From NCBI GenBank assembly GCA_963842215.1, contig CAWJFQ010000005.1:841-64840 (forward strand): DNA of 64,000 bases, in the 5' to 3' direction. This document shows positions 1-64,000 of the stretch, in pieces (positions within the stretch are counted from its first letter, which is position 1; every line of letters begins with the position of its first letter). The translations under genes and the position numbers were made by a program. The notes beneath the pieces were generated by a model. It ran no database searches, was not told the origin of the DNA, and was given only the letters and a program-made list of their open reading frames with translations. This DNA is from an uncultured delta proteobacterium (GTDB lineage: Bacteria > Desulfobacterota > Binatia > Binatales > Binataceae).

Positions 1-1
1 A

Positions 2-556
2 TTTTTCGGGTGCGCGCTGGCGATCACCTACTATCTTATGAAAAACGATCCCAAACTCCTGGAGCGGCGGGTCAAGGCGGGACCAGGCGACGAACAGGAG
101 AAAAGCCAGCGGATCATACAAGGCCTCGCGATGGTGGCATTTATCGCTATCGTGGTTTTTCCCGCCCTCGACCATCGTTTCCGATGGTCCCCGGTGGGCC
201 CCTACGCGACTGCGCTCGGTGATGTTCTAGTCGTGCTCGGATTTTTCTTGGTGTTTCTTGTCTTCAAAGAAAACACCTTCGCCTCGGCAACTATCGAAGT
301 CGGCAGTGAACAGAAGGTCATAGCGACCGGGCCCTACGCGCTCGTCCGCCATCCGATGTACATCGGCGCTCTAGTGATGCTGTTGGGAGTGCCGCTCGCG
401 CTCGGCTCGTGGTTGGGATTGCTCGCGCTCGTTCCGATGACGCTGGTGCTGGTGTGGCGGCTGCTCGACGAAGAAAAATTCCTTGCCACCAACCTGGCGG
501 GCTACTGCGACTATCAAAGCAAGGTGAGGTTTCGCTTGCTGCCATTGATTTGGTAA
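2..556 (+). CDS. ICMT/PEMT-type membrane methyltransferase (isoprenylcysteine carboxyl methyltransferase family), 5' end cut by window edge
   Basis: ORF 38..556. The frame stays open back to nt 2 (FFGCALAITYYL precedes the first Met). Hydrophobic helices plus GPYALVRHPMYIGALVMLLG...DEEKFL signature. Confidence 0.75.
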   Translation, partial: FFGCALAITYYLMKNDPKLLERRVKAGPGDEQEKSQRIIQGLAMVAFIAIVVFPALDHRFRWSPVGPYATALGDVLVVLGFFLVFLVFKENTFASATIEVGSEQKVIATGPYALVRHPMYIGALVMLLGVPLALGSWLGLLALVPMTLVLVWRLLDEEKFLATNLAGYCDYQSKVRFRLLPLIW

Positions 557-581
557 CCCCCGCCTCTCTACGATTCATGCC

Positions 582-2270
582 GTGATGAATCGACCAATCT
601 TTCTCGCAGTCGCAGCCATGCTGCTCTTCCTCGCGCCGGGCAATCTTACTCGCGCCGAGACAGATGACTTGCAAGTATCCATTGACGCGACCCACGAGCC
701 GCTGTTCGATGGCATCGGCGACCTGCATCATCCCGTTACCACCAGGACCAACCCCACGCTCGCGCAGCAGTTCTTCGACCAGGGATTGACCTTCGTTTAC
801 GCCTTCAATCACGACGAAGCCGCTGCCTCTTTCAGGCAGGCCGCGCAATACGATCCAGGCATGGCGATGGCTTATTGGGGAATCGCGCTCGCGCTCGGAC
901 CGAATATCAATCTGCCCGAAGATACCGAGCGCGGCAAAATGGCCTACGCTGCGATCACGAAAGCGAAGTCACTCGAGGCGAACGTCAGCAAGCCCGAGCG
1001 CGACTATATCGACGCACTGGCCAATCGCTACGCATCCGACGGCAAGATGAACGACGCGCTGCAGCTCGCGTACGCCAACGCGATGCGCCAGGTCGCGCAC
1101 AATAATCCCTCTGACCCCGACGCCGCCACCCTGTTCGCCGAATCGATGATGGACTTGCATCCGTGGGGCCTCTGGACGCTCGACGGCAAGCCGGTCGACG
1201 GCACGCCCGAGGTTGTCGCAACGCTCGAGGCCGTCATCGCAAAGTATCCCGACCATATCGGCGCCAACCACTATTACATCCACGCGGTCGAAGCGTCGGA
1301 CGACCCCGGCCGCGCACTGCCGAGCGCGGAGCGGCTCCCAAAGCTCGCGCCCGCTGCCGGCCATCTCGTGCACATGCCGTCGCACATCTATTTTCGTATC
1401 GGCAACTACGACGCGTCCGCCAATGCGAACCTGGCCGCGATCAAGGCCGACAAGGTTTACCTGCGCGAGCGCAACCCCACGGGCGTTTATCCGATGATGT
1501 ACGTCCCGCACAACATTCAATTTCTCTGGATGTCGTACATGGTTGAGGGCAACAGCCGCGGCGCCTTCAAAGCGTCGCGCGAGCTCAACGACGCCGTGCC
1601 GCTCGATGCGGTTCGCCAGATGCTGGCGATGGAGTCCATGACGCCGACGCAATATTTCACCGAAGCGCGTTTCGCGCGATGGGACGCAATCATCAAAGAG
1701 CACGCGCCGCCCGCCGACCTCACCTTCACGACCGCGGTCTGGCACTACGCGCGCGGCCTCGCGTTCGTGGCAAAGAATCGTCCCAATGATGCGCTGAATG
1801 AGAAGAACAAACTCGACGCGATCGTCGCGGCGACTCCGCCCGACCGCATAGTCGGATTCAATTCGGCCAATCGATTGCTCGCGATGGCCTCGGCGACTCT
1901 GGCCGGCGAGATCGATTCCGCCAATGGCCTTCATGATGAAGCGATCAAACATCTGCGGGAAGCCGTCGCGATCCAGGACTCCCTAAATTACGAAGAGCCG
2001 CCTGCGTGGTACTACCCGGTGCGCGAAACGCTCGGGATGGAACTGCTAGCCGACGGCAAGACGGCCGATGCAGAGCAGGTGTTTCGCGACGACCTGAAGC
2101 AGTACCCTGAAAACGGATGGTCGCTTAACGGACTGGCCCTATGCTTGCGCGCTCGCAACGCAGCCGACGAGGCCGCCACGGTCGAGGCTCGACTGAAAAA
2201 AGCATGGGCACACGCCGACGTGACGCTGCCGACCTCCACCACGCCGGCAAAGACAACAGCCTCGCGCTGA
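582..2270 (+). CDS. secreted TPR-like helical repeat protein, function unknown
   Basis: 562-aa ORF. Signal-like N-terminus MMNRPIFLAVAAMLLFLAPGNLTRA. TPR-like segments (EAAASFRQAAQYDPGMAMAYWGIALA; AEQVFRDDLKQYPENGWSLNGLA). Confidence 0.65.
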   Translation: MMNRPIFLAVAAMLLFLAPGNLTRAETDDLQVSIDATHEPLFDGIGDLHHPVTTRTNPTLAQQFFDQGLTFVYAFNHDEAAASFRQAAQYDPGMAMAYWGIALALGPNINLPEDTERGKMAYAAITKAKSLEANVSKPERDYIDALANRYASDGKMNDALQLAYANAMRQVAHNNPSDPDAATLFAESMMDLHPWGLWTLDGKPVDGTPEVVATLEAVIAKYPDHIGANHYYIHAVEASDDPGRALPSAERLPKLAPAAGHLVHMPSHIYFRIGNYDASANANLAAIKADKVYLRERNPTGVYPMMYVPHNIQFLWMSYMVEGNSRGAFKASRELNDAVPLDAVRQMLAMESMTPTQYFTEARFARWDAIIKEHAPPADLTFTTAVWHYARGLAFVAKNRPNDALNEKNKLDAIVAATPPDRIVGFNSANRLLAMASATLAGEIDSANGLHDEAIKHLREAVAIQDSLNYEEPPAWYYPVRETLGMELLADGKTADAEQVFRDDLKQYPENGWSLNGLALCLRARNAADEAATVEARLKKAWAHADVTLPTSTTPAKTTASR

Positions 2271-2358
2271 ATCGCGCGGCCGGAGTACGAGAAATCGCAT
2301 TGCCCGTTTTGCGATCCCATGTTAGCTGTCGGCTGTGGCGAACGAAGGAGAAACCGAG

Positions 2359-3219
2359 ATGACTACCAGAGCGCGCATCGCAATCCTGTCAACAATAGTC
2401 GCGTTCGGCGGATTTGTGTGGACCGCCGCGCCGGCGGGCGCGCAGATTCAGCCGGTTGCGACCAGCACGGCTGAAACCGCACCCATTCCTGCCGCGCAGA
2501 TCCCCAAGGCAATTACCGATGCGATCAACTCGCCCGATCGGCCCGCCGCCGACAAGGCGCTCGACCCGGGACGCCAGCCCGCGCAGATCATGTCGTTCTA
2601 TGGGATCAAGTCGGGGATGAAAATCGCCGATATTTTCGCGGGCGGCGGCTACATGACCGAGCTGTATGCGCGAATCGTTGGACCGACTGGCACGGTGTAT
2701 TCGCAGAACGGGCCGTTTCCCGAGCAGTTCAAGAAAATTGAAGATCAGTGGAACGAGCGACTGAAGGAGCCTGCGCTCAAGAACGTGGTCAAGGTCAGCA
2801 AGCCGTTCGACGCGCCCGACCTGTTGCCGGTGCCGCCGGATTCGCTAGACGCCGTCATCATCCATCTCAACTACCACGACATGGTCGGCTTCAAACTCAA
2901 CCGCGAGAACGTCAACGCGGCAGTCTTCAAGGCCCTCAAGCCGGGCGGGATTTACGGAATTGTCGATCACAGCGCGGCGCCGGGCACGGGCGACACGCAG
3001 ACCACTACGCTCCATCGAATCGACGAGGACTTTCTGATCAAGGATGTTGAGAAAGCCGGCTTCCGGCTGTCGGGCGCGTCCAGTGCGCTGCGTCATCCTG
3101 AAGACGATCGCACCTGGGTCGTGTTCAAGCACCGGGGTGAGACCGATCGCTTCATGCTCAAGTTCACCAAAGCACCGGCGGTGGCATCGGCTGCAAACGG
3201 GTCGGGGTCGGGCCAATGA
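2359..3219 (+). CDS. class I SAM-dependent methyltransferase with signal-like N-terminus
   Basis: ORF 2335..3219. The ATG at 2359 is preceded by AAGGAG (2344-2349). Glycine loop IADIFAGGGYMTELYA. Stop overlaps the next start (ATGA). Confidence 0.75.
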   Translation: MTTRARIAILSTIVAFGGFVWTAAPAGAQIQPVATSTAETAPIPAAQIPKAITDAINSPDRPAADKALDPGRQPAQIMSFYGIKSGMKIADIFAGGGYMTELYARIVGPTGTVYSQNGPFPEQFKKIEDQWNERLKEPALKNVVKVSKPFDAPDLLPVPPDSLDAVIIHLNYHDMVGFKLNRENVNAAVFKALKPGGIYGIVDHSAAPGTGDTQTTTLHRIDEDFLIKDVEKAGFRLSGASSALRHPEDDRTWVVFKHRGETDRFMLKFTKAPAVASAANGSGSGQ

Positions 3220-4100
3220 AAGTCGGATTATTCGCGCTGGGAATCGGCACGGGCGCGCGTCCCGGCACGATTCTGAAAACCGCAGAGGCGGCAGAGCGCC
3301 GTGGAATCTCGACATTGTGGGTGGGCGAGCATGTGGTGCTGTTCGATCGTCAGGATTCAAAGTATCCGTACGCTGAGAGCGGCGAGTTTCCGCTGCCCGG
3401 CGGTGCGGACTGGCTCGATCCATTCATTACGCTCACGTTCGCGGCTGCCGTCACCAACACGATTCGGCTCGCGACCGGGATCTGCCTGGTGCCCGAGCAC
3501 AATCCCGTGGTGCTGGCCAAGGAAGTGGCGAGCCTGGACCGGCTGTCTAACGGGCGATTCGCGCTGGGCGTGGGAATCGGATGGTCGGCGGAGGAATTCG
3601 CGGCGCTCGGGATTCCGTTCGAGCGTCGTGCGCAACGGACCCGCGAGTACGTCCAAGTGATGCGCCAGCTGTGGTCAGAAGACGCTGCGAGCTTTCACGG
3701 CGAGTTCGTGAACTTTGACGCGGCGAAGTGTTATCCGAAGCCGGCGCGCGGCGGCAGGCTGCCGATAGTCTTCGGCGGTGAAAGCGGGCCGGCGTTAAAG
3801 CGTACCGCAGACATCGGCAATGGATGGTTCGGCTTCAACGTCGGACCCGACGAAGCCGCGCCGCTGGTCAACAAACTTCATACGATGCTGAAAGCCAACG
3901 GCCGCGATACACATGAAGTCGAAATCATCCTGTGCCCTTATACGAAGAAGGTCACCGCCGACGATCTGAAGAAGTACGCTGGGGCCGGAGTCAACGAATT
4001 CGTGATGCTGGCTACTCCGCCTGAGGACGAGTCACAGATTGGCGGATGGATCGATCGACTCGCGCGTGACTGGATCGAGCCGGCCGCGAAACTCCGCTAG
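3216..4100 (+). CDS. luciferase-like monooxygenase (LLM) family, F420-dependent oxidoreductase type
   Basis: 294 aa. Motifs STLWVGEHVV, ICLVPEHNPVVLAKEVASLDRLSNGRFALGVGIGW and PIVFGGES are typical of LLM/F420 oxidoreductases. Confidence 0.8.
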   Translation: MKVGLFALGIGTGARPGTILKTAEAAERRGISTLWVGEHVVLFDRQDSKYPYAESGEFPLPGGADWLDPFITLTFAAAVTNTIRLATGICLVPEHNPVVLAKEVASLDRLSNGRFALGVGIGWSAEEFAALGIPFERRAQRTREYVQVMRQLWSEDAASFHGEFVNFDAAKCYPKPARGGRLPIVFGGESGPALKRTADIGNGWFGFNVGPDEAAPLVNKLHTMLKANGRDTHEVEIILCPYTKKVTADDLKKYAGAGVNEFVMLATPPEDESQIGGWIDRLARDWIEPAAKLR

Positions 4101-4103
4101 GGC

Positions 4104-5027
4104 CTATGCTGCGGCGAGAATTTCGCGCGCCTTGCTGAGATCGAGCGCGATCTGCGCCTTGAGCGCGGCGGCGTCGTCGAACTTGCGCTCAGGGCGGATT
4201 CGTTCGACCAACTCGAGCTTGATTCGCTGTCCATAGATGTCGCGCGTAAAGTCGAAGATATGCGCCTCGATCGAACGTGCGCTTTCCGCAAACGTCGGAC
4301 GCATGCCGACATTGGTGATCGAGGGATAGGCACCGTCATCGAGTATGACGCGCGTCGCGTAGACGCCATCGGGCGGAATACATTCCGTTTCGCTGGCGAG
4401 ATTCGCGGTAGGAAATCCAATCGTGCGTCCGCGCTCGCGCCCGCGTACGACCGGCCCGCTCAAAAAGTGGTAACGGCCGAGCAGCCGCGACGCGCGATGC
4501 AGGTCGCCGACGGTGATGGCTTCGCGCACCTTGGTTGAGCTGACCTCGGTGCCATCGACCTTCACCGGCCCGACCACCATCGTCTCGAAGCCCAATTGAC
4601 GCCCCAGGTCGGCCATCACGGTCGCGTTGCCGGCGCGATTGTGGCCGAAGCTGACGCTGTGCCCGACGACGACTTCGCGCACTCCGATCCTGGAGCACAG
4701 GTAGTCCTGCACGAAGTCGCGCGGCGACAGCATGCTCAGATCGAGCGTGAAGTTGAGCACGATCACGCCGTCGATCCCCGACACGCGCAGCAGCTCGAGC
4801 TTGTCATCCGGGGTCAGAATCAACCGCGGCGCGCGTGCCGGAACCAGCAGCTTGGCCGGCAGCGGATCGAACGTCAGCGCGAACGCGGTGCCGCCGCCCG
4901 CGCGAGCACGATCGATCGCCTCCTTCAATATCGCGCGATGCCCGAGGTGGACGCCGTCGAAGTTACCGATCGCGGTGACCGGATAGGGATGGCGCGCGAG
5001 CGCGTTGAGATCGCGGATTATTTCCAT
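4104..5027 (-). CDS. ribF: bifunctional riboflavin kinase / FMN adenylyltransferase
   Basis: 307 aa. AIGNFDGVHLGHRAIL nucleotidyltransferase motif and C-terminal riboflavin kinase part (GRTIGFPTANL ... IEAHIFDF). Confidence 0.9.
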   Translation of the reverse strand: MEIIRDLNALARHPYPVTAIGNFDGVHLGHRAILKEAIDRARAGGGTAFALTFDPLPAKLLVPARAPRLILTPDDKLELLRVSGIDGVIVLNFTLDLSMLSPRDFVQDYLCSRIGVREVVVGHSVSFGHNRAGNATVMADLGRQLGFETMVVGPVKVDGTEVSSTKVREAITVGDLHRASRLLGRYHFLSGPVVRGRERGRTIGFPTANLASETECIPPDGVYATRVILDDGAYPSITNVGMRPTFAESARSIEAHIFDFTRDIYGQRIKLELVERIRPERKFDDAAALKAQIALDLSKAREILAAA

Positions 5028-5051
5028 TCAATAGTGCGCGAGGGTTTCGCC

Positions 5052-5912
5052 TTAATCGGTCGCGAGATCCTTCATCATGGTGTCGGCGGCCGACGCTTGC
5101 GGAGTCCCCGCGTGATCGGCCACCAACTTCTGCAGCGTCAAGCGCGCGTCGATTCGGTCATTCAGCTTCACGAACGCCTGCGCCTCGCGCAGCAGCGCGG
5201 CGGCCGCGTACTTGCCCTTGGGGAAGCGCATCACCATGTCGTTAAACTGCAGGATGGCCTGGTCGTAGCTGCCGGTTTCGAACAGCGCGTTGGCGGCGAA
5301 GTACTCCGCCGGCTCGCTCAGCGGCGATTTCGGGAACGCATGCTGCAGCTTGGTGAACTTGGTTACTGCGAGCGGATACTTGGCGGCCTTCATCGCGTCG
5401 AGGCCTTCGCGATAAATCTTGATGCCAGGCTCGTTGGAAGTTGCGGAATCTGAAATTTCCTGATCGAGCTCAGCCGGCCAGGTCGGAGCGATATCTGCGG
5501 GCGTGGGCGGAGGAGCAGGACCTCCTGCCGGCGGTTCTGCCGACGCGACCGGCACGCCGCCAACGCTGTCCGGCGGCGCACCCGGCGGTGGAACCGCGCC
5601 CGGAGTCGCTGCCATGCCCGCTTGCAGCGCTTTGACTTCGGCCTCGAGGCTCGCCACCCGGTCGTTCATCCCCGACGCGTTGGCGCCGGAGTCTACCGCC
5701 GCACCATGCTTGAGCTCGTCGATCTCGCCGTTCTGCAGCGCAATCTGGGCCTTCAACGCGTCTATTTGCTGGCGATCGCTCGCGATCATTCCGCGCAGCG
5801 CGAACTCGTTTTGATTGAGCTGTTGCATATCGCCCTGATCGGCGCATCCGGCCAGCGTGAAAGCGGCCGCAAGGACGACGACGGCGCCGAGCGCCCAGTT
5901 GGTTTTTCGCAC
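5052..5912 (-). CDS. cpoB: Tol-Pal system protein YbgF/CpoB (lipoprotein form)
   Basis: Lipobox LAGC, N-terminal coiled coil (QQIDALKAQIALQNGEIDELK), Pro-rich linker and C-terminal TPR. Lies last in the tol-pal cluster. Confidence 0.8.
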   Translation of the reverse strand: MRKTNWALGAVVVLAAAFTLAGCADQGDMQQLNQNEFALRGMIASDRQQIDALKAQIALQNGEIDELKHGAAVDSGANASGMNDRVASLEAEVKALQAGMAATPGAVPPPGAPPDSVGGVPVASAEPPAGGPAPPPTPADIAPTWPAELDQEISDSATSNEPGIKIYREGLDAMKAAKYPLAVTKFTKLQHAFPKSPLSEPAEYFAANALFETGSYDQAILQFNDMVMRFPKGKYAAAALLREAQAFVKLNDRIDARLTLQKLVADHAGTPQASAADTMMKDLATD

Positions 5913-5923
5913 GCGTGTATTCC

Positions 5924-6427
5924 TTATTCGCTCACCGCAAAGTGGTCGCGCCGGTTCTGCGCCCAGCAGCTTTCATCGTGATCCTGGCAGAGTGGAAGCT
6001 CCTTGCCGTAACTAATCGTCGAGACTCTGCTGCCGCCGACTCCGAGCGTCAACAGGTAATCCTTGGCCGCCTGCGCGCGCTTGGCGCCGAGCGCCATATT
6101 GTATTCCTCCGATCCACGCTCATCGCAATGCCCTTCGACCTGCACCCGGGTCTGCGGATGGGCCTGCAGCCAGCTTGCGTTGGACTTCAGCACGGAGCCG
6201 TCCTGATCCTGGATCGTGTAGTCGTTGTAGCCAAAATGGATGTCGCTGAGCGGACCCTGCGATCCGAATTTTCCGTTTTTCCAATCTTCGAGCGAGCTGT
6301 TGCTGCTGCCGATGTTACTTCCATTAAGTTGATTGGGGTTTGGATTGTTACCGTTGTCGATCGGCGCCGGCTTCTTCGACGAGCATCCCGCTACCACCAG
6401 CATCAACCCCACGCTCACCATCGCCAT
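5924..6427 (-). CDS. pal: peptidoglycan-associated lipoprotein Pal (OmpA-like)
   Basis: ORF 5924..6496. The internal Met at 6427 gives MAMVSVGLMLVVAGC (lipobox) and removes the overlap with tolB. OmpA-C motifs VEGHCDERGSEEYNMALGAKRA. Confidence 0.85.
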   Translation of the reverse strand: MAMVSVGLMLVVAGCSSKKPAPIDNGNNPNPNQLNGSNIGSSNSSLEDWKNGKFGSQGPLSDIHFGYNDYTIQDQDGSVLKSNASWLQAHPQTRVQVEGHCDERGSEEYNMALGAKRAQAAKDYLLTLGVGGSRVSTISYGKELPLCQDHDESCWAQNRRDHFAVSE

Positions 6428-6449
6428 CGCCTTTGCCAATGTCGAACGA

Positions 6450-7811
6450 TTACTCACCCAACCACCCCGACCATGCTGGACAGGAATCATTGCCATTACC
6501 CTCCGTCAAAGCGGAAATAATCTTCCGGTTGCTGACCATCAGTAGATAGATTCGTGAATTGTGGCCGCGAGTCGAGCTGAACGCGATGTAGCGTCCATCG
6601 GGCGACCAGCTTGGATACTCGTTGGAGCCGTTGCCGTCGGTCACCTGCACCGGGTCGCCGCCGCCGGCAGGAATCGTAAAAATGTCGAAACGCCCATTGT
6701 CACGGCTCTGATACGCGAGCTTGTCGCCCTTGGGCGAGAAGGCGGGCGTCGTATTGTAATCCCCGCTGTAGGTTATCCGCTTCGGCGCGCCGCCGGAGAG
6801 ACTCATCAAATAAATCTGCGGCGTGCCCGATCGGTCCGAGGTGAACGCCATAGTCCCGCCGTCGGGCGAAAACGCGGGACTGACATTGATGCCCTGCGTG
6901 TCGGTGAGCTGGCGAACCTCCTCGCCCTCGCGGGTGAGCAGATACAGATTGGTGATGCCGTCGCGCTCGATCGACGCGACGATTCGCTCCCCGTCGGGCG
7001 AGATGGTTCCGCCGATCACTCGGCCATGCGGGCTGTCGATCTTGGTCTCGCGGTTCATTTGCAAGTCCGCCAGGTATAGCGCCGGCGCCATGCTCTTGAA
7101 CGACAGGTAGAGCACGAAGCGCGTGGTCCGATCGAAGCTCGGGAACAGGTTGATGGTCGGATTGTCGGTCAGCTTGAAGAGATCGCGGCCGTCAATCGAC
7201 TGCGTATAGATTTCCTTGAAACGGCCGCCGCGGGTCGACACAAACGCCAGCTTGGAATCGAACGGGCCTTTCTGTCCGGTCGCTGCTTCCAGAATCGCGT
7301 CGGCGAATCTGCGCGCCATCCGCGGCACGTCGCCGCCGTCGCCGCTGAAATTCTTGCCCATCATCCGGCGCTGTTGGGCCACGTCGTAAAGGTATGCGGT
7401 AAGCTTAACGCCGCCAGCGACTGCGGTGACCGAACCCTTGACGACGAAGTCGGCGTTAATCGAGCGCCAGTCGGCGAAGTTGAACTGTCCCAGCTCGAAG
7501 CCCGAGGTTTGCGGATCTTCGATATACGCGTGCGGATCGATGATTCTGAAATACCCCGAGAGCTCGAGGTCGCGCCTGAGCGTGCCGACGAATGCGCTGC
7601 CAAGACGATGGTCGTCGTCGCCGCCGAGACTCTTCAGTCCTGACACTGCAATCGTAGAGAGCTGGCTTCCCGGGCCCTCGATCCTCATGGTGATGGGGCC
7701 GCCACCTGCCTGCGCGGCAGCCCGGCCCGGGGTCAGAGCGAAAACGATCGCGCAGAGGAGCGCGCAAGACTGCAGTATTCGCTTCATACGATGCGGGCCG
7801 AATCCCCGCAC
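6450..7811 (-). CDS. tolB: Tol-Pal system beta-propeller protein TolB
   Basis: 453 aa with a signal peptide. Repeated PxFSPDG propeller blades (PAFSPDGGTMAF, PAFSPKGDKLAY, PSWSPDGRYIAF). Start may be the Met at 7787. Confidence 0.9.
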   Translation of the reverse strand: MRGFGPHRMKRILQSCALLCAIVFALTPGRAAAQAGGGPITMRIEGPGSQLSTIAVSGLKSLGGDDDHRLGSAFVGTLRRDLELSGYFRIIDPHAYIEDPQTSGFELGQFNFADWRSINADFVVKGSVTAVAGGVKLTAYLYDVAQQRRMMGKNFSGDGGDVPRMARRFADAILEAATGQKGPFDSKLAFVSTRGGRFKEIYTQSIDGRDLFKLTDNPTINLFPSFDRTTRFVLYLSFKSMAPALYLADLQMNRETKIDSPHGRVIGGTISPDGERIVASIERDGITNLYLLTREGEEVRQLTDTQGINVSPAFSPDGGTMAFTSDRSGTPQIYLMSLSGGAPKRITYSGDYNTTPAFSPKGDKLAYQSRDNGRFDIFTIPAGGGDPVQVTDGNGSNEYPSWSPDGRYIAFSSTRGHNSRIYLLMVSNRKIISALTEGNGNDSCPAWSGWLGE

Positions 7812-7858
7812 AAATAAACCCCGAAAGAAATCATCCGCACCTCCTGCAACATCCGCCC

Positions 7859-8971
7859 TCAGGACTTTAGCTCGCCGAGCTGGAAGACAGCCTTGATTCC
7901 GGCGGAAAACTGATCGCGAAACTTTTCCGGCGGCGCGGGAAACGGCGCGGCCCGCCGAATCGCGCGAATCACAGAATCGTCGAACGCGCTATCATTGGAG
8001 CTCTCGCCAATCTTGACCGCGGTCAGCGTGCCGTCGGGGCCAATCGCGAAATTCACGGTCGCGGTCAGGTCGTTCGATCCGCCGGTAAAGGTCCACGACT
8101 TCTTTATCTGATCCTGCACAGTCTTATAGTACAGCAGAAATTCCGGGTCCTGTAGAATCCCGGCGCTGCCCGTACCCGGCCCGACTCCATAACCGCCGCC
8201 TTCACTCGGTGCGCTCGCGACGACCGGTCCTCCGCCCGCGGAACCGTTGGGCGCAGTCACGGAGGCGTCGGTATCGCCATCATCTTCGTCTTCAGACGCC
8301 GGATTTCTCTCGAGCTCCTTGACGTGCTCCGCGAGCAACTGGCGCTTCAGCTTGGCGAGTTGCTGGGCGACGCTCGGGGTGGCGGCGATTTTCGCTACCG
8401 TCGAGCCGGACTTGGGGACCTTGGGTTTGCGGCTGGTCTGGTTCGGGGTCGGCTTGGGCGTCGGATGCCGGGTCGGCTCGGGCGTCGCCTCTACAGTTGG
8501 CTCCTCGGTCGCTTCGATATTCGGCTCGAGCCCGGGAGCGACCTCGGCGGTCGGCTCTGGCGCAGGCTCGACGGTGGCCTGGACGGTAGGCTCGGGGGTA
8601 GGAGTCGGCGTAGGAACATCGGCCGTCTTCTCGTTGATCTTGAACGAGTTCTTGTCCGCGTCGTTCGACGCGAGTTCGGTTTTCGCCGGCTCTGTCTTGA
8701 CCTTCGACTCTTCGGATTTCGCCGCTTTGGACTCCTGCGCTGAATGCCGATTGATTCGCGGCAGATGGGTGCCCAAGTCGCCGGCCGGAATGTTGTCCAC
8801 GATTTTTACCGTGTAGGCCGGAGGTGCAGCGTCCGGGGGATGCAAAAACCGCGGCGCGATAAAAAATACCAGAACGAAGATCGCCGCATGCCCGATAGCG
8901 GAGACGAAAATCGCCGCGAAGTATCCCAGTCGCGACGGCTGCTCGTCACCATTATGGTCCCGCGATGCCAC
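7859..8971 (-). CDS. TolA-position protein with N-terminal TM helix, Pro/Thr/Glu-rich linker and TonB-C-like domain
   Basis: 370 aa. TM segment FAAIFVSAIGHAAIFVLVFFIA, PTPEPT-type low-complexity linker and a C-terminal TonB_C-like domain (...VNFAIGPDGTLTAVKI...). Lies between tolR and tolB. Confidence 0.7.
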   Translation of the reverse strand: MASRDHNGDEQPSRLGYFAAIFVSAIGHAAIFVLVFFIAPRFLHPPDAAPPAYTVKIVDNIPAGDLGTHLPRINRHSAQESKAAKSEESKVKTEPAKTELASNDADKNSFKINEKTADVPTPTPTPEPTVQATVEPAPEPTAEVAPGLEPNIEATEEPTVEATPEPTRHPTPKPTPNQTSRKPKVPKSGSTVAKIAATPSVAQQLAKLKRQLLAEHVKELERNPASEDEDDGDTDASVTAPNGSAGGGPVVASAPSEGGGYGVGPGTGSAGILQDPEFLLYYKTVQDQIKKSWTFTGGSNDLTATVNFAIGPDGTLTAVKIGESSNDSAFDDSVIRAIRRAAPFPAPPEKFRDQFSAGIKAVFQLGELKS

Positions 8972-8980
8972 AGTTGGCGC

Positions 8981-9412
8981 TCACTTCGCGCCTGGGGCGG
9001 CGTCCGCCGGCATCTCCGTTACCATCCCGACGTTTTCGATTCCTGCCGCCTTGATCGCCGCCATCGTGCGGATCACTTCGCCGTACGGCACCTGGTCGTC
9101 GGCGCGGATAAAAACCTCGCGGTCGGGACGCTCCTGCCCAATCGCCTTCAGCTTGCCGGTCAAATCGTCGGGCGAGAGCTTCGCGTCGTTTAGATAAATC
9201 TGCTTGTCGCGTGTGATCGATACGACGAACTGCTCTTCCTTGCCCGGCAGCGCCTCGGCCTTGACGCTCGGCAGCGTGACCTCGACGCCTTGCTGAATGA
9301 TCGGCGCCGTCACCATGAAGATGACAAGCAGCACGAGCATCACGTCGACCAGCGGCGTGACGTTGATTTGCGAGACCATTTGCCCGCGTCCCTGTCCGGT
9401 GTCCATTGCCAT
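8981..9412 (-). CDS. tolR: biopolymer transport protein TolR/ExbD
   Basis: 143 aa. INVTPLVDVMLVLLVIFMV motif of the ExbD/TolR family. Confidence 0.85.
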   Translation of the reverse strand: MAMDTGQGRGQMVSQINVTPLVDVMLVLLVIFMVTAPIIQQGVEVTLPSVKAEALPGKEEQFVVSITRDKQIYLNDAKLSPDDLTGKLKAIGQERPDREVFIRADDQVPYGEVIRTMAAIKAAGIENVGMVTEMPADAAPGAK

Positions 9413-9427
9413 AGGGATACGCAGCCT

Positions 9428-10141
9428 CTACGAAAGGAAATGACGCTCGGCGATATTCAAAAATTCGGCAGTAAAGTTATCCATCTCGGTCGCCAGCACG
9501 CGGACGCGGGCGATAAAGAAGTTGTAGAACATCTGTGCCGGTATCGCGGCGACCAGTCCGACTGCGGTCGTGATAAGAGCCTCGGCGATTCCCGGCGCGA
9601 CCGCCTGGATACTGGAGGTGTGTGACGCTGACAGGCCCAGGAACGCCGTCATGATTCCCCAGACGGTGCCGAACAGCCCGATGAACGGGCATGAGGACCC
9701 GGTGGTCGCAAGGAATGTGATTCCCGATTCGAGCTTGGTCAGCTCGACATTTTCCTGGCGCTTCATCGCGCGCATCACGTTCGCGATTCCGCCAAGGTCG
9801 GTCGAAAAACCGCTATCCGAGCCGACCGCCTGGCGCTTGGCACGCGTGAGTTGCAGCAGTTCCTGGTAACCGGCGCGGAAGACCTGCGCGACCGGACTGC
9901 GCTTCAGTCCGACGCTGGCGGTATGAATAGCCGCAAGATTTTTGGATTCCCAGAAGATCGCGATAAACTTTTCGGACTCGCGTCGCGCCCGTGAAACCTG
10001 GATCAGCTTGTAGAGGATAATTCCCCAGCTGCCGACCGAAAATGCGACCAGCAGCCACAACACGGCGGCGACGACCGGGCCTGTGCCCAGCACCAGTTCA
10101 ACCACCCCCAACCCGCCTGCGCCGCTCACCTGATGGAGCAT
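9428..10141 (-). CDS. tolQ: MotA/TolQ/ExbB proton channel protein
   Basis: 237 aa. LATTGSSCPFIGLFGTVWGIM and AEALITTAVGLVAAIPA motifs. First gene of the tol cluster. Confidence 0.85.
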   Translation of the reverse strand: MLHQVSGAGGLGVVELVLGTGPVVAAVLWLLVAFSVGSWGIILYKLIQVSRARRESEKFIAIFWESKNLAAIHTASVGLKRSPVAQVFRAGYQELLQLTRAKRQAVGSDSGFSTDLGGIANVMRAMKRQENVELTKLESGITFLATTGSSCPFIGLFGTVWGIMTAFLGLSASHTSSIQAVAPGIAEALITTAVGLVAAIPAQMFYNFFIARVRVLATEMDNFTAEFLNIAERHFLS

Positions 10142-10248
10142 AAAACCGCCATGCTACCGAAGAATCGCCTCATTATAAGGGTATGGGGAGAGTCAAAACC
10201 AGCACACCCGGAGCGGCTGGGCGGGTGTACAGTTCGGGGGGACTTCAG

Positions 10249-10707
10249 ATGATGAGAAAGCAAGTTCGAATTCGTCGCGCGCGCATGGGCGACCAAAGCG
10301 GGATTGAGAATCTTTACCGCCAACTCCACGAAGGTGACTACAAAAGCCCCGGCGCCGCAAAGATGGGTCGCGCGATGCGCGAGTTGTTGCGAAAACCCGA
10401 CGAGACCCTTCTGGTCGCGGTCGAAGACGGCCGTATCGTGGGCACCAATCACGTTCTGATCTTCAGGCATCTAGCGCGGGCCCTGAGGCCATCCGCCATC
10501 CTGGAAAACATGGTAGTGGACGCACGCAGCCGGGGCGCCGGCGTCGGCGACCTGCTGATGGAAGCAGCGCTGAAGATTGCGCGCCGTCGCGGATGCTACA
10601 AGCTGTCATTGACGTCGAATCGCAAGCGGCAAAAGGCGCATCGCTTCTATGAAAAATTCGGGATGACGCATACGCATCATGGCTACACGATTTATCTGCC
10701 GAAATGA
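10249..10707 (+). CDS. GNAT family N-acetyltransferase
   Basis: ORF 10183..10707, likely start MMRKQ at 10249. Acetyl-CoA motif VVDARSRGAGVGDLLMEAAL...ARRRGCYKL. Confidence 0.75.
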   Translation: MMRKQVRIRRARMGDQSGIENLYRQLHEGDYKSPGAAKMGRAMRELLRKPDETLLVAVEDGRIVGTNHVLIFRHLARALRPSAILENMVVDARSRGAGVGDLLMEAALKIARRRGCYKLSLTSNRKRQKAHRFYEKFGMTHTHHGYTIYLPK

Positions 10708-10812
10708 TCTCGCCTCCTACACCTACCGCTGGAGAGGCAAATTCACCCCCCTCTGCATTCGCGATGCTCCACGCTATACAATCTCTTTTACATACGACTC
10801 GGACTTATCTAA

Positions 10813-11868
<1,056 letters not shown>

Positions 11869-11887
11869 CCGCTAGCTGATTGTCCGC

Positions 11888-12361
11888 CTATTCGAAGGGC
11901 TTACCCCGGCCCTTCGCGGCCCATCCGGTTTCGTATGGCGCTGTCATGCGGCCGATAGCGCGAAGATGCTTGATCTTCCACTGGCCGCCCAGCTTGACGT
12001 AGTCGTCTTCGTAGCGCGCCGCCAGCCAATAGGGCTTGTTGTCTTTGCGGAACGTAAACGGGCCGAGGAAGTACCAGATGCCCTTTGCCTCGTTGCCGGT
12101 CACTTCGATGCGCGGATTGAAGACGTTGTGCTGGGAGAAACTGATCTGCTCCTCGAACCGCTTGAACAGTTGCCGAATCTCGGCGTGGCCTTGCGCGCGC
12201 CCGACGCCCTTGCCCTCCCAGATCCCGTCCTCCGCAAAGATGGTGACGATGCGGTCCTGGTTATGTTTGTCGTCACAGATGTCGCAGTATTCCGCCTTGA
12301 GGCGTTTGATCGCCTCGACATCCTCGAGCATCTGTATCCGCCTGCTGATTTCCGCATCCAT
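11888..12361 (-). CDS. NTF2/SnoaL-like fold protein
   Basis: 157-aa ORF on the strand opposite gap and pgk. Pattern typical of SnoaL_4-like proteins (IKRLKAEYCDICD ... GIWEGKG ... WKIKHL). Confidence 0.6.
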   Translation of the reverse strand: MDAEISRRIQMLEDVEAIKRLKAEYCDICDDKHNQDRIVTIFAEDGIWEGKGVGRAQGHAEIRQLFKRFEEQISFSQHNVFNPRIEVTGNEAKGIWYFLGPFTFRKDNKPYWLAARYEDDYVKLGGQWKIKHLRAIGRMTAPYETGWAAKGRGKPFE

Positions 12362-12507
12362 GATTGATTCCTCCGTAGTAAGCCTACACCCCTCTCACAG
12401 AGGTTCTAGCTAATCGCATGTTTTTCCGCATCCTGTTAAATTAACCGCCCGATGAGCGCCGAAATTCATAGTGCGTTAATATCGAAAGCCTGATTGAGCG
12501 CCATTCG

Positions 12508-13683
12508 ATGCCTGTCGTACCGATCACCAGCCTTCAATTTAAAGACAAGAAGGTGCTTGTGCGATGCGATTTTAACGTGCCGATCGCCGACGGAAAGATC
12601 CAGGATCCCGCGCGAATCGACGCGAGCCTCGACACAATTCGCTACATCCTCGAACACGGCGGCACCGCCGTGCTCTGCTCGCATCTGGGGCGTCCCAAAG
12701 AGCGCACCGCAGAGCTCAGCCTCAAGCCTGTGGCCGAATATCTGACAAAGGCGCTCGGGCAGAAAGTGAAACTCGCGCCCGACTGTGTCGGCGATCACAC
12801 CGGCAAAATGATCGAAGCGCTCAAGCCCGGCGAAGCCATCCTGCTCGAAAATCTGCGCTTCCATCGCGAAGAAGAAGAAAACGATCGCGACTTCTCGCAC
12901 GAACTCGCGCGTCACAAGCAGGTTTATGTCAACGACGGCTTCGGCGCTGCGCATCGTGCGCACGCCTCGACTGTGGGCGTCACGCGCTTTCTGGCGGAGC
13001 GCGCGGCCGGGTTCCTGATGATGCGCGAGCTCGACGCGCTGCGCGCAGTCACCGAGAATCCGCAGCGCCCTTCGGTCGCAATCATGGGCGGCGCAAAAGT
13101 CTCCGATAAAATCGGGCTGATTAAAAATCTGCTCAACAAGGTCGACTCGATCCTGATTGGCGGCGCGATGGCATACACATTTCTCAAGGCTCAGGATATC
13201 GCGGTCGGCCGCTCGCGGGTCGAAGATGACAAGCTCGAGCTGGCGAAGGAATTACTCGCCGAGGCCGGCCGCAAGGGCGTCAAGATCATACTGCCGTCGG
13301 ATCACGTGGTGGCGGCCGCGCCCGAAGCTGGTGCGACGTCCCGTACCGTCAGCGAGATTCCCGCGGAGATGATGGGTCTCGACATCGGACCGGAGACCGC
13401 CGCCGCATTTATCGCGGAAATCGCACGCGCCAAAACCGTCATCTGGAACGGCCCGCTCGGATTGTTCGAAGTCCCGGCGTTCGCGACTGGAACGATGCGG
13501 GTAGGCGAGGCGCTCGCCAATCAAGCGGGCGTCATTTCCATAATCGGCGGAGGCGACACGGCCGCGGCCGTCGCGCACGCGCCATGGGCGAGCAAGTTTA
13601 CGCATATCTCGACCGGCGGCGGCGCCACGCTCGAATTTCTGGAAGGCCGCGAGCTGCCGGGCGTGAAGGCGCTGGAGCGCTGA
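12508..13683 (+). CDS. pgk: phosphoglycerate kinase
   Basis: 391 aa. VLVRCDFNVP, SHLGRPK and STGGGATLEFLEG motifs. Confidence 0.95.
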   Translation: MPVVPITSLQFKDKKVLVRCDFNVPIADGKIQDPARIDASLDTIRYILEHGGTAVLCSHLGRPKERTAELSLKPVAEYLTKALGQKVKLAPDCVGDHTGKMIEALKPGEAILLENLRFHREEEENDRDFSHELARHKQVYVNDGFGAAHRAHASTVGVTRFLAERAAGFLMMRELDALRAVTENPQRPSVAIMGGAKVSDKIGLIKNLLNKVDSILIGGAMAYTFLKAQDIAVGRSRVEDDKLELAKELLAEAGRKGVKIILPSDHVVAAAPEAGATSRTVSEIPAEMMGLDIGPETAAAFIAEIARAKTVIWNGPLGLFEVPAFATGTMRVGEALANQAGVISIIGGGDTAAAVAHAPWASKFTHISTGGGATLEFLEGRELPGVKALER

Positions 13684-13688
13684 TACCT

Positions 13689-14462
13689 ATGCGCAGGGAA
13701 CTCATCGCCGGGAACTGGAAGATGCATCTGGTGCCGGTCGAGGCGCGCGCGCTCATCGCGGGAATCCGCGCCGAAATCGATTGCGACGCCGCCGCATTGG
13801 CCAAGGATCGTGACGTTATGGTCGCGCCGCCCGACGTTCTCATTCCAGCCGTCGCGCAGGCGCTCGCCGGTTCGTCGATCCTTTTGGGAGCGCAAAACAT
13901 GCACTACGAGGACAAGGGCGCGTTCACCGGCGAAGTGTCGTCACCGATGCTGCAATCCTATGGCGTGACCCACGTAATCGTCGGTCATTCGGAGCGCCGT
14001 CACATCTTCCATGAAACCGACGAACTGATTAACCGCAAAGTGCTCGCCGCGCTCAAGCATCGAATGACGCCGATAATGTGCGTCGGCGAAACCCAGGACC
14101 AACACGACAGCGGGCGCGCGCTGGATGTCGTGCTCGGCCAGCTCCAGCGCGGTCTCGAGAACGTCGGTGACGACCAGATAACAGCGGTCGCTATCGCATA
14201 TGAGCCGGTCTGGGCGATAGGGACCGGCCGCACCGCGACGCCGGAGCAAGCCGAGTCGGTGCATGGCGCTATCCGCGGCGCTTTGCTCGAACGTTATGGA
14301 CGCGAGCGCGCGGATGCGATCCGGATACTTTATGGCGGCAGCGTGAATGCCGAGAATGTTGACTCGCTCGTGTCCAAGCCCGATATTGACGGGGCTCTGG
14401 TCGGCGGTGCAAGCTTAAAGGCTGACTCGTTCGCGCGCATCGTCAAGGCGCGGACTCGCTAA
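13689..14462 (+). CDS. tpiA: triose-phosphate isomerase
   Basis: ORF track starts at 13584, but that part overlaps the pgk 3' end. The ATG at 13689 gives MRRELIAGNWKMH. Motifs VGHSERR, AYEPVWAIGTG. Confidence 0.95.
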   Translation: MRRELIAGNWKMHLVPVEARALIAGIRAEIDCDAAALAKDRDVMVAPPDVLIPAVAQALAGSSILLGAQNMHYEDKGAFTGEVSSPMLQSYGVTHVIVGHSERRHIFHETDELINRKVLAALKHRMTPIMCVGETQDQHDSGRALDVVLGQLQRGLENVGDDQITAVAIAYEPVWAIGTGRTATPEQAESVHGAIRGALLERYGRERADAIRILYGGSVNAENVDSLVSKPDIDGALVGGASLKADSFARIVKARTR

Positions 14463-14471
14463 AGAAGACCA

Positions 14472-14855
14472 ATGGTTACAATCGTCGTTTCGATTCATGT
14501 GATCGTCTGCGTTGCCCTCTGCATCATTATCCTGCTGCAGCAGGGCAAGGGTGCCGAGGTCGGCGCCGTGTTCGGCGGTTCGAGCCAGACCGTGTTCGGC
14601 GCCAGCGGCGCAGGCAACGCACTGACCAGGACGACGTGGGTGCTCGCGATAATCTTTTTCTCGACTTCGATCTTTCTCGCGATGGCGTCGGCGCGGCGCG
14701 TGACCGGCAGTATCTTCGATCGGCCTTTTTCCTCGGCGCCAGCGTCGAGCGTGATGCCGGCGTCGAAGCAAGCGCCCAACAACGCGGCTCCCGCGGCTCC
14801 GGCCCCGGCCGGGCACAATCCGGCAGGACCTGCGACGCCGTCGTCAGCCAAGTAG
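14472..14855 (+). CDS. secG: preprotein translocase subunit SecG with Ala/Pro-rich tail
   Basis: N-terminal ILLQQGKGAEVGAVFGG motif and second TM helix. Conserved tpiA-secG-tRNA-Leu order. Confidence 0.8.
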   Translation: MVTIVVSIHVIVCVALCIIILLQQGKGAEVGAVFGGSSQTVFGASGAGNALTRTTWVLAIIFFSTSIFLAMASARRVTGSIFDRPFSSAPASSVMPASKQAPNNAAPAAPAPAGHNPAGPATPSSAK

Positions 14856-14923
14856 TCGTCGTACTTTCCGCAGTCGCGCCGGAGCGCCGCGACCCTCAAC
14901 TGACTCCGGGCGGCATGCACGAT

Positions 14924-15006
14924 GCGCGGGTGGTGGAATGGCAGACACGCCAGTTTGAGGGGCTGGTGGTAGCAATACCGTGCGGGTTCAAGTCCCGCTC
15001 CGCGCA
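14924..15006 (+). tRNA. tRNA-Leu (anticodon GAG)
   Basis: Hand-folded cloverleaf. Acceptor GCGCGGG/TCCGCGC, D arm GTG..CAC, anticodon stem CCAGT/GCTGG with loop TTGAGGG (GAG). Long variable arm GGTA-GCAA-TACC, T arm GCGGG-TTCAAGT-CCCGC, discriminator A. CCA is not encoded. Confidence 0.85.
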
Positions 15007-15026
15007 TCAAACCCACTTAGTCAAAT

Positions 15027-15093
15027 GTGAAACCCCTCCGTGGGTTTCACACTTCCTTGGGCAGGGGTGACCCCTGCACCCAGTAATAAGAAG
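15027..15093. repeat. two-hairpin intergenic repeat, copy A
   Basis: GTGAAACCC-n6-GGGTTTCAC followed by GGGCAGGGG-TGA-CCCCTGCACCC and TAAGAAG. Near-identical copy at 20420..20487 and a truncated copy at 44378..44420. Confidence 0.8.
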
Positions 15094-15145
15094 ATGCGGG
15101 ACTTCGTCCCGGTTAGAGGTTCTGTCCGGTCGATGCCGTTTGCGT

Positions 15146-16144
15146 TCAATTCCTGCGGGATTCCCGGATGCTGCCTAGCGAAAGCTGGCGCGGCGGCTGC
15201 GGTACGACGGGCGGGTGCACCATGAAGCGTTCGTGATCGACCGGGAAGCCGTAGCGGGGGCGGATGCGATCGAAGATTTTGCGCATCCGGTCGTCGTAGG
15301 CTTGAGGCATGTATTCAGCGCGCCCGTAAAACATGTCGACCCGCTCGGCCAGGTGCGGGAAACGCTCTTTTATGAATGGAATGAAGCGGCGCGCGGCCGC
15401 CGGCTTCAGAAACAGCGAACGCCACCATACGCCTGACGCTTGCGCGCGACGCGCCGCGCGAATCACGTTTTCGATCGCGGCCGGGTCGTCGGTGAGGCCG
15501 GGAATCATCGGCATCATCAGCACGTTGCATCGGATTCCTGCGCGCGCCAGCTCGAACAGCGCGCGCAAACGCAGGCCCGGGCGCGGCGCTCGCGGCTCGA
15601 GGATTCGCTGCAGCTTGCGATCGAGCGTTATGAGAGAAAAGTTCACCGACAGCTTCGAGCGCCGATTGATCTTTCGCAGCAGCTCTAGGTCGCGAGCTAT
15701 CAGGCTCGACTTGGTCGTGATTGAAAGGTCCAGCCCCGACAACTGCGCGAAAACTTCGAGCATCGATCGCGTCAGCCCATACTTCCGTTCGGCCGGCTGA
15801 TAGGGGTCGGTAGCGGTGCCGATGGCGATTCCGTCGGTGCCAATCGGTGTGCGGGAAAGCGTGCGGGAGAGTACCTCGGCCGCCATCCGCTTGACGAAGA
15901 TCTTGCGCTCGAAGTCCATCGGGTCGCGGAGCTCGAGGAAGTCGTGCGTGTAGCGCGCGTAGCAGTAGACGCATCCGAACTCGCATCCGCGATATGGGTT
16001 GATGGTCCATCGAAACGGCATACGCGGGCTGTCGCATCGGTTGAGGATCTGCCGCACCGGCATCTCGATGAACTCGACGCCCCGAGTCGCGTCTAGGTCA
16101 TCTGGAGGGGGCGAATGGAGGGGCAGTGTGGCGGCGGTGTTCAT
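15146..16144 (-). CDS. radical SAM protein (SplB / PA0069-like DNA-repair-photolyase-type family)
   Basis: 332 aa with the CxxxCxxC motif RGCEFGCVYCYARYTH. Confidence 0.8.
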   Translation of the reverse strand: MNTAATLPLHSPPPDDLDATRGVEFIEMPVRQILNRCDSPRMPFRWTINPYRGCEFGCVYCYARYTHDFLELRDPMDFERKIFVKRMAAEVLSRTLSRTPIGTDGIAIGTATDPYQPAERKYGLTRSMLEVFAQLSGLDLSITTKSSLIARDLELLRKINRRSKLSVNFSLITLDRKLQRILEPRAPRPGLRLRALFELARAGIRCNVLMMPMIPGLTDDPAAIENVIRAARRAQASGVWWRSLFLKPAAARRFIPFIKERFPHLAERVDMFYGRAEYMPQAYDDRMRKIFDRIRPRYGFPVDHERFMVHPPVVPQPPRQLSLGSIRESRRN

Positions 16145-16228
16145 TTGACGGCATAGCTATCTTCGCTTTTTCTTCGCTATAGGTCAAGGGCGGCTTAACC
16201 AGATGGAGCTATTGCTAGTTCAGGCTCT

Positions 16229-17083
16229 TCATGGCGTGGGCGGAGGGAATTGGGTCCTCAGGAAGGCGTCGAAGGCGCGGTCCGGGAGGACTCGGCGCAG
16301 GCCCATCAGCAAGCGGGCGGCGATGGTCACTTTGTAGCGGGTCTTTGGAGTCGCCGCCGAGATTGCTTTGTCGATTACCTCAGCTACCGCTTCGGGCGGG
16401 GCCGCGAAGCGGGCCATCGGGCCGCCTTCGTAGGCTTCGCGAATTTGCTTTTCGAGGACAGCGTTGAAGGCTGCGTATGGCGAGTCCTTCGGCGCAGCGA
16501 TACTGCCGACGGCGGTGTCGCCGAAGCGCGTTTTGATTGGGCCGGGCTCGATGACGATGACGTCGATGCCGAAGCCTTTGACCTCGAAGCGCAGTGCGTC
16601 GCTGAGCGCTTCGACCGCGTGCTTGGTCGCGTGATAGTAGGCGCCGCCGGGGAACGTGAGCTTGCCGCCCATCGAACTGAGATTGACGACGCGGCCCCAT
16701 CGCTGCCGGCGCATCGCAGGCAGCACCAGCTTGGTCATCGCGACGAGGCCGAAGACGTTGGTCTCGAACTGGCGGCGAATGTCGGTCATCGGCACTTCCT
16801 CGAAGGCGCCTTCGAGGCCGTAGCCGGCGTTGTTGATGAGCACGCCAACGGCGCCCTCGGCGCGCTCGACGGTTTCGACCGCCGTGCGCATCGAGGCGTC
16901 GTCGCATACGTCGAGCGCGAGCGTTTTGCATCCGCGGGCGGCAAGGTCGGCGATCGACTCGGCTTTGCGCGCGGTCGCGTAGACTTTCCATCCGCGGGAC
17001 GCGAGGCGTTCGGCGGTGGCGCGCCCGATTCCAGTCGAGCAACCGGTTATCAGGACTGCCTTCGATATCGACTCTGCCATCAT
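16229..17083 (-). CDS. SDR family short-chain dehydrogenase/reductase
   Basis: ORF 16229..17149, likely start MMAESISKAVLITGCSTGIGRA (TGxxxGIG). NNAG and YxxxK (YYHATKHA) motifs. Confidence 0.85.
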   Translation of the reverse strand: MMAESISKAVLITGCSTGIGRATAERLASRGWKVYATARKAESIADLAARGCKTLALDVCDDASMRTAVETVERAEGAVGVLINNAGYGLEGAFEEVPMTDIRRQFETNVFGLVAMTKLVLPAMRRQRWGRVVNLSSMGGKLTFPGGAYYHATKHAVEALSDALRFEVKGFGIDVIVIEPGPIKTRFGDTAVGSIAAPKDSPYAAFNAVLEKQIREAYEGGPMARFAAPPEAVAEVIDKAISAATPKTRYKVTIAARLLMGLRRVLPDRAFDAFLRTQFPPPTP

Positions 17084-17108
17084 TGTGCTCCGGATTTCGG
17101 TAGTGACC

Positions 17109-17423
17109 TTAATTTGATTTCGCCCGTAGTTGTTGGGCGATCGCGACAACGCCCCAAACGACCGCGCCGACTATGGCATAGAGCAGAACATTGATGGCGA
17201 TTGCGACTGCCCACCCGCTGATGACTTCGAACCAAGTCGGAGGCCGGAATGTGTCACCGATGAGCATTAAGGCGGTTGGCCAGAATACGATCAACCAATC
17301 ACCACCCCAATTGAGATAGCCGCCAATAAATAACACCCCTGCCGGTGCAAGTAGGCCTAATCCCGCGAACAGCGCGATCACCTGGCGGAACTTCCATTTA
17401 CTCACATCTCCAACCAATGCCAT
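17109..17423 (-). CDS. small integral membrane protein, unknown function
   Basis: 104 aa with about three hydrophobic helices. Sits just upstream of the SDR gene on the same strand. No family recognised. Confidence 0.5.
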   Translation of the reverse strand: MALVGDVSKWKFRQVIALFAGLGLLAPAGVLFIGGYLNWGGDWLIVFWPTALMLIGDTFRPPTWFEVISGWAVAIAINVLLYAIVGAVVWGVVAIAQQLRAKSN

Positions 17424-17535
17424 TAGGACACTACCGGATTTTTCCTGCGCGAGATTGCGACATCACAAGCTGCCAGATACTAGTCGGATAGCGCGGAACG
17501 CGACAGGCGGCCGCGCCGCAACCGGAGGAATCGCG

Positions 17536-18345
17536 ATGGCAGACAATGGGCGCAAGTATCGTGAGAAGTATGGCGAGTGGGCGCTGGTCACGGGCGCGTC
17601 GGCGGGAATCGGCCTCGAGTTCGCGCGGGCGCTCGCGCGCGAGGGCATGTCGATAGTGCTGACGGCGCGGCGCGAGGATCGATTGAACCTGATCGCCGCG
17701 GAAATCAAGGAGAAGCATCACGTCAACACTCGGGTGGTCGCAGTCGATCTCGCGGCGAATGACGGCGCGGATCGGCTGGCCGACGCAGTGGCAGATTTGG
17801 AGATAGCGGTGCTCGTCAACAACGCCGGCTTCGGCTACGCGGGACGTTTCGACAAGCTCGAGACCGAGAGGCTGCGCTCGATGGTGGTGGTGAACTGCGT
17901 GGTGCCGGTGGTGCTGACCAGCCGCATCATACCCGGGATGGTCAAGCGCGGACGCGGCGCGGTGATAATTGTGGGCTCGGTGGCGGGACGCCAGCCGCTG
18001 CCGTTGCATGCAGTTTACAGCGCGACCAAGGGATTCGATTTGCTGTTTGGCGAGGGCTTGTGGGGCGAGCTGCGCGGCACGGGAGTCGACGCGCTGGTGA
18101 TTGAGCCGGGGCCGACGCAGACTGAGTTTCAAGCGGTGGCGGGCGAGAACGTAGGAGCGGATCACGGCGAGCCTGCGGAGAACGTGGTTCGGGTCGCGCT
18201 CGACGCACTCGGCAAGCATCCGAGCGTCATCTCGGGATGGTTCAATTGGGCGCGCGCCAATGCGATACGGCTGGTGCCGCGATCGACGGCGGCGATAATT
18301 GCGAAGCGAGTGATCGAGGGTCAGACGCCGCAGGAACTGCGGTAG
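17536..18345 (+). CDS. SDR family short-chain dehydrogenase/reductase
   Basis: ORF 17455..18345, likely start MADNGRKYREKYGEWALVTGASAGIG. NNAG and YSATK motifs. Confidence 0.85.
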   Translation: MADNGRKYREKYGEWALVTGASAGIGLEFARALAREGMSIVLTARREDRLNLIAAEIKEKHHVNTRVVAVDLAANDGADRLADAVADLEIAVLVNNAGFGYAGRFDKLETERLRSMVVVNCVVPVVLTSRIIPGMVKRGRGAVIIVGSVAGRQPLPLHAVYSATKGFDLLFGEGLWGELRGTGVDALVIEPGPTQTEFQAVAGENVGADHGEPAENVVRVALDALGKHPSVISGWFNWARANAIRLVPRSTAAIIAKRVIEGQTPQELR

Positions 18346-18423
18346 GAAGCGTGAGCCTTGAGTCTGCCCAAGGCCATGCCTATGCTCCGTACGCAATCGC
18401 TTTGAGCTGTCGCGAGGAAATGC

Positions 18424-19275
18424 ATGCCGCGTCCCCAGGCAAAGAGCTTTCGCAATCCAGATGAGATCCGGCGCTTTCCAAACGGCCGGATAGAGAACGT
18501 ATCTCACAACGAGACCACGGTCGGTCGGTTCTTCTTTGAGCCCGGCTGGCGCTGGTCGCGCGACGTTGGTCCTATCGCTCGCACCCGCTCGTGCCAGATT
18601 CACCATCAGGGCGTCGTTCTCAAGGGACGGCTGCGCGTTGAATCGGACACCGGCGAGGTATGCGAAGTTGGAGTGGACGACGTCTACGACTTCCCCCCCG
18701 GTCACGATGCGACCGTCGTGGGTGACGAGCCATTTGAGGCGATCGAGTTCGCCAGCGCCCGGGTGTACGCGGCGCCGGCGGACGGAGATCGCGTGCTGGC
18801 CGCGGTGCTGTGCACCGATATCGTGGACTCAACGGAGCATCTCAGAAGACTTGGCGATTCGGCCTGGCGCGAGCTGCTGCTGGAGCATAACCATCAGGTG
18901 CGGCTCGAGCTGAACAACTTTCGAGGACGTGAGATACAGACGACTGGCGATGGGTTCCTGGCGGTGTTCGACGGCCCGGCGCGAGCAGTTCGATGCGCTC
19001 GCTCGATCGGGCGCTCGATCTCGCAACTCGGCATTGCGATTCGGGCGGGGATTCACACTGGCGAGGTGGAGTTCGTGGGCGACAACGTTAGAGGCCTGGC
19101 CGTCCACGAAACGGCACGCGTCGCCGGGGTTGCGAAGGCAGGCGAGGTCCTCGTTTCGGCGACCACCAAGCATTTGCTGGAAGGTTCAGGCATTGAGCTG
19201 GAATCGGCAGGCGTCCACGAACTCAAGGGCCTGGGTGAGGCGCGCGAGCTCTTCAGAATACTAAACTCCGGTTGA
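18424..19275 (+). CDS. cupin domain fused to a class III adenylate/guanylate cyclase domain
   Basis: N-terminal cupin-like ~110 aa, then AAVLCTDIVDSTEH...IQTTGDGFLAVFDGPARAVRCA...IRAGIHTGEVE cyclase motifs. Confidence 0.8.
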   Translation: MPRPQAKSFRNPDEIRRFPNGRIENVSHNETTVGRFFFEPGWRWSRDVGPIARTRSCQIHHQGVVLKGRLRVESDTGEVCEVGVDDVYDFPPGHDATVVGDEPFEAIEFASARVYAAPADGDRVLAAVLCTDIVDSTEHLRRLGDSAWRELLLEHNHQVRLELNNFRGREIQTTGDGFLAVFDGPARAVRCARSIGRSISQLGIAIRAGIHTGEVEFVGDNVRGLAVHETARVAGVAKAGEVLVSATTKHLLEGSGIELESAGVHELKGLGEARELFRILNSG

Positions 19276-19330
19276 GCGGCAGGGATCAGCTTGGTGCGAC
19301 GGGAAGCGCACGCCCATGACAGCGACGGGC

Positions 19331-20335
19331 TCAGGGAATCGTCGCGAAGTCGTAGGCGGCCGGTAGTTTTTCGGCGACCGTAGCGAGCGACGAGCCGTCG
19401 GCAGATGCGCGTACGATGGCGCCGTCGTTGCAGACTCCGAAGAAGCCGCCGTTCTCCGGGTCAGCCTTCAGCCGCATCACCATGCCGCGGCCGAAATTCT
19501 GCTCGGCCGAAATCGGCGTGAAGCTTTCGCCGCGATCGGCGCTGCGGAACAGCATCGCGTCCGCTCCAGTTGGTCCAACGCGCCAGCTGGGCGGCGGGCC
19601 CATCGCGGCTGCGGTGAAAACGTCGTCGCGGTCGGGTGTGCTAACCAGCAGCGGGATGGTGTAGGTGCGGTTGAGTCCGCGCGTCACCTGCTCCCACGAT
19701 TTGCCGGCGTTGTTGGACCGGTAGAAGCCGCCGCCGGTGGTGGCGTACAGCCGGCGCGAGTCGCGCGGGTCGACGGCGACAGTATGAATATCAACGTAGA
19801 GGCCGTCGTTAAGCGATTCGAATGACGCGCCTTCGTTGCGCGAGCGGAAGATGCCGCCCTCCTCGACGCCGACGTACATGGTGGACGGCTCATGCGGATC
19901 GAAGGCGATGGATCGGACGTGCGGGATGTGCGGCGGCGGCGGAAACGTCCAGCGGTCGCGGCCGGGGATTTTAAGGAAGCCCTCGCATTCCTTGAACGTG
20001 CGTCCGCGATCGTCGCTGCGGAACAGGCGCGCGTGCGAGGTGCCGACGAATACGCGATCCTTGACCGCCGGCGATGCGGCCAGTGACCAGACCTCTTCTT
20101 CGCGCGCGAGCGCCGGGGTGACATCGGTCCAGGTGCGGCCGCCGTCGGACGAGCGTGCGACGGTGCCCTTGCCGCGCGTGTGCTCGCTCGAGCCGGCATA
20201 GATGAGCGCGGGATCGGCGGCGTCCTGTGCCATGCACCAGATGGCAGACGGATCGGCCAGCACCATCAGCGGCGTCCCGCCACGCGAGGGATCCAGTATT
20301 ACGATTCCTTTGGCAGTCCCGATGCACAGTCGCAT
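19331..20335 (-). CDS. BNR/Asp-box repeat beta-propeller protein (sialidase / Ycf48-like fold)
   Basis: Five SxDxGxTW-type boxes: SSDGGRTW, SDDRGRTF, SRNEGASF, SNNAGKSW, SADRGESF. Confidence 0.7.
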   Translation of the reverse strand: MRLCIGTAKGIVILDPSRGGTPLMVLADPSAIWCMAQDAADPALIYAGSSEHTRGKGTVARSSDGGRTWTDVTPALAREEEVWSLAASPAVKDRVFVGTSHARLFRSDDRGRTFKECEGFLKIPGRDRWTFPPPPHIPHVRSIAFDPHEPSTMYVGVEEGGIFRSRNEGASFESLNDGLYVDIHTVAVDPRDSRRLYATTGGGFYRSNNAGKSWEQVTRGLNRTYTIPLLVSTPDRDDVFTAAAMGPPPSWRVGPTGADAMLFRSADRGESFTPISAEQNFGRGMVMRLKADPENGGFFGVCNDGAIVRASADGSSLATVAEKLPAAYDFATIP

Positions 20336-20419
20336 GCCAATACACCTCTCGAATCGGGTAGAATCGTAGCGTAAAGAAGTGGCTTGGAATAGCAGGGGGA
20401 AAAAGAAGAACTTTATTGT

Positions 20420-20487
20420 AGTGAAACCCTTCCTTGGGTTTCACGCTTCCTTGGGCAGGGGAGACCCCCTGCACCCAGTGTTAAGAA
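20420..20487. repeat. two-hairpin intergenic repeat, copy B
   Basis: Same architecture and orientation as 15027..15093, with a handful of substitutions. Lies in the divergent intergenic region between 20335 and 20512. Confidence 0.8.
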
Positions 20488-20511
20488 GGACGGCTTGCTA
20501 GAGAGACGCGC

Positions 20512-20829
20512 ATGAATTTTCGCCACGCCGCCGCGCTTGCGATCATTGCCTGGTACCTGATGATTCCGCCGGTCAACGTCGATAACCGGGTTGACGCCCG
20601 CGCGCCTCTGTCGAACTGGAGACATGGGGTGAGCTTTGACACGGAAGATGAATGCAAGGCGTCTTTGAAAGACGCGATTGCGAACCCGATGACCGAGGCT
20701 GAATATCAAGCGGCCGCGAAAGCTACGCTGAAAGCCAAGATGCATCCGCTGAGTGAATCGGAGATGGCAAGGCGGACGCGGGAATCGGTATGCGTCTCCG
20801 CCGACGATCCTCGGCTCAAGGTAAAATAG
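20512..20829 (+). CDS. small secreted/anchored hypothetical protein
   Basis: 105 aa with hydrophobic N-terminus AALAIIAWYLMIPP. No family recognised. Confidence 0.45.
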   Translation: MNFRHAAALAIIAWYLMIPPVNVDNRVDARAPLSNWRHGVSFDTEDECKASLKDAIANPMTEAEYQAAAKATLKAKMHPLSESEMARRTRESVCVSADDPRLKVK

Positions 20830-20850
20830 TCGCGGCCGCCCGTTGCTCGC

Positions 20851-21771
20851 TTACGTCAGCTTCGTGCCGACGCTGACGTCGCCGGCTGCTGCAAGTTCGG
20901 CGGGAGCGACCTTTTTTGGATTTGGATCGATTCGAGCTCGCTTGGCCGTAATCGTGCCACCTGCGAGCGCTACCTTCATTCCGTCGGCGTCGATGTCCAC
21001 TATCGTGCCGGGTGCTGCGTCCGGGCGGGCTGACGAAAAGCTGGCTTCGTAGAGGCGGATGCGTTTATTGCCGGCGCTGGCGAACGCGCCCGGCTGCGGA
21101 TCGCACCCGCGAATCAGGTTGAAGACTGCGCGCGCGGGTTTCGTGAAATCGATCTTGGCGTGCTCGTCGCGGCATGGCGGCTCGTAGGTCGCCTTGCTCT
21201 CGTCCTGCGGGATAGCGGGCGCGTTACCCGACTTGATGAGGTCGACCGCCTCGACCATCGCGTCGATACCCATCGGAAAGAGCGTGTTGAAATAAATCGA
21301 GCCGACGGTGTCGCCCTCCGCAATCGGCACCCGCTTCTGAACGAGGATCGGTCCGGTGTCGATGCCCTTGTCGGGCCAGAACCAGGTAACTCCCGTTTCC
21401 TCATCGCCCTGTATGATCGCCCAGTTGATTCCGCTGGCGCCGCGATGGCGTGGGAGCAGTGAAGGGTGGAAGCAGATCGATTTGTAGCGCGGTGCGTAGA
21501 GAATGCGGTCGGGAACTATCAGCGTGACGAAGGCGAGGATGGCGAGCTCGGCGTCGAGCGCTTTGAAATGCTCGAAGGCGGCGTCGTTCTTGAACGACTT
21601 GGGCTGGCTGAGCGGCAATCCCATCGCGCGCGCCCTGGCCGCCAGCGGATCCGCCTTGCCGGCGGGCGAATCGGGCGGCGCGAACACATGAACGATCTCG
21701 TCGCCGTGTTCGACTAGCGCGGCAAGCGCCTTTTCTGCGAATGCAGCCTGGCCGAGCAGTGCAATACGCAA
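20851..21771 (-). CDS. formyltransferase family protein (methionyl-tRNA formyltransferase-like, two-domain)
   Basis: 306 aa. HPSLLPRHRGASGINWAIIQGDEETGVTWFWPDKGIDTGPIL formyl-transfer motif plus an Fmt-like C-terminal domain. Whether this is the true fmt is not certain. Confidence 0.7.
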   Translation of the reverse strand: MRIALLGQAAFAEKALAALVEHGDEIVHVFAPPDSPAGKADPLAARARAMGLPLSQPKSFKNDAAFEHFKALDAELAILAFVTLIVPDRILYAPRYKSICFHPSLLPRHRGASGINWAIIQGDEETGVTWFWPDKGIDTGPILVQKRVPIAEGDTVGSIYFNTLFPMGIDAMVEAVDLIKSGNAPAIPQDESKATYEPPCRDEHAKIDFTKPARAVFNLIRGCDPQPGAFASAGNKRIRLYEASFSSARPDAAPGTIVDIDADGMKVALAGGTITAKRARIDPNPKKVAPAELAAAGDVSVGTKLT

Positions 21772-21866
21772 GGTGCGATCCTCCGAACGGTTCTGCGGTC
21801 ACGCTACCAAATCAAAAACGGAGTTGCACCTTGAAGAGCGATTGACACAGTCGGTCGCGGGCCGCT

Positions 21867-23714
21867 TTGATGAGCGATCGAATGTTCTCCACTCGACGCC
21901 TGTCGCTCCTGCTTGCGAGCTTGTTCCTGTTCCTCGTTGCGCCGTCTCGCGCGCAAGAACCCGCCGAGGCGCATCATGGACGCGGCCGAATCGTGGTGCT
22001 GATGGTGTGGGATGGGCTGCGGCCCGACCTGGTCACGCAACGCGACACGCCAAATCTCTTTCGGCTGGCGCGCGAGGGTGTGCGTTTCGACAAGCATCAT
22101 TCGATGTTCCCGACGCTCACGATGGTCAATGCCACGGCGCTCGCCACCGGGGCGCCTCCCGGAATAAACGGACTCGAGGGCAACAACTTTTACCTGGAGC
22201 CGTCGCCGGAATCGCCGAAGGGCCAGATCGTCAGTGCTGAGGGGCCCAAGGCGATCCTGAATATCAACGGCGCCAGCGCATTCAAGGGCCGGCTGATCGG
22301 GCTCGACACGATCACGCAGGAAGTCGCGCGCGAGGGCGGCTACACGGCAGTGATCGGCAAGCAGGGACCGACCTCGGTCTTCGACAACCGGGTTGCGACA
22401 GTCGTCGACGGCAAGGACATCGTCGGCGAGCCGCACAAGGATTACCTGTTTGCGTCGGAAGACCTGGTCGCACCGGTGGCGGCGGCTCAGAAGGTAAGCG
22501 TCCCGCCGGAGTCGAAAACCGCGGTGGCCGATGAGCAGCGTGACTTGTATTTCGCGCGGTTAGTGACTGAGGACGCACTGCCAGCCGCGAAGGCCGCGGC
22601 CGATGAGGGCCGGCCTGCGCTGGTCGTCTTCTGGCAGCATAATCCAGATCTCACGCAACACGTTGCGGGCTTGGGTACGGCGCCCGCGATGCAGGCGCTG
22701 AGCCTTGCCGACGACAACTTGATGCGGGTGCGCGCCGCGATCGATGCGCTGGGAATCGCGGACAAGATCGATATCATGGTCGTGTCGGATCACGGTTTCG
22801 CGACTATCAAGTTGCGGCTCGTGCTGTCAGAGATGCTGGTGGCGGCGGGAATCAAGCAATCGCATGAGAGCAGCGACATCGTCGTCGTACCCAACGGCGG
22901 TGCGGATCTCGTGTACCTGTCGCCGACGGAGTTTCCATCGCCGGAGTCTAAACGCGCGGTGCTGCAGAAGATCGTCAACTTCGCCGAGGCGCAGGAATGG
23001 TGCGGGCCGATCTTCTCGCGTGAGTCCGCAACTGCGCCCGATGAGCCCAGCCGCCGCGGACGGCGTCAGCGCGCGCCGAAGCCGTATCTCGGCTGGATCG
23101 ATGGCACCTTCAGCCAGCGCGTGATCGGCCTCTACAATGCTGCGCGCTCGCCCGACCTGGTGATTTCATTTCGCGAAGAACCTGATGCGGACAACAAGCA
23201 CCTCACCGGGCCAGGCAATCCTGCGTTTCTGATTGGCCAGATAGGACAGGTCTCGACGCCAAACAAATCAGCCGAGCTGGTGCATCCAGTGAAAGGCGTC
23301 GTCTACGCGGATACCGGGACCAGTACGACGTTTACCACCGGCATGGGGATGCATGGCGCGGCGGGCGAGCGCGAGATTCATAATTTCTGCGCGGCGACCG
23401 GCCCGGATTTCCGCCGCGGCTTCGTAGATTTCAATCCCACGGCGAACGTCGACGTTGCGCCGACCATCACGCAGATTTTGGGCACGCAGACGAATATCGG
23501 ACCCGGCGGCGTCGTGCCCGCTGGACGCGCGATGGCCGAGGCGTTGCTCGACGGTCGTCGCAGTGCCGGAGGATCGCATACGCAAACGATGACGACCAAC
23601 CTGATGCTGCAAGGCGTCGAAGCCGTGACGACAATCCACGTGACATGGATCGGCGACGAGCCATATCTCGACAACTCGTCAGTCGAGCACAAGCCGCTGG
23701 GCAGCTCGCCATAA
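21867..23714 (+). CDS. alkaline-phosphatase superfamily protein (nucleotide pyrophosphatase/phosphodiesterase type), secreted
   Basis: Signal peptide, then VVLMVWDGLRPDLV...FPTLTMVNATALATG metal/nucleophile motif, and later MVVSDHGF. Confidence 0.75.
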   Translation: MMSDRMFSTRRLSLLLASLFLFLVAPSRAQEPAEAHHGRGRIVVLMVWDGLRPDLVTQRDTPNLFRLAREGVRFDKHHSMFPTLTMVNATALATGAPPGINGLEGNNFYLEPSPESPKGQIVSAEGPKAILNINGASAFKGRLIGLDTITQEVAREGGYTAVIGKQGPTSVFDNRVATVVDGKDIVGEPHKDYLFASEDLVAPVAAAQKVSVPPESKTAVADEQRDLYFARLVTEDALPAAKAAADEGRPALVVFWQHNPDLTQHVAGLGTAPAMQALSLADDNLMRVRAAIDALGIADKIDIMVVSDHGFATIKLRLVLSEMLVAAGIKQSHESSDIVVVPNGGADLVYLSPTEFPSPESKRAVLQKIVNFAEAQEWCGPIFSRESATAPDEPSRRGRRQRAPKPYLGWIDGTFSQRVIGLYNAARSPDLVISFREEPDADNKHLTGPGNPAFLIGQIGQVSTPNKSAELVHPVKGVVYADTGTSTTFTTGMGMHGAAGEREIHNFCAATGPDFRRGFVDFNPTANVDVAPTITQILGTQTNIGPGGVVPAGRAMAEALLDGRRSAGGSHTQTMTTNLMLQGVEAVTTIHVTWIGDEPYLDNSSVEHKPLGSSP

Positions 23715-23718
23715 AGGG

Positions 23719-24996
23719 TCAGTCCAGCTCAGTGATCGAACGGCCGCGCGTTTCGGGAAGGATCCAGACCAACAGGGCGCCCAATGTCGAGAAGAGTGCG
23801 CCGAGCGACAGCGTTGCGCCGAAACCGACGCGCGCGCCGAGTATCGCAATCAGAATCGGCGTGAAGAACTGAAATCCGCGCGTCACGTTGAGCAGCAAGC
23901 CGAGCGCGGTGTTGCGAATCCGCGTCGGCATCAGCTCGGCGATCATCGGCGCGACTCCTGCCCAGATGCCGGTGCCGAAACCGGCCGTGAACATGGCAGC
24001 CGAGATGAGTCCGCGCGCCGCGATCGCGTAGTTCCATAGTATAGTCGGCGGTATCGTGCCCGCGGCCATCAATAGACCGTACGCGCAGAAGGCCGGCCGG
24101 CGGCCGAATCTGTCCGCGACGCGTCCGAACGTTAGGTAGCCGAGCACGCCGCCGATCTGCATCTTGATCAACAGGTGGCTCGCGCCCGTCGCCGTGAGCC
24201 CGCGCTTGAGTTCCAGGTATCCCGGCATCCAGGTGTATGTGAACCAGTACGCCTCGGAGTTCAGGAGGACGACGATGAACAGCAGCACGAAAATGCGCCG
24301 ATGGACGAGAATTGCACGCAGGTCAACGCCGCGGCCGCCGAGATCGGCGCGCGTGCGGCGCCAGACGTCGCTCTCCGGCATCCACCTCAGGACTGCGGCG
24401 ACGACAAACACTGCAGGGATCGCGGATGCTATGAACGTCAGACGCCATCCGATCGCAGGCGCCAGATAACCGCCCGCGGCCGCTGCCAGCAAGACCCCGA
24501 GCGGCGCTCCGGTCTGCACATACGCGGCGTATCGAGCGCGTCGTTCGGCCGGCACGCTTTCGGCGACCAGGCTTTGTCCGGGGGCCCAGCCGCCGCCCAT
24601 GCCGAGTCCGGTGATGGATCGAAACAGGATCAGCTGAACGAGACTGTGACTGAATCCGCACAGCGCGGTGCCAACGCCATAGATCGCGACCGTCGCCACG
24701 ATCATGGGCTTGCGCCCGAAGCGATCGCCAAGGAAGCCGAAAACCACTCCGCCGAGCGCAGTCATCAGCAGCGACGTACCCAGCGCAACCGACGACTGCT
24801 CTGGCGTCAGTTGGAGTTCGCGCGCGACCGGAACCAGCAGGAATGAGTAGAGAATCAAATCGTAGAAGTCGAAAATCCAGGCAGCGAAGGCGAGCGCGAC
24901 AATCCTCAGGTGAATCGCGCCGGCCACGCGCTGGTTCATCGGCAACTCGTGCGGCACAGCAGGCTCTGGCGGCTGTATTTTAACGACTGGCTCCAT
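23719..24996 (-). CDS. MFS transporter
   Basis: 425 aa with about 12 TM helices. Motif A-like GFLGDRFGRKP and second-half FGRVADRFGRRP. Confidence 0.85.
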   Translation of the reverse strand: MEPVVKIQPPEPAVPHELPMNQRVAGAIHLRIVALAFAAWIFDFYDLILYSFLLVPVARELQLTPEQSSVALGTSLLMTALGGVVFGFLGDRFGRKPMIVATVAIYGVGTALCGFSHSLVQLILFRSITGLGMGGGWAPGQSLVAESVPAERRARYAAYVQTGAPLGVLLAAAAGGYLAPAIGWRLTFIASAIPAVFVVAAVLRWMPESDVWRRTRADLGGRGVDLRAILVHRRIFVLLFIVVLLNSEAYWFTYTWMPGYLELKRGLTATGASHLLIKMQIGGVLGYLTFGRVADRFGRRPAFCAYGLLMAAGTIPPTILWNYAIAARGLISAAMFTAGFGTGIWAGVAPMIAELMPTRIRNTALGLLLNVTRGFQFFTPILIAILGARVGFGATLSLGALFSTLGALLVWILPETRGRSITELD

Positions 24997-25083
24997 CGCG
25001 GCGGGTATGGTTGGCTATTCTTGCGGGTCGCGATTGTCAAGGGAACGCGCTTGGCGGACGCACTTTCGCATCTCGGAGGACCA

Positions 25084-26823
25084 ATGTTCAGAAGGTTTTT
25101 TCGCTGGATCTTACGAACGGCGATCATTGTCGTGGTGCTGGTCGCGATCGTCGCGATCTCGGAGCACATCTCGCATCGCGTGCCGCCGAACTCGATCTTG
25201 TCGGTCGAGCTTGACGGCACGGTCGTCGAGCGCGGCGGCACCAGCGTGCTCGGGCTGTTGAGCAAAAATCAGACTGCGCTCAACGTATTGCGGAATGCGC
25301 TTAATCGCGGAGCGACCGATCCAAAAATCGTCGGCCTCGAAATCAAGGTCATCGACCCCGAGATGGAGCTGGCGCAGGCGCAGGAGATCGTCGCTCTGAT
25401 CAAATCGTTCAAGCGCCATGGCAAATGGACGACCGCATATCTCGAGACCGCCGGCGAATCGGGCGCGGGCAATTTGCCGTACATTGTCGCCAGCGCCGCC
25501 GATGAGGTCTCGCTGATGCCGCAAGGCGATCTCAATCTGATGGGCGTGCAACTGCGCGAGCTGTTCCTGCGCGGCACGCTCGACTGGATCGGAATCACGC
25601 CAAACTTCGCTTCGGCCGGCAAGTACAAGAGCGCGGCCAATATGTTCACCAACAAGGACTTCACGGAGGCGCAAAAGGAAGAGGATGAGGGCCTGGCTGG
25701 CAATCTGTTCGATCAGGTCGTCGCCGCAATCGGGACCGAGCGCAAGCTGACTCCTGACGCGATCAAGGCTTTGATCGATCAGGCGCCGTTGCATGCGGAA
25801 CAGGGTCTGAAGGCGCACCTGGTCGATCGACTCGAATACGAGGACGAATTTACCGAGCGCGCGAAAAACCACGGCGGCTCGCGGCACAAGGTTGTCGACT
25901 ACAACGACTATGCGCGTCAGAGCCTGTTCTCTAGGTTGGGTAGCGGCGATGAGATCGCGGTGATTTACGGCGACGGCGACATTCAACGCGGCAATGAGGG
26001 TCTCGATCCGTTTTCAACTCCCAACTCCAGCGCGATAACTTCTGACGACATGGCCGACGCGTTCAAATCCGCGCGCGACGACGACGACGTTCGCGCCGTG
26101 ATCCTGCGCGTCGATTCGCCCGGCGGCTCGATGCTCGCGTCGGAGCTCATCGGCCGCGAGGTCGAGCGCACGGCGAGTAAAAAGCCGGTTGTCGTCAGCA
26201 TGTCGGGCTTCGCTGCGTCCGGCGGGTACCTGATATCGCTTCCTGCAGCGAAGATCGTCGCCGAGCCCGGCACCATCACCGGCTCGATTGGCGTACTCGG
26301 CGGCAAGTTCAACGTTACGCCCGCAATGCAAAAGATCTTTGCCAACAGCGACGTGGTGAGCCGCGGGGCAAACGTGGGAATGTTCGACATGTGGTCCGAC
26401 TTCACGCCCGCGCAATCCGTGAAGTTCCAGGACGACATCATGCGCGACTACCAGTACTTCCTGAAGCTGGTCGCGAGCGGCCGCCATATCACGGTGGAGC
26501 AGGCCGACGCGGTGGCGCAGGGACGGGTCTGGACGGGCGAGCAGGCGCTCCAGATGAAGCTGGTCGATTCGCTTGGCGGACTCGACGACGCGATGGCGGC
26601 GGCCAAAGGACTCGCGCGTCTTGCGCCCGATCAGGAGGTCGGAATCGTCGAGCTTCCCGAGCAGCCGGGGTTGTTGCAAACGCTGATGAGCGGCAAGATG
26701 GCGGCGACCATCACGCAACATCCGGCCGCGCGGCTGGTTGAGCCAGTCATCGAGTTGATTCGAGCGGCACTCAGCGGTCACGCGATTCTTGCCGCGTATT
26801 GTCCGGTGGTGCCGATGCTCTGA
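25084..26823 (+). CDS. sppA: signal peptide peptidase SppA, 67K type (tandem S49 domains)
   Basis: ORF track starts at 24910, inside the MFS gene. The ATG at 25084 follows GGAGGA and gives MFRRFFRWILRTAIIVVVLV. Motifs VILRVDSPGGS, SMSGFAASGGY. Confidence 0.85.
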   Translation: MFRRFFRWILRTAIIVVVLVAIVAISEHISHRVPPNSILSVELDGTVVERGGTSVLGLLSKNQTALNVLRNALNRGATDPKIVGLEIKVIDPEMELAQAQEIVALIKSFKRHGKWTTAYLETAGESGAGNLPYIVASAADEVSLMPQGDLNLMGVQLRELFLRGTLDWIGITPNFASAGKYKSAANMFTNKDFTEAQKEEDEGLAGNLFDQVVAAIGTERKLTPDAIKALIDQAPLHAEQGLKAHLVDRLEYEDEFTERAKNHGGSRHKVVDYNDYARQSLFSRLGSGDEIAVIYGDGDIQRGNEGLDPFSTPNSSAITSDDMADAFKSARDDDDVRAVILRVDSPGGSMLASELIGREVERTASKKPVVVSMSGFAASGGYLISLPAAKIVAEPGTITGSIGVLGGKFNVTPAMQKIFANSDVVSRGANVGMFDMWSDFTPAQSVKFQDDIMRDYQYFLKLVASGRHITVEQADAVAQGRVWTGEQALQMKLVDSLGGLDDAMAAAKGLARLAPDQEVGIVELPEQPGLLQTLMSGKMAATITQHPAARLVEPVIELIRAALSGHAILAAYCPVVPML

Positions 26824-26849
26824 TCGTTATCCGAAGCGGAGGCAACCCG

Positions 26850-27266
26850 ATGGAATCGCAGCTCGAAGGATTTCTCAATTTGCTGGGTGAAGCCGAACGC
26901 GCCGGCGGACGCGTCCTGCACGAGCTCACAGAGCAGGCGCAGTCGCTCGAACTGCGTGAGATGCTCAAGAAGGTCGGCCACGACGAAGGCTACTATGCGG
27001 GAGAGCTGGCGGCGCACGTCCGCAGGCTCGGCGGGAGTCCGTCGACGAAGACGGGAGACTTTGTCGAAAAGGTTCGCGCGGTTGGCGATTTTCGCGGCAA
27101 GCTCGAGCTGCTGAATCGCGGACAGCGATGGGTGATTCGCAAGATCGAGGAGAACGTCGTGTCCATCGGCGATGCGCCGCTCAAGGCATTCCTGGTGGTG
27201 ATGGCGCAGGGGCATCGGGTCAATATCGGCGCGCTCGAAGACGCCCTGAAGGAAGGGCTTGTCTGA
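26850..27266 (+). CDS. helical (ferritin-like / four-helix-bundle-like) hypothetical protein
   Basis: ATG at 26850 after GGAGG. All-helical sequence LNLLGEAERAGGRVLHEL...HDEGYYAGELAAHVRRLGG. Family not confidently recognised. Confidence 0.5.
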   Translation: MESQLEGFLNLLGEAERAGGRVLHELTEQAQSLELREMLKKVGHDEGYYAGELAAHVRRLGGSPSTKTGDFVEKVRAVGDFRGKLELLNRGQRWVIRKIEENVVSIGDAPLKAFLVVMAQGHRVNIGALEDALKEGLV

Positions 27267-27534
27267 CAGCTTCGGAGCAAGTCTCGTGCGGCAAACAATA
27301 ATCGGCCTGCTGATGGTCGCGCTGACAGCGGCGTTCTTCTATTGGGTCGGCAGGCGCCGCTACAAATGTCCCTTCTGCGGCCGCATCGTCAAGTACGAGG
27401 ACATCAATTGCCCGCATTGCGGCAACGACATGAAATATCGGCACCGCGCTGGTCCCGAAGCGGTTCCACGCGCAGCGGCTGATCTGCGACCCGGAAGACG
27501 CCGCTCTAGCGGCGACCGCTCTTCACGGCATTGA
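27259..27534 (+). CDS. small membrane-anchored zinc-ribbon protein
   Basis: TM helix IIGLLMVALTAAFFYWV followed by CPFCGRIVKYEDINCPHCG. A GTG at 27286 with upstream GGAG is an alternative start. The 3' end overlaps the convergent ORF by 29 nt. Confidence 0.4.
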   Translation: MSDSFGASLVRQTIIGLLMVALTAAFFYWVGRRRYKCPFCGRIVKYEDINCPHCGNDMKYRHRAGPEAVPRAAADLRPGRRRSSGDRSSRH

Positions 27535-27787
27535 GGGCAGACACGGCCGATGTGGCGCGACGCAAAAAAGTCTGGGTCTGAGCCTTCGAATTGATCGGAA
27601 GGCGCACGTAGTCGTCGCCCACCTTCAGGTCGGCGAAAAACCCGGCCGGGTCTTCATGGAAATGCAAAAAGCCGACTGAGCGGCAGGAGAACGATCCGCG
27701 CTTTTTTTCCCTGACTCCGTCGAGCCGCCGAATTTCCTCGAGGATCGGCTCGAGCTGATCGAGCGCATCCGGTCCCGCGTGCTTCAT
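27506..27787 (-). CDS. conserved-looking hypothetical protein downstream of fur
   Basis: 93 aa on the same strand as the Fur-family gene, 16 nt downstream of it. No family recognised. Confidence 0.45.
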   Translation of the reverse strand: MKHAGPDALDQLEPILEEIRRLDGVREKKRGSFSCRSVGFLHFHEDPAGFFADLKVGDDYVRLPINSKAQTQTFLRRATSAVSALNAVKSGRR

Positions 27788-27803
27788 AGCCGTCAGGTGC
27801 CGG

Positions 27804-28310
27804 CTAGAGACCCTGCTGGGCGTGGTGGCAGTCGGAGCAAATTCCGTACAGCTCCATCTTGTGCCGGGTCAGCGTCACGCCGAGATCGCGCGCGACGATA
27901 TTCTGCATGCGCTCAATGGCGGCGTTCTCGAACTCGATAATCCGGCCGCATCGCTCGCAGATGAAATGATCGTGATGACGTTCGCCGACAGCTTCGTAGC
28001 GCGCCTGTCCCTCGTCGAAATGACGCTCGTATAACAGCGCACATTCCTTCAACAGGCGCAGCGTGCGGTATATCGTCGCATAGCCGACGTGCGGGTTAAT
28101 CTTCTTGACCTCCGCGTACAGTTCCTCGGCACTGATATGGTGCCCATGCTCGAAGAATACGCGCGCGATGTCGTCGCGCTGGCCGGTCGACTTGAGCCCG
28201 CGCTCCTTGAGCCGCGTGTGGAAGGTGAGCATCCGCTGTTCCGCGCTGACCGCGGGCTTGCGATCGATTACGGTATGACCAGCCGAACTGATTTCGCCGG
28301 GACGCTGCAT
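27804..28310 (-). CDS. Fur family transcriptional regulator (Fur/Zur/PerR class not resolved)
   Basis: ORF 27804..28481. The Met at 28310 avoids overlap with the upstream gene. Motifs STGQRDDIARVF, ATIYRTLRLL, HHDHFICERCG and C-terminal CSDCH. Confidence 0.85.
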   Translation of the reverse strand: MQRPGEISSAGHTVIDRKPAVSAEQRMLTFHTRLKERGLKSTGQRDDIARVFFEHGHHISAEELYAEVKKINPHVGYATIYRTLRLLKECALLYERHFDEGQARYEAVGERHHDHFICERCGRIIEFENAAIERMQNIVARDLGVTLTRHKMELYGICSDCHHAQQGL

Positions 28311-28318
28311 CTCGGTAC

Positions 28319-28612
28319 TCAGGATGGAGTGTCTCCCAGGTGAACGACACGCCGCGCCGCGGGCGACAGGTACAATGATTCCAGATCGCGCGAGCGCAGC
28401 GCTTCGGCGATCACTTCGAGCTGCTCCGCGGCCGGCTGATCGCGATCGATAATGACGAGGTTCTTTTCGCGCAGCCGGCACGCGCCGCCGCGCGTGCGGT
28501 AACCGATTTCGCGCATGATCTTTTCGCGACGTACTTCGAGCCCGACGCGCTCTGCTGCTTCCGCGAGCTCGTCCACAATTCTCATCATCCGCGGTTCGCT
28601 AAGTTCGCTCAT
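28319..28612 (-). CDS. hypothetical protein, first gene of the fur mini-operon
   Basis: 97-aa ORF ending 8 nt before the fur start. No family recognised. Confidence 0.5.
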   Translation of the reverse strand: MSELSEPRMMRIVDELAEAAERVGLEVRREKIMREIGYRTRGGACRLREKNLVIIDRDQPAAEQLEVIAEALRSRDLESLYLSPAARRVVHLGDTPS

Positions 28613-28716
28613 CTCACTCGTCCCACCTGCCCCATAACTTCGCTTGCGGTACTGCCGCCTCTTGAGGCATAACCGCGCGGCATGTTATCGCCGTAATTGA
28701 CGCGGAGGTTACGCGC

Positions 28717-29553
28717 TTGATCAAGAAAATCCTCGTCGGTATCGACACCTCCGAACACTCCAACAACGCGCAAGCGTACGCCTTTTATTTCGCCCGAACC
28801 TTCAATGCGTCGGTGATTGGACTGCATGTCGTCGATATCGTGTCGATCGAAGGCTCCTTTTTTCATGATATATCAGGTTCGCTCGGGCTGGAACCATATT
28901 TGGATTTCTCCTCCAAGATGCGCGAGGTGCTGACTGCCCGCGGCCGAGGCGTGCTCGACGAATTCAGCGCCGCCGCGCGCCGCGAGAATCTCGCGGTCGA
29001 GACCGTGCTCGACATGGGCATCGTCGCCAACCAGATTTGCGATCGAGCCCGCAGCGCCGACCTCGTCATGATTGGCCATCGCGGAGTCAACGAAAAGTTC
29101 TCGACCGGGCTGCTTGGATCGACGGCGGAGAGCGTGGCGCGCAAATCTCCACGCCAGCTGTGTATTACGCCGAATCGATTTCGCGAGGTTAAGCGCCCCG
29201 TGCTCGCTTACGATGGCAGCGAACGGGCGTCGCGCGCGATGCGCTCGGCGGCAGAAGTCGCCAACGGTCTCGGTGTCCCGATAACCGTCGTGACCTGCGC
29301 GCGCGATCCCAAGTTGGGTGAGCGGACTCTTGCCGAAGCGCGCACCTACTTCGAGAACTACACGCCCAAGGCCGAGTTCAAATTGCTGCAGGGTCACGCC
29401 AACGAGGAAATCGTGAAGTTCCTCAAAGAGCACGACGCAGACCTGCTCTTCATCGGCGCTTACGGGCACAGCAGAATCATCGAGATGGTGCTCGGCTCAA
29501 CCACCGAATACGTGCTTCGCAACTCGCCTTGTCCGGTGTTCCTGGCGCGCTGA
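28717..29553 (+). CDS. universal stress protein, tandem UspA domains
   Basis: TTG start 10 nt after GGAGG. IKKILVGIDTSEHS, MIGHRG...GSTAESV and second-domain GAYGHSRIIEMVLGSTTEYVLRNSPCPVFL. Confidence 0.85.
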   Translation: MIKKILVGIDTSEHSNNAQAYAFYFARTFNASVIGLHVVDIVSIEGSFFHDISGSLGLEPYLDFSSKMREVLTARGRGVLDEFSAAARRENLAVETVLDMGIVANQICDRARSADLVMIGHRGVNEKFSTGLLGSTAESVARKSPRQLCITPNRFREVKRPVLAYDGSERASRAMRSAAEVANGLGVPITVVTCARDPKLGERTLAEARTYFENYTPKAEFKLLQGHANEEIVKFLKEHDADLLFIGAYGHSRIIEMVLGSTTEYVLRNSPCPVFLAR

Positions 29554-29580
29554 ATTTCGCCGCGGCCGTGAGCTGTTCGG

Positions 29581-30309
29581 ATGAAACAAAATATCTACGA
29601 CGATCCGCGATTCTTCGAGGGCTACAGTAAACTGCGCCGCCACGAGAGCGGCCTTAACATGGCGGTGGACCAGCCGGCGATGCGCTCGCTGATGCCGCCG
29701 CTCGCCAATAAACGCCTGCTCGATCTCGGCTGCGGCTTCGGCAAAATGTGCCGCTACGCAATCGAGCAGGGCGCTGCGAGCGTGGTCGGCGTCGACATCT
29801 CGGCGAAGATGCTCGCGAAGGCGCGCGAAGAAACCGCCGATTCCCGCATCAGCTACATACACTCCGCACTCGAGGATCTGACCTGTGTGTCGGCCAGCTT
29901 CGACGTCGTCGTCAGCTCGCTCGCGCTGCATTACGTCGAGCGCTACGACCTGGTGTGCGCGAATGTGAGGTCGTGGCTGGTCGCCGGCGGCGCGTTCGTG
30001 TTCTCGGTCGAGCATCCGATGGTAACCGCGTATCCAGTCGGCCGGTACCTGGACGAAAAAGGCGAAGGACAGCACTGGCTAGTCGACAACTACAAGCTCG
30101 AGGGAATTCGGCACACGCAGTGGTTCATCGACGATGTGATCAAGTATCATCGCAGCGTCGAGACCTATATAAACACGCTGATAGACAAGGGCTTCACGAT
30201 AGTGCGGCTGCTCGAGCCCGAGGCAACCGAGGACGAAATTCGCAAACGTCCCGAGTTGCGCGAAGAGAGCCGGCGGCCGACTTTCATGCTGATCTCCGCG
30301 CGATCGTAG
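29581..30309 (+). CDS. class I SAM-dependent methyltransferase
   Basis: 242 aa. LLDLGCGFG motif I and FDVVVSSLALHY. Confidence 0.8.
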   Translation: MKQNIYDDPRFFEGYSKLRRHESGLNMAVDQPAMRSLMPPLANKRLLDLGCGFGKMCRYAIEQGAASVVGVDISAKMLAKAREETADSRISYIHSALEDLTCVSASFDVVVSSLALHYVERYDLVCANVRSWLVAGGAFVFSVEHPMVTAYPVGRYLDEKGEGQHWLVDNYKLEGIRHTQWFIDDVIKYHRSVETYINTLIDKGFTIVRLLEPEATEDEIRKRPELREESRRPTFMLISARS

Positions 30310-30915
30310 CTACGCCTGCGGCTCTTCGGCGCGCTGGCGGATGAAGCGTCCGAGCAGCAGGCGCATCGATTCGATCGGCTGGATTCCGATCATTGGAAAG
30401 TCGCCGAGAATAAAGGTCGGATAGCCAAGGGCGGAAAACTCGTCGGCCTCGCGCTTGTGCTCCTCGAGGCGCGAGTTCATCGCACCGCTGTCGAGGATCG
30501 CGCGGAACCTTGCCCGATCGAGGCCGGCGCGCTCCGCGATCGCCTCCAGTACATCGGGATTTGCGATGTCGGCGCCATCGTCGAACGCCGCACGAAAGAC
30601 CGCATCGTGATATGCGGCGAAAACGCCGGCGTCACGCGCGATCTCCGAGCCTTGCAGCGCGCGGGTCGAATCGATCCAGCTTGACGGCGGCGCGACGCGG
30701 ATGCCGGTCTCCGCCGCGACGAACAGCACTTTCTGCCGCTCGCGCTCGCCCAGCACGCGGCCGGGCTTGGCGCGGAAATCGCGCATCGCGATCGGGACGC
30801 CTTTCCACAGCGCCTCGAAACCGAGTTCGTCTTCGAGCGGGCTGACGATTCGCCACGCGATGTAACAAAGGGTCGAGGCGTAATCGAAGTAGATTGGAAT
30901 TCGAACGCGTTTCAT
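30310..30915 (-). CDS. DsbA-like thioredoxin-fold protein (HCCA isomerase / FrnE-like subgroup)
   Basis: ORF 30310..30993, likely start MKRVRIPIYFDYASTLCYIAW. Single Cys in place of CxxC. C-terminal GYPTFILGD. Confidence 0.7.
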   Translation of the reverse strand: MKRVRIPIYFDYASTLCYIAWRIVSPLEDELGFEALWKGVPIAMRDFRAKPGRVLGERERQKVLFVAAETGIRVAPPSSWIDSTRALQGSEIARDAGVFAAYHDAVFRAAFDDGADIANPDVLEAIAERAGLDRARFRAILDSGAMNSRLEEHKREADEFSALGYPTFILGDFPMIGIQPIESMRLLLGRFIRQRAEEPQA

Positions 30916-31005
30916 GTTTTCCGAGGTCGATAGTCGCGCGTTCACGCATCGCCTGCAATTGGCGTGCTTGCGTGACTCGTGCGCCGCGCACATTGTTGAT
31001 TCACA

Positions 31006-31539
31006 ATGGCTTCAAATCGTCGTCCAGTCCTCAAACTAGGTGTGGTTGATTTCGGCGTCGAGCACGCGACGCTGCCCGGAGGCATGCAGGTCGACCTGCC
31101 TGTCATCCGCCATCCTGGCGCCAGTGCGATCGTCGCGCTCCACGCCGACATGAGCGTCGCGATACTGCGTCAGTATCGGCACACCATCGGCGGCTTTATG
31201 TGGGAGATTCCCGCTGGATGCCGCAATGCCGGCGAGGATTCGCTCGAATGCGCTCGGCGCGAACTCGGCGAAGAGGCAAGCGTCGCGGCTGCTCGATGGG
31301 ACCATCTTGGATCGATCATCACGATCCCAAGTTTCTGCGACGAGCGCATCGAATTGTATCTGGCGCGCGAATTGTCGGCGGGAGTGGGCACGCTGGATCG
31401 CGATGAGGTGCTGACAGTCAGCCGCGTGCCCTTCGAGGAAACGTTTGCGATGATACGCCGCGGCGAAATCGTGGACGCGAAATCAATCGTCGCGCTGTAT
31501 CGAGCGCGCGACTTTCTGGAACAGGAGCGTCGCGGCTGA
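31006..31539 (+). CDS. NUDIX hydrolase (ADP-ribose pyrophosphatase-like)
   Basis: Nudix box GCRNAGEDSLECARRELGEEASV. Confidence 0.85.
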   Translation: MASNRRPVLKLGVVDFGVEHATLPGGMQVDLPVIRHPGASAIVALHADMSVAILRQYRHTIGGFMWEIPAGCRNAGEDSLECARRELGEEASVAAARWDHLGSIITIPSFCDERIELYLARELSAGVGTLDRDEVLTVSRVPFEETFAMIRRGEIVDAKSIVALYRARDFLEQERRG

Positions 31540-31551
31540 GGAGGTACGATC

Positions 31552-32028
31552 GTGCCAATCGAAGTTCTGGGCATTGAGCATATCGATTTGACGGTCAACG
31601 ATATCGCGCGGTCGCGCGCGTACTTCGATAAGGTGCTCGGTGAACTCGGTTTCCGGAAATTCGAGGGCAGCGATTACATTCACTGGGCCAACGCGCAAAT
31701 GACAATTGCAATTCGTGACGCGTCAAGCGCGAATCGGGACGCTCGCTTCGACCGCTACCGGGTTGGACTTCATCATTTGGCGTTTCGAGCGCGCTCGCGG
31801 GCGGATGTCGACACGTTCCATCATTTCCTCGAGCGGGAAAAAATCGAGGTGCTCGATGCTCCCGCCGAGTATCCGCAGTACGGCGAAGGCTACTATGCAG
31901 TTTTCTTTAGCGATCCGGATGGGATGAAGCTCGAGCTCGTGCACTATCCGTGGGGTTATTGGCGCAAAGTGCAGACGGAAGGCCACGACCCGCGGCCGCG
32001 GTATGCAAACAAAGACTCACGCGCTTAG
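31552..32028 (+). CDS. VOC / glyoxalase-bleomycin-resistance fold protein
   Basis: GTG start after GAGGAGG. GIEHIDLTV ... GLHHLAF ... DPDGMKLEL pattern. Confidence 0.75.
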   Translation: MPIEVLGIEHIDLTVNDIARSRAYFDKVLGELGFRKFEGSDYIHWANAQMTIAIRDASSANRDARFDRYRVGLHHLAFRARSRADVDTFHHFLEREKIEVLDAPAEYPQYGEGYYAVFFSDPDGMKLELVHYPWGYWRKVQTEGHDPRPRYANKDSRA

Positions 32029-32073
32029 CGGCGCATCCATAGCGTATGAGCGGCATAGCGCACCGCGCAGTCG

Positions 32074-32280
32074 CTATTGGATTATTACTTCATCCGGAAA
32101 GAGGAATGTGGTGGCGCCGTCATCGAATTGCACCAGGTACATGCGCCGGTCCAAATTATTTACCTCACGGATGATCCGTGGCTGTTCGCTGAATCGACTG
32201 CGTCCCTCGTGGTCGCGTACGGGTCGCTGCAGCTTGCAATGCTTTCCAATAAGTACTTCAGTATTTAGACTAGCCATCAT
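32074..32280 (-). CDS. small hypothetical protein in an AT-richer pocket
   Basis: 68-aa ORF. GAGGAGG lies 8 nt upstream of the ATG (reverse complement of 32285-32296). No family recognised. Confidence 0.5.
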   Translation of the reverse strand: MMASLNTEVLIGKHCKLQRPVRDHEGRSRFSEQPRIIREVNNLDRRMYLVQFDDGATTFLFPDEVIIQ

Positions 32281-32629
32281 ATTCTTACGGCCTCCTCTTC
32301 CTCCTGGTGAGTCACGTCATCCACATCCTATCCCCATACTAGCAAGCTTCGGGCCTAATATTTAGACGTCCAGGGCAGATTTGTGTTTCAATTTGCGGAC
32401 CCGTGGAAAACCCGTCGAACCGAACGATTTTCTCGTTATTCTGAGATTTCCGGGTTTCAGCTCGGATCTCGGGTGCCTGATTTGAGCCGGGTCAATGCCG
32501 GATTACGGGCATCTTTTAGACAAATTCGCGCCGTACTACTCGGAAAAAGGCCGCAAAAAACAAATCGCGAAACCCTCCACAGTAAATCGTTCCGGTAACG
32601 TAGATTTGAACGTGGGAAAAATTACCTAT

Positions 32630-34396
32630 ATGCCGACAATCTATCCCCTCATTATGGCCCGCCGCGCGATTGTGGCGACAGAACACTACCTTTCCGCATC
32701 CGCCGGTGCGCGAATCTTCGCCTGTGGCGGAAATGCAATAGACGCTGCCGTCGCTGCAACGTTCGTCGAAGGTCTGGTCAATCCGCACATGCATACGATC
32801 GGCGGCGAAGCCCCGATGCTGATTTATTCGGCAGCTGCTCGCCGGGTGGTGGCGATCAACGGCAATATGATGGCGCCCGCCCGCGCGTCCATTGACCACT
32901 TCCGCTCGCTTGGCATCGAGCTGATTCCCGGGGCTGGGCTTCTTGCCGCAGGCGTCCCGGCCGCCTTCGACGCGCTGGTGACCGCATTGCGTGATTTCGG
33001 TACCGCCTCCTTGGCCGAGGTGCTGGAGCCCACGCTGCAACTCGCCAAGGACGGTTTTCCGATGCACGAGGGATTGTCGGGTGAGGTCGGCGCCGCCGAT
33101 ATCGCGACGGCTGGCGCGGGCGCGTCTATTCTGAGCAACGCCAAACGGTTCCTTACTAAGTGGCCGTCTTCGGGCCGCGTTTATCTACCCGATGGCAAAG
33201 TACCGGCGGCGGGAAGCGTGCTCAAGAATCCTGCGCTCGCCAATTTTTTCGAGCGGGTGCTCGATGCCGAATCGGGCGCGAAAAATCGTGGGCGCGAGGC
33301 CGGCCTGGACGCAGCGCGTGAGCGCTTCTATCGCGGCGACATCGCGCGCGAAATCGTCGCATGGTCCGACGCCAACGGTGGCCTGCTTGCCGCCTCCGAT
33401 CTCGAGCGCTTCACGACCCGAATCGAAAATCCCGTAAGCGCGGACTACCGCGGCGTCACCGTCTTCAAGTGCGGGCCGTGGTCGCAGGGGCCGGTGTTCC
33501 TGCAGCAGCTCAAGTTGCTCGAGGGCCTGGACCTGGGGGCTATGGGCCACAATTCCGCCGACTACGTCCATGCCGTCATCGAGGCCGCCAAGCTCTCGTT
33601 CGCCGATCGCGAGGCTTATTATGGCGATCCCGAATTCATTGACGTTCCGATCGCCGGCTTGCTGAGCGAGCGGTACGCGACCATTCGTCGCGAGCTGATT
33701 GATTCTCATCGTGCCTCGATGGAACAACGGCCAGGCGATCCGGTCGCGATGCGAGCGTTGCGCGACGGTCCCGCAGCCGAAGCGCGTCCCTGGGGAGGCG
33801 GCACGATTCACGTCACGGCAGCCGACCGCGCCGGCAATATGATCGCGGTCACGGCCAGCGGCGGCTGGATTCCGAGCTCACCGGTGATCGACGCGCTCGG
33901 CTTTCCGCTCGGCACGCGAATGCAATCCTTTCATCTCGACCAGCGCCATCCCAATGCGCTGATGCCGGGCAAGCGCCCGCGCACTACGTTGTCGCCGTCG
34001 CTCGCGATGGTGCAGGGGGAGCCCTACCTCGCGTTCGGCACGCCCGGCGGCGATCAGCAGGATCAGTGGACGCTGCAGTTTTTTCTGAACGTGGTGGACT
34101 TCGGCATGGACCTGCAGACGGCAATCGAGGCGCCCAAGTTTTCGACGCCGCACTTTCCCTCGACGTTCTATCCGCACGACAACCACCCCGGCGTGCTCTG
34201 CGTCGAGGATCGAGTGCCCGCCAGCGTGCGTGACGCGCTCGCTGCGCGCGGCCACAAAATTCAAGTCCGGCCGCCGTGGTCCGAAGGCCGCGTGCTCGGC
34301 GTACAAATCAACACCAAGACCGGCGTGCTGTCAGGCGGCGCCGATCCGCGCGGCCAGGCGGCGCCGGTGGTGCCAGCGCAAGTGATTGGCTGGTAA
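32630..34396 (+). CDS. ggt: gamma-glutamyltransferase family protein (no obvious signal peptide)
   Basis: ORF track starts at 32495. Conserved part begins ARRAIVATEHYLSASAGARIFACGGNAIDAAVAA. Autoprocessing/nucleophile region GGTIHVTAADRAGNM. C-terminal GGADPRG. Confidence 0.85.
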   Translation: MPTIYPLIMARRAIVATEHYLSASAGARIFACGGNAIDAAVAATFVEGLVNPHMHTIGGEAPMLIYSAAARRVVAINGNMMAPARASIDHFRSLGIELIPGAGLLAAGVPAAFDALVTALRDFGTASLAEVLEPTLQLAKDGFPMHEGLSGEVGAADIATAGAGASILSNAKRFLTKWPSSGRVYLPDGKVPAAGSVLKNPALANFFERVLDAESGAKNRGREAGLDAARERFYRGDIAREIVAWSDANGGLLAASDLERFTTRIENPVSADYRGVTVFKCGPWSQGPVFLQQLKLLEGLDLGAMGHNSADYVHAVIEAAKLSFADREAYYGDPEFIDVPIAGLLSERYATIRRELIDSHRASMEQRPGDPVAMRALRDGPAAEARPWGGGTIHVTAADRAGNMIAVTASGGWIPSSPVIDALGFPLGTRMQSFHLDQRHPNALMPGKRPRTTLSPSLAMVQGEPYLAFGTPGGDQQDQWTLQFFLNVVDFGMDLQTAIEAPKFSTPHFPSTFYPHDNHPGVLCVEDRVPASVRDALAARGHKIQVRPPWSEGRVLGVQINTKTGVLSGGADPRGQAAPVVPAQVIGW

Positions 34397-34487
34397 CGGC
34401 CGAACGAGTCTGGAAGTAGTCAAGCAACGTCGCGCGGATCGAATAGACATTCCAATGCGGCGACGTCTTGCTTATGATTTTCGCGCG

Positions 34488-35297
34488 ATGATCAAAATCG
34501 CGAAAAGGGCGACGATTGCGATTGCTCTGCTCATGCTTGCCGGGCGGGCAGGGTTTGCCGCCGATGCGAGTAGTCCCTTGAAAATCGACACTGCCAAAGT
34601 CGTTGACCTGACCTACACCTTCGACGCCTCAACAATTTACTGGCCGACCGAAAAGAGCTTCGTTCATCAGTTCGAGAAAAACGGCGATACCCCGCAGCAT
34701 TACTTTTACTCGTCGGCAAACTATGCGGCCCCTGAGCACGGCGGCACCCATACCGATGCGCCGCGCCATTTCAACCGCGACGGCATGACGCTGGACCAGC
34801 TTCCGCTCGCCGACTGCATCGGGCCCGCCGCCGTGATCGATTTTTCGGCGCGCGCCGCCACCAATCGTGACGCGATGCTTACTGTCGATGACATCAAGAC
34901 GTACGAAGCCGCCAACGGCCCGATTCCTGACGGCGCAATCGTCGTCGCGCGCTCGGGATGGGGCAAATACTATCCGGACAAAAAACGCTACATGGGCACC
35001 GACCAGCCCGGCGACGTTGCCGGCCTGCGCTTTCCCGGGTACTCGGCCGCAGCGGTGGATTTTCTTTTGAAGAACCGCAAGGTCGCGGCAATTGCGATCG
35101 ACACCGCGAGCATGGATCCCGGCAACTCCAAGGATTTCCCGGTGCATCGCCTGTGGCTAGGCGCGAACAAGCCCGGCTTCGAAAATCTGGCCAACGCGGA
35201 GAAATTGCCGGCCAAGGGCGCGACGATATTTTGTATTCCAATGAAAATCGGCGATGGGACTGGCGGCCCGACCCGGATTTTCGCCGTGCTTCCATGA
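34488..35297 (+). CDS. cyclase family protein (kynurenine/aryl formamidase-like), secreted
   Basis: ATG at 34488 gives signal peptide MIKIAKRATIAIALLMLAGRAGFAADA. Metal motif EHGGTHTDAPRHF. Confidence 0.75.
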   Translation: MIKIAKRATIAIALLMLAGRAGFAADASSPLKIDTAKVVDLTYTFDASTIYWPTEKSFVHQFEKNGDTPQHYFYSSANYAAPEHGGTHTDAPRHFNRDGMTLDQLPLADCIGPAAVIDFSARAATNRDAMLTVDDIKTYEAANGPIPDGAIVVARSGWGKYYPDKKRYMGTDQPGDVAGLRFPGYSAAAVDFLLKNRKVAAIAIDTASMDPGNSKDFPVHRLWLGANKPGFENLANAEKLPAKGATIFCIPMKIGDGTGGPTRIFAVLP

Positions 35298-35520
35298 CCT
35301 TTGATACTTGCGGCAAGCGTTGAAGATGAATATTCGTTTATGGCGAAGAATTCGGAAATCGGTAAAATTTCCAGAAGGAAAGCCGATGTTCGAAGTGGTT
35401 GATTGGGCCCGCAGAAGGTAGAAAACTAGCGTCGGTTAGAGAAACCAGCCTGCGAATATTTGTGAGAAATGCGGTCGTTTGCAGGCACGAAAACTGCTCA
35501 TAAGTTGAAGGAGGATGCTC

Positions 35521-35874
35521 GTGCGGACAAATGCGGCGTCGTTGATTAAGGGCCTGCTCGTCGCGATTGCGATCGTAGCGGTCATGGGATGTTCCGGTGA
35601 GCCTCTCTCGACCCGTGAGAAGGGCACGTTTATCGGTACCGGTGTGGGAGCCGCCACCGGCGCAATCATCGGCGCTGCGGTTGGCAATCCGTTGGCAGGC
35701 GCTGCCATCGGTGGTGGTATCGGCGCTCTGGGCGGTTACGCGGTAGGCAACGAGATGCAGAATCGCGAGAACCAACAAGCGCAAACACAGGCGCAGATTA
35801 ACTCGCAGCAACAGCAGATCCAGAGCCAGCAGCGGCAGATTCAGCAGCTTAAGGCCAACAGCGAGACCGAATAG
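35521..35874 (+). CDS. glycine-zipper lipoprotein with Gln-rich coiled-coil tail, paralog 1
   Basis: ORF from 35515. The GTG at 35521 is better spaced from GAAGGAGG. Lipobox VMGCSG, then GVGAATGAIIGAAVGNPLAGAAIGGGIGALGG glycine zipper. Tail QQQQIQSQQRQIQQLKANSETE. Confidence 0.8.
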   Translation: MRTNAASLIKGLLVAIAIVAVMGCSGEPLSTREKGTFIGTGVGAATGAIIGAAVGNPLAGAAIGGGIGALGGYAVGNEMQNRENQQAQTQAQINSQQQQIQSQQRQIQQLKANSETE

Positions 35875-35889
35875 AGGCACCGGAGAATT

Positions 35890-36237
35890 ATGCGGAAACA
35901 TGCGATTCTGACAGGAATATTCGCCGTTGCCGCAATTTTCCTGGTTGCCGGATGCTCCGGCGACCCGATGTCCACGCGGGAGGAAGGCACTTTGGGCGGC
36001 GCGGGTATTGGCGCGGCTACGGGCGCAATCATCGGCGCTGCGGTCGGTGCGCCGCTGGCGGGCGCGGCGATCGGCGCGGCAGCGGGCGGAGTCGGCGGCT
36101 TCGCGATCGGCAATGCGATGCAGAACAATCAGAACGCCAACCAACAGACACAGGAGCAAATCCAATCGCAGCAACAACAATTAGAACAACAGCGTGAGCA
36201 AATACAGCAATTGAAGGGGCAGCAGGAAACCGAATAG
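35890..36237 (+). CDS. glycine-zipper lipoprotein with Gln-rich coiled-coil tail, paralog 2
   Basis: Lipobox VAGCSG. Collinear with paralogs 1 and 3. Ends QQLKGQQETE. Confidence 0.8.
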   Translation: MRKHAILTGIFAVAAIFLVAGCSGDPMSTREEGTLGGAGIGAATGAIIGAAVGAPLAGAAIGAAAGGVGGFAIGNAMQNNQNANQQTQEQIQSQQQQLEQQREQIQQLKGQQETE

Positions 36238-36279
36238 CTCCGCTGACGTATAGTCATTTGGATGATGGAGGTTCTCAAA

Positions 36280-36627
36280 ATGCGCAAGAGTATCGGAATT
36301 ATCATGAGTTTGGCGCTGGCGGGAACGCTCGTTCTTGCAGGATGCTCGGGGCAGCCGCTCTCGACTCGTGAAGAAGGCACCCTCGGTGGCACTGCGGTAG
36401 GGGCTGGCGGCGGCGCACTGGTCGGGGCGGCCGTTGGCCATCCTCTGGCTGGTGCTCTGATCGGCGGTGTGCTTGGCGGTGGAACCGGCTACGCGGTCGG
36501 CAACTCGATGCAGAATCAGCAAAACGCCAACGCACAGACCCAGGCAGAGGTGCAGCAGCAACAGCAGGAAATCGAGAATCAGCGCGAGCAGATTCAACAG
36601 ATGAGGTCGCAGCAGGAGACTGAATAG
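36280..36627 (+). CDS. glycine-zipper lipoprotein with Gln-rich coiled-coil tail, paralog 3
   Basis: ORF from 36262. The ATG at 36280 follows GGAGG. Lipobox LAGCSG. Ends QQMRSQQETE. Confidence 0.8.
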   Translation: MRKSIGIIMSLALAGTLVLAGCSGQPLSTREEGTLGGTAVGAGGGALVGAAVGHPLAGALIGGVLGGGTGYAVGNSMQNQQNANAQTQAEVQQQQQEIENQREQIQQMRSQQETE

Positions 36628-36644
36628 TCAGACCGCACGATCCG

Positions 36645-36692
36645 AAAGAAAAAAAGAGCGGCGTCGATCCCCGGCGTCGCTCTTTTCATTTT
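36645..36692. terminator. bidirectional intrinsic terminator between convergent operons
   Basis: A-tract, then an 11-bp stem GAGCGGCGTCG / CGGCGTCGCTC (two G-U pairs, loop ATCCC; 36656-36682), then TTTTCATTTT. Lies 18 nt after the lipoprotein stop and 20 nt after the MGMT-gene stop. Confidence 0.7.
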
Positions 36693-36711
36693 CTGTCTCC
36701 TCCGCAGCTCT

Positions 36712-37515
36712 TCACTCCGGCTTGCATACCTTGCATGCCCGCAGGCCTTCGTGCCGGGCGCATTTCGAATCCGCGTAGATCAGCACCCGCGACGGGTCCG
36801 CGCGCAGCCCGGCGGAGCAGTCGGGCCGGCAGAAGATTCCGGTCCGTCGATGTCCCATCACGGCGCGCGCAGGCAGCCGCAGGTCGCGTCCGACTTCGAA
36901 TCCTTCCGCCCGCAGCAGCTTGAGCTTGTTGTCCACGCCACCGCCGTAGTTGCCGATAGTGCCGTCGGAGCGAATCACGCGATGGCATGGCACGAAGATC
37001 GGAATCGGATTTGTCGCCATCGTAGTGCCGATCGCGCGCTGGGCGTCCGGCTGTCCAACTGTGGCAGCCAGCTGATGATAGGTGATCACCGCGCCCGGCG
37101 GGACTTTTCTAAGCTGGGTGTATGCACGGCGCTTGAAGTCGCTTTCAACCAGGCTCAAATCCACCGGACGATCCATCGCGCTGAAATCGCCCTCGAACAC
37201 GCGATCGATTTCCGCCGCTATCCGGCGCGCACTCGGCTCATTCTCAATCAGATCGAACTGCTTGCGCAGCATCGCGAGCATCCGTTCCGCGCCGTCGGTC
37301 CACAGAAAGTGAATCCCCGCGACGCCGCGGTCGCTCTCCGCGACCAGCAGGCGTCCAAGTTGCGACGGAATTACGCCGACCCGCGCCTGCGGTCGCCGCA
37401 GGATCTTCATCGCGCGCTCGATGCGCGGCCGCGTCTGTCCGATCAAGGCGTCCAGCGTCCGATCGTCGACTGCGGCACTTTGGTTAAATTCGTTCGAAGT
37501 CCGATTGCTTTTCAT
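36712..37515 (-). CDS. methylated-DNA-protein-cysteine methyltransferase (MGMT/Ogt) with C-terminal Ada-type Cys4 zinc motif
   Basis: LGRLLVAESDRGVAGIHFL (MGMT N-domain), active site IFVPCHRVIRSDG, and C-terminal TGIFCRPDC...GLRACKVCKPE matching E. coli N-Ada TGIFCRPSC...GFRPCKRCQPE. Confidence 0.85.
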   Translation of the reverse strand: MKSNRTSNEFNQSAAVDDRTLDALIGQTRPRIERAMKILRRPQARVGVIPSQLGRLLVAESDRGVAGIHFLWTDGAERMLAMLRKQFDLIENEPSARRIAAEIDRVFEGDFSAMDRPVDLSLVESDFKRRAYTQLRKVPPGAVITYHQLAATVGQPDAQRAIGTTMATNPIPIFVPCHRVIRSDGTIGNYGGGVDNKLKLLRAEGFEVGRDLRLPARAVMGHRRTGIFCRPDCSAGLRADPSRVLIYADSKCARHEGLRACKVCKPE

Positions 37516-37520
37516 CTTGG

Positions 37521-38075
37521 TTACTCTTCGAGCCTGAGCTTTTTAAGTGCCTGGTAGACGCATGCGCGCGCGCTTTCGGCCGAGCAATTCAGCGCCGCGC
37601 CGATCTCCGGATATTCGAGTCCCGCGAACTTGCGCATCATCAACGCCTGACCCTGCTTGCCCGGTAGCCGCGCGATAGCTTTCTTCAAATGAAGCGCACC
37701 CTCGGGCCCGCCGTTGAGTTGATGCGACGCGTGACTATCGAGCGTGGCGTCGTCGGCGGGCTCGTTGGCTATCACGCGCCCGCGGCGCATCCTGTCGCGT
37801 GCGCGATTGCGGCAGAGATTCGAGGCGATCCGAAAGACCCACGGACGCAGCCCGTTTTCCGATTGCAGCGTGGGATAGGCCCGATAGGCGCGCAGCCAGG
37901 TCTCCTGGAACAGATCCATCGCCTCGTCGCGATCGCCGGTCGAGCGCACGAGGAAGCGCATTATCTCGCGCTCCATGCTTTTCACCGCCTCCTCGAACGG
38001 CGGCGGCAATTTGAGATTGAAGGTCGGCATCGCGTCGGTCATGCCAGGCTGGCGATCGAACTCACCAAGTACCAT
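37521..38075 (-). CDS. ECF-type RNA polymerase sigma-70 family factor
   Basis: Region 2 DLFQETWLRAYRAY...WVFRIASNLCRNRARD and region 4 LPGKQGQALMMRKFAGLEYPEIGAALNCSAESARACVYQALKKLR. Alternative start at 38042. Confidence 0.85.
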   Translation of the reverse strand: MVLGEFDRQPGMTDAMPTFNLKLPPPFEEAVKSMEREIMRFLVRSTGDRDEAMDLFQETWLRAYRAYPTLQSENGLRPWVFRIASNLCRNRARDRMRRGRVIANEPADDATLDSHASHQLNGGPEGALHLKKAIARLPGKQGQALMMRKFAGLEYPEIGAALNCSAESARACVYQALKKLRLEE

Positions 38076-38221
38076 AGCGTGATCGATCCGAAAACCACGC
38101 CGAGAATTTCCTCGAGCAGGCAGGCCTGCGCGAGCCGGACGCCGTCACCGATTTCATGTTCTGCCGTGCGATCCGCAACTTCGGTGAATCGCGCCTCATC
38201 AACTTGGATAGTCGGTATCAT
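38039..38221 (-). CDS. possible 60-aa single-pass membrane protein upstream of the ECF sigma gene
   Basis: ATG at 38221 lies 9 nt after AGGAG. C-terminal TM ILGVVFGSITLWYLVSSIASLA. Its TGA forms an ATGA overlap with the sigma Met at 38042. Third-position GC is only moderate, so this is tentative. Confidence 0.35.
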   Translation of the reverse strand: MIPTIQVDEARFTEVADRTAEHEIGDGVRLAQACLLEEILGVVFGSITLWYLVSSIASLA

Positions 38222-38295
38222 TGTTTGATGCTCCTGATACCTACAACCCCGCCCAACGCCATTCGTGAATCGAGATGAATGAGAAAGTGATGAAC

Positions 38296-38527
38296 TCTGT
38301 CCCCTCTCCCTGCAAGGAGAGCTGTGCGTAACTGCTTCGCGTCCCCTCTGTCCCCTCTCCCTGCAAGGGAGAGGAAGGGTGAGGGTCCTATTACAGCGCC
38401 CTGCGCGATTCAGGATTCTGCTCTTTGGTCTAATAGCCCCGCGGAAGTTACGCACAGCTCTCCTGCAAGGGAGAGGAAGGGTGAGGGTCCTATTACAGCG
38501 CCCTGCGCGATTCAGGATTCCGCTCTT
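38296..38527. repeat. composite palindromic/direct repeat block (REP-like)
   Basis: Perfect 58-bp direct repeat at 38361-38418 and 38463-38520. Three CCTCTCCCT-GCA-AGGGAGAGG-type hairpins. 19-bp inverted repeat 38315-38333 / 38446-38464. Confidence 0.85.
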
Positions 38528-38543
38528 GCGATCAGCAGCGCTT

Positions 38544-39323
38544 CTAGATTTTCGGAAGCCCGAATATGCGGGCCGCGTTCTCGATCACCTGCGCGCCTAG
38601 AGCGGCAGCGTCGACGCGGCGGAGATTCGCAAGCATTTCGAGCGTGCGTGTTACATACGCCGGCTCGTTGCGCTTGCCACGGTGCGGCTCGGGCGCGAGG
38701 TAGGGCGAATCCGTCTCGACCATCACGCGGTCGTCGGGGACGATCGACGCGGCCTCGCGAATCGTCGTGGAATTCTTGAACGTGATGATTCCCGAGAAGG
38801 AGATGCAGAATCCAACTGCCACGAACTCCCGCGCCGCGTTAGTGTCGCCGGTGAAGCAATGGATCACACCGCCGCGCGGGCCGATCCCGGTCTTACGCAC
38901 GATCTCGAGCAGTCGGCGCTCGGCGTCGCGGCAATGAATCACGATCGGCAGGCCGAGTTCCGCCGCCAGCGCGAGATGCGCGCGCAATGAAGCTTCCTGT
39001 GCCGCAGGCGGCGAGTGCATGTAGTGAAAGTCGAGTCCGCTCTCGCCGATCGCGACGACTTTCTCTGATGCGGCCAGCTCGCGCAGCTGCGCGATTCGCT
39101 CGGGCGTGCAATCCTTGGCGTCGTGTGGATGCACCCCTACCGCGGCGAAGACATTTTCGTGACGCTCGGCTAGCTCGACCGTCAATCGATCGTTCTCGAT
39201 CGGTCCGATTGCTCCGACCGAGATGATCTGCGCCACCCCGGCGGCGGATGCGCGTGCGATCACGGACTCGACGTCGTCGCGAAACTTTGCGTCCGCGAGA
39301 TGGCAGTGCGTGTCAACGATCAC
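38544..39323 (-). CDS. tatD: TatD family metal-dependent hydrolase/DNase
   Basis: GTG start giving MIVDTHCHL. Motifs GVHPHDA, AIGESGLDFH, PIVIHCRDA, GVIHCFTG, VETDSPYL. Confidence 0.9.
   Translation of the reverse strand: MIVDTHCHLADAKFRDDVESVIARASAAGVAQIISVGAIGPIENDRLTVELAERHENVFAAVGVHPHDAKDCTPERIAQLRELAASEKVVAIGESGLDFHYMHSPPAAQEASLRAHLALAAELGLPIVIHCRDAERRLLEIVRKTGIGPRGGVIHCFTGDTNAAREFVAVGFCISFSGIITFKNSTTIREAASIVPDDRVMVETDSPYLAPEPHRGKRNEPAYVTRTLEMLANLRRVDAAALGAQVIENAARIFGLPKI
39309..39322. repeat. 14-bp direct repeat, left copy (covers the start of tatD and the stop codon of the inserted gene)
   Basis: CGTGTCAACGATCA, identical to 42792-42805. Confidence 0.9.
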
Positions 39324-41194
39324 GTTATTTGATCGAGTAAGTTGGTCGAAGGCCAGTCGTAGGGTGAGGCTTTGACCGCTGTGTAGTTCGCGTCGAGTGC
39401 AGGTTTGAGCAGGACTATCGCCGCGATACGTCGGGCCATCGCGGTGACCTCGTCGATTTCATCAGTACTCAGGTCGCGGCCGAGGAGATCGCGTTCGCGG
39501 TAGCTTAGCCACTTTTTGATCACTTGGTAGCCGCCGATAGTGTATTCCCAAACTAGCGCTGGGATGTTCTTCCAGTACGCGACGCCGTTCAGATAGATAT
39601 CCATTGTCTGCTCGCCAAACCGTTTCATCAATTCAGTGCACGACATCCCTAGTTTCTTCGCGCCAGTCTCCAATGCACCCAGCTCGGCTGGGCTGTAGTC
39701 GCGTATTTTCGCGAGACCCTTCCCTGGCATTACTGCCCCATCCTTGCCGGCGTGACCCCATCCGGCTGTCATAGCGAGGTGTCCCTTAGTTGGCTCAAGC
39801 GAACCGTCGCCCTCGCGCCAGATGACAGCAATCTCTTTCAGTTCTGGACGAATCGCATCAGTCGTAACTCCAGCAACCGGGTTTTCGGTGTCCAACAAAT
39901 TTGCAATTCGACGGCCGAGTTCCGCTGAGTGAATAAGCGCGTCTTTAGAATCCGGTAGCGGAATGCGTGGCCAATCTCCTCGAATGCCGCCGGCATTTTC
40001 CGATAAGTAGGTCGGCGCATAACCGACTGCGAGGCAGTGCAACAAAAGAAAATCGTCTTTAGCAAGTTCGCCCAATTTCTCCAAATATGATCTGCCGACT
40101 GAACTGAGGTTCTTCCGAGGTATCGGCCCCTTCAACGTCGTAGGAATGTAGTACGCATGGCCGCGCAGGAAATCGTTGTCACCCAGGCATCGCGTGAAAT
40201 GGAACGGAATTCCTTCCGGCGATGCAACTCCCGCCGGGCGAGTTATCAGAAACTCGTTCCCATTGTGATTTTGGGCCCAGAGCTGCGGCCTCGCCCGATT
40301 CCAAACGGGAGGCACGGCAGTGAAATAGCACCATCTTGTGTCAAATGGTCTAATCGCGTAGCGAACGACCCGGTTCGCGTCATACGCCTCACTTTCAAGA
40401 GCCTTGCGTCGCGCGTTCTTCGGATCAAATCCCGCTTGCTTGTCGACCAGGCCATAGCCGAGCGCCGAGTACTCGCTCCACTCGAGTTTCGGATTGAAGT
40501 ACGCAAGCATGCGCTTTTCCAACTTCGAGCGATCAACGTCGATGAGCGCGCCTCCGCGCTTTTCCATTAGACCATTTATGGGGGGCATCGCGCATAGATC
40601 GATGATTTTCGGCCAGCTCGAATACTGCTTTGAAGACTTTGAAGGTCTGAACGAATAGCGATTCGACTTCTCGGGGTTTGAGGGTTCATATCCCGCATCG
40701 AAGTCGGATGCCTTCAGGCTATCGAGAAGTTGGGTTCGACGATCTGCAGCTCTCGCCTCATTGAGATCATCACGGAACAGAACTTTCGGGGTCTTCGATT
40801 TTTCTCCGCACTTGATCCAAAGCGAAGTCGCGACGCCCTGTCGAATTCCCGGCGAAAAGCCATGAACTGCGAAAATGGTCTCGCTTGTTTTACCGTTCGG
40901 GGCATATTCAGATATCTTTCGATTTCCGTGAAGATTCTCGATCCAGAATCGATCGAACGAATCCAAAAGATGTTTGCGCATCATCACAAAAGAAGGATCG
41001 CTGATCCATGAGTGGTTCGAGATGAAAAGCGACGACTCCTTTCTTTGAGTGCTCTGCAATCCTTCTCTCGGCGATACGAAAGAATCGGACATACAGATCG
41101 TCCAGATTAAATTTCTTAATCTTCCATTCAGTAACGAGTCCCTCCTTGTACGGCTCGACCAAGCCCATCTCTTCTGCCGGACTAACGCCTGCAA
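39320..41194 (-). CDS. C-terminal fragment of a single-chain RM-like enzyme (post-NPPY MTase region plus type-ISP-like C-terminal/target-recognition part)
   Basis: ORF limits as in the track. Family-like sequence begins near 41029 with LFISNHSWISDPSFVMMRKHLLDSFDRFWIENLHGN. Residues before that are out-of-frame read-through. Confidence 0.75.
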   Translation of the reverse strand: MQALVRQKRWAWSSRTRRDSLLNGRLRNLIWTICMSDSFVSPREGLQSTQRKESSLFISNHSWISDPSFVMMRKHLLDSFDRFWIENLHGNRKISEYAPNGKTSETIFAVHGFSPGIRQGVATSLWIKCGEKSKTPKVLFRDDLNEARAADRRTQLLDSLKASDFDAGYEPSNPEKSNRYSFRPSKSSKQYSSWPKIIDLCAMPPINGLMEKRGGALIDVDRSKLEKRMLAYFNPKLEWSEYSALGYGLVDKQAGFDPKNARRKALESEAYDANRVVRYAIRPFDTRWCYFTAVPPVWNRARPQLWAQNHNGNEFLITRPAGVASPEGIPFHFTRCLGDNDFLRGHAYYIPTTLKGPIPRKNLSSVGRSYLEKLGELAKDDFLLLHCLAVGYAPTYLSENAGGIRGDWPRIPLPDSKDALIHSAELGRRIANLLDTENPVAGVTTDAIRPELKEIAVIWREGDGSLEPTKGHLAMTAGWGHAGKDGAVMPGKGLAKIRDYSPAELGALETGAKKLGMSCTELMKRFGEQTMDIYLNGVAYWKNIPALVWEYTIGGYQVIKKWLSYRERDLLGRDLSTDEIDEVTAMARRIAAIVLLKPALDANYTAVKASPYDWPSTNLLDQIT

Positions 41195-42743
41195 ATGCGT
41201 TGTAAGGCGGGTTACCCAGGATAACGATAATTGGCTTGGTTCGTTTCACCTCATCGGCAGCGTCCCGCTCCTGTTCCAACTGCGGGAACGCGATGATGTG
41301 CTGCTTGGGACCGGTTGGTGGTTCCCAGCCAGTAAGAGAATTCGTCAGATAGACGGCTGCGCGCTCGTTCGCACTTTCAGAAAGAGGTGCGCCGATGTGC
41401 TGCAAGGCAATCCCAACTTGAAGATGCGAGATGACATACGGCGCGGGCATGATTTCGAAACCGAATACGCGCTCCATCGCGGCTTTCTTGACTGCGTTTG
41501 CGGTCAGCGCAGTCTTGCCCTTCTCGATCAGGGTTTTTTCTATTCGCCTGAGGACCTCGACTACGTAGCTGCCCGTTCCACAGCAGGGATCGAGTATGAC
41601 CACGCTCTGATCGGCCAGCCCGTCAGCGATCCCGAGTTCAGAACGCAAGACGGAATCGACCCGCTCAACCATGTAAGTCACGATCTCGGGCGGCGTGTAC
41701 CAGACTCCGAGTTGTTTGCGCAGCGCGGGATCGTACGCCTCCAAGAATGGTTCGTAGAAATACTGCACTGCATGGTGCTCTTCGAATGCTTCGCGGAATG
41801 CCGCTCGATCAACGCGGTTCAGCACTTCACCCGCCCAATCTAGAACTTCATCGATTCCAAGGGCCTTAAGCTGCGTGGGTTCGATGAGTTGATGAAACAG
41901 CACGCCGACGATAGGGACATGAAGATGGTCACCGGCAAGCTTCCAATTGAACTTTGCCTTGCGGTCGGTAGGCGGATGTTCCTTGCTCCACAAAACCCAC
42001 GCCGCAAATGCACCGTAAAAGAGCGTCTGAACCAGCGTGGAGCGAAAGAAGTGTTCGCCTTCATCGCCTTCGAACTTGAGGCCGAGCGCTTGTTCGAGCG
42101 CCTCGCGCAATGCGGCAAGGGCAGGTATCGGATGATTCTCGATGCGCCAGCGCGCCTCGCGCGCATAAGATGCAAGAAACCATGCGACGTCTTTGGGGGA
42201 AGCCAGCGGCGCCGGATGGAGCATCACGCGCCGGATGAAATCAGAGAAGCGGTCCCCCTCTCGCTTCGCCATCGCCTGCGGATGCGCGGCCGCGCTCCAG
42301 AACGATCCCTCGTCGACGGCGAGCTTGTAGCTTTCAAGAACATGCAGACCACCGTCGCCATCCAATGCAACTAAAACAAAATCGCGGAAATTAGTGACCA
42401 GTACCTGACGGTAGAGCTTGAGATACTTGCCGACCTGTTCAGACTTTGCGATAACGACCGCGTCGTCGTTAGTTGGTTTTGCCTCGATCGCGCCGCGCGC
42501 CGGCAGCGTACCTAATGGCGGTTCTGGGTCGCCGCCCTTTGGCAATTGATCTGGCGTATAGAGCCCGCCGTCCGGAATTCCCACGCCCTTGCTCTTTGGA
42601 TTTATGACACATCGCACTTTCGGTTTGAGCGTGCCGCCGATTTCGTTGAGCAGAGCGCGGAGTGCAGAATAATGGGTCGTTTCAGGAACGCCCGCGGAGT
42701 GGGCTTCACACAAATCGCAAAGATAGGATTCGAGCGGATGCAT
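40908..42743 (-). CDS. N-terminal fragment of a single-chain RM-like enzyme (PD-ExK-like nuclease motif plus gamma-class N6-adenine MTase motifs)
   Basis: GIPD...AIEAK, VWYTPPEIV, VILDPCCGTGSYV (motif I), ILGNPPYNAF (motif IV). After ...AEHSKKGVV (about 41031) the frame is wrong. Confidence 0.8.
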   Translation of the reverse strand: MHPLESYLCDLCEAHSAGVPETTHYSALRALLNEIGGTLKPKVRCVINPKSKGVGIPDGGLYTPDQLPKGGDPEPPLGTLPARGAIEAKPTNDDAVVIAKSEQVGKYLKLYRQVLVTNFRDFVLVALDGDGGLHVLESYKLAVDEGSFWSAAAHPQAMAKREGDRFSDFIRRVMLHPAPLASPKDVAWFLASYAREARWRIENHPIPALAALREALEQALGLKFEGDEGEHFFRSTLVQTLFYGAFAAWVLWSKEHPPTDRKAKFNWKLAGDHLHVPIVGVLFHQLIEPTQLKALGIDEVLDWAGEVLNRVDRAAFREAFEEHHAVQYFYEPFLEAYDPALRKQLGVWYTPPEIVTYMVERVDSVLRSELGIADGLADQSVVILDPCCGTGSYVVEVLRRIEKTLIEKGKTALTANAVKKAAMERVFGFEIMPAPYVISHLQVGIALQHIGAPLSESANERAAVYLTNSLTGWEPPTGPKQHIIAFPQLEQERDAADEVKRTKPIIVILGNPPYNAFAGVSPAEEMGLVEPYKEGLVTEWKIKKFNLDDLYVRFFRIAERRIAEHSKKGVVAFHLEPLMDQRSFFCDDAQTSFGFVRSILDRESSRKSKDI

Positions 42744-42791
42744 CTTGACCGTCGAGCTTAGCAGGCGGAAAGCAAAAAGTTAGCTAGTCGC

Positions 42792-42805
42792 CGTGTCAAC
42801 GATCA
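42792..42805. repeat. 14-bp direct repeat, right copy (covers the metG stop and a ghost tatD start)
   Basis: CGTGTCAACGATCA. On the coding strand, ATG ATC GTT GAC ACG (42806 down to 42792) encodes MIVDT overlapping the metG TGA. Confidence 0.9.
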
Positions 42806-44353
42806 TCGCGCTTGAGATTTCTTGTCGATCCGCGGGAACAGCGGCGTCGTCGGATTCACGCGATGGCCCGGCTTGATGCCGGCTCCGTACGCCGCGCTTG
42901 CGACCTGATCGTCGAGGTTGAGCAGGCCTCGAATTTTTTTCGACGATACCGGCATGAAGGCCTCCAGCGTGTAGGCGACCACGCGCAGCCCCTCGACCAG
43001 GTTCGCGAGGATCTGCGCGACCCGCGGTAACTGGCCTGTGTCTTTGGCGAGCGTAAACGGCGAGGTCGCGACGATGTACTTATTTGCGGCGTCGAGCGCC
43101 TGCCAGATTGCTTCCAGAGCGCGATTGAACGCCAGCTCCTCGACCAGCGGTGCAACCCGCGATGGCAGCGAGGCGAAGGTCTCAGCCAGTGCAACGTCGA
43201 GCGTGTTGCCGCCGGCGGCTGGAGTTGCCGTGATCTGACCTTCAAAGTATCGCGCCGCCATCGAAAGTACGCGGCTGGTCAGGTTGCCCAGGTCGTTGGC
43301 CAGGTCCGAGTTGTAGCGATCGATCACGCGCTGCTCGGAAAAATCGCCGTCGAGGCCGTAGGTGAACTCGCGCAGGATGAAGAAGCGCAAAACGTCCGGG
43401 CCGATGTTCTGCTGATAGGCGACCGGGTCTTGCGTGTTGCCCGAGCTCTTCGACAATCGCGCGCCGCCGAAATTCATGAATCCGTGCACGTTCAGATGAC
43501 GATAGAGCGGCAAGCCGACTGTCAGCAGCATCGCGGGCCAGTACACCGCGTGCGTCTTGAGGATGTCCTTGCCGATGAAGTGTTCTGTCACCGGCAGGAT
43601 CGACGTAAGCGCCGCGTCGCTGGTGTCAGGCAGCTCGCTCAGATAGGCCCAGAAAGCGTCGTACCAGACGTAGGTCACGTACTTGTCGTCGAACGGTAGC
43701 GTGATGCCCCAATCGAGGCGCGCCTTGGGACGCGAGATGCAAAGGTCTTCGAGCGGCTCGTCGAGCATCCGCAGCGCCTCGTTGCGATAACGCTCGGGGC
43801 GAATGAAGTCGGGATTTTTCTCGATGTTGCGGCGAATGGCCTCGCGATGCTTTTCGAGCTTCAGGAAATAGTTGCCCTCTTTGATTCGCTCGACGGCAGT
43901 GTTGTGCACCGGACAGATGTTGCCGGGAAGCAACTCCTTCTCGGTGTAAAAGCGCTCACATCCCACGCAGTAAAGGCCTTCGTAGTCCTTGAAGTAGACG
44001 TCGCCGCATTGGTAGCTCCGCGCGAGCATCTTCTGCACGAACGCCTGATGGACAGGGTCGGTGGTGCGGACGAAGTAGTCGTAACTGATGTCCATCCCGG
44101 CCCACGCATCGCGAAAGAGTGCGCTGATTTTGTCGGCAAACGCCTTGGGATGCAGACCGGCAGCTTCGGCCGCGCGCTTGTTCTTGTCGCCATGTTCGTC
44201 GGTGCCGGTGACGAAGGTTACGTTGGCGCGGCCCAGCTTGCGGCGTTGAAAACGTGCGAACGCGTCAGTGGCAAGTATTTCGTAAGCGTGGCCCACGTGC
44301 GGCGGGCCGTTGCTGTAGATGATCGCAGTCGTGATGTGGATGCGATTCGCCAT
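42803..44353 (-). CDS. metG: methionine--tRNA ligase (short form without C-terminal tRNA-binding domain)
   Basis: 516 aa. YSNGPPHVGHAY (HIGH-type) and ARLSKSSGN (KMSKS-type). Zinc knuckle CVGCERF...CPVH. Confidence 0.95.
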   Translation of the reverse strand: MANRIHITTAIIYSNGPPHVGHAYEILATDAFARFQRRKLGRANVTFVTGTDEHGDKNKRAAEAAGLHPKAFADKISALFRDAWAGMDISYDYFVRTTDPVHQAFVQKMLARSYQCGDVYFKDYEGLYCVGCERFYTEKELLPGNICPVHNTAVERIKEGNYFLKLEKHREAIRRNIEKNPDFIRPERYRNEALRMLDEPLEDLCISRPKARLDWGITLPFDDKYVTYVWYDAFWAYLSELPDTSDAALTSILPVTEHFIGKDILKTHAVYWPAMLLTVGLPLYRHLNVHGFMNFGGARLSKSSGNTQDPVAYQQNIGPDVLRFFILREFTYGLDGDFSEQRVIDRYNSDLANDLGNLTSRVLSMAARYFEGQITATPAAGGNTLDVALAETFASLPSRVAPLVEELAFNRALEAIWQALDAANKYIVATSPFTLAKDTGQLPRVAQILANLVEGLRVVAYTLEAFMPVSSKKIRGLLNLDDQVASAAYGAGIKPGHRVNPTTPLFPRIDKKSQAR

Positions 44354-44377
44354 CCACGCAATTGTATGCGAAACGCA

Positions 44378-44420
44378 CCGTGGGATTCAGCAGGGTGACC
44401 CCTGCAACCGATGGTAGAAG
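44378..44420. repeat. two-hairpin intergenic repeat, truncated copy C
   Basis: CCGTGGG...CAGGGTGACCCCTGCAACC...GGTAGAAG matches the right half of the 15027 and 20420 elements. Lies 25 nt upstream of the metG start. Confidence 0.55.
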
Positions 44421-44488
44421 TGATGGATGCGCGGGCGCGGAGGCCGGAACCTCACGAGTCTCCGGTCCCGCGCACGGACATCACGCGG

Positions 44489-45166
44489 TCATCCGTGGAG
44501 TTGTGACGGATGATGCATGCCGTTGGCCGGATGAAGGCGCGCAATGCGTTCAGCCTCGTCCAGCCTGCTCCGCTCGCGCATCGCGCGCGGTTCGCCCACC
44601 GGTATCGCTTCCAGCAAGGCGGTCGCATTGTATGCTTCCGCGAATGACGCATAGCCACCGATCAAGCCCGAGATAAGCGCGGAGATTCCGCCCAGCATCG
44701 TCAGGCTCTCAATCCCGCCAAACATTCCGATGCCTACCAGGCCCAGTGCTATCCACAGAAACAGCAGAACCAGATTGAAGGTGGCAGACTCATTGAACGA
44801 CGCAATCCATAGATACAGTACAACCACCGCCGACACGACAAATATTGTGGCCATGCTCGCGGTGGTGGCAGCCACGGCCGCGTGAACGCCAAGCAAGGTC
44901 ATCTGGCTCAAGCCCCACCAAGCGAAAAACGCGCCGAGAAATGAGAACGTGGTCGCGGCGAGCGCGTCACCGTACGCGAATGCCCACATTCCGGCGAGCA
45001 GCTCGACCAACCCGCCGAACAGCAACGCCTGTATCAGGTAGGGTCCCCAGTGTGAGGGCGTTTGAAGAAGAATGGCCACCCCAATCAAAAAGGTGGTGGT
45101 GCCCAATGCGGCCAATCCCAGAGGGATCGGAGTAGCAAGTCCCTTGTCTTTGCCTGGTCTAAACAT
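44489..45166 (-). CDS. GPR1/FUN34/YaaH family acetate/succinate channel with C-terminal extension
   Basis: N-terminal signature ATPIPLGLAALGTTTFLIG and six TM helices. About 45-aa hydrophilic tail (EPRAMRERSRLDEAERIARLHPANG...). Confidence 0.8.
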   Translation of the reverse strand: MFRPGKDKGLATPIPLGLAALGTTTFLIGVAILLQTPSHWGPYLIQALLFGGLVELLAGMWAFAYGDALAATTFSFLGAFFAWWGLSQMTLLGVHAAVAATTASMATIFVVSAVVVLYLWIASFNESATFNLVLLFLWIALGLVGIGMFGGIESLTMLGGISALISGLIGGYASFAEAYNATALLEAIPVGEPRAMRERSRLDEAERIARLHPANGMHHPSQLHG

Positions 45167-45405
45167 CGTCGATGCCTCCTATTGCACGGTGAACCCTGCA
45201 AAGGCCGACGCGCTCCACCGTGCGTCAATGTTAACCCATTGTCGCCGCTCGGTTGCGTCGGAAGACCGGACGGTTTCCTGCCTAACGTCTCTATTTTCTT
45301 GGACGCGAGCCTATTGAGCCTTATTCACCCGAGCAGTGGTATTAGAAAAATTAATCAGGCGCCTCCTTTAAACGCGAGCTTGGCCGCTCGAATAGGAAGC
45401 TACGG

Positions 45406-46251
45406 CTATTGCGGGCGGGAGGCGACCAGGTCTTCGAGGGTTACTTCGACCACGCCACCGTCTTCCTCGCGCTGAATCAGAACCGTCTGCTTGAGGATAT
45501 TCTGCCGGACGACTTTGCCGTCACCTTTGACGCATTGCACGCGCTTGCCGAGGTTGGGCAGCGCGCGCTTGAGTTCGACATAGGTGGCGTATTCGTAGCG
45601 CAGGCAGCATTTCAGCCGCCCGCACATCCCGGCCAGCCGCGAGGGATTGAGCGCCAGGCCCTGCTCGCGCGCCATCTTGACCGTGACCGCCTCGAAGTCG
45701 CGCAGCCAGCTCGAGCAGCATAGCTCGCGGCCGCACGGACCGAGCCCGCCGGTGACTTTAGTCTCGTCGCGCGCGCCAATCTGTTTCATCTCGACGCGAA
45801 CGCGCAGCGTGTTGGCGAGATCGCGCACCAGGTCGCGGAAATCGACGCGGCCCTCGGCGACGAAATAGAAGGTCACCTTGCGCCCGTCGAAAGTGTAGTC
45901 GGCGCTGACCAGCTTCATCTGGATGCGGCGCTCGCGGATGCGCTCGACGCACAGGCGGCGCGCATTCGCCTCGCGCGAGAGATTTTCCTGCTCGAGGTGG
46001 AAGTCGTTGTCGCTCGCGATGCGAATGATCGGACGCAAGGCGGAGAGATCGATCGTCTGCGCGGGTTCGTGCGGCTCTATCTCTACCGTGCCGACGCGCG
46101 CGCCGGCCTCGCTCTCGACCAGCACGCGTTCGCCTCGTCGCAGCTCGCGGTCGCCGGCCAGAAAATTGTACAGATGGCCAGTCTGCTGGAGACTGACCGC
46201 GACGATTTTCGGCAGCGAGGGCGCGCCTTCAAACGGGTCGATGTCTGCCAC
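45406..46251 (-). CDS. PSP1 domain protein (YaaT/RicT-like)
   Basis: Cys cluster GGLGPCGRELCCSSWL and CGRLKCCLRYE. Conserved position after holB. Confidence 0.85.
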   Translation of the reverse strand: MADIDPFEGAPSLPKIVAVSLQQTGHLYNFLAGDRELRRGERVLVESEAGARVGTVEIEPHEPAQTIDLSALRPIIRIASDNDFHLEQENLSREANARRLCVERIRERRIQMKLVSADYTFDGRKVTFYFVAEGRVDFRDLVRDLANTLRVRVEMKQIGARDETKVTGGLGPCGRELCCSSWLRDFEAVTVKMAREQGLALNPSRLAGMCGRLKCCLRYEYATYVELKRALPNLGKRVQCVKGDGKVVRQNILKQTVLIQREEDGGVVEVTLEDLVASRPQ

Positions 46252-46257
46252 TATCTT

Positions 46258-47337
46258 CTACTCACCCCGCATCGCGTGTCCGGCTATGGTCCACCAATTC
46301 TCGGCCTGCATCCGCGGATTGGCGTTGGCTTCGACCGCTTCGTTGGCTCGCACAGCAGCGGCGATGCATTTCACCACCGCTTCGACCCCGAGACTATCCG
46401 CCAGGATCACCAGTTTTGACCTGGACTCGGGCGGAAATGCCGCGAAGTCGGTCTTAAGCAGTTTGTAGCATAGTATTTCTTCGAGCAGTCTTGCGAGTAG
46501 CTCGAAATTGCCGGCGGCGGCGTCGCGGTTGGCGAAGAACTCCTGGGCAAGCGATTGCGCGCGCGCGAAATCGATCGACCTGGCGTGGCTGAGAGCGTCG
46601 AGCAGCTCCCTCATCGGCGGTTCGTCGCCGTCGGCGAGTGCGATCGCGTTCGCAGCGCTGCCGCGCGCCAGTAAGGCCAGCGCACTGGCGCGAGCTTTGT
46701 CGGTGACGCCGTGCGCGCCGAGTATCGCCTCGAGATCGGCGACTGCCAGCGCGGGAAATCTTACGGTGCGGGTGCGCGAGCGGACGGTGTCGAGCAGCGC
46801 ACGCTCGCTCGCCGACACCATGATGATGATGGCGTGGCCGGGCGGCTCCTCGAGGGTCTTCAGCAGCGCGTTCTGCGCGGGATCGCCGAGCGCCTCGGCG
46901 TCGTCGATAATCGCCATCCGAACCGACGAACGCGACGGCCGGATTCCGAGCCGCGCTATCAGCTCGCGCACCTGGTCGATAAGAACCTCGGTGCGGCCAA
47001 CCGGCTTCGACACATAAGTGAAATCCGGATGGACGCCGGTCGCAATTTGTACGCATGCGGAGCAGCAGTCGCATCGCGGCGCGTCGGCGTCGTCTGCCCG
47101 GGCGCGTGTGCGCTCGGTCGGTGGCGCGATCCGCACCGGGCATCGTGCGACGGTGCAGCAAAAATTCTCGCCGGGCGATCGCTCGCACATCAACGCATGG
47201 ACGAGGCTGTTCGCGACCAGCGCCTTGCCGACGCCGCGCGGTCCCGCGAACAGGTAGGCGTGCGATGGGCGGCTGCGAATCTCAGCCAGCAAGCGCGCTG
47301 CGATCTCGCGATGTCCCAGTATGGAGGTTAGTGGCAT
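46258..47337 (-). CDS. holB: DNA polymerase III subunit delta'
   Basis: ORF to 47379. The Met at 47337 (MPLTSILGH) removes the overlap with tmk. Motifs HAYLFAGPRGVGK and a Cys-rich zinc module. Confidence 0.85.
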   Translation of the reverse strand: MPLTSILGHREIAARLLAEIRSRPSHAYLFAGPRGVGKALVANSLVHALMCERSPGENFCCTVARCPVRIAPPTERTRARADDADAPRCDCCSACVQIATGVHPDFTYVSKPVGRTEVLIDQVRELIARLGIRPSRSSVRMAIIDDAEALGDPAQNALLKTLEEPPGHAIIIMVSASERALLDTVRSRTRTVRFPALAVADLEAILGAHGVTDKARASALALLARGSAANAIALADGDEPPMRELLDALSHARSIDFARAQSLAQEFFANRDAAAGNFELLARLLEEILCYKLLKTDFAAFPPESRSKLVILADSLGVEAVVKCIAAAVRANEAVEANANPRMQAENWWTIAGHAMRGE

Positions 47338-47347
47338 GACGACTGCG

Positions 47348-47998
47348 TCATCGGCGGGCGAGCACCTCGTCCACAGCACGGCGGATATCGGCGGTGACGG
47401 CGGCTACAGGGCGGTCTGCATCGACAACGACCACGCGCGCGGGCTCGGCCTTCGCAATCGCCAGGAAGCCGTCGCGGACCTTGCGATGAAATTCAGCGCG
47501 CTCGCCTTCGAAGCGGTCGGAGCCGCGTCCGGTGCCCTTCGCGCGCGCGCGCGTGCGCTCGAGCCCAGTCTCGACTGGCAGGTCGAGCACGACAGTGAGA
47601 TCGGGCGTCACGTTGTCGGTCGCGAGCCGGTTCAGCTCGCCGAGCAGCTTGAGATCGAAGCCGCGCCCGTGGCCCTGGTAGGCGGTAGTCGAATCCGAAT
47701 AGCGATCCGAGATAACGATCTCTCCCGCTTGCAGAGCGGGCCGAAGCTTTTCGCGCACGTGTTGCGCACGATCGGCCAGCACCAGCAGCAATTCGGCAGC
47801 TACGTCCAGCGAAACTGCGGGATCGAGAAAAATCGCGCGAATGGTTTCGCCGGCGCGCGTACCGCCGGGCTCATGCGTGACCATTACGCGACGGCCGTTC
47901 TTGCGCAGCGCGTCGCCAAGGATCGCGGCCTGCGTTGTCTTGCCGCTGCCTTCGACCCCTTCGAGCGTGATGAACACCCCGGCCGCCATGATTGTCAA
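47348..47998 (-). CDS. tmk: dTMP (thymidylate) kinase
   Basis: FITLEGVEGSGKTTQ P-loop and DRYSDSTTAYQG. Confidence 0.95.
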   Translation of the reverse strand: MTIMAAGVFITLEGVEGSGKTTQAAILGDALRKNGRRVMVTHEPGGTRAGETIRAIFLDPAVSLDVAAELLLVLADRAQHVREKLRPALQAGEIVISDRYSDSTTAYQGHGRGFDLKLLGELNRLATDNVTPDLTVVLDLPVETGLERTRARAKGTGRGSDRFEGERAEFHRKVRDGFLAIAKAEPARVVVVDADRPVAAVTADIRRAVDEVLARR

Positions 47999-48831
47999 CT
48001 AAAGTACCAGTGCGTCAGTTGCGGCTGAAACAGCGCGAAAACGCCGGCGGCCAGCGCAAGATAAGGACCGAACGGAACTTCAGTGCGCAGTATCGAGACG
48101 TCCGCTTCCTCAGGATCGCTCGCGGGCTCGCCGAGCGGAGCGGGCGCAGTCGACCCGCTGCCCGCGACCGCGAATACGATTCCGCCGATTGCACCAATCA
48201 GCGAACCGAAGAACATCGTGAAGAGAACGCCTGGCCAGCCGAGAAATCCACCGACCATTCCGAGCAGCCACACGTCGCCAAGGCCGACACCCTCGCGCCC
48301 GCGCACAAGTTGGTAGAGATAGCCGGTGCCGAACAGCACGCCGCCGCCGAGGATGATTCCGAGCAGCGAACTTTTCCAGCCGATCTCCGGCATCATCAGC
48401 GACGCGGCGGCCAGCCCTACCAGCATCCCGGGCCAGGTGACGATGTTCGGAATCAGCCGCCAATCGTAGTCGATGATCGCGATCAGCCACAGCGCAGCGC
48501 ATAGAACGAAGCGCGCGATGGCGTCGGGGAACGGAAAGGCGAGGAAGAGGTAGAGCGCGATGACGGCGAGGCCGAGCTCGGCGAGAAAGTGACGGAACGG
48601 AATCGGCGCGCCGCACATCACGCAGCGCCCACGCAGGCCGAGGTAGGCAAGTATCGGGATGTTCGCCCACCACGGCAGCGCGCGCTCGCAGCTCTCGCAA
48701 TAGGAGCGCGGCGAGACGATCGAGAGGTCGCGCGGGAGCCGGTAGGCAACCATGCAGATGAAGCTGCCGACGCCCGCGCCGTATACGAAAGCGAAGGCGG
48801 CGCCGAGGCCGGTGGGCATGTAAGGGTTCAT
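47995..48831 (-). CDS. pilD: prepilin peptidase (A24 family)
   Basis: N-terminal Cys-rich box CESCERAL...CVMCG, catalytic Asp regions IIDYDWRLIPN and GLGDVWLLG. Stop overlaps the tmk start (ATGA). Confidence 0.85.
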   Translation of the reverse strand: MNPYMPTGLGAAFAFVYGAGVGSFICMVAYRLPRDLSIVSPRSYCESCERALPWWANIPILAYLGLRGRCVMCGAPIPFRHFLAELGLAVIALYLFLAFPFPDAIARFVLCAALWLIAIIDYDWRLIPNIVTWPGMLVGLAAASLMMPEIGWKSSLLGIILGGGVLFGTGYLYQLVRGREGVGLGDVWLLGMVGGFLGWPGVLFTMFFGSLIGAIGGIVFAVAGSGSTAPAPLGEPASDPEEADVSILRTEVPFGPYLALAAGVFALFQPQLTHWYFS

Positions 48832-48835
48832 CGCG

Positions 48836-49255
48836 TCACCGCCCTTTCTGCCTCGCTTGAGCCACCGCCGCCACGCTCACGATCAGAGTGCGCTCGCGCG
48901 GCCCGTCGAGCCCGACGAACATCACGCCCTGCCATTTGCCGAGCGCAAGCTTGCCGCGACGGATCGGGATGTTGATCGAAGTGGAGAGCATCACTGACAG
49001 AATATGCGCCTGCGAGTTGCCTTCGCCATGCCGGTAGCCATTTTCGCGCGGCACGACCCGCTCAAGTTGCGCGAGCATATCGGTAGTCACGTCGGGATCC
49101 CAGTTCTCGGAAACGATCACCGCGGCGGTCGTGTGAGTGACGAAGATGTTGCACAAGCCGCTGCTGGCGCCGATTTCGGCCAGCGCATGATTAGCCTTGT
49201 CGGTAATGTCGATCAGCTCGACGCGCGCCTTCGACTTTAGCTTGAGGTCGACCAT
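48836..49255 (-). CDS. yjbQ: YjbQ/UPF0047 family protein (secondary thiamine-phosphate synthase)
   Basis: 139 aa. CNIFVTHTTAAVIVSENWDPDV and GNSQAHI motifs. Confidence 0.85.
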   Translation of the reverse strand: MVDLKLKSKARVELIDITDKANHALAEIGASSGLCNIFVTHTTAAVIVSENWDPDVTTDMLAQLERVVPRENGYRHGEGNSQAHILSVMLSTSINIPIRRGKLALGKWQGVMFVGLDGPRERTLIVSVAAVAQARQKGR

Positions 49256-49259
49256 GTGA

Positions 49260-50636
49260 CTATTTTTGTGCGGCGCACAAATCGAGCGTCAAATCGTAAG
49301 TCGCCTTGATGCCGCGATTGAGATTGTCGACCGAGAGGCGCTCGTCGTCGCCGTGAATACGCGAAATTTCCTTGTCGTCGAGAATCACTGGGACGAAGCC
49401 GTACGAAGGGACGCCCCTGGCGCGCAGGAAGCGCGAATCGGTGCCGCCGGTCGTCATCCAGGGCACCACCCTGGCATCTTTGAAATCGCTCGCGACGACG
49501 CGCTTGATCGCCTGCCACGCCTCGCCGGAAGTCGGCGACGGCGGAGCTTCATCGGGTCGTTGTATATAGTCGATGGTGAAGTCGCCGGGGCCGAGCAGAT
49601 CGCGAAGGCGCTTCATGAACGCGGCGGCGTCGGTGCCGGGCAGCAGGCGACAGTCCAATCCCGCCTCGGCGACGGTGGGCACGACATTAACTTTGAACCC
49701 TGAATTGAGCATCGTGAGCGAAATCGTATCGCGCATGAGAGCCTGAATATTGTACGGCCTCAGCACGCCGGCCATCGCAGCCTCGGCGACGCCCGGTTGA
49801 TCGAGATGTGCGAGTTGAAACGACGCCGGGGCCGGCTCGAGCGGTGCGATCGATTCCATCGCGTCGGCGAAAATTCGCGTGATTCGAATCGGCGGCTGAT
49901 TCTCGAGCAATCGGTGCAGCGCGTTAATCAGGATCAGATTCGGATTGTCGGGCTTCGGCACGGAGCCGTGCCCACCCTTGCCGCGAACGGTAATGTGCAG
50001 CCAGTTCACGCGCTTCTCCGACACCGCAACGGTAAACGTGACGCCCTTGATGCCGAGCCATTCGGGCGCGCCTTCACCGCCTTCATTGAATGCGAACGCA
50101 GGATCGATGGCGTCCCAATGATTTTGCACCATCCAGGCCGCGCCATTCTCGCCGCCAGCTTCCTCATCGGGATTCACCATCATCTCGACGCCGCGGCTTA
50201 GCGCGACGCCATTGCGCTTGAGCGCGAGCATCGTCATCAGTGCCATGATCCCGTGCGCCTTGTTGTCGATCGCCCCGCGCGCCCATACGTAACCGTCGGT
50301 CAGGTCGGCGTCGAAGGGATGATGCGTCCAGTTGGCGGCGGCGACCGGCACGACGTCGGCATGGGACATCAGCAGCAGCGGCTTCACATTCGCGGGTCCC
50401 GGAATTCGCGCGACCAGACTCACCATTCCGGGCTTGCTCTCGAAAGTCTCGGTGGCGATTCCCTGCTTGTCGAGAATCGATTTCAGATACGCGATCGCCG
50501 CGGCGGTGTTGCTCGGAGGATTGGTGGTGTCGAAACGCAGATAGGCGCGGAAGTAACCGAGCGCCTCGGAATCAATCTTGTTCCAATCAATCGGGGGCGT
50601 GGTTTGCGCGAGTGACGACGGCGCGAGAGCCGCCAC
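49260..50636 (-). CDS. M20/M25/M40 family metallopeptidase
   Basis: LLMSHADVVP, ARGAIDNKA and NPDEEAGG motifs. Start is uncertain: the called GTG start gives only the tail of a signal peptide. Confidence 0.8.
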   Translation of the reverse strand: MAALAPSSLAQTTPPIDWNKIDSEALGYFRAYLRFDTTNPPSNTAAAIAYLKSILDKQGIATETFESKPGMVSLVARIPGPANVKPLLLMSHADVVPVAAANWTHHPFDADLTDGYVWARGAIDNKAHGIMALMTMLALKRNGVALSRGVEMMVNPDEEAGGENGAAWMVQNHWDAIDPAFAFNEGGEGAPEWLGIKGVTFTVAVSEKRVNWLHITVRGKGGHGSVPKPDNPNLILINALHRLLENQPPIRITRIFADAMESIAPLEPAPASFQLAHLDQPGVAEAAMAGVLRPYNIQALMRDTISLTMLNSGFKVNVVPTVAEAGLDCRLLPGTDAAAFMKRLRDLLGPGDFTIDYIQRPDEAPPSPTSGEAWQAIKRVVASDFKDARVVPWMTTGGTDSRFLRARGVPSYGFVPVILDDKEISRIHGDDERLSVDNLNRGIKATYDLTLDLCAAQK

Positions 50637-50725
50637 AAGCTATCAGCGCCGCAGAGCGCGATCTTTGCGCGCCGAAATCGCACCAGCAGATTTGAATCGC
50701 TCCATCGTCTATCTCGTCAGTCCGA

Positions 50726-51584
50726 TCAGCGCTGGCATTGCGGGCAAAAGAAACTGGCGCGCTGTCCCACCACTACATTTTTGATCGGCGTCGAGCATGT
50801 GTAGCACGGTTCTCCCTCGCGGCCGTACACGCGCAAACTGGTGGCAAATCGCCCGGGCTGTCCGCGCGAATCGCGGTAACTGCGAAAGGTCGTGCCGTTG
50901 CTGCCGATCGCGGCTCGAAGGATCACAGGAACCGACGCCGCGATTTTTTCGATCTCGCTTCGCGTGACGCGCCCGGCACGCCGCGTGGGACGAACGCCTG
51001 CGCGAAACAAAATTTCGGACGCATAGATGTTTCCGATGCCAGCGACGATCCTTTGATCCATGATCAGGTTTTTGATCGACGCCGTTCGGCCGCGAGCTTT
51101 CGCGGCGAGGTAGTCCGGCGTTGAAATCGCGCGACAACGGCTCGGGGCCGAGACCCTTGAGCTCCGCAGTGGAAGTCAACGCGGCGCGTTCGACGAGGCG
51201 GACCATGCCGAAGCGCCTCGGATCGTTGTAAACCAGGCGCGACGCGTCGTCGAGCGAGAATTCGAGATGGTCGTGGCGCGGATCGAAATCGCCGGCATCG
51301 AAGCCGTCGTGACGATGGGTCAAACTGCCTGACATCCCGAGGTGCACGAGCATTACGTCATCGCCGTCGAGCTCGACGATCAAATATTTCGCGCGTCGCG
51401 ACAGTTTCACGATTTGCCGGCCGGCGATCGCATCGGCAAAATTCGCGACGACGCGACGGCGCAGCCGCGCCTCTCCGACACGCACGCTCACGATGGTTCT
51501 GCCGACCGCGGTGCGAACCAGTACCCGGCGCAGCGACTCGACTTCCGGCAGTTCAGGCATCGCGCGCGACAATCCTGCCGGCAA
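50726..51584 (-). pseudogene. mutM: formamidopyrimidine-DNA glycosylase with a one-base frameshift near 51114-51117
   Basis: N-terminal MPELPEVE...LGPEPLSRDFNA is in one frame. The continuation DYLAAKARGRTASIKNLIMDQRIVAGIGNIYASE...CPQCQR is in the next frame. Sense strand reads aac gcc G gac tac. Confidence 0.8.
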
Positions 51585-52449
51585 GTTCGGTGCGCAGCGT
51601 ACGCATGAGTCTCAGGAAATCCGGCACGCCGAGCTTCTCCGCGCGAGTGCCCGGATCGATCGCGGCGCGTTCGAGCGCCCGCGTGGTTTGCACGCTCTCG
51701 ATTCCGAGCGAATGACTGAGCGCGTTGCGAATTGTTTTGCGCGGCGCCGAGAACGAGGCGCGCACAGTATCGAGAACGTCACGCTCGTCGATGGCGGCGA
51801 ACAATGGCGTCGCGAGGGGAGCGAACCTGAGAACTTCGGCGTCAACCTTGGGACGCGGGTGGAAGCTGCCGGCCGCGACCGTGAAATGCAGATCGATATC
51901 CCAGTAGAGTGCGGTGTAGACGCTCAGCGCGCCGTAAGCATCGTCGCCCGGTACTGCACGAATTCGGGCGGCCACTTCACGCTGGAACATCAGTACCATT
52001 TTCGAAATCTTTCGCGAGTTGTCGCACAGGCGCCGCAAGATAGCTGCCGCGACGTTGAATGGAAGATTGCCGATTACCTTGGCCGATGAACCGCCGGCCA
52101 GTGCCGCGAAATCGGTGGCGAGAAAGTCGGCGTTGACGACCCGTGCCTCTCTGAAGCGCTCCTGGAGCCGGACGGCCAGCCGCGAGTCGAGTTCTATCAG
52201 CGTCAGCGAGGATAGTGGCCGCGCCGCGATCTTCTCGGTCAGGATGCCGAGGCCGGGGCCTATCTCGATCACCGCATCGATGTCGCAGAGCTCGGCGGCC
52301 GCGACGATTCGCGCTGCGACGCCGGCGCTGGTGAGAAAGTTCTGGCCGCGCGACCGGGCAGGCCGCACGCCGGCGCGCGCCAGTGCAGGCGCCGGACGCG
52401 ACGGAGTTTCGGCTACGTGCGATTTTTGTGCAATCGTCATTTGCTCCAA
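51553..52449 (-). CDS. rsmA: 16S rRNA (adenine1518/1519-N6)-dimethyltransferase
   Basis: RGQNFL, VIEIGPGLGILT, VIGNLPFNV motifs. Confidence 0.9.
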   Translation of the reverse strand: MEQMTIAQKSHVAETPSRPAPALARAGVRPARSRGQNFLTSAGVAARIVAAAELCDIDAVIEIGPGLGILTEKIAARPLSSLTLIELDSRLAVRLQERFREARVVNADFLATDFAALAGGSSAKVIGNLPFNVAAAILRRLCDNSRKISKMVLMFQREVAARIRAVPGDDAYGALSVYTALYWDIDLHFTVAAGSFHPRPKVDAEVLRFAPLATPLFAAIDERDVLDTVRASFSAPRKTIRNALSHSLGIESVQTTRALERAAIDPGTRAEKLGVPDFLRLMRTLRTELAGRIVARDA

Positions 52450-52450
52450 T

Positions 52451-53455
52451 TTACAGCGCGAGATTGGCTTCGGCGTCGATACTCAAGGCGTCGCGCTCGC
52501 CGCGTAGCAGCCGGTAGCTACCCGCCAGCGCAATCATAGCCGCATTGTCGGTGCAGTATTTCAGCGCTGGTGCGACCAGCCTGCGTCCATCAGCCGCGGC
52601 CACCTCCGCGAGCCGGTCGCGCAACCTCGAGTTTGCGGCAACCCCTCCGGTCAACGCGATCGTGTCCGTGCCCAGTTCACGCGCGGCGGCTATCGTCGGC
52701 TTCACCAGCATCTCGACTACGGCTTCCTGGAAGCTTGCCGCCAGATCCTCCGGCAGCTCTGCGCGTCCGTTCTCGCTCGCCAAAAAAGTCGCGACCGCAG
52801 TCTTCACCCCGCTGAAACTGAAATCCATCGGCGCGCCTTTAACGTGCGCGCGCGGGATTCGCACGCGCTTGCGATTGCCGTTGCGTGACAGCTCGTCGAT
52901 CGCGCGGCCGCCCGGATAACCCAGTCCCATCAGTTTCGCGACCTTGTCGAAAGCCTCGCCGGCGGCGTCGTCGCGGGTGCGCCCGATTCGTCGGTAGCGT
53001 CCGAATTCCTCAACCGCAAACAGCGCGGTATGACCGCCCGAAACGACCAGCGCCAGGTACGGCATCGCGATTCGATTTTCGAGCAGGGGAGCCAGCAGAT
53101 GGCCCTCGATATGATTCACGCCGACCATCCCGACGCCGCTCGCCTGCGCAAGTCCCTTTGCGAACATCAGGCCGACCAGCAGCGAGCCGACCAGCCCCGG
53201 TCCCCGGGTGACGGCGATTCCCTCGACGTCAGCGAGCCGGCACCGCGCGACGTCGAGAGCGCGCTCGATGACAGGCGCAATCGTGACGACGTGATTGCGC
53301 GACGCGAGTTCCGGCACAATACCGCCGTAAGCGCGATGAATATCGTCCTGGTTGGCGACGGTGCTGGAGCGAATCTCCACAATTCCCGGCGCGCGAGTTT
53401 CGAGCACCGCGGCCGCAGCGTCGTCGCAGGAGGATTCAATTCCCAGTATCAGCAT
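52451..53455 (-). CDS. tsaD: tRNA N6-adenosine threonylcarbamoyltransferase
   Basis: MLILGIESSCDD, VNHIEGH, SGGHT, LTGGVAAN motifs. Confidence 0.95.
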   Translation of the reverse strand: MLILGIESSCDDAAAAVLETRAPGIVEIRSSTVANQDDIHRAYGGIVPELASRNHVVTIAPVIERALDVARCRLADVEGIAVTRGPGLVGSLLVGLMFAKGLAQASGVGMVGVNHIEGHLLAPLLENRIAMPYLALVVSGGHTALFAVEEFGRYRRIGRTRDDAAGEAFDKVAKLMGLGYPGGRAIDELSRNGNRKRVRIPRAHVKGAPMDFSFSGVKTAVATFLASENGRAELPEDLAASFQEAVVEMLVKPTIAAARELGTDTIALTGGVAANSRLRDRLAEVAAADGRRLVAPALKYCTDNAAMIALAGSYRLLRGERDALSIDAEANLAL

Positions 53456-53562
53456 TGCAGCGCTAAGGATGACACAAATGAATTTCCAGAAAAGAGCGAG
53501 CGACTCCAGTGCGCACTTCTATTTGAGGAAGCGCTGCACCCTTCAAATCAAGCTGCCGGTGT

Positions 53563-54543
53563 TCAATCCGTCGGCGGAGGCGCCGATGCTGGTGGCGGAG
53601 GGGCTGGCGCTTCTTCCGGAGGTCCCGGAGCGTCGGGTTCCGTGGGGGCTGGTTGAGCGAGATCCGGCGCTGACTCTGAGGTAGTGGCTGACGCCGGCAC
53701 AACCGCGCCCACCCGCGTCACGCCGACGCGCGCAGTCAGGTTGCCCGGACTGGCGGCAAGCGCCTTCTGATAGGCGGCAGCCGCTTCGGTGGATTTCCCC
53801 GACTGCTCGAGGCACAGCCCTTCAAACGCATACGCTTCGCCGAGCCAGGCCGAATTCGACGCAAGTCCGATTTCCGCGCGCTTGAAAAAGGTCTCTGCCT
53901 GTCCGTAGTCCTGGCGCGCGACGTAGGCGCGGCCGAGATAAAAGTAAGCGTAGGAGTTGCTCGGATCGATCGAAATAGCGTGCGCGAGTTCACGAATCGC
54001 GTTGTCTGTATGTCCCTGCTCGAGCGCGACGCGCTGCGCTTCCGTGATTCTCAACGACGCCGCGCGTGCTGGAGTCGGGGCGGTGTCGATCATCGGGGTC
54101 AGCGACTCGTCGCTGATTTGAGGAGTCGTCGCGATCGAACCAACGTCGATCGCCGGCGCGATGTCGGGGGGAGCGGCTTCGGCCGGCTGCCCGCGAGGAG
54201 GAGCAACCGTCGCGGTCGGCGCTGCATGTTGCTTCTGCTGCTCGACAGGCTCTGCTTGACCGCCGGGGGTCGAGTTCCCGCCCGGCGCGGGTTTTGGCGT
54301 TACCCGCTGCCAATCTTCATCGTTAGTATTTTCGTTGGAATTTTCGTCAGGATTTGCCTGCGCATCCGAAGACGGCGCCGCCGCGGGACCTGCCGGCGCA
54401 GTGAGATCTTGCGCCGGAATCGATTCTTCCTGGAGTTCGGCGACCATCATCGGCCGGCTGTCCGATGCGCTCGCGAGAGCCGGCATTGTCGACAGAAACA
54501 TAGCCAAACAAAAAGTAGCGAATCGCACGGTCGGCCTAATCAT
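53563..54543 (-). CDS. secreted TPR repeat protein with Pro/Ala-rich regions
   Basis: Signal peptide MIRPTVRFATFCLAMFLSTMPALASA. TPR units (AYFYLGRAYVARQDYGQAETFFKRA...). C-terminal PAPPPPASAPPP tail. Confidence 0.7.
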   Translation of the reverse strand: MIRPTVRFATFCLAMFLSTMPALASASDSRPMMVAELQEESIPAQDLTAPAGPAAAPSSDAQANPDENSNENTNDEDWQRVTPKPAPGGNSTPGGQAEPVEQQKQHAAPTATVAPPRGQPAEAAPPDIAPAIDVGSIATTPQISDESLTPMIDTAPTPARAASLRITEAQRVALEQGHTDNAIRELAHAISIDPSNSYAYFYLGRAYVARQDYGQAETFFKRAEIGLASNSAWLGEAYAFEGLCLEQSGKSTEAAAAYQKALAASPGNLTARVGVTRVGAVVPASATTSESAPDLAQPAPTEPDAPGPPEEAPAPPPPASAPPPTD

Positions 54544-56902
54544 TAGGATCGGCTACTGGATTCGGCTCTTCAGGAATCTTGTGGTCCACGGCCGTCAACG
54601 CCCCCGGTGACTTATGATACGGGCAGTCTTGAGTTGGCGCCAGATCCTGCGGATACACCCCCATCATCGTTACCGGGCAATACGGCGTCGCCTTGTAGCC
54701 AGTGGTAGGATCAATCAGCTCCGTGACGATTCCCGGCGGCGCGGTAAAATCCAGCGGTGGACGCGCCGCGGTCGCCGCCTCCATGAAAGCCGTCCACGCC
54801 GGCAGCGAAGCTTGCGCGCCGGTCAGCCCCAGCACTTCCTTTTGATCGAAACCGGTCCAGACTACCGCCAGCAGATTCGGGGTAAAGCCGGCGAACCACG
54901 CGTCCTTGGCGTCGTTGGTGGTTCCCGTCTTGCCAGCGGCCGGCCGCGTAAAGCCCATCGTGCGCGCGGCCGCGCCGGTGCCGTGATTGATCACGTTCTC
55001 GAGCATGAACTGCATCATGTATGCGAGCTCCGGCGAAATAACCTGCTGGGCCGCGAGCTCATGACCCTCGATCACCTTGTTGTTTTCATCGACCACCGCG
55101 GTAACGGCGTACGGCTGAGTTTCCATCCCGTCGTTAGCAATTACGGCGTACGCGCGCGCAACTTGCATCGGCGAGACTTCGATTCCGCCGAGCACGATCG
55201 ACGGATATGCGGGCAAATCGCCAAAGCCGAGCTTCGATGCCATCGCGCGGATTCGATCGAGTCCAACGCTGTTGGCCAGCCGTGCCGTCGCGGAGTTGAG
55301 CGACTCGCCGAGCGCGAACTCGAGCGTAACGTGTCCAAAGAATCGATCGCGATAGTTATTCGGGGTCCAGCTCATGTCGCCGTATTGCCAGGTGAACGGC
55401 GCGTCTTCGATATAGGTAGTCGGCAGAAACTTCTCGGCGCCTCCCGACAGCGTCTCGTCGAAGGCCGCCAGGTATGTCACCGGCTTGAACACCGAACCGG
55501 GCTGACGTTTGGACTGAGTAACGCGATTGAACTGGCTCGACTGATAATCGCGGCCGCCGGCCATCGCGCGAATCCTGCCGGTCTGCGGCTCGAGCGCAAT
55601 CAGGCACGATTCGAGCCGATCCTTCATCTCGCGGCGCGCGAGCTTGGGATGCTTGGCTTCGAGGTCGGCAAGATTGTGTGCGATCGACGCCTCGGCGATC
55701 TTTTCCATGTGCACGTCGAGCGAGGTGAAGATGCGCAAACCCTCGCCGCTCAGCACTTGCGGCGGATAGCGCTCGGCGAGTTCCTTCTTGACGAAGTCGA
55801 CGAAGTAGGGCGCATCGTTGCCTTCGGCATAGACTTCGCGCGCCCGCAGCGGCTCGCTGACGGCAGCATCGTATGCGCTTTTGCTGATGTAACCATCCTC
55901 GAGCATCGAGGCCAGCACCTCGTCCCGTCGCGGCCGCGCGGCGTCGGGATGGTGCAGGGGATTAAGCCGGTTCGGCGAAGAAATCAGGCCCGCTATAGTA
56001 GCCATTTCGCCAATAGTCAGATCGCGCGGCTCCTTCGAGAAGTAGTACTCACTTGCTTCCCAGACGCCGTATATACCTTCCTGTCCGCGTTGTCCCAGGT
56101 AGATGTCGTTAATATAGTTTTCTAGGATTTCATCTTTCGAGTAATCGCGCTCCGCGATGTACGCCATCATCGCTTCCTTGAGCTTGCGCTTGTAGCTTCG
56201 CTCGCGCGTCAGGAAGAAGTTCTTCATCAATTGCTGCGTGAGCGTCGATCCGCCCTGGCGCACGTGTCCCGAGGTGAAGTCGATGTAAGCGGCCTTGATG
56301 GTGCGCACGATGTCGACGCCGTGATGCTCGTAGAATCGATGGTCCTCGGCGGCCAGGATCGCATTGATCATCGTCGGTGGAATCTGGCTCAGGCGCACCA
56401 GCCGCCGCTGTTCCCAGTCACCCTCGAAGATGCCGCTGATAAGCTCGGGCTCGAGTTCCAGCGAGAAGATCGGTTTACGCGTCACCGGGTCCGCCATCGA
56501 GTCGATCGTATCGCCCTTGAGATTCAGCTCGACCAGTTCGCCGCCGAAGTTGCCGTAGGGATACCCGAAGCTGTGCAGAAAGATTTCGAGCTTGCCGCGC
56601 TTCTTGTCGAAGCTGTACTCGCCGCGACTGGCAACCTTGCCCGGGTCGACCGGATGGTAATTGAGGCGCGCGAGGCGCTCGAAGAAGCCGAGATCCTTCA
56701 GATCCTGACCGGGGTAGATGAGCACCGAGTCGGAATAAATGCGTGACGGGATGTTCCAGCGCTTGCCCGAGAAGCGCGCCACTACTTCATCTTCGAGCTG
56801 ATGGTAGTAGCTGGAGAAAAGCCACAACGCCGGCGGGACCGCGAACAGAATAAGCGCGCCCACGCCGATCAGCGCGAATTTCAGAATTCGTTTTGGGGAC
56901 AT
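54536..56902 (-). CDS. mrcA: penicillin-binding protein 1A (bifunctional glycosyltransferase/transpeptidase)
   Basis: GT51 motifs EDHRFYEHHGVD, GGSTLTQQL. Transpeptidase motifs SVFKP (SxxK), SLN, KTGTT. Confidence 0.9.
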   Translation of the reverse strand: MSPKRILKFALIGVGALILFAVPPALWLFSSYYHQLEDEVVARFSGKRWNIPSRIYSDSVLIYPGQDLKDLGFFERLARLNYHPVDPGKVASRGEYSFDKKRGKLEIFLHSFGYPYGNFGGELVELNLKGDTIDSMADPVTRKPIFSLELEPELISGIFEGDWEQRRLVRLSQIPPTMINAILAAEDHRFYEHHGVDIVRTIKAAYIDFTSGHVRQGGSTLTQQLMKNFFLTRERSYKRKLKEAMMAYIAERDYSKDEILENYINDIYLGQRGQEGIYGVWEASEYYFSKEPRDLTIGEMATIAGLISSPNRLNPLHHPDAARPRRDEVLASMLEDGYISKSAYDAAVSEPLRAREVYAEGNDAPYFVDFVKKELAERYPPQVLSGEGLRIFTSLDVHMEKIAEASIAHNLADLEAKHPKLARREMKDRLESCLIALEPQTGRIRAMAGGRDYQSSQFNRVTQSKRQPGSVFKPVTYLAAFDETLSGGAEKFLPTTYIEDAPFTWQYGDMSWTPNNYRDRFFGHVTLEFALGESLNSATARLANSVGLDRIRAMASKLGFGDLPAYPSIVLGGIEVSPMQVARAYAVIANDGMETQPYAVTAVVDENNKVIEGHELAAQQVISPELAYMMQFMLENVINHGTGAAARTMGFTRPAAGKTGTTNDAKDAWFAGFTPNLLAVVWTGFDQKEVLGLTGAQASLPAWTAFMEAATAARPPLDFTAPPGIVTELIDPTTGYKATPYCPVTMMGVYPQDLAPTQDCPYHKSPGALTAVDHKIPEEPNPVADPND

Positions 56903-56920
56903 CGGGAATGCGTCCCCGGC

Positions 56921-58408
56921 TCAGGCCTCCGGTTTGACGGGCACGTAAACGGTGGCGTCGCCGCGGCGAATCAGGAGCAGCACGCTCTTGCCCTTGGCGC
57001 TCGCCTTGACCGCATTCTGGTACGCATCGACATTCTTGACCGCCGCGCGATTGACCTCGATGATCACGTCGCGCGCGCGCAGACCTGCTTCGTCGGCGCG
57101 GCTGCCCGGCTCAACCGACGCGATCACGACTCCGGCGGGTGCGTCGAGGCCAAGCTCCTTGGCGAGGTCGGGACTCAAATCTTTTACTCTAAGGCCGAAA
57201 CGCGACACCGCGCCGAGGTCGGGCTTTTGCGTCTTTTGTTCAGCTGCCACGATTTCAGGCTCGTGCGACTGCGTGATGGTGACCGGCAGCTCGATCTCCT
57301 GCTTGTCGCGAATCACCTTGAGCACGCCCTTGTGGCCAAGGTCGGTGCGACCGACTAGTAGCGGCAATTCGCGCGAGTCGTCGACCGGTTGATTGTCGAA
57401 TGCGACGATCACATCGCCGCGCTTGACGCCCGCCGCCTTGGCCGGCCCGTCGTCCAGCACCTTTGCCACCAGCGCGCCGCGTGAATCCGCAAGCCCGAGC
57501 GACTCGGCCAGCTCAGGCGTCACCTTCTGGATGTACACGCCGAGCCATCCGCGCACGACTTTGCCCGAGCTCTTGAGCTGCGGCAGCTCTTCCTTGACCA
57601 GGTCGATAGGTACCGCAAAGCCGATTCCCATGCTTGAGCCGGTGTGTGTGTAGATCGCGCAATTGACGCCGATCACATTGCCGCGCAGATCAATCAGCGG
57701 TCCGCCCGAGTTGCCGGGATTTATCGACGCGTCAGTCTGAATGAAGTCCTCATAGCTGCCCGGGATGAACCGTCCCTTGGCGCTGACGATTCCGGCGGTC
57801 ACCGAGTGATCGAAGCCGAACGGATTGCCGATCGCCATCACCCATTCGCCCACCTTCAAGTCCTCGGAGTTGCCCAGCGGCGCCACCGCCAGATCGTGCT
57901 TCACATCGATCTTCAGCAGCGCGATGTCGCTCTTCTCGTCATGGCCGATAACCTTGGCGGTGTAGTTGTGCCCGTCCTGCAAAGTCACCGTCACTGCGCC
58001 CGGACTATCGACCACGTGCTCGTTGGTCAGGATGTAGCCATCCTTCGTGATGATGAAGCCGGAGCCAAGCGCCTTTGAGCGCGGCGACTCCTCGAAGTGC
58101 GGATCGAGCGGACCTCCATGTGGGTCTTCGGGCGACGGCTCCGCACCTTCGATAGGCTCGTCGGGTTCGTCGGTCGAGATATTCACGACGGCGGGACTGA
58201 GCTTGGCCGCCAGCTCGACGAAGTCCGGCATTGACTGCGCTTTGGGAGCATGCGCCGGGTCTGCGAGCTCGGTCCAGAAGTGCGCGGGCGCAGGCGGCGG
58301 GGCAGAATCTGCTGCGCGCGCGCCGCTTCCAGAGGCAACCAGGGCGAAGGTCGCGGCAAAACTCGCGACGCCAAGTGAGACAACGGGTCGAAACAACTTA
58401 TTCGTCAT
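56921..58408 (-). CDS. degP: Do/DegP/HtrA family serine protease with two PDZ domains
   Basis: GSGFIITKDGYILTNEHVV, DIALLKI, GNSGGPL catalytic triad regions and two PDZ-like segments. Confidence 0.9.
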   Translation of the reverse strand: MTNKLFRPVVSLGVASFAATFALVASGSGARAADSAPPPAPAHFWTELADPAHAPKAQSMPDFVELAAKLSPAVVNISTDEPDEPIEGAEPSPEDPHGGPLDPHFEESPRSKALGSGFIITKDGYILTNEHVVDSPGAVTVTLQDGHNYTAKVIGHDEKSDIALLKIDVKHDLAVAPLGNSEDLKVGEWVMAIGNPFGFDHSVTAGIVSAKGRFIPGSYEDFIQTDASINPGNSGGPLIDLRGNVIGVNCAIYTHTGSSMGIGFAVPIDLVKEELPQLKSSGKVVRGWLGVYIQKVTPELAESLGLADSRGALVAKVLDDGPAKAAGVKRGDVIVAFDNQPVDDSRELPLLVGRTDLGHKGVLKVIRDKQEIELPVTITQSHEPEIVAAEQKTQKPDLGAVSRFGLRVKDLSPDLAKELGLDAPAGVVIASVEPGSRADEAGLRARDVIIEVNRAAVKNVDAYQNAVKASAKGKSVLLLIRRGDATVYVPVKPEA

Positions 58409-58432
58409 GTGTGATTATGCGAAGAACGCCGC

Positions 58433-58906
58433 TCAACGGCCCGGCTGTCTCGCCAATTCAACGTACTTCATTTGCAGAGAGGAAAGAATCTCTGTGAGCA
58501 TCGCTTGTTCCTGAGAGTCGAGATTACCGCGGGTCTTGTCGCGCAACATTATAATGATATCGATCATCTGCTGTGCGAGCAGCAGGTCGCGGTTCACCTT
58601 CCCGCTTCCCGGGTCGGGCAACTCACCCAATGCGGCCAGCGCTTGCTCCGACAGACTCCACAGAAACGCCGCGAACGTCAGCTCGGGCGGCGGCTCACTC
58701 GGGTGGCGGCCCGGCGTGGGCTGCGCGGCGCCGGCTTGCGGCTGGGCGGCGTTCGTCTCAGGCGAGGATGAGGCAGGCCTGGATTTTATGTCGAGCGGCT
58801 CGCTGCTCTCCGGTGGCGCGTCGCCACCCTCCTTGGCCTCGCCTTCAGAGGAAAATCGCCGGCGATCCTGAACTTTGAACCCGCGCTTTTCTTCGGAGTC
58901 TTCCAT
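58433..58906 (-). CDS. DUF1844 domain protein
   Basis: FKVQDRRRF N-terminus and LTFAAFLWSLSEQALAALGE core, typical of DUF1844. Confidence 0.7.
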   Translation of the reverse strand: MEDSEEKRGFKVQDRRRFSSEGEAKEGGDAPPESSEPLDIKSRPASSSPETNAAQPQAGAAQPTPGRHPSEPPPELTFAAFLWSLSEQALAALGELPDPGSGKVNRDLLLAQQMIDIIIMLRDKTRGNLDSQEQAMLTEILSSLQMKYVELARQPGR

Positions 58907-58919
58907 CGACTTGTCCCTG

Positions 58920-59777
58920 TCAGCTTTGTCCAGTCTGCCCGGACGCCATTTGCTCGAGCCGGTGGATCCGTTCCTCGATCGGCGGATGGGTCGAGAAGAG
59001 CCGTGAGATTCCCGCCGCGCTCAGCGGATTCACGATGAACAGATGGGCCGTCGCTGGACTGGCATCCAGCGGCATCCGCTCGTTGGCGGCCTCGAGCTTG
59101 CGCAGCGCGCTGGCGAGGTACAGGGGATTGTGGGTCAACTTCGCGCCACTGGCGTCGGCCTGGTACTCGCGGGTACGCGAAATCGCAAGCTGAATGAGCG
59201 TCGCAGCGATCGGCGCGAGAATGCCCGCGACCAACAATCCCGCGATGCCGCCTTCCTCGTCGTCGCGATTGCCAAGTCCAAAAATCGCGCCCCAACGAAT
59301 CATAGTGCCGATCATCATCACCGCGCCCGCAAGCGTGGCGGCGATCGAGCTGGTCAGAATGTCGTGATTGGTGACGTGCGAGAGTTCATGGCCGATGACG
59401 CCCTTCAACTCTTCGCGCGTGCAGATTCGCATGATGCCCCGCGTCACGGCTACGGCCGCATGATGCACGTTACGGCCGGTCGCAAACGCGTTCGGCGTGT
59501 CGGAATCGATAAGGTACAGCCGAGGCATCGGGATTCCGGCCGAATGCGCCAGCTCGTTGACGATCGAGTAGAGCTCCGGCGCCGACGACGCGTCGAGTTC
59601 CTGCGCACCGTAGGCCTTCAGCACGATCTTGTCGGAGAACCAGTAGCTGAAGAAATTCATCGCCGCGGCGATGAAGAAAAAAATCACAACGCCGTGCGAG
59701 CCTCCGATGAGCCCGCCGATAACCATCAACAGCCCCGTCATCAGACCCAGCAGCAGCGTCGTCTTGAAGAAGCTCAT
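58920..59777 (-). CDS. htpX: zinc metalloprotease HtpX (M48)
   Basis: ORF to 59963. The Met at 59777 gives [20 protein letters not shown] zinc motif ([12 protein letters not shown]) and C-terminal [10 protein letters not shown]. Confidence 0.9.
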
Positions 59778-59833
59778 AGCCCCTCGCTCGCGCGACTTAC
59801 GGATGTTGTCCGATGATACATGCGACCTACAGT

Positions 59834-60808
59834 CTAATGATTTTGTCGTGACGCTACAAATTTCGACAAAATGCCGGCAACTTCGCGCACCTCCACAGTA
59901 TCGATCGGAATGCCCCTGACAACGGCGATTTCGCCACCCCCCTCTGGCGCAATGGGACGCCATCGCGCGGGGTCGGTAGGCCCGAAAATCGCCACGCCGG
60001 ACGCGCCGACCGCGGCCGCGAGATGCGAAACGCCCGAGTCATTGCCGACGAATGCCGATGCGACGCGCGCGATTGCCGCCACAGTCGGCAAATCGAGTTG
60101 CTTAAGGATGGGAACTCCGGCTGCGCAAAAGACAGGTTCCAACGACATCTCGGCAGGTCCCACGATGACCGCGACGCTCGCACGCTCTGATAGTTCTGAC
60201 GCCAGCGCGACGAATTTATTCGCCGGCCAGTTCTTGCCAGGACTGCCGCTGCCCGGAAGTATAACGAGCAGATTCGAGGTGCCGCATTTCGATTGCACCA
60301 GCGCGCTGGTTGCCCCTGCAAGGTCATCGGGCGTCGGCTCGAGCCGTCGATTCACCGGTGCAGTGGCATCGTCAACATCAAGCTCAGTCTCAATCGACCG
60401 CAAGTACGCCGTCGAGATGTGAGCATCTCCACCCGGCCGGAACGGATGAAACGATACGTGGGCATCAGTCGCCGCAGACAGTCGCGCGCGATAACGCGGG
60501 TCGTCCGAGGCGAAGAACGAGTAGATACGATCGAAGTCTCCGAACAATCGGCGCGCGATGCCGGCGGTGTCATCAGTGAACAACGCGCCGACCTCGCGGG
60601 CGTCAATCGAATGCGCTCGCGTGACGACGGTTCTTCCCGCGGCAAGCTGAGCCAGCTCCATGCGCGCCATCAGCTCGATCGAGCCGCCAGGATGGTTGCG
60701 TGCGATCGCCGCCAACGATGGCATCAGGCACATAAGATCGCCAAGAGCGCCCGGAAAAATGACCAGCACGCGGCCAACCGCGCGCGGATTGGTCTCTCGG
60801 GGTGGCAT
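59834..60808 (-). CDS. glycosyltransferase family 9 (heptosyltransferase-like)
   Basis: ORF to 60880, likely start [20 protein letters not shown] and [14 protein letters not shown] motifs. Confidence 0.8.
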
Positions 60809-60897
60809 GGTCAGCTTTATAGCCCACCCATTAAGGGTTATGAATTCTCCTGCATACGAGCGAGTTGCCCGAGTGGGCATTCGAAGGAGACAACGCT

Positions 60898-61872
60898 ATG
60901 AGCGCGACGCCCGGAAAGTGGAGTTACACCAAGGGACTGCATGAGTTGGGCAACGGTTGTTATGCGTACCTGCAGCCCGATGGCTCGTGGGGATGGAGCA
61001 ACGCGGGGCTGGTCGTCGACGGCGACCAATCGCTGTTGGTCGACACGCTGTTCGATCTGAAACTGACGCGCGAAATGCTCGAGGTAATGCGCCGCGCACA
61101 GCCTCGCCCTGCCGCGCGCATTGGAACGCTGGTCAACACGCACTCTAACGGCGACCATTGTTTTGGCAACGAACTGGTCGAGGGCGCCGAGATAATCGCG
61201 TCCAAAGCCTGCGCTGAGGAGATGCGCCACGATGGCGGCGCGGGCCGCCTCGCGGACTTCAAGCGCAACGCCGCCGCAATGGGCGACGCGGGGACTTTCT
61301 TCGCGGAGATCTTCGCTCCCTTCGATTTCGACGGCATCAACGTCACGATGCCAACGCTGACCTTCGAGCGCGAGCTTACGCGCCGCGTCGGCGACAAGAT
61401 CGTCCGACTCATCGAGGTAGGTCCCGCGCATACGGCAGGCGACGTGCTCGCCTACGTTCCCGCCGATCGCGTCATCTATACGGGCGACATCCTGTTCATC
61501 GACGGGCATCCGATAATCTGGGCCGGCCCGGTTCAAAACTGGATCAACGCGTGTCAGCTCATGCTCGATCTCGAGGTCGACACTATTGTGCCCGGCCACG
61601 GTCCGATAACCGACAAGCGCGGCGTCGCTGCGCTGAAGGGATACCTGGAATACATCGCGCGCGAGGCGCGCAAGCGCTACGACGCGGGGATGCCAATCGC
61701 AGAAGCGGCGCAGGACATCTCGCTGGCCGACTATGCGTCGTGGGGCGACGCGGAGCGAATCGCAGTGAACGTCGGCACGCTCTACGGCGAGTTCTCAGGC
61801 GGCAAGACGACGGCCAGCGCTGCGGAACTGTTTGGGCTGATGGGCCGATTGCATCGCGATCGCAGGAAGTGA
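60898..61872 (+). CDS. MBL-fold metallo-hydrolase
   Basis: ORF from 60865, Met at 60898. NTHSNGDHCFGN metal motif, later PAHTAGD and VPGHG. Confidence 0.8.
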   Translation: MSATPGKWSYTKGLHELGNGCYAYLQPDGSWGWSNAGLVVDGDQSLLVDTLFDLKLTREMLEVMRRAQPRPAARIGTLVNTHSNGDHCFGNELVEGAEIIASKACAEEMRHDGGAGRLADFKRNAAAMGDAGTFFAEIFAPFDFDGINVTMPTLTFERELTRRVGDKIVRLIEVGPAHTAGDVLAYVPADRVIYTGDILFIDGHPIIWAGPVQNWINACQLMLDLEVDTIVPGHGPITDKRGVAALKGYLEYIAREARKRYDAGMPIAEAAQDISLADYASWGDAERIAVNVGTLYGEFSGGKTTASAAELFGLMGRLHRDRRK

Positions 61873-61950
61873 CGGCGCGGATGGCGGTACTTATCATGCA
61901 CGATTGTGGACAGTCGCAACCGGCCATATTTTCCGGCTAGAATCGCCCCC

Positions 61951-62886
61951 ATGCCTATCAGCGTTGCACAGTCGCCCCTTGAGCTTATTGGCAACACGCC
62001 GGTCGTGCGGCTCAATCGTATCCCCGGCAAAGACGACGCCGAAATATGGGCCAAGCTCGAGAACTTCAATCCCGGCGGCAGCGTCAAGGACCGAATCTGC
62101 CTGGCGATGGTCGAGGCGGCTGAGAAGTCCGGCCGGCTCAAGCCGGGTGACACTATTGTCGAGCCTACCTCCGGCAACACTGGTATCGGACTGGCGCTGG
62201 TCGCCGCCGTCAAGGGTTACAAGCTGATTCTCACGATGCCCGACACGATGAGCGAGGAGCGTCGCTCGTTGCTGGTCGCTTACGGCGCGAAGCTGGTGCT
62301 GACGCCGGATACACGCGGGATGCATGGCGCGATCGCGAAGGCCGAGGAACTGTGCCGCGAAAATCCCGGTTACTTCATGCCGCAGCAATTCAGCAACTCG
62401 GCCAATCCCGAAGTCCATTACAGCAGCACCGGACCTGAGCTGCTCGAGCAGTTCGCGCGCATCGACGCGTTCATCTCGGGCGTCGGCACGGGCGGTACGA
62501 TCACTGGCGCCGGCCACTATTTGCGCGAGCATCTCGACAAGAAAGTGCTGATCGTTGCGGTCGAGCCGAAAAACTCGCCGGTGCTGTCAGGCGGTGAGCC
62601 GGGCTTTCACAAGATCCAGGGAATCGGCGCCGGGTTCGTGCCGAGCAATCTCGATACCAAGGTTTACGATGAGATAATCGCCGTCAGCGACGAGGATGCG
62701 ACCCTGTTCTCGCGCCGCCTGGCGCGCGAGGAGGGCATCCTGGTCGGCATTTCGTCGGGTGCGAACTGCTGCGCGGCTTTGCAGATAGCCAAGCGGCTGG
62801 GCAAGGGCAACATCGTGGTCGTGGTCTTCTGCGATACCGGCGAGCGATATCTGACGACCGATCTTTTTCAGGCTGAGGGTATCTGA
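61951..62886 (+). CDS. cysK: cysteine synthase A (O-acetylserine sulfhydrylase)
   Basis: ORF from 61906, Met at 61951. [14 protein letters not shown] (PLP lysine), [18 protein letters not shown]. Confidence 0.9.
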
Positions 62887-62900
62887 CGCAGTCTGATTCG

Positions 62901-63764
62901 ATGGACTTGACGCTGAAAGCCAAGCTGGACCGGATGCGCGCGATACTTGCGCCGATGCGCAATCTTATCGTGGCGTTTTCCGGCGGCGTCGATTCGACCT
63001 TCGTGCTGAAAGTCGCGCACGAGGTGCTGGGCGATTCGGTACTCGCGCTGACCACTACTTCGCCCACCATGCCTGACGAGGATCGCGAATCGGCGCTGGC
63101 GATGGCGCGACTGATCGGTGCGCGTCACCTGCTGGTCGAATCCAATGAGCTCGAGATCCCCGGCTACTCGGCCAATCCGCTCAATCGATGCTACCTGTGC
63201 AAGCACAACCTGTTCACGGTGTGCGAGGCCAAGGCTGCAGAGCTTGGAATCGACACGATAGTGGACGGGCTCAACCTCGACGACCTGCACGACTATCGTC
63301 CCGGGATGCAGGCGGCGAGCGAGAAGAGCGTGCGCCATCCGCTGGTCGAAGCCGAGATGACCAAGGCCGATATTCGCGAGCTCTCGCGCTCGATGGGATT
63401 GCCGACCTGGGATCGGCCGGCGTCGCCGTGCCTGTCGTCGCGCTTTCCATACGGCACCGAGATAACGCCCGAGGGCTTAAAAAAAGTCGCGGCGGGTGAG
63501 CAACTGCTTCATTCGATGGGCTTCGTAGTCGCGCGCGTGCGCTACCATGGCGAGGTCGCGCGGCTCGAGCTGGAGCAAAACGAGATCGCCCGAATCTTCG
63601 AGCCGGCAAATCGCGAGATGATCGATCGCGAGTTCAAGAAAATCGGGTTTAGATTCGTTGCGATCGATCTGAAGGGCTTCCGCTCGGGCTCGTTGAACGA
63701 AGGACTGATTGCGAATGCAGTAGCGCCGGCGAATCCTATCGGCCCGCCGCGCAATCAAGTCTAA
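62901..63764 (+). CDS. larE: LarE-like PP-loop ATP-dependent sulfur transferase (TIGR00268-type)
   Basis: PP-loop VAFSGGVDST. Cys residues in NRCYLCK and PASPCLSSRFPYG. Confidence 0.8.
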   Translation: MDLTLKAKLDRMRAILAPMRNLIVAFSGGVDSTFVLKVAHEVLGDSVLALTTTSPTMPDEDRESALAMARLIGARHLLVESNELEIPGYSANPLNRCYLCKHNLFTVCEAKAAELGIDTIVDGLNLDDLHDYRPGMQAASEKSVRHPLVEAEMTKADIRELSRSMGLPTWDRPASPCLSSRFPYGTEITPEGLKKVAAGEQLLHSMGFVVARVRYHGEVARLELEQNEIARIFEPANREMIDREFKKIGFRFVAIDLKGFRSGSLNEGLIANAVAPANPIGPPRNQV

Positions 63765-63768
63765 CCTT

Positions 63769-64000
63769 ATGGCCGACCGCCTTATCGTCGATTCTGAGCG
63801 GCGAGGCGACATTGGCTCTATCCGTTCCCGCGTGCTACGAAGCGCCGACGACAGGCTGAACAATCCCGGCAGCGGCCTCGCGAGTGCGGCCGTCGCCGCG
63901 GTCGCCTCTGCGCTGCTGTTCGAACTTTCTGCCGCCGAGCCGCGGCTATGGCCGTGCGCGCTATTGGCGCCGCTGCCAATTCTGGCCACCGCGCCCGAAA
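63769..64000 (+). CDS. 5' part of an ORF running off the window (membrane protein; Lnt / carbon-nitrogen hydrolase-like N-terminus is only a guess)
   Basis: ATG at 63769, 77 codons open to the window edge with GC-rich third positions. Hydrophobic AAVAAVASALLF...LWPCALLAPLPILA. Not in the ORF track because no stop is seen. Confidence 0.35.
   Translation, partial: MADRLIVDSERRGDIGSIRSRVLRSADDRLNNPGSGLASAAVAAVASALLFELSAAEPRLWPCALLAPLPILATAPE

What the first reader, a model, noticed from the sequence alone, without database searches (positions are those of the whole stretch)
39309..42805. 3.5-kb AT-richer cassette inserted exactly into the metG-stop/tatD-start overlap, bounded by a perfect 14-bp direct repeat with a ghost tatD start
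CGTGTCAACGATCA occurs at 39309-39322 and again at 42792-42805. On the coding (minus) strand it reads TGATCGTTGACACG. At the metG side the sequence is cgATGATCGTTGACACGg. There the TGA is the metG stop, and the overlapping ATG-ATC-GTT-GAC-ACG encodes MIVDT. Those are the first five codons of tatD, whose real start at 39323 reads GTG-ATC-GTT-GAC-ACG-CAC-TGC-CAT (MIVDTHCH). The ancestral locus therefore looks like a metG/tatD ATGA overlap into which about 3.47 kb carrying one large RM-like gene was dropped, duplicating the junction. The duplicated TGA now terminates the inserted ORF, and tatD is left with a GTG start in a GTGA overlap. My hand counts of 60-nt lines give 43, 43, 50 and 55 % G+C inside the insert (lines 40861, 40921, 39841, 42001). 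Adjacent tatD and metG lines (38881, 43141) give 65 and 67 %. No integrase, transposase or terminal inverted repeats are visible, so the insertion mechanism is unexplained.
Basis: partly seen in the sequence, partly recalled or inferred. Interest (0 to 1): 0.75.

Follow-up and report, generated by a model that had tools for sequence, protein, structure and literature searches.

The report
Restriction-enzyme gene inserted between metG and tatD
A single foreign gene for a combined DNA-cutting and DNA-methylating defence enzyme was inserted exactly at the overlap of two housekeeping genes in an uncultured soil bacterium (Candidatus Binatus), duplicating 14 bases so both neighbours stayed intact; this is a clean example of an already described way in which such genes move without a transposase or integrase.

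Summary
The 14-mer occurs exactly twice, at 39309-39322 and 42792-42805. It brackets a 3469-bp insert with 54.6 % G+C, against 61.7 % for the rest of the window. The insertion reading is also supported. The cargo is one gene for a single-chain Type IIG/IIL restriction-modification enzyme resembling DrdV. In this window an extra T at 41025-41028 splits it into two ORFs. That is probably an assembly error, because a second assembly of the same population lacks it.

The event is not unique to this genome. Another Binatus lineage (L086) carries the same insert with the same ends. None of 80 other Binataceae species representatives has the gene at this site. Related copies sit at two other loci, one of them shown to be in Binatus; that one has an 8-bp target duplication. 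A distant homologue (L091) is flanked by a 385-bp direct repeat.

No transposase, integrase or terminal inverted repeats are present. This fits the known class of restriction-modification gene insertion with target duplication (Furuta et al. 2010). It is a new member of a known kind, of moderate interest. The molecular mechanism remains inferred.

The parts
42803..44353 (-). metG (methionyl-tRNA synthetase, 516 aa). Its stop TGA (42805-42803) lies inside the metG-side repeat copy.
   Evidence: ORF list. Pfam tRNA-synt_1g, E 5.7e-86.
42792..42805 (-). metG-side copy of the 14-bp direct repeat (TGATCGTTGACACG on the coding strand). It contains the metG stop. Together with A42806 it forms the ghost tatD start ATG-ATC-GTT-GAC-ACG.
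   Evidence: It aligns to the single copy at the empty sites of L169 and L006.
42780..42806 (-). Ghost start read as an 8-codon mini-ORF, ATG ATC GTT GAC ACG GCG ACT AGC TAA (MIVDTATS*). It may or may not be translated.
   Evidence: Read directly. L086 has an analogous 9-codon ORF ending at the homologous TAA. Its being open is not significant on its own.
42744..42791 (-). 48-nt 5' leader of the insert. It holds a motif shared with the closest homologues at other loci (CT-AACTT..TG..TGCTAAGCT) and is probably the gene's own promoter or regulatory region.
   Evidence: Alignment of WIN, L086, L002 and L005 upstream regions. The motif is present only in this subfamily. No consensus sigma-70 promoter or terminator was found there.
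39320..42743 (-). Gene for a single-chain Type IIG/IIL restriction-modification enzyme, 1140 aa once the frameshift is repaired. It comprises an N-terminal PD..ExK nuclease with a helical connector (aa 1-320), a gamma-class N6-adenine methyltransferase (about aa 320-660) and a Type_ISP_C target-recognition domain (about aa 660-1140).
   Evidence: Pfam N6_Mtase and Type_ISP_C. PADLOC REase_MTase_IIG, E 1.7e-88. PDB sequence hits to DrdV, LlaGI and LlaBIII. AlphaFold model of aa 1-320 with pLDDT 89, best fold hit DrdV. Invariant P57 D58 E87 K89, DPxxGTG and NPPY in 26 homologues.
41025..41028 (-). T run (TTTT on the coding strand) holding one extra base, which splits the gene into ORFs 40908-42743 and 39320-41194.
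   Evidence: The near-identical contig L001 has TTT here and an intact frame across this point, but has its own extra T near window 41900.
39900..40750 (-). Part of the target-recognition region that is only about 50 % identical in nucleotides to the L086 allele, while the rest of the gene is 75-96 % identical. It is next to the lowest G+C of the insert (47-48 % at about 40600-41200). This indicates replacement of the target-recognition domain.
   Evidence: Sliding identity of WIN against L086. G+C profile.
39309..39322 (-). tatD-side copy of the 14-bp repeat. Its TGA (39322-39320) now terminates the restriction-modification ORF.
38544..39323 (-). tatD (TatD-family hydrolase, 259 aa). It now starts with a GTG made from the last base of the insert plus the TG of the repeat, in a GTGA overlap with the restriction-modification stop.
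   Evidence: Pfam TatD_DNase, E 3.5e-82.

Best explanation
A 3469-bp piece of foreign, lower-G+C DNA was inserted into the 4-base metG-stop/tatD-start overlap (ATGA) of a Candidatus Binatus chromosome. It carries only a short leader and one gene for a DrdV-like Type IIG/IIL restriction-modification enzyme. The insertion duplicated 14 bp of target (TGATCGTTGACACG).

The duplication is why both housekeeping genes survived. The upstream copy keeps the metG stop and a now useless tatD ATG. The downstream copy supplies the stop of the new gene and, with the last G of the insert, a new GTG start for tatD. The gene lies in the same orientation as the operon with no terminator on either side. It is therefore probably co-transcribed with metG and tatD, and tatD is probably translationally coupled to it.

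The event was not made by an element-encoded transposase or integrase. The most likely route is insertion with target duplication, as described for restriction-modification genes. In that route a linear DNA fragment is captured at a staggered or resected chromosomal break, or at a replication gap, and the overhangs are filled in (inferred).

The event happened once, some time ago within the genus, rather than in this genome's recent past. The same insert with the same ends is found in a second Binatus lineage, and its silent-site divergence is similar to that of the flanking tatD. Its present patchy distribution is best explained by homologous exchange of filled and empty alleles between lineages, by precise loss between the two repeat copies, or by both.

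The gene has been kept under purifying selection while its target-recognition domain was replaced. Descendant copies appear to have moved to at least two other loci (one shown to be Binatus), taking a remnant of the tatD start with them.
For: Shown:
- Exact 14-bp repeat at both ends, and the reading frames as described.
- Empty sites with a single copy and an ATGA overlap in the closest relatives, L169 and L006.
- metG-tatD adjacency conserved across the family.
- Strong G+C, GC3 and tetranucleotide anomaly confined to the insert.
- No mobility-gene Pfam families among the genes called within 8 kb on either side in L001.
- No terminal inverted repeats.
- No terminator-like site on the coding strand at either junction.
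- L086 has metG-RM-tatD with homologous insert ends (..|ccgctactaacttcc and ctcgatcaaataacc|GTGGTC..). Its flanks are 93 % identical to species with empty sites but only 87 % to this window.
- Restriction-modification codons 1-650, WIN against L086: dN 0.039, dS 0.53, ratio 0.07. The tatD 5' end has dS 0.43.
- The target-recognition region is only about 50 % identical between the two alleles.
- Second site: L005 and L168 against the empty L171 give an 8-bp duplication, TCAAACGG/TCAAACGA. Their host is Binatus.
- Only L002, L005 and L168 carry a tatD-start-like sequence directly after the restriction-modification stop. In L168 it is GTGATGACAGTCGATGCG against GTGATGATAGTCGATACG at the L029 junction, 16/18, about 1 in 300 shuffles.
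- The distant homologue L091 is flanked by 385-bp direct repeats that are 98.7 % identical. Removing the insert and one copy restores an ORF of at least 497 codons.
- Literature: restriction-modification genes inserted with variable target duplications and no mobility genes, and allelic target-recognition-domain substitution in Type IIG genes (PMC2853133).

Inferred: break repair as the mechanism, co-transcription, translational coupling, and the direction of the secondary moves.
Against: - A duplication of 14 bp is shorter than the >30 bp threshold used to define 'long target duplication'. It lies in a range that some transposases and casposases can also produce.
- Only one origin event is available at this site, so the length distribution of the duplication cannot be tested here.
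- The metG-side junction of L086 differs: 31 extra nucleotides and a decayed ghost, 9/12 matching its own tatD start. This is not fully explained by simple descent.
- The tatD-like remnant next to the copies at other loci could instead mean that the element already carried that sequence and used it as homology for integration.
- The donor of the gene was not found. The closest homologue outside this site is 73 % identical.
- Nothing about expression or enzyme activity was tested.
Confidence: 0.6

Rival explanations
1. Non-autonomous mobile element. The cassette was cut and pasted by a transposase, casposase-like integrase or other recombinase encoded elsewhere in the genome. That enzyme makes staggered cuts 14 bp apart, so the 14-bp repeat is a classical target-site duplication.
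For: The duplication is clean and exact, with no filler at either end. At a second Binatus site a related unit has an 8-bp duplication plus a 15-nt motif, GGGCGAATT(A/C)GGCCA, near both ends. Furuta et al. describe repeat-flanked restriction-modification units with 8-bp duplications, including a Type IIG gene. From my own knowledge, casposons make 14-15-bp duplications.
Against: - The window insert has no terminal inverted or direct repeats at its ends.
- The L005 terminal motif is absent from the window, even with 2 mismatches allowed.
- Duplication lengths differ between events (8, 14 and 385 bp), and the unit ends differ between sites.
- The insert is single-copy in the window. No copy more than 82 % identical in protein was found in 5.8 billion proteins.
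- No transposase or Cas1 lies within 8 kb.
Confidence: 0.15
2. Homology-driven integration. The incoming DNA already carried a tatD-start-like sequence next to the gene's stop, either as a circle or as a fragment from a donor in which the gene already sat upstream of a tatD. It recombined with the chromosomal tatD start through that short homology. On this reading the repeat is two homologous partners, not a fill-in duplication.
For: Copies at other loci carry a tatD-start-like sequence directly after the stop codon. Homology-facilitated illegitimate recombination is an established route in transformable bacteria (my own knowledge). The tatD start is highly conserved, so short homology would be available in many recipients.
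Against: - The two copies are 14/14 identical, whereas tatD starts differ at 1-3 synonymous positions even between close Binatus species. This favours a true duplication within one genome.
- More distant homologues outside Binatus lack the tatD-like tail, so it is more simply a remnant picked up at this site.
- The model presupposes an earlier gene-tatD junction and so does not explain the origin.
Confidence: 0.17
3. The filled state is ancestral and the 'empty' sites are deletions. On this reading the gene was always between metG and tatD, and relatives lost it by recombination between the repeats.
For: Precise loss between 14-bp repeats is mechanistically easy. Some losses probably did occur, given the patchy distribution.
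Against: - metG-tatD adjacency without the gene holds in all 80 species representatives, down to 66 % MetG identity.
- The insert has foreign composition.
- The upstream copy keeps an in-frame ATG-ATC-GTT-GAC-ACG, which only makes sense as a former tatD start.
- The repeat itself must have arisen by duplication of a single-copy junction.
Confidence: 0.03
4. Assembly artefact. On this reading the cassette was joined into the metG-tatD locus by misassembly at a short shared word.
For: The source is a metagenome assembly with homopolymer errors.
Against: The same junctions occur in a second, independently assembled contig that differs at 68 positions over 16.8 kb. The same arrangement occurs in an unrelated metagenome contig, L086.
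Confidence: 0.01

Closest known systems
[quoted passage not shown] 2000; Furuta, Abe & Kobayashi 2010, PMC2853133)
   Same: - A complete restriction-modification unit is inserted into a conserved chromosomal site.
- The empty site is seen in relatives.
- Direct repeats at both ends both align to the single target copy.
- The insert has lower G+C.
- There is no transposase, integrase or inverted repeat.
[quoted passage not shown]
- A distant homologue of this very gene family (L091) shows a 385-bp duplication.
   Different: - The duplication here is 14 bp, below the >30 bp operational threshold of that class.
- The target is a stop/start overlap inside an operon, so the duplication has a visible functional consequence: both genes are preserved and a new GTG start is created.
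- The host is an uncultured Binatota lineage rather than a cultured, naturally competent species.
DrdV and the MmeI-like Type IIL / Type IIG single-chain restriction-modification enzymes
   Same: - Same domain order: nuclease, helical connector, gamma-class N6-adenine methyltransferase, target-recognition domain.
- The best solved-structure match is DrdV, both by sequence (E 1.4e-37 with a profile) and by fold for the N-terminal 320 aa (E 2e-4).
- PADLOC Type IIG model, E 1.7e-88.
   Different: - Only about 15 % identity to DrdV in the N-terminal part, and the fold match has a low TM-score (0.30).
- Recognition sequence, cleavage distance and activity are unknown.
- Public annotation calls relatives 'type ISP', but the helicase and Mrr parts of true Type ISP enzymes are absent.
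Classical insertion sequences, MITEs and casposons (target-site duplication made by staggered cuts)
   Same: An exact short direct duplication of the target flanks a discrete insert. Casposons give 14-15 bp (my own knowledge, not tested here).
   Different: There is no transposase or Cas1, no terminal inverted repeats and no multiple copies. Duplication length differs between related events.

Membership tests
Type IIG/IIL single-chain restriction-modification enzyme (DrdV/MmeI-like) | N-terminal PD-(D/E)XK nuclease domain fused to the methyltransferase | tested here: met
   P57-D58 ... E87-x-K89 are invariant in 26 homologues. The PADLOC Type IIG model covers aa 21-516. The AlphaFold model of aa 1-320 (pLDDT 89) has DrdV as its best PDB match (E 2e-4), with BpuSI next. 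No sequence-level PDB match exists for aa 1-317, and catalysis was not tested.
Type IIG/IIL single-chain restriction-modification enzyme (DrdV/MmeI-like) | Gamma-class N6-adenine methyltransferase with the AdoMet motif and NPPY | tested here: met
   Pfam N6_Mtase, E 1.1e-9. D385-P-x-x-G-T-G and N511-P-P-Y are invariant. It aligns to the DrdV, LlaGI and LlaBIII methyltransferase domains.
Type IIG/IIL single-chain restriction-modification enzyme (DrdV/MmeI-like) | C-terminal target-recognition domain in the same chain | tested here: met
   Pfam Type_ISP_C, E 5.5e-30. The profile match to DrdV extends to residue 861.
Type IIG/IIL single-chain restriction-modification enzyme (DrdV/MmeI-like) | Intact reading frame and enzymatic activity | tested here: inconclusive
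   The window has a +1 T frameshift at 41025-41028. The sister assembly L001 lacks it but has a different one, which makes assembly error likely. Activity cannot be tested with these tools.
Type ISP restriction-modification enzyme (LlaGI/LlaBIII), as relatives are annotated | Mrr-like nuclease plus SF2 helicase-like translocase, N-terminal to the methyltransferase | tested here: not met
   There are no helicase or Mrr Pfam hits. Matches to LlaGI and LlaBIII start only at their methyltransferase (chain residues 672 and 836). The protein is 1140 aa, against 1406-1578 for the solved LlaGI and LlaBIII chains.
Restriction-modification insertion with long target duplication (Furuta et al. 2010 criteria) | Insert contains both restriction and modification functions, is shorter than 20 kb, and has no mobility genes | tested here: met
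   A single fused restriction-modification gene in a 3469-bp insert. No mobility families within 8 kb.
Restriction-modification insertion with long target duplication (Furuta et al. 2010 criteria) | Both repeat copies align to a single copy at the empty site of a related genome | tested here: met
   L169 and L006.
Restriction-modification insertion with long target duplication (Furuta et al. 2010 criteria) | Target duplication longer than 30 bp | tested here: not met
   The duplication is exactly 14 bp, with the flanking bases differing on both sides. The threshold is quoted.
DNA transposon / insertion sequence / MITE | Transposase gene in the element, or terminal inverted repeats for action in trans | tested here: not met
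   The restriction-modification gene and its 48-nt leader fill the insert; other minus- and plus-strand ORFs inside it overlap that gene and were not scanned. No inverted repeat lies at the insert ends.
DNA transposon / insertion sequence / MITE | Multiple copies with the same ends and a fixed duplication length | tested here: not met
   The insert is single-copy in the window. Related units at other sites have different ends and duplications of 8 bp or 385 bp.
Integrase-mediated integrative element | Tyrosine or serine recombinase gene in or next to the element | tested here: not met
   Pfam families of all called genes within 8 kb in L001 include none.
Integron gene cassette | attC recombination site with GTTRRRY / RYYYAAC cores, and a neighbouring intI with a cassette array | tested here: not met
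   By eye, the junction has GTTGACA (third R not met) and no matching inverse core. No integrase or array is nearby. No formal attC model was run.

The most novel reading that the evidence does not exclude
This family of DrdV-like single-gene restriction-modification enzymes could be a self-mobilising element. On this reading the enzyme's own nuclease, or the breaks it provokes, drives insertion of the bare gene into new chromosomal sites. It would leave target duplications of variable length (8, 14 and 385 bp seen here) and sometimes carry along scraps of the previous site, such as the tatD-start remnant at two other loci (one shown to be Binatus). That would make it a one-gene mobile element with no dedicated recombinase, as Kobayashi's group hypothesised but never demonstrated.
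Probability: 0.12. Interest if true: 0.75.

Novelty: new member of a known kind. Interest (0 to 1): 0.4.

Why it matters
The case shows at base-pair resolution how a defence gene can be placed inside an essential operon without damaging it. The duplicated junction supplies a stop for one gene and a new start for the next.

It extends the phenomenon of restriction-modification genes moving without mobility genes to an uncultured soil phylum (Binatota). It also provides a small natural series within one genus: three loci, target duplications of 8 and 14 bp, and a carried-over remnant of the first site. That series could be used to work out the still unknown mechanism.

For annotation, it is a reminder that proteins labelled 'type ISP' and lacking a helicase are Type IIG/IIL enzymes. 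It also shows that single-base frameshifts in long-read metagenome assemblies should not be read as pseudogenes without a second assembly.

Tried and rejected
- **Flanking-repeat screen.** I looked for the longest exact repeat between 400-bp upstream and downstream flanks of 61 homologous loci. Only WIN (14 bp, at the exact ends), L091 and L102 exceeded 11 bp.
- **L102.** Its 14-mer turned out to be part of a palindromic REP-like element, and its flanks are shared with L105, so it was dismissed.
- **Weaker flank repeats.** Those in L098, L099, L103 and L162 were not followed. They lie far from the gene and look like dispersed repeats.
- **Promoter and terminator scan.** It found nothing useful on the coding strand at the junctions.
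- **RNA features.** tRNA and Rfam scans of the window found only one tRNA-Leu at 14923-15008, so this is not a tRNA-targeted island.
- **P0001.** It is the closest protein homologue (82 %), on a 3954-bp contig whose gene spacing resembles metG-RM-tatD. Its DNA was not retrievable, so it could not be used.
- **Closer relatives.** No relative with TatD above 90 % identity exists in the protein collection, so the event cannot be dated more finely.
- **L086 spacer.** I tried to read the 31-nt extra spacer at the metG-side junction of L086 as a remnant of a WIN-type metG end. The similarity is too short and too G+C-rich to trust, so I left it unexplained.
- **Integron cassette, casposon and XerCD/dif-type readings.** I considered and rejected these for lack of attC cores, Cas1 or inverted repeats, or a dif-like site. 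This was judged by eye and from the gene content, not with dedicated models.
- **L005 terminal motif.** GGGCGAATTNGGCCA is absent from the window.


Full report
**1. The observation**

CGTGTCAACGATCA occurs exactly twice in the 64-kb window, at 39309-39322 and 42792-42805. All three genes involved lie on the minus strand, where the repeat reads TGATCGTTGACACG.
- At the metG side the sequence is gcgcgATGATCGTTGACACGgcgactagc. The TGA is the stop of the 516-aa metG ORF (42803-44353). The overlapping ATG-ATC-GTT-GAC-ACG is in frame with nothing downstream.
- At the tatD side the sequence is caaataacGTGATCGTTGACACGcactgccat. The TGA ends the inserted ORF, and the overlapping GTG starts the 259-aa tatD ORF, 38544-39323.
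- The bases next to the repeat differ on both sides, so the repeat is exactly 14 bp.

Composition of the 3469 bp between the copies (39323-42791):
- G+C is 54.6 %, against 61.7 % for the rest of the window. None of 536 equal-sized windows falls below 58.4 %.
- It is the lowest-G+C stretch of the window.
- GC3 is 60 %, against 77-79 % in metG and tatD.
- Its tetranucleotide profile is 6.6 sd from the background.

The 14-mer is not a common word. With up to one mismatch it occurs three times in 952,604 bp of related loci, each time at a tatD start.

**2. The cargo**

The insert holds one gene, but in this window it is split into ORFs 40908-42743 and 39320-41194 by a one-base frameshift in a T run at 41025-41028. 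Removing one T gives a 1140-aa protein.

L001 is a near-identical contig from another assembly of the same population (ERZ25039522 contig_31081; 68 differences over 16.8 kb).
- It has TTT at this place and an uninterrupted frame across it.
- It has its own extra T in another T run near window 41900.
- It also carries a one-base indel that breaks its copy of holB (DNA polymerase III delta', an essential gene).

The indels therefore look like long-read homopolymer errors, and the gene is probably intact in the cells.

Evidence on what the protein is:
- Pfam finds N6_Mtase and the Type_ISP_C specificity domain.
- A PADLOC model for Type IIG restriction-methyltransferase fusions matches with E 1.7e-88, from residue 21 onward.
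- The best solved relatives are DrdV (7lo5), LlaGI and LlaBIII, matching from the methyltransferase onward.
- The first 320 residues have no sequence match in the PDB. In 26 homologues P57-D58 ... E87-x-K89 are invariant, as are the AdoMet motif and NPPY.
- An AlphaFold model of residues 1-320 (pLDDT 89) finds DrdV as its best fold match (E 2e-4), then the Type IIG enzyme BpuSI.
- There is no helicase.

The protein is thus a single-chain Type IIG/IIL restriction-modification enzyme, not a Type ISP enzyme as relatives are labelled, and not an orphan methylase. The family is very large (more than 8000 hits) and is spread over many phyla at 55-60 % identity. It also occurs on plasmids and on contigs classed as viral.

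**3. The empty site**

A scan of one genome per species with MetG returned 80 loci, nearly all labelled Candidatus Binatus, Binataceae or 'delta proteobacterium' MAGs. The best has 90 % MetG identity, so the window comes from an uncultured Binatus lineage.
- None of the 80 loci has the restriction-modification gene.
- In most, tatD follows metG directly, and in many Binatus species the stop and start overlap by 1-4 bases.
- L006 reads cagccacgATGATCGTCGACACGCACTGTCAT.
- L169 is the closest relative found (metG 92.1 % and tatD 89.6 % nucleotide identity, same downstream genes). It reads aaatctcaagcacgATGATCGTTGATACGCACTGCCAT.

The direction of the change is clear for three reasons. metG-tatD adjacency holds across the whole family. 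The insert has foreign composition. The upstream copy still carries the former tatD ATG.

**4. The event is shared, not private**

A metagenome scan with the protein found L086, a 3874-bp contig with the order metG-RM-tatD.
- Its insert ends are homologous to those of the window. The metG side reads ...CTCGATACTCG|ccgctactaacttcc, against ...TTGACACG|gcgactagctaactttt. The tatD side reads ctcgatcaaataacc|GTGGTCATCGATACG, against ctcgatcaaataac|GTGATCGTTGACACG.
- The same boundaries mean the same original event.
- The flanks of L086 are 93 % identical to species that have empty sites (L017, L018, L020, L030) but only 87 % identical to the window. The window's own closest relative, L169, is empty. 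The filled allele is therefore patchily distributed.
- Over codons 1-650 the two alleles have dN 0.039 and dS 0.53 (ratio 0.07). The adjacent tatD has dS 0.43. The gene is therefore about as old as the split of the two lineages and has been under purifying selection.
- The central part of the recognition domain (window 39900-40750) is only about 50 % identical, so the domain was replaced.
- In L086 the gene has an in-frame TAG at codon 360, its ghost tatD start has decayed, and 31 unexplained nucleotides separate the ghost from the metG stop.

A single old insertion, followed by exchange of filled and empty alleles through the homologous flanks, by precise loss between the repeats, or by both, is the simplest account.

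**5. Related copies elsewhere**

The closest homologues outside this site (72-73 % identity, and one at 66 %) are solitary genes among housekeeping genes at two other loci.
- One locus lies between a glyoxalase and an acyl-CoA dehydrogenase (L005, L168).
- The other lies between Fur/rubrerythrin and a cyclopropane-fatty-acid-synthase-like (Pfam CMAS) methyltransferase gene (L002-L004).
- The L005/L168 host is Binatus.
- L002 shares a 31-nt dispersed-repeat motif with L005 and with a Binatus species representative, L020.
- These copies share the roughly 45-nt leader with the window. More distant homologues do not.

Comparison with the empty site L171 shows that the L005 unit (4447 bp) has an 8-bp target duplication, TCAAACGG/TCAAACGA. 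It also has a 15-nt motif near both ends that is absent from the window.

Directly after the stop codon, L002, L005 and L168 carry a sequence that resembles a Binatus tatD start. In L168 it is GTGATGACAGTCGATGCG, against GTGATGATAGTCGATACG at the L029 metG/tatD junction: 16/18, reached by about 1 in 300 shuffles. More distant homologues do not carry it.

The simplest reading is that these copies descend from a copy that sat in front of tatD and took a scrap of it along. The reverse reading, that the element used this sequence as homology to enter at tatD, is kept as a rival.

A distant homologue (L091, 58 %) is flanked by 385-bp direct repeats that are 98.7 % identical. Deleting the insert and one repeat restores an ORF of at least 497 codons.

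**6. Mechanism**

What is absent:
- No transposase, integrase or other mobility gene lies in the insert or within 8 kb.
- There are no terminal inverted repeats.
- No tRNA gene is at the site.
- There is no second copy in the window.

Across related events the duplication length varies (8, 14 and 385 bp), and so do the ends of the unit. [quoted passage not shown] They suggested it depends on DNA double-strand breakage. The same paper reports repeat-flanked restriction-modification units with 8-bp duplications, and recognition-domain substitution in a Type IIG gene (PMC2853133).

I therefore take capture of a linear fragment at a staggered or resected break, or at a replication gap, followed by fill-in, as the most likely origin of the 14-bp duplication. 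This step is inferred, not shown. The 14 bp fall below the 30-bp operational threshold of that class, so I describe the event as working like it rather than as a formal member.

Selection explains why this particular insertion is seen. Only an insertion that duplicates the ATGA junction leaves both metG and tatD intact.

**7. Function in place**

The gene has the orientation of the operon. No terminator-like site lies on the coding strand at either junction. tatD now starts in a GTGA overlap with the restriction-modification stop. Co-transcription and translational coupling are therefore likely, but untested. The enzyme presumably methylates its own recognition sites and cuts unmodified incoming DNA, as DrdV-type enzymes do. 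The specificity is unknown and differs between the two alleles.

**8. Verdict**

The added facts are:
- the identity of the cargo;
- the probable assembly frameshift;
- the host;
- the shared and patchy nature of the insertion;
- the related events with other duplication lengths;
- the link to a described class of restriction-modification gene mobility.

It is a clean and instructive new member of a known kind, of moderate interest. The more novel possibility, that this one-gene family mobilises itself, is not excluded but is not supported beyond the circumstantial pattern.

Noticed in passing
window 30567-47310 compared with L001: The window and the second assembly of the same population differ at 68 positions. 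Of these, 60 (57 substitutions and 3 indel columns) lie in 45403-47310, covering the holB/PSP1 region. This suggests a strain-level recombination tract or a mixed-strain consensus there. All the indels are in short homopolymers or repeats, and one breaks holB in L001.
   Followed up: partly
L007, L012, L014, L033, L024, L019, L015, L037, L053, L060, L076, L079 (between the metG stop and the tatD start): The metG-tatD junction is a variable spot in Binataceae.
- Other species carry unrelated inserts of 0.7-3.6 kb there. These include secreted proteins of 650-905 aa with NHL repeats and ASH/Ig-like domains, a short-chain dehydrogenase with two unknown ORFs, a small-molecule SAM methyltransferase, and unknown membrane proteins.
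- None shows a junction duplication like the window's.
- In L010, L025, L041 and L042 tatD is not within 6 kb of metG.
   Followed up: partly
L053 7540-8290: A 736-bp insert carrying a SAM-methyltransferase gene is bounded by GAAGTGA on both sides, at the metG stop and at the tatD GTG start. This could be a 7-bp junction duplication of the same kind, or it could be chance.
   Followed up: no
L091 995-1379 and 5032-5416: Direct repeats of 385 bp (98.7 % identical) flank a 58 %-identical homologue of the restriction-modification gene. The sequence just outside the upstream copy encodes a signal peptide similar to, but diverged from, the one outside the downstream copy. The history may therefore involve paralogues or a donor fragment, rather than a simple duplication.
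   Followed up: partly
L005 5819-10265; L168 4810-8788; empty site L171 5870-5877: A second Binatus insertion site of the same gene subfamily, with an 8-bp target duplication. The motif GGGCGAATT(A/C)GGCCA sits near both ends of the unit, and two further motif-like copies (GCGAATTAGGCCAC, GCAATTTAGGCCAC) lie at the upstream end. The structure is transposon-like, but the motif is found nowhere else among the 174 loci held at the time of the search.
   Followed up: partly
L002 9421-9470; L005 9409-9460; L168 8489-8540: A tatD-start-like sequence lies directly after the restriction-modification stop codon in the copies that are not next to tatD. In L002 the weak collinear similarity may extend to about tatD codon 18.
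   Followed up: partly
L086 1237-1239 and 3643-3645: The L086 allele has an in-frame TAG at codon 360 (GAG in the window) and an earlier TAA stop at its end. It is probably a recent pseudogene, even though purifying selection acted over most of its history.
   Followed up: yes
window 40794-40943 (protein residues 600-650): In this block the window protein is only 22-24 % identical to its closest full-length homologues (P0001, P0003, P0004, P0006), but 72 % identical to the more distant P0005 and P0007. This is a small mosaic patch inside the gene.
   Followed up: no
L002 5721-5751 and 5867-5897; L005 9822-9852; L020 12051-12081: A dispersed GC-rich repeat (GTCATCCCGA..GAGGGACCCCGGA) clusters around the restriction-modification genes at the other loci. 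It is present in a Binatus species representative (L020) and absent from the window.
   Followed up: no
window 31001-33500: The second-lowest G+C stretch of the window (57-58 %). It was not examined.
   Followed up: no
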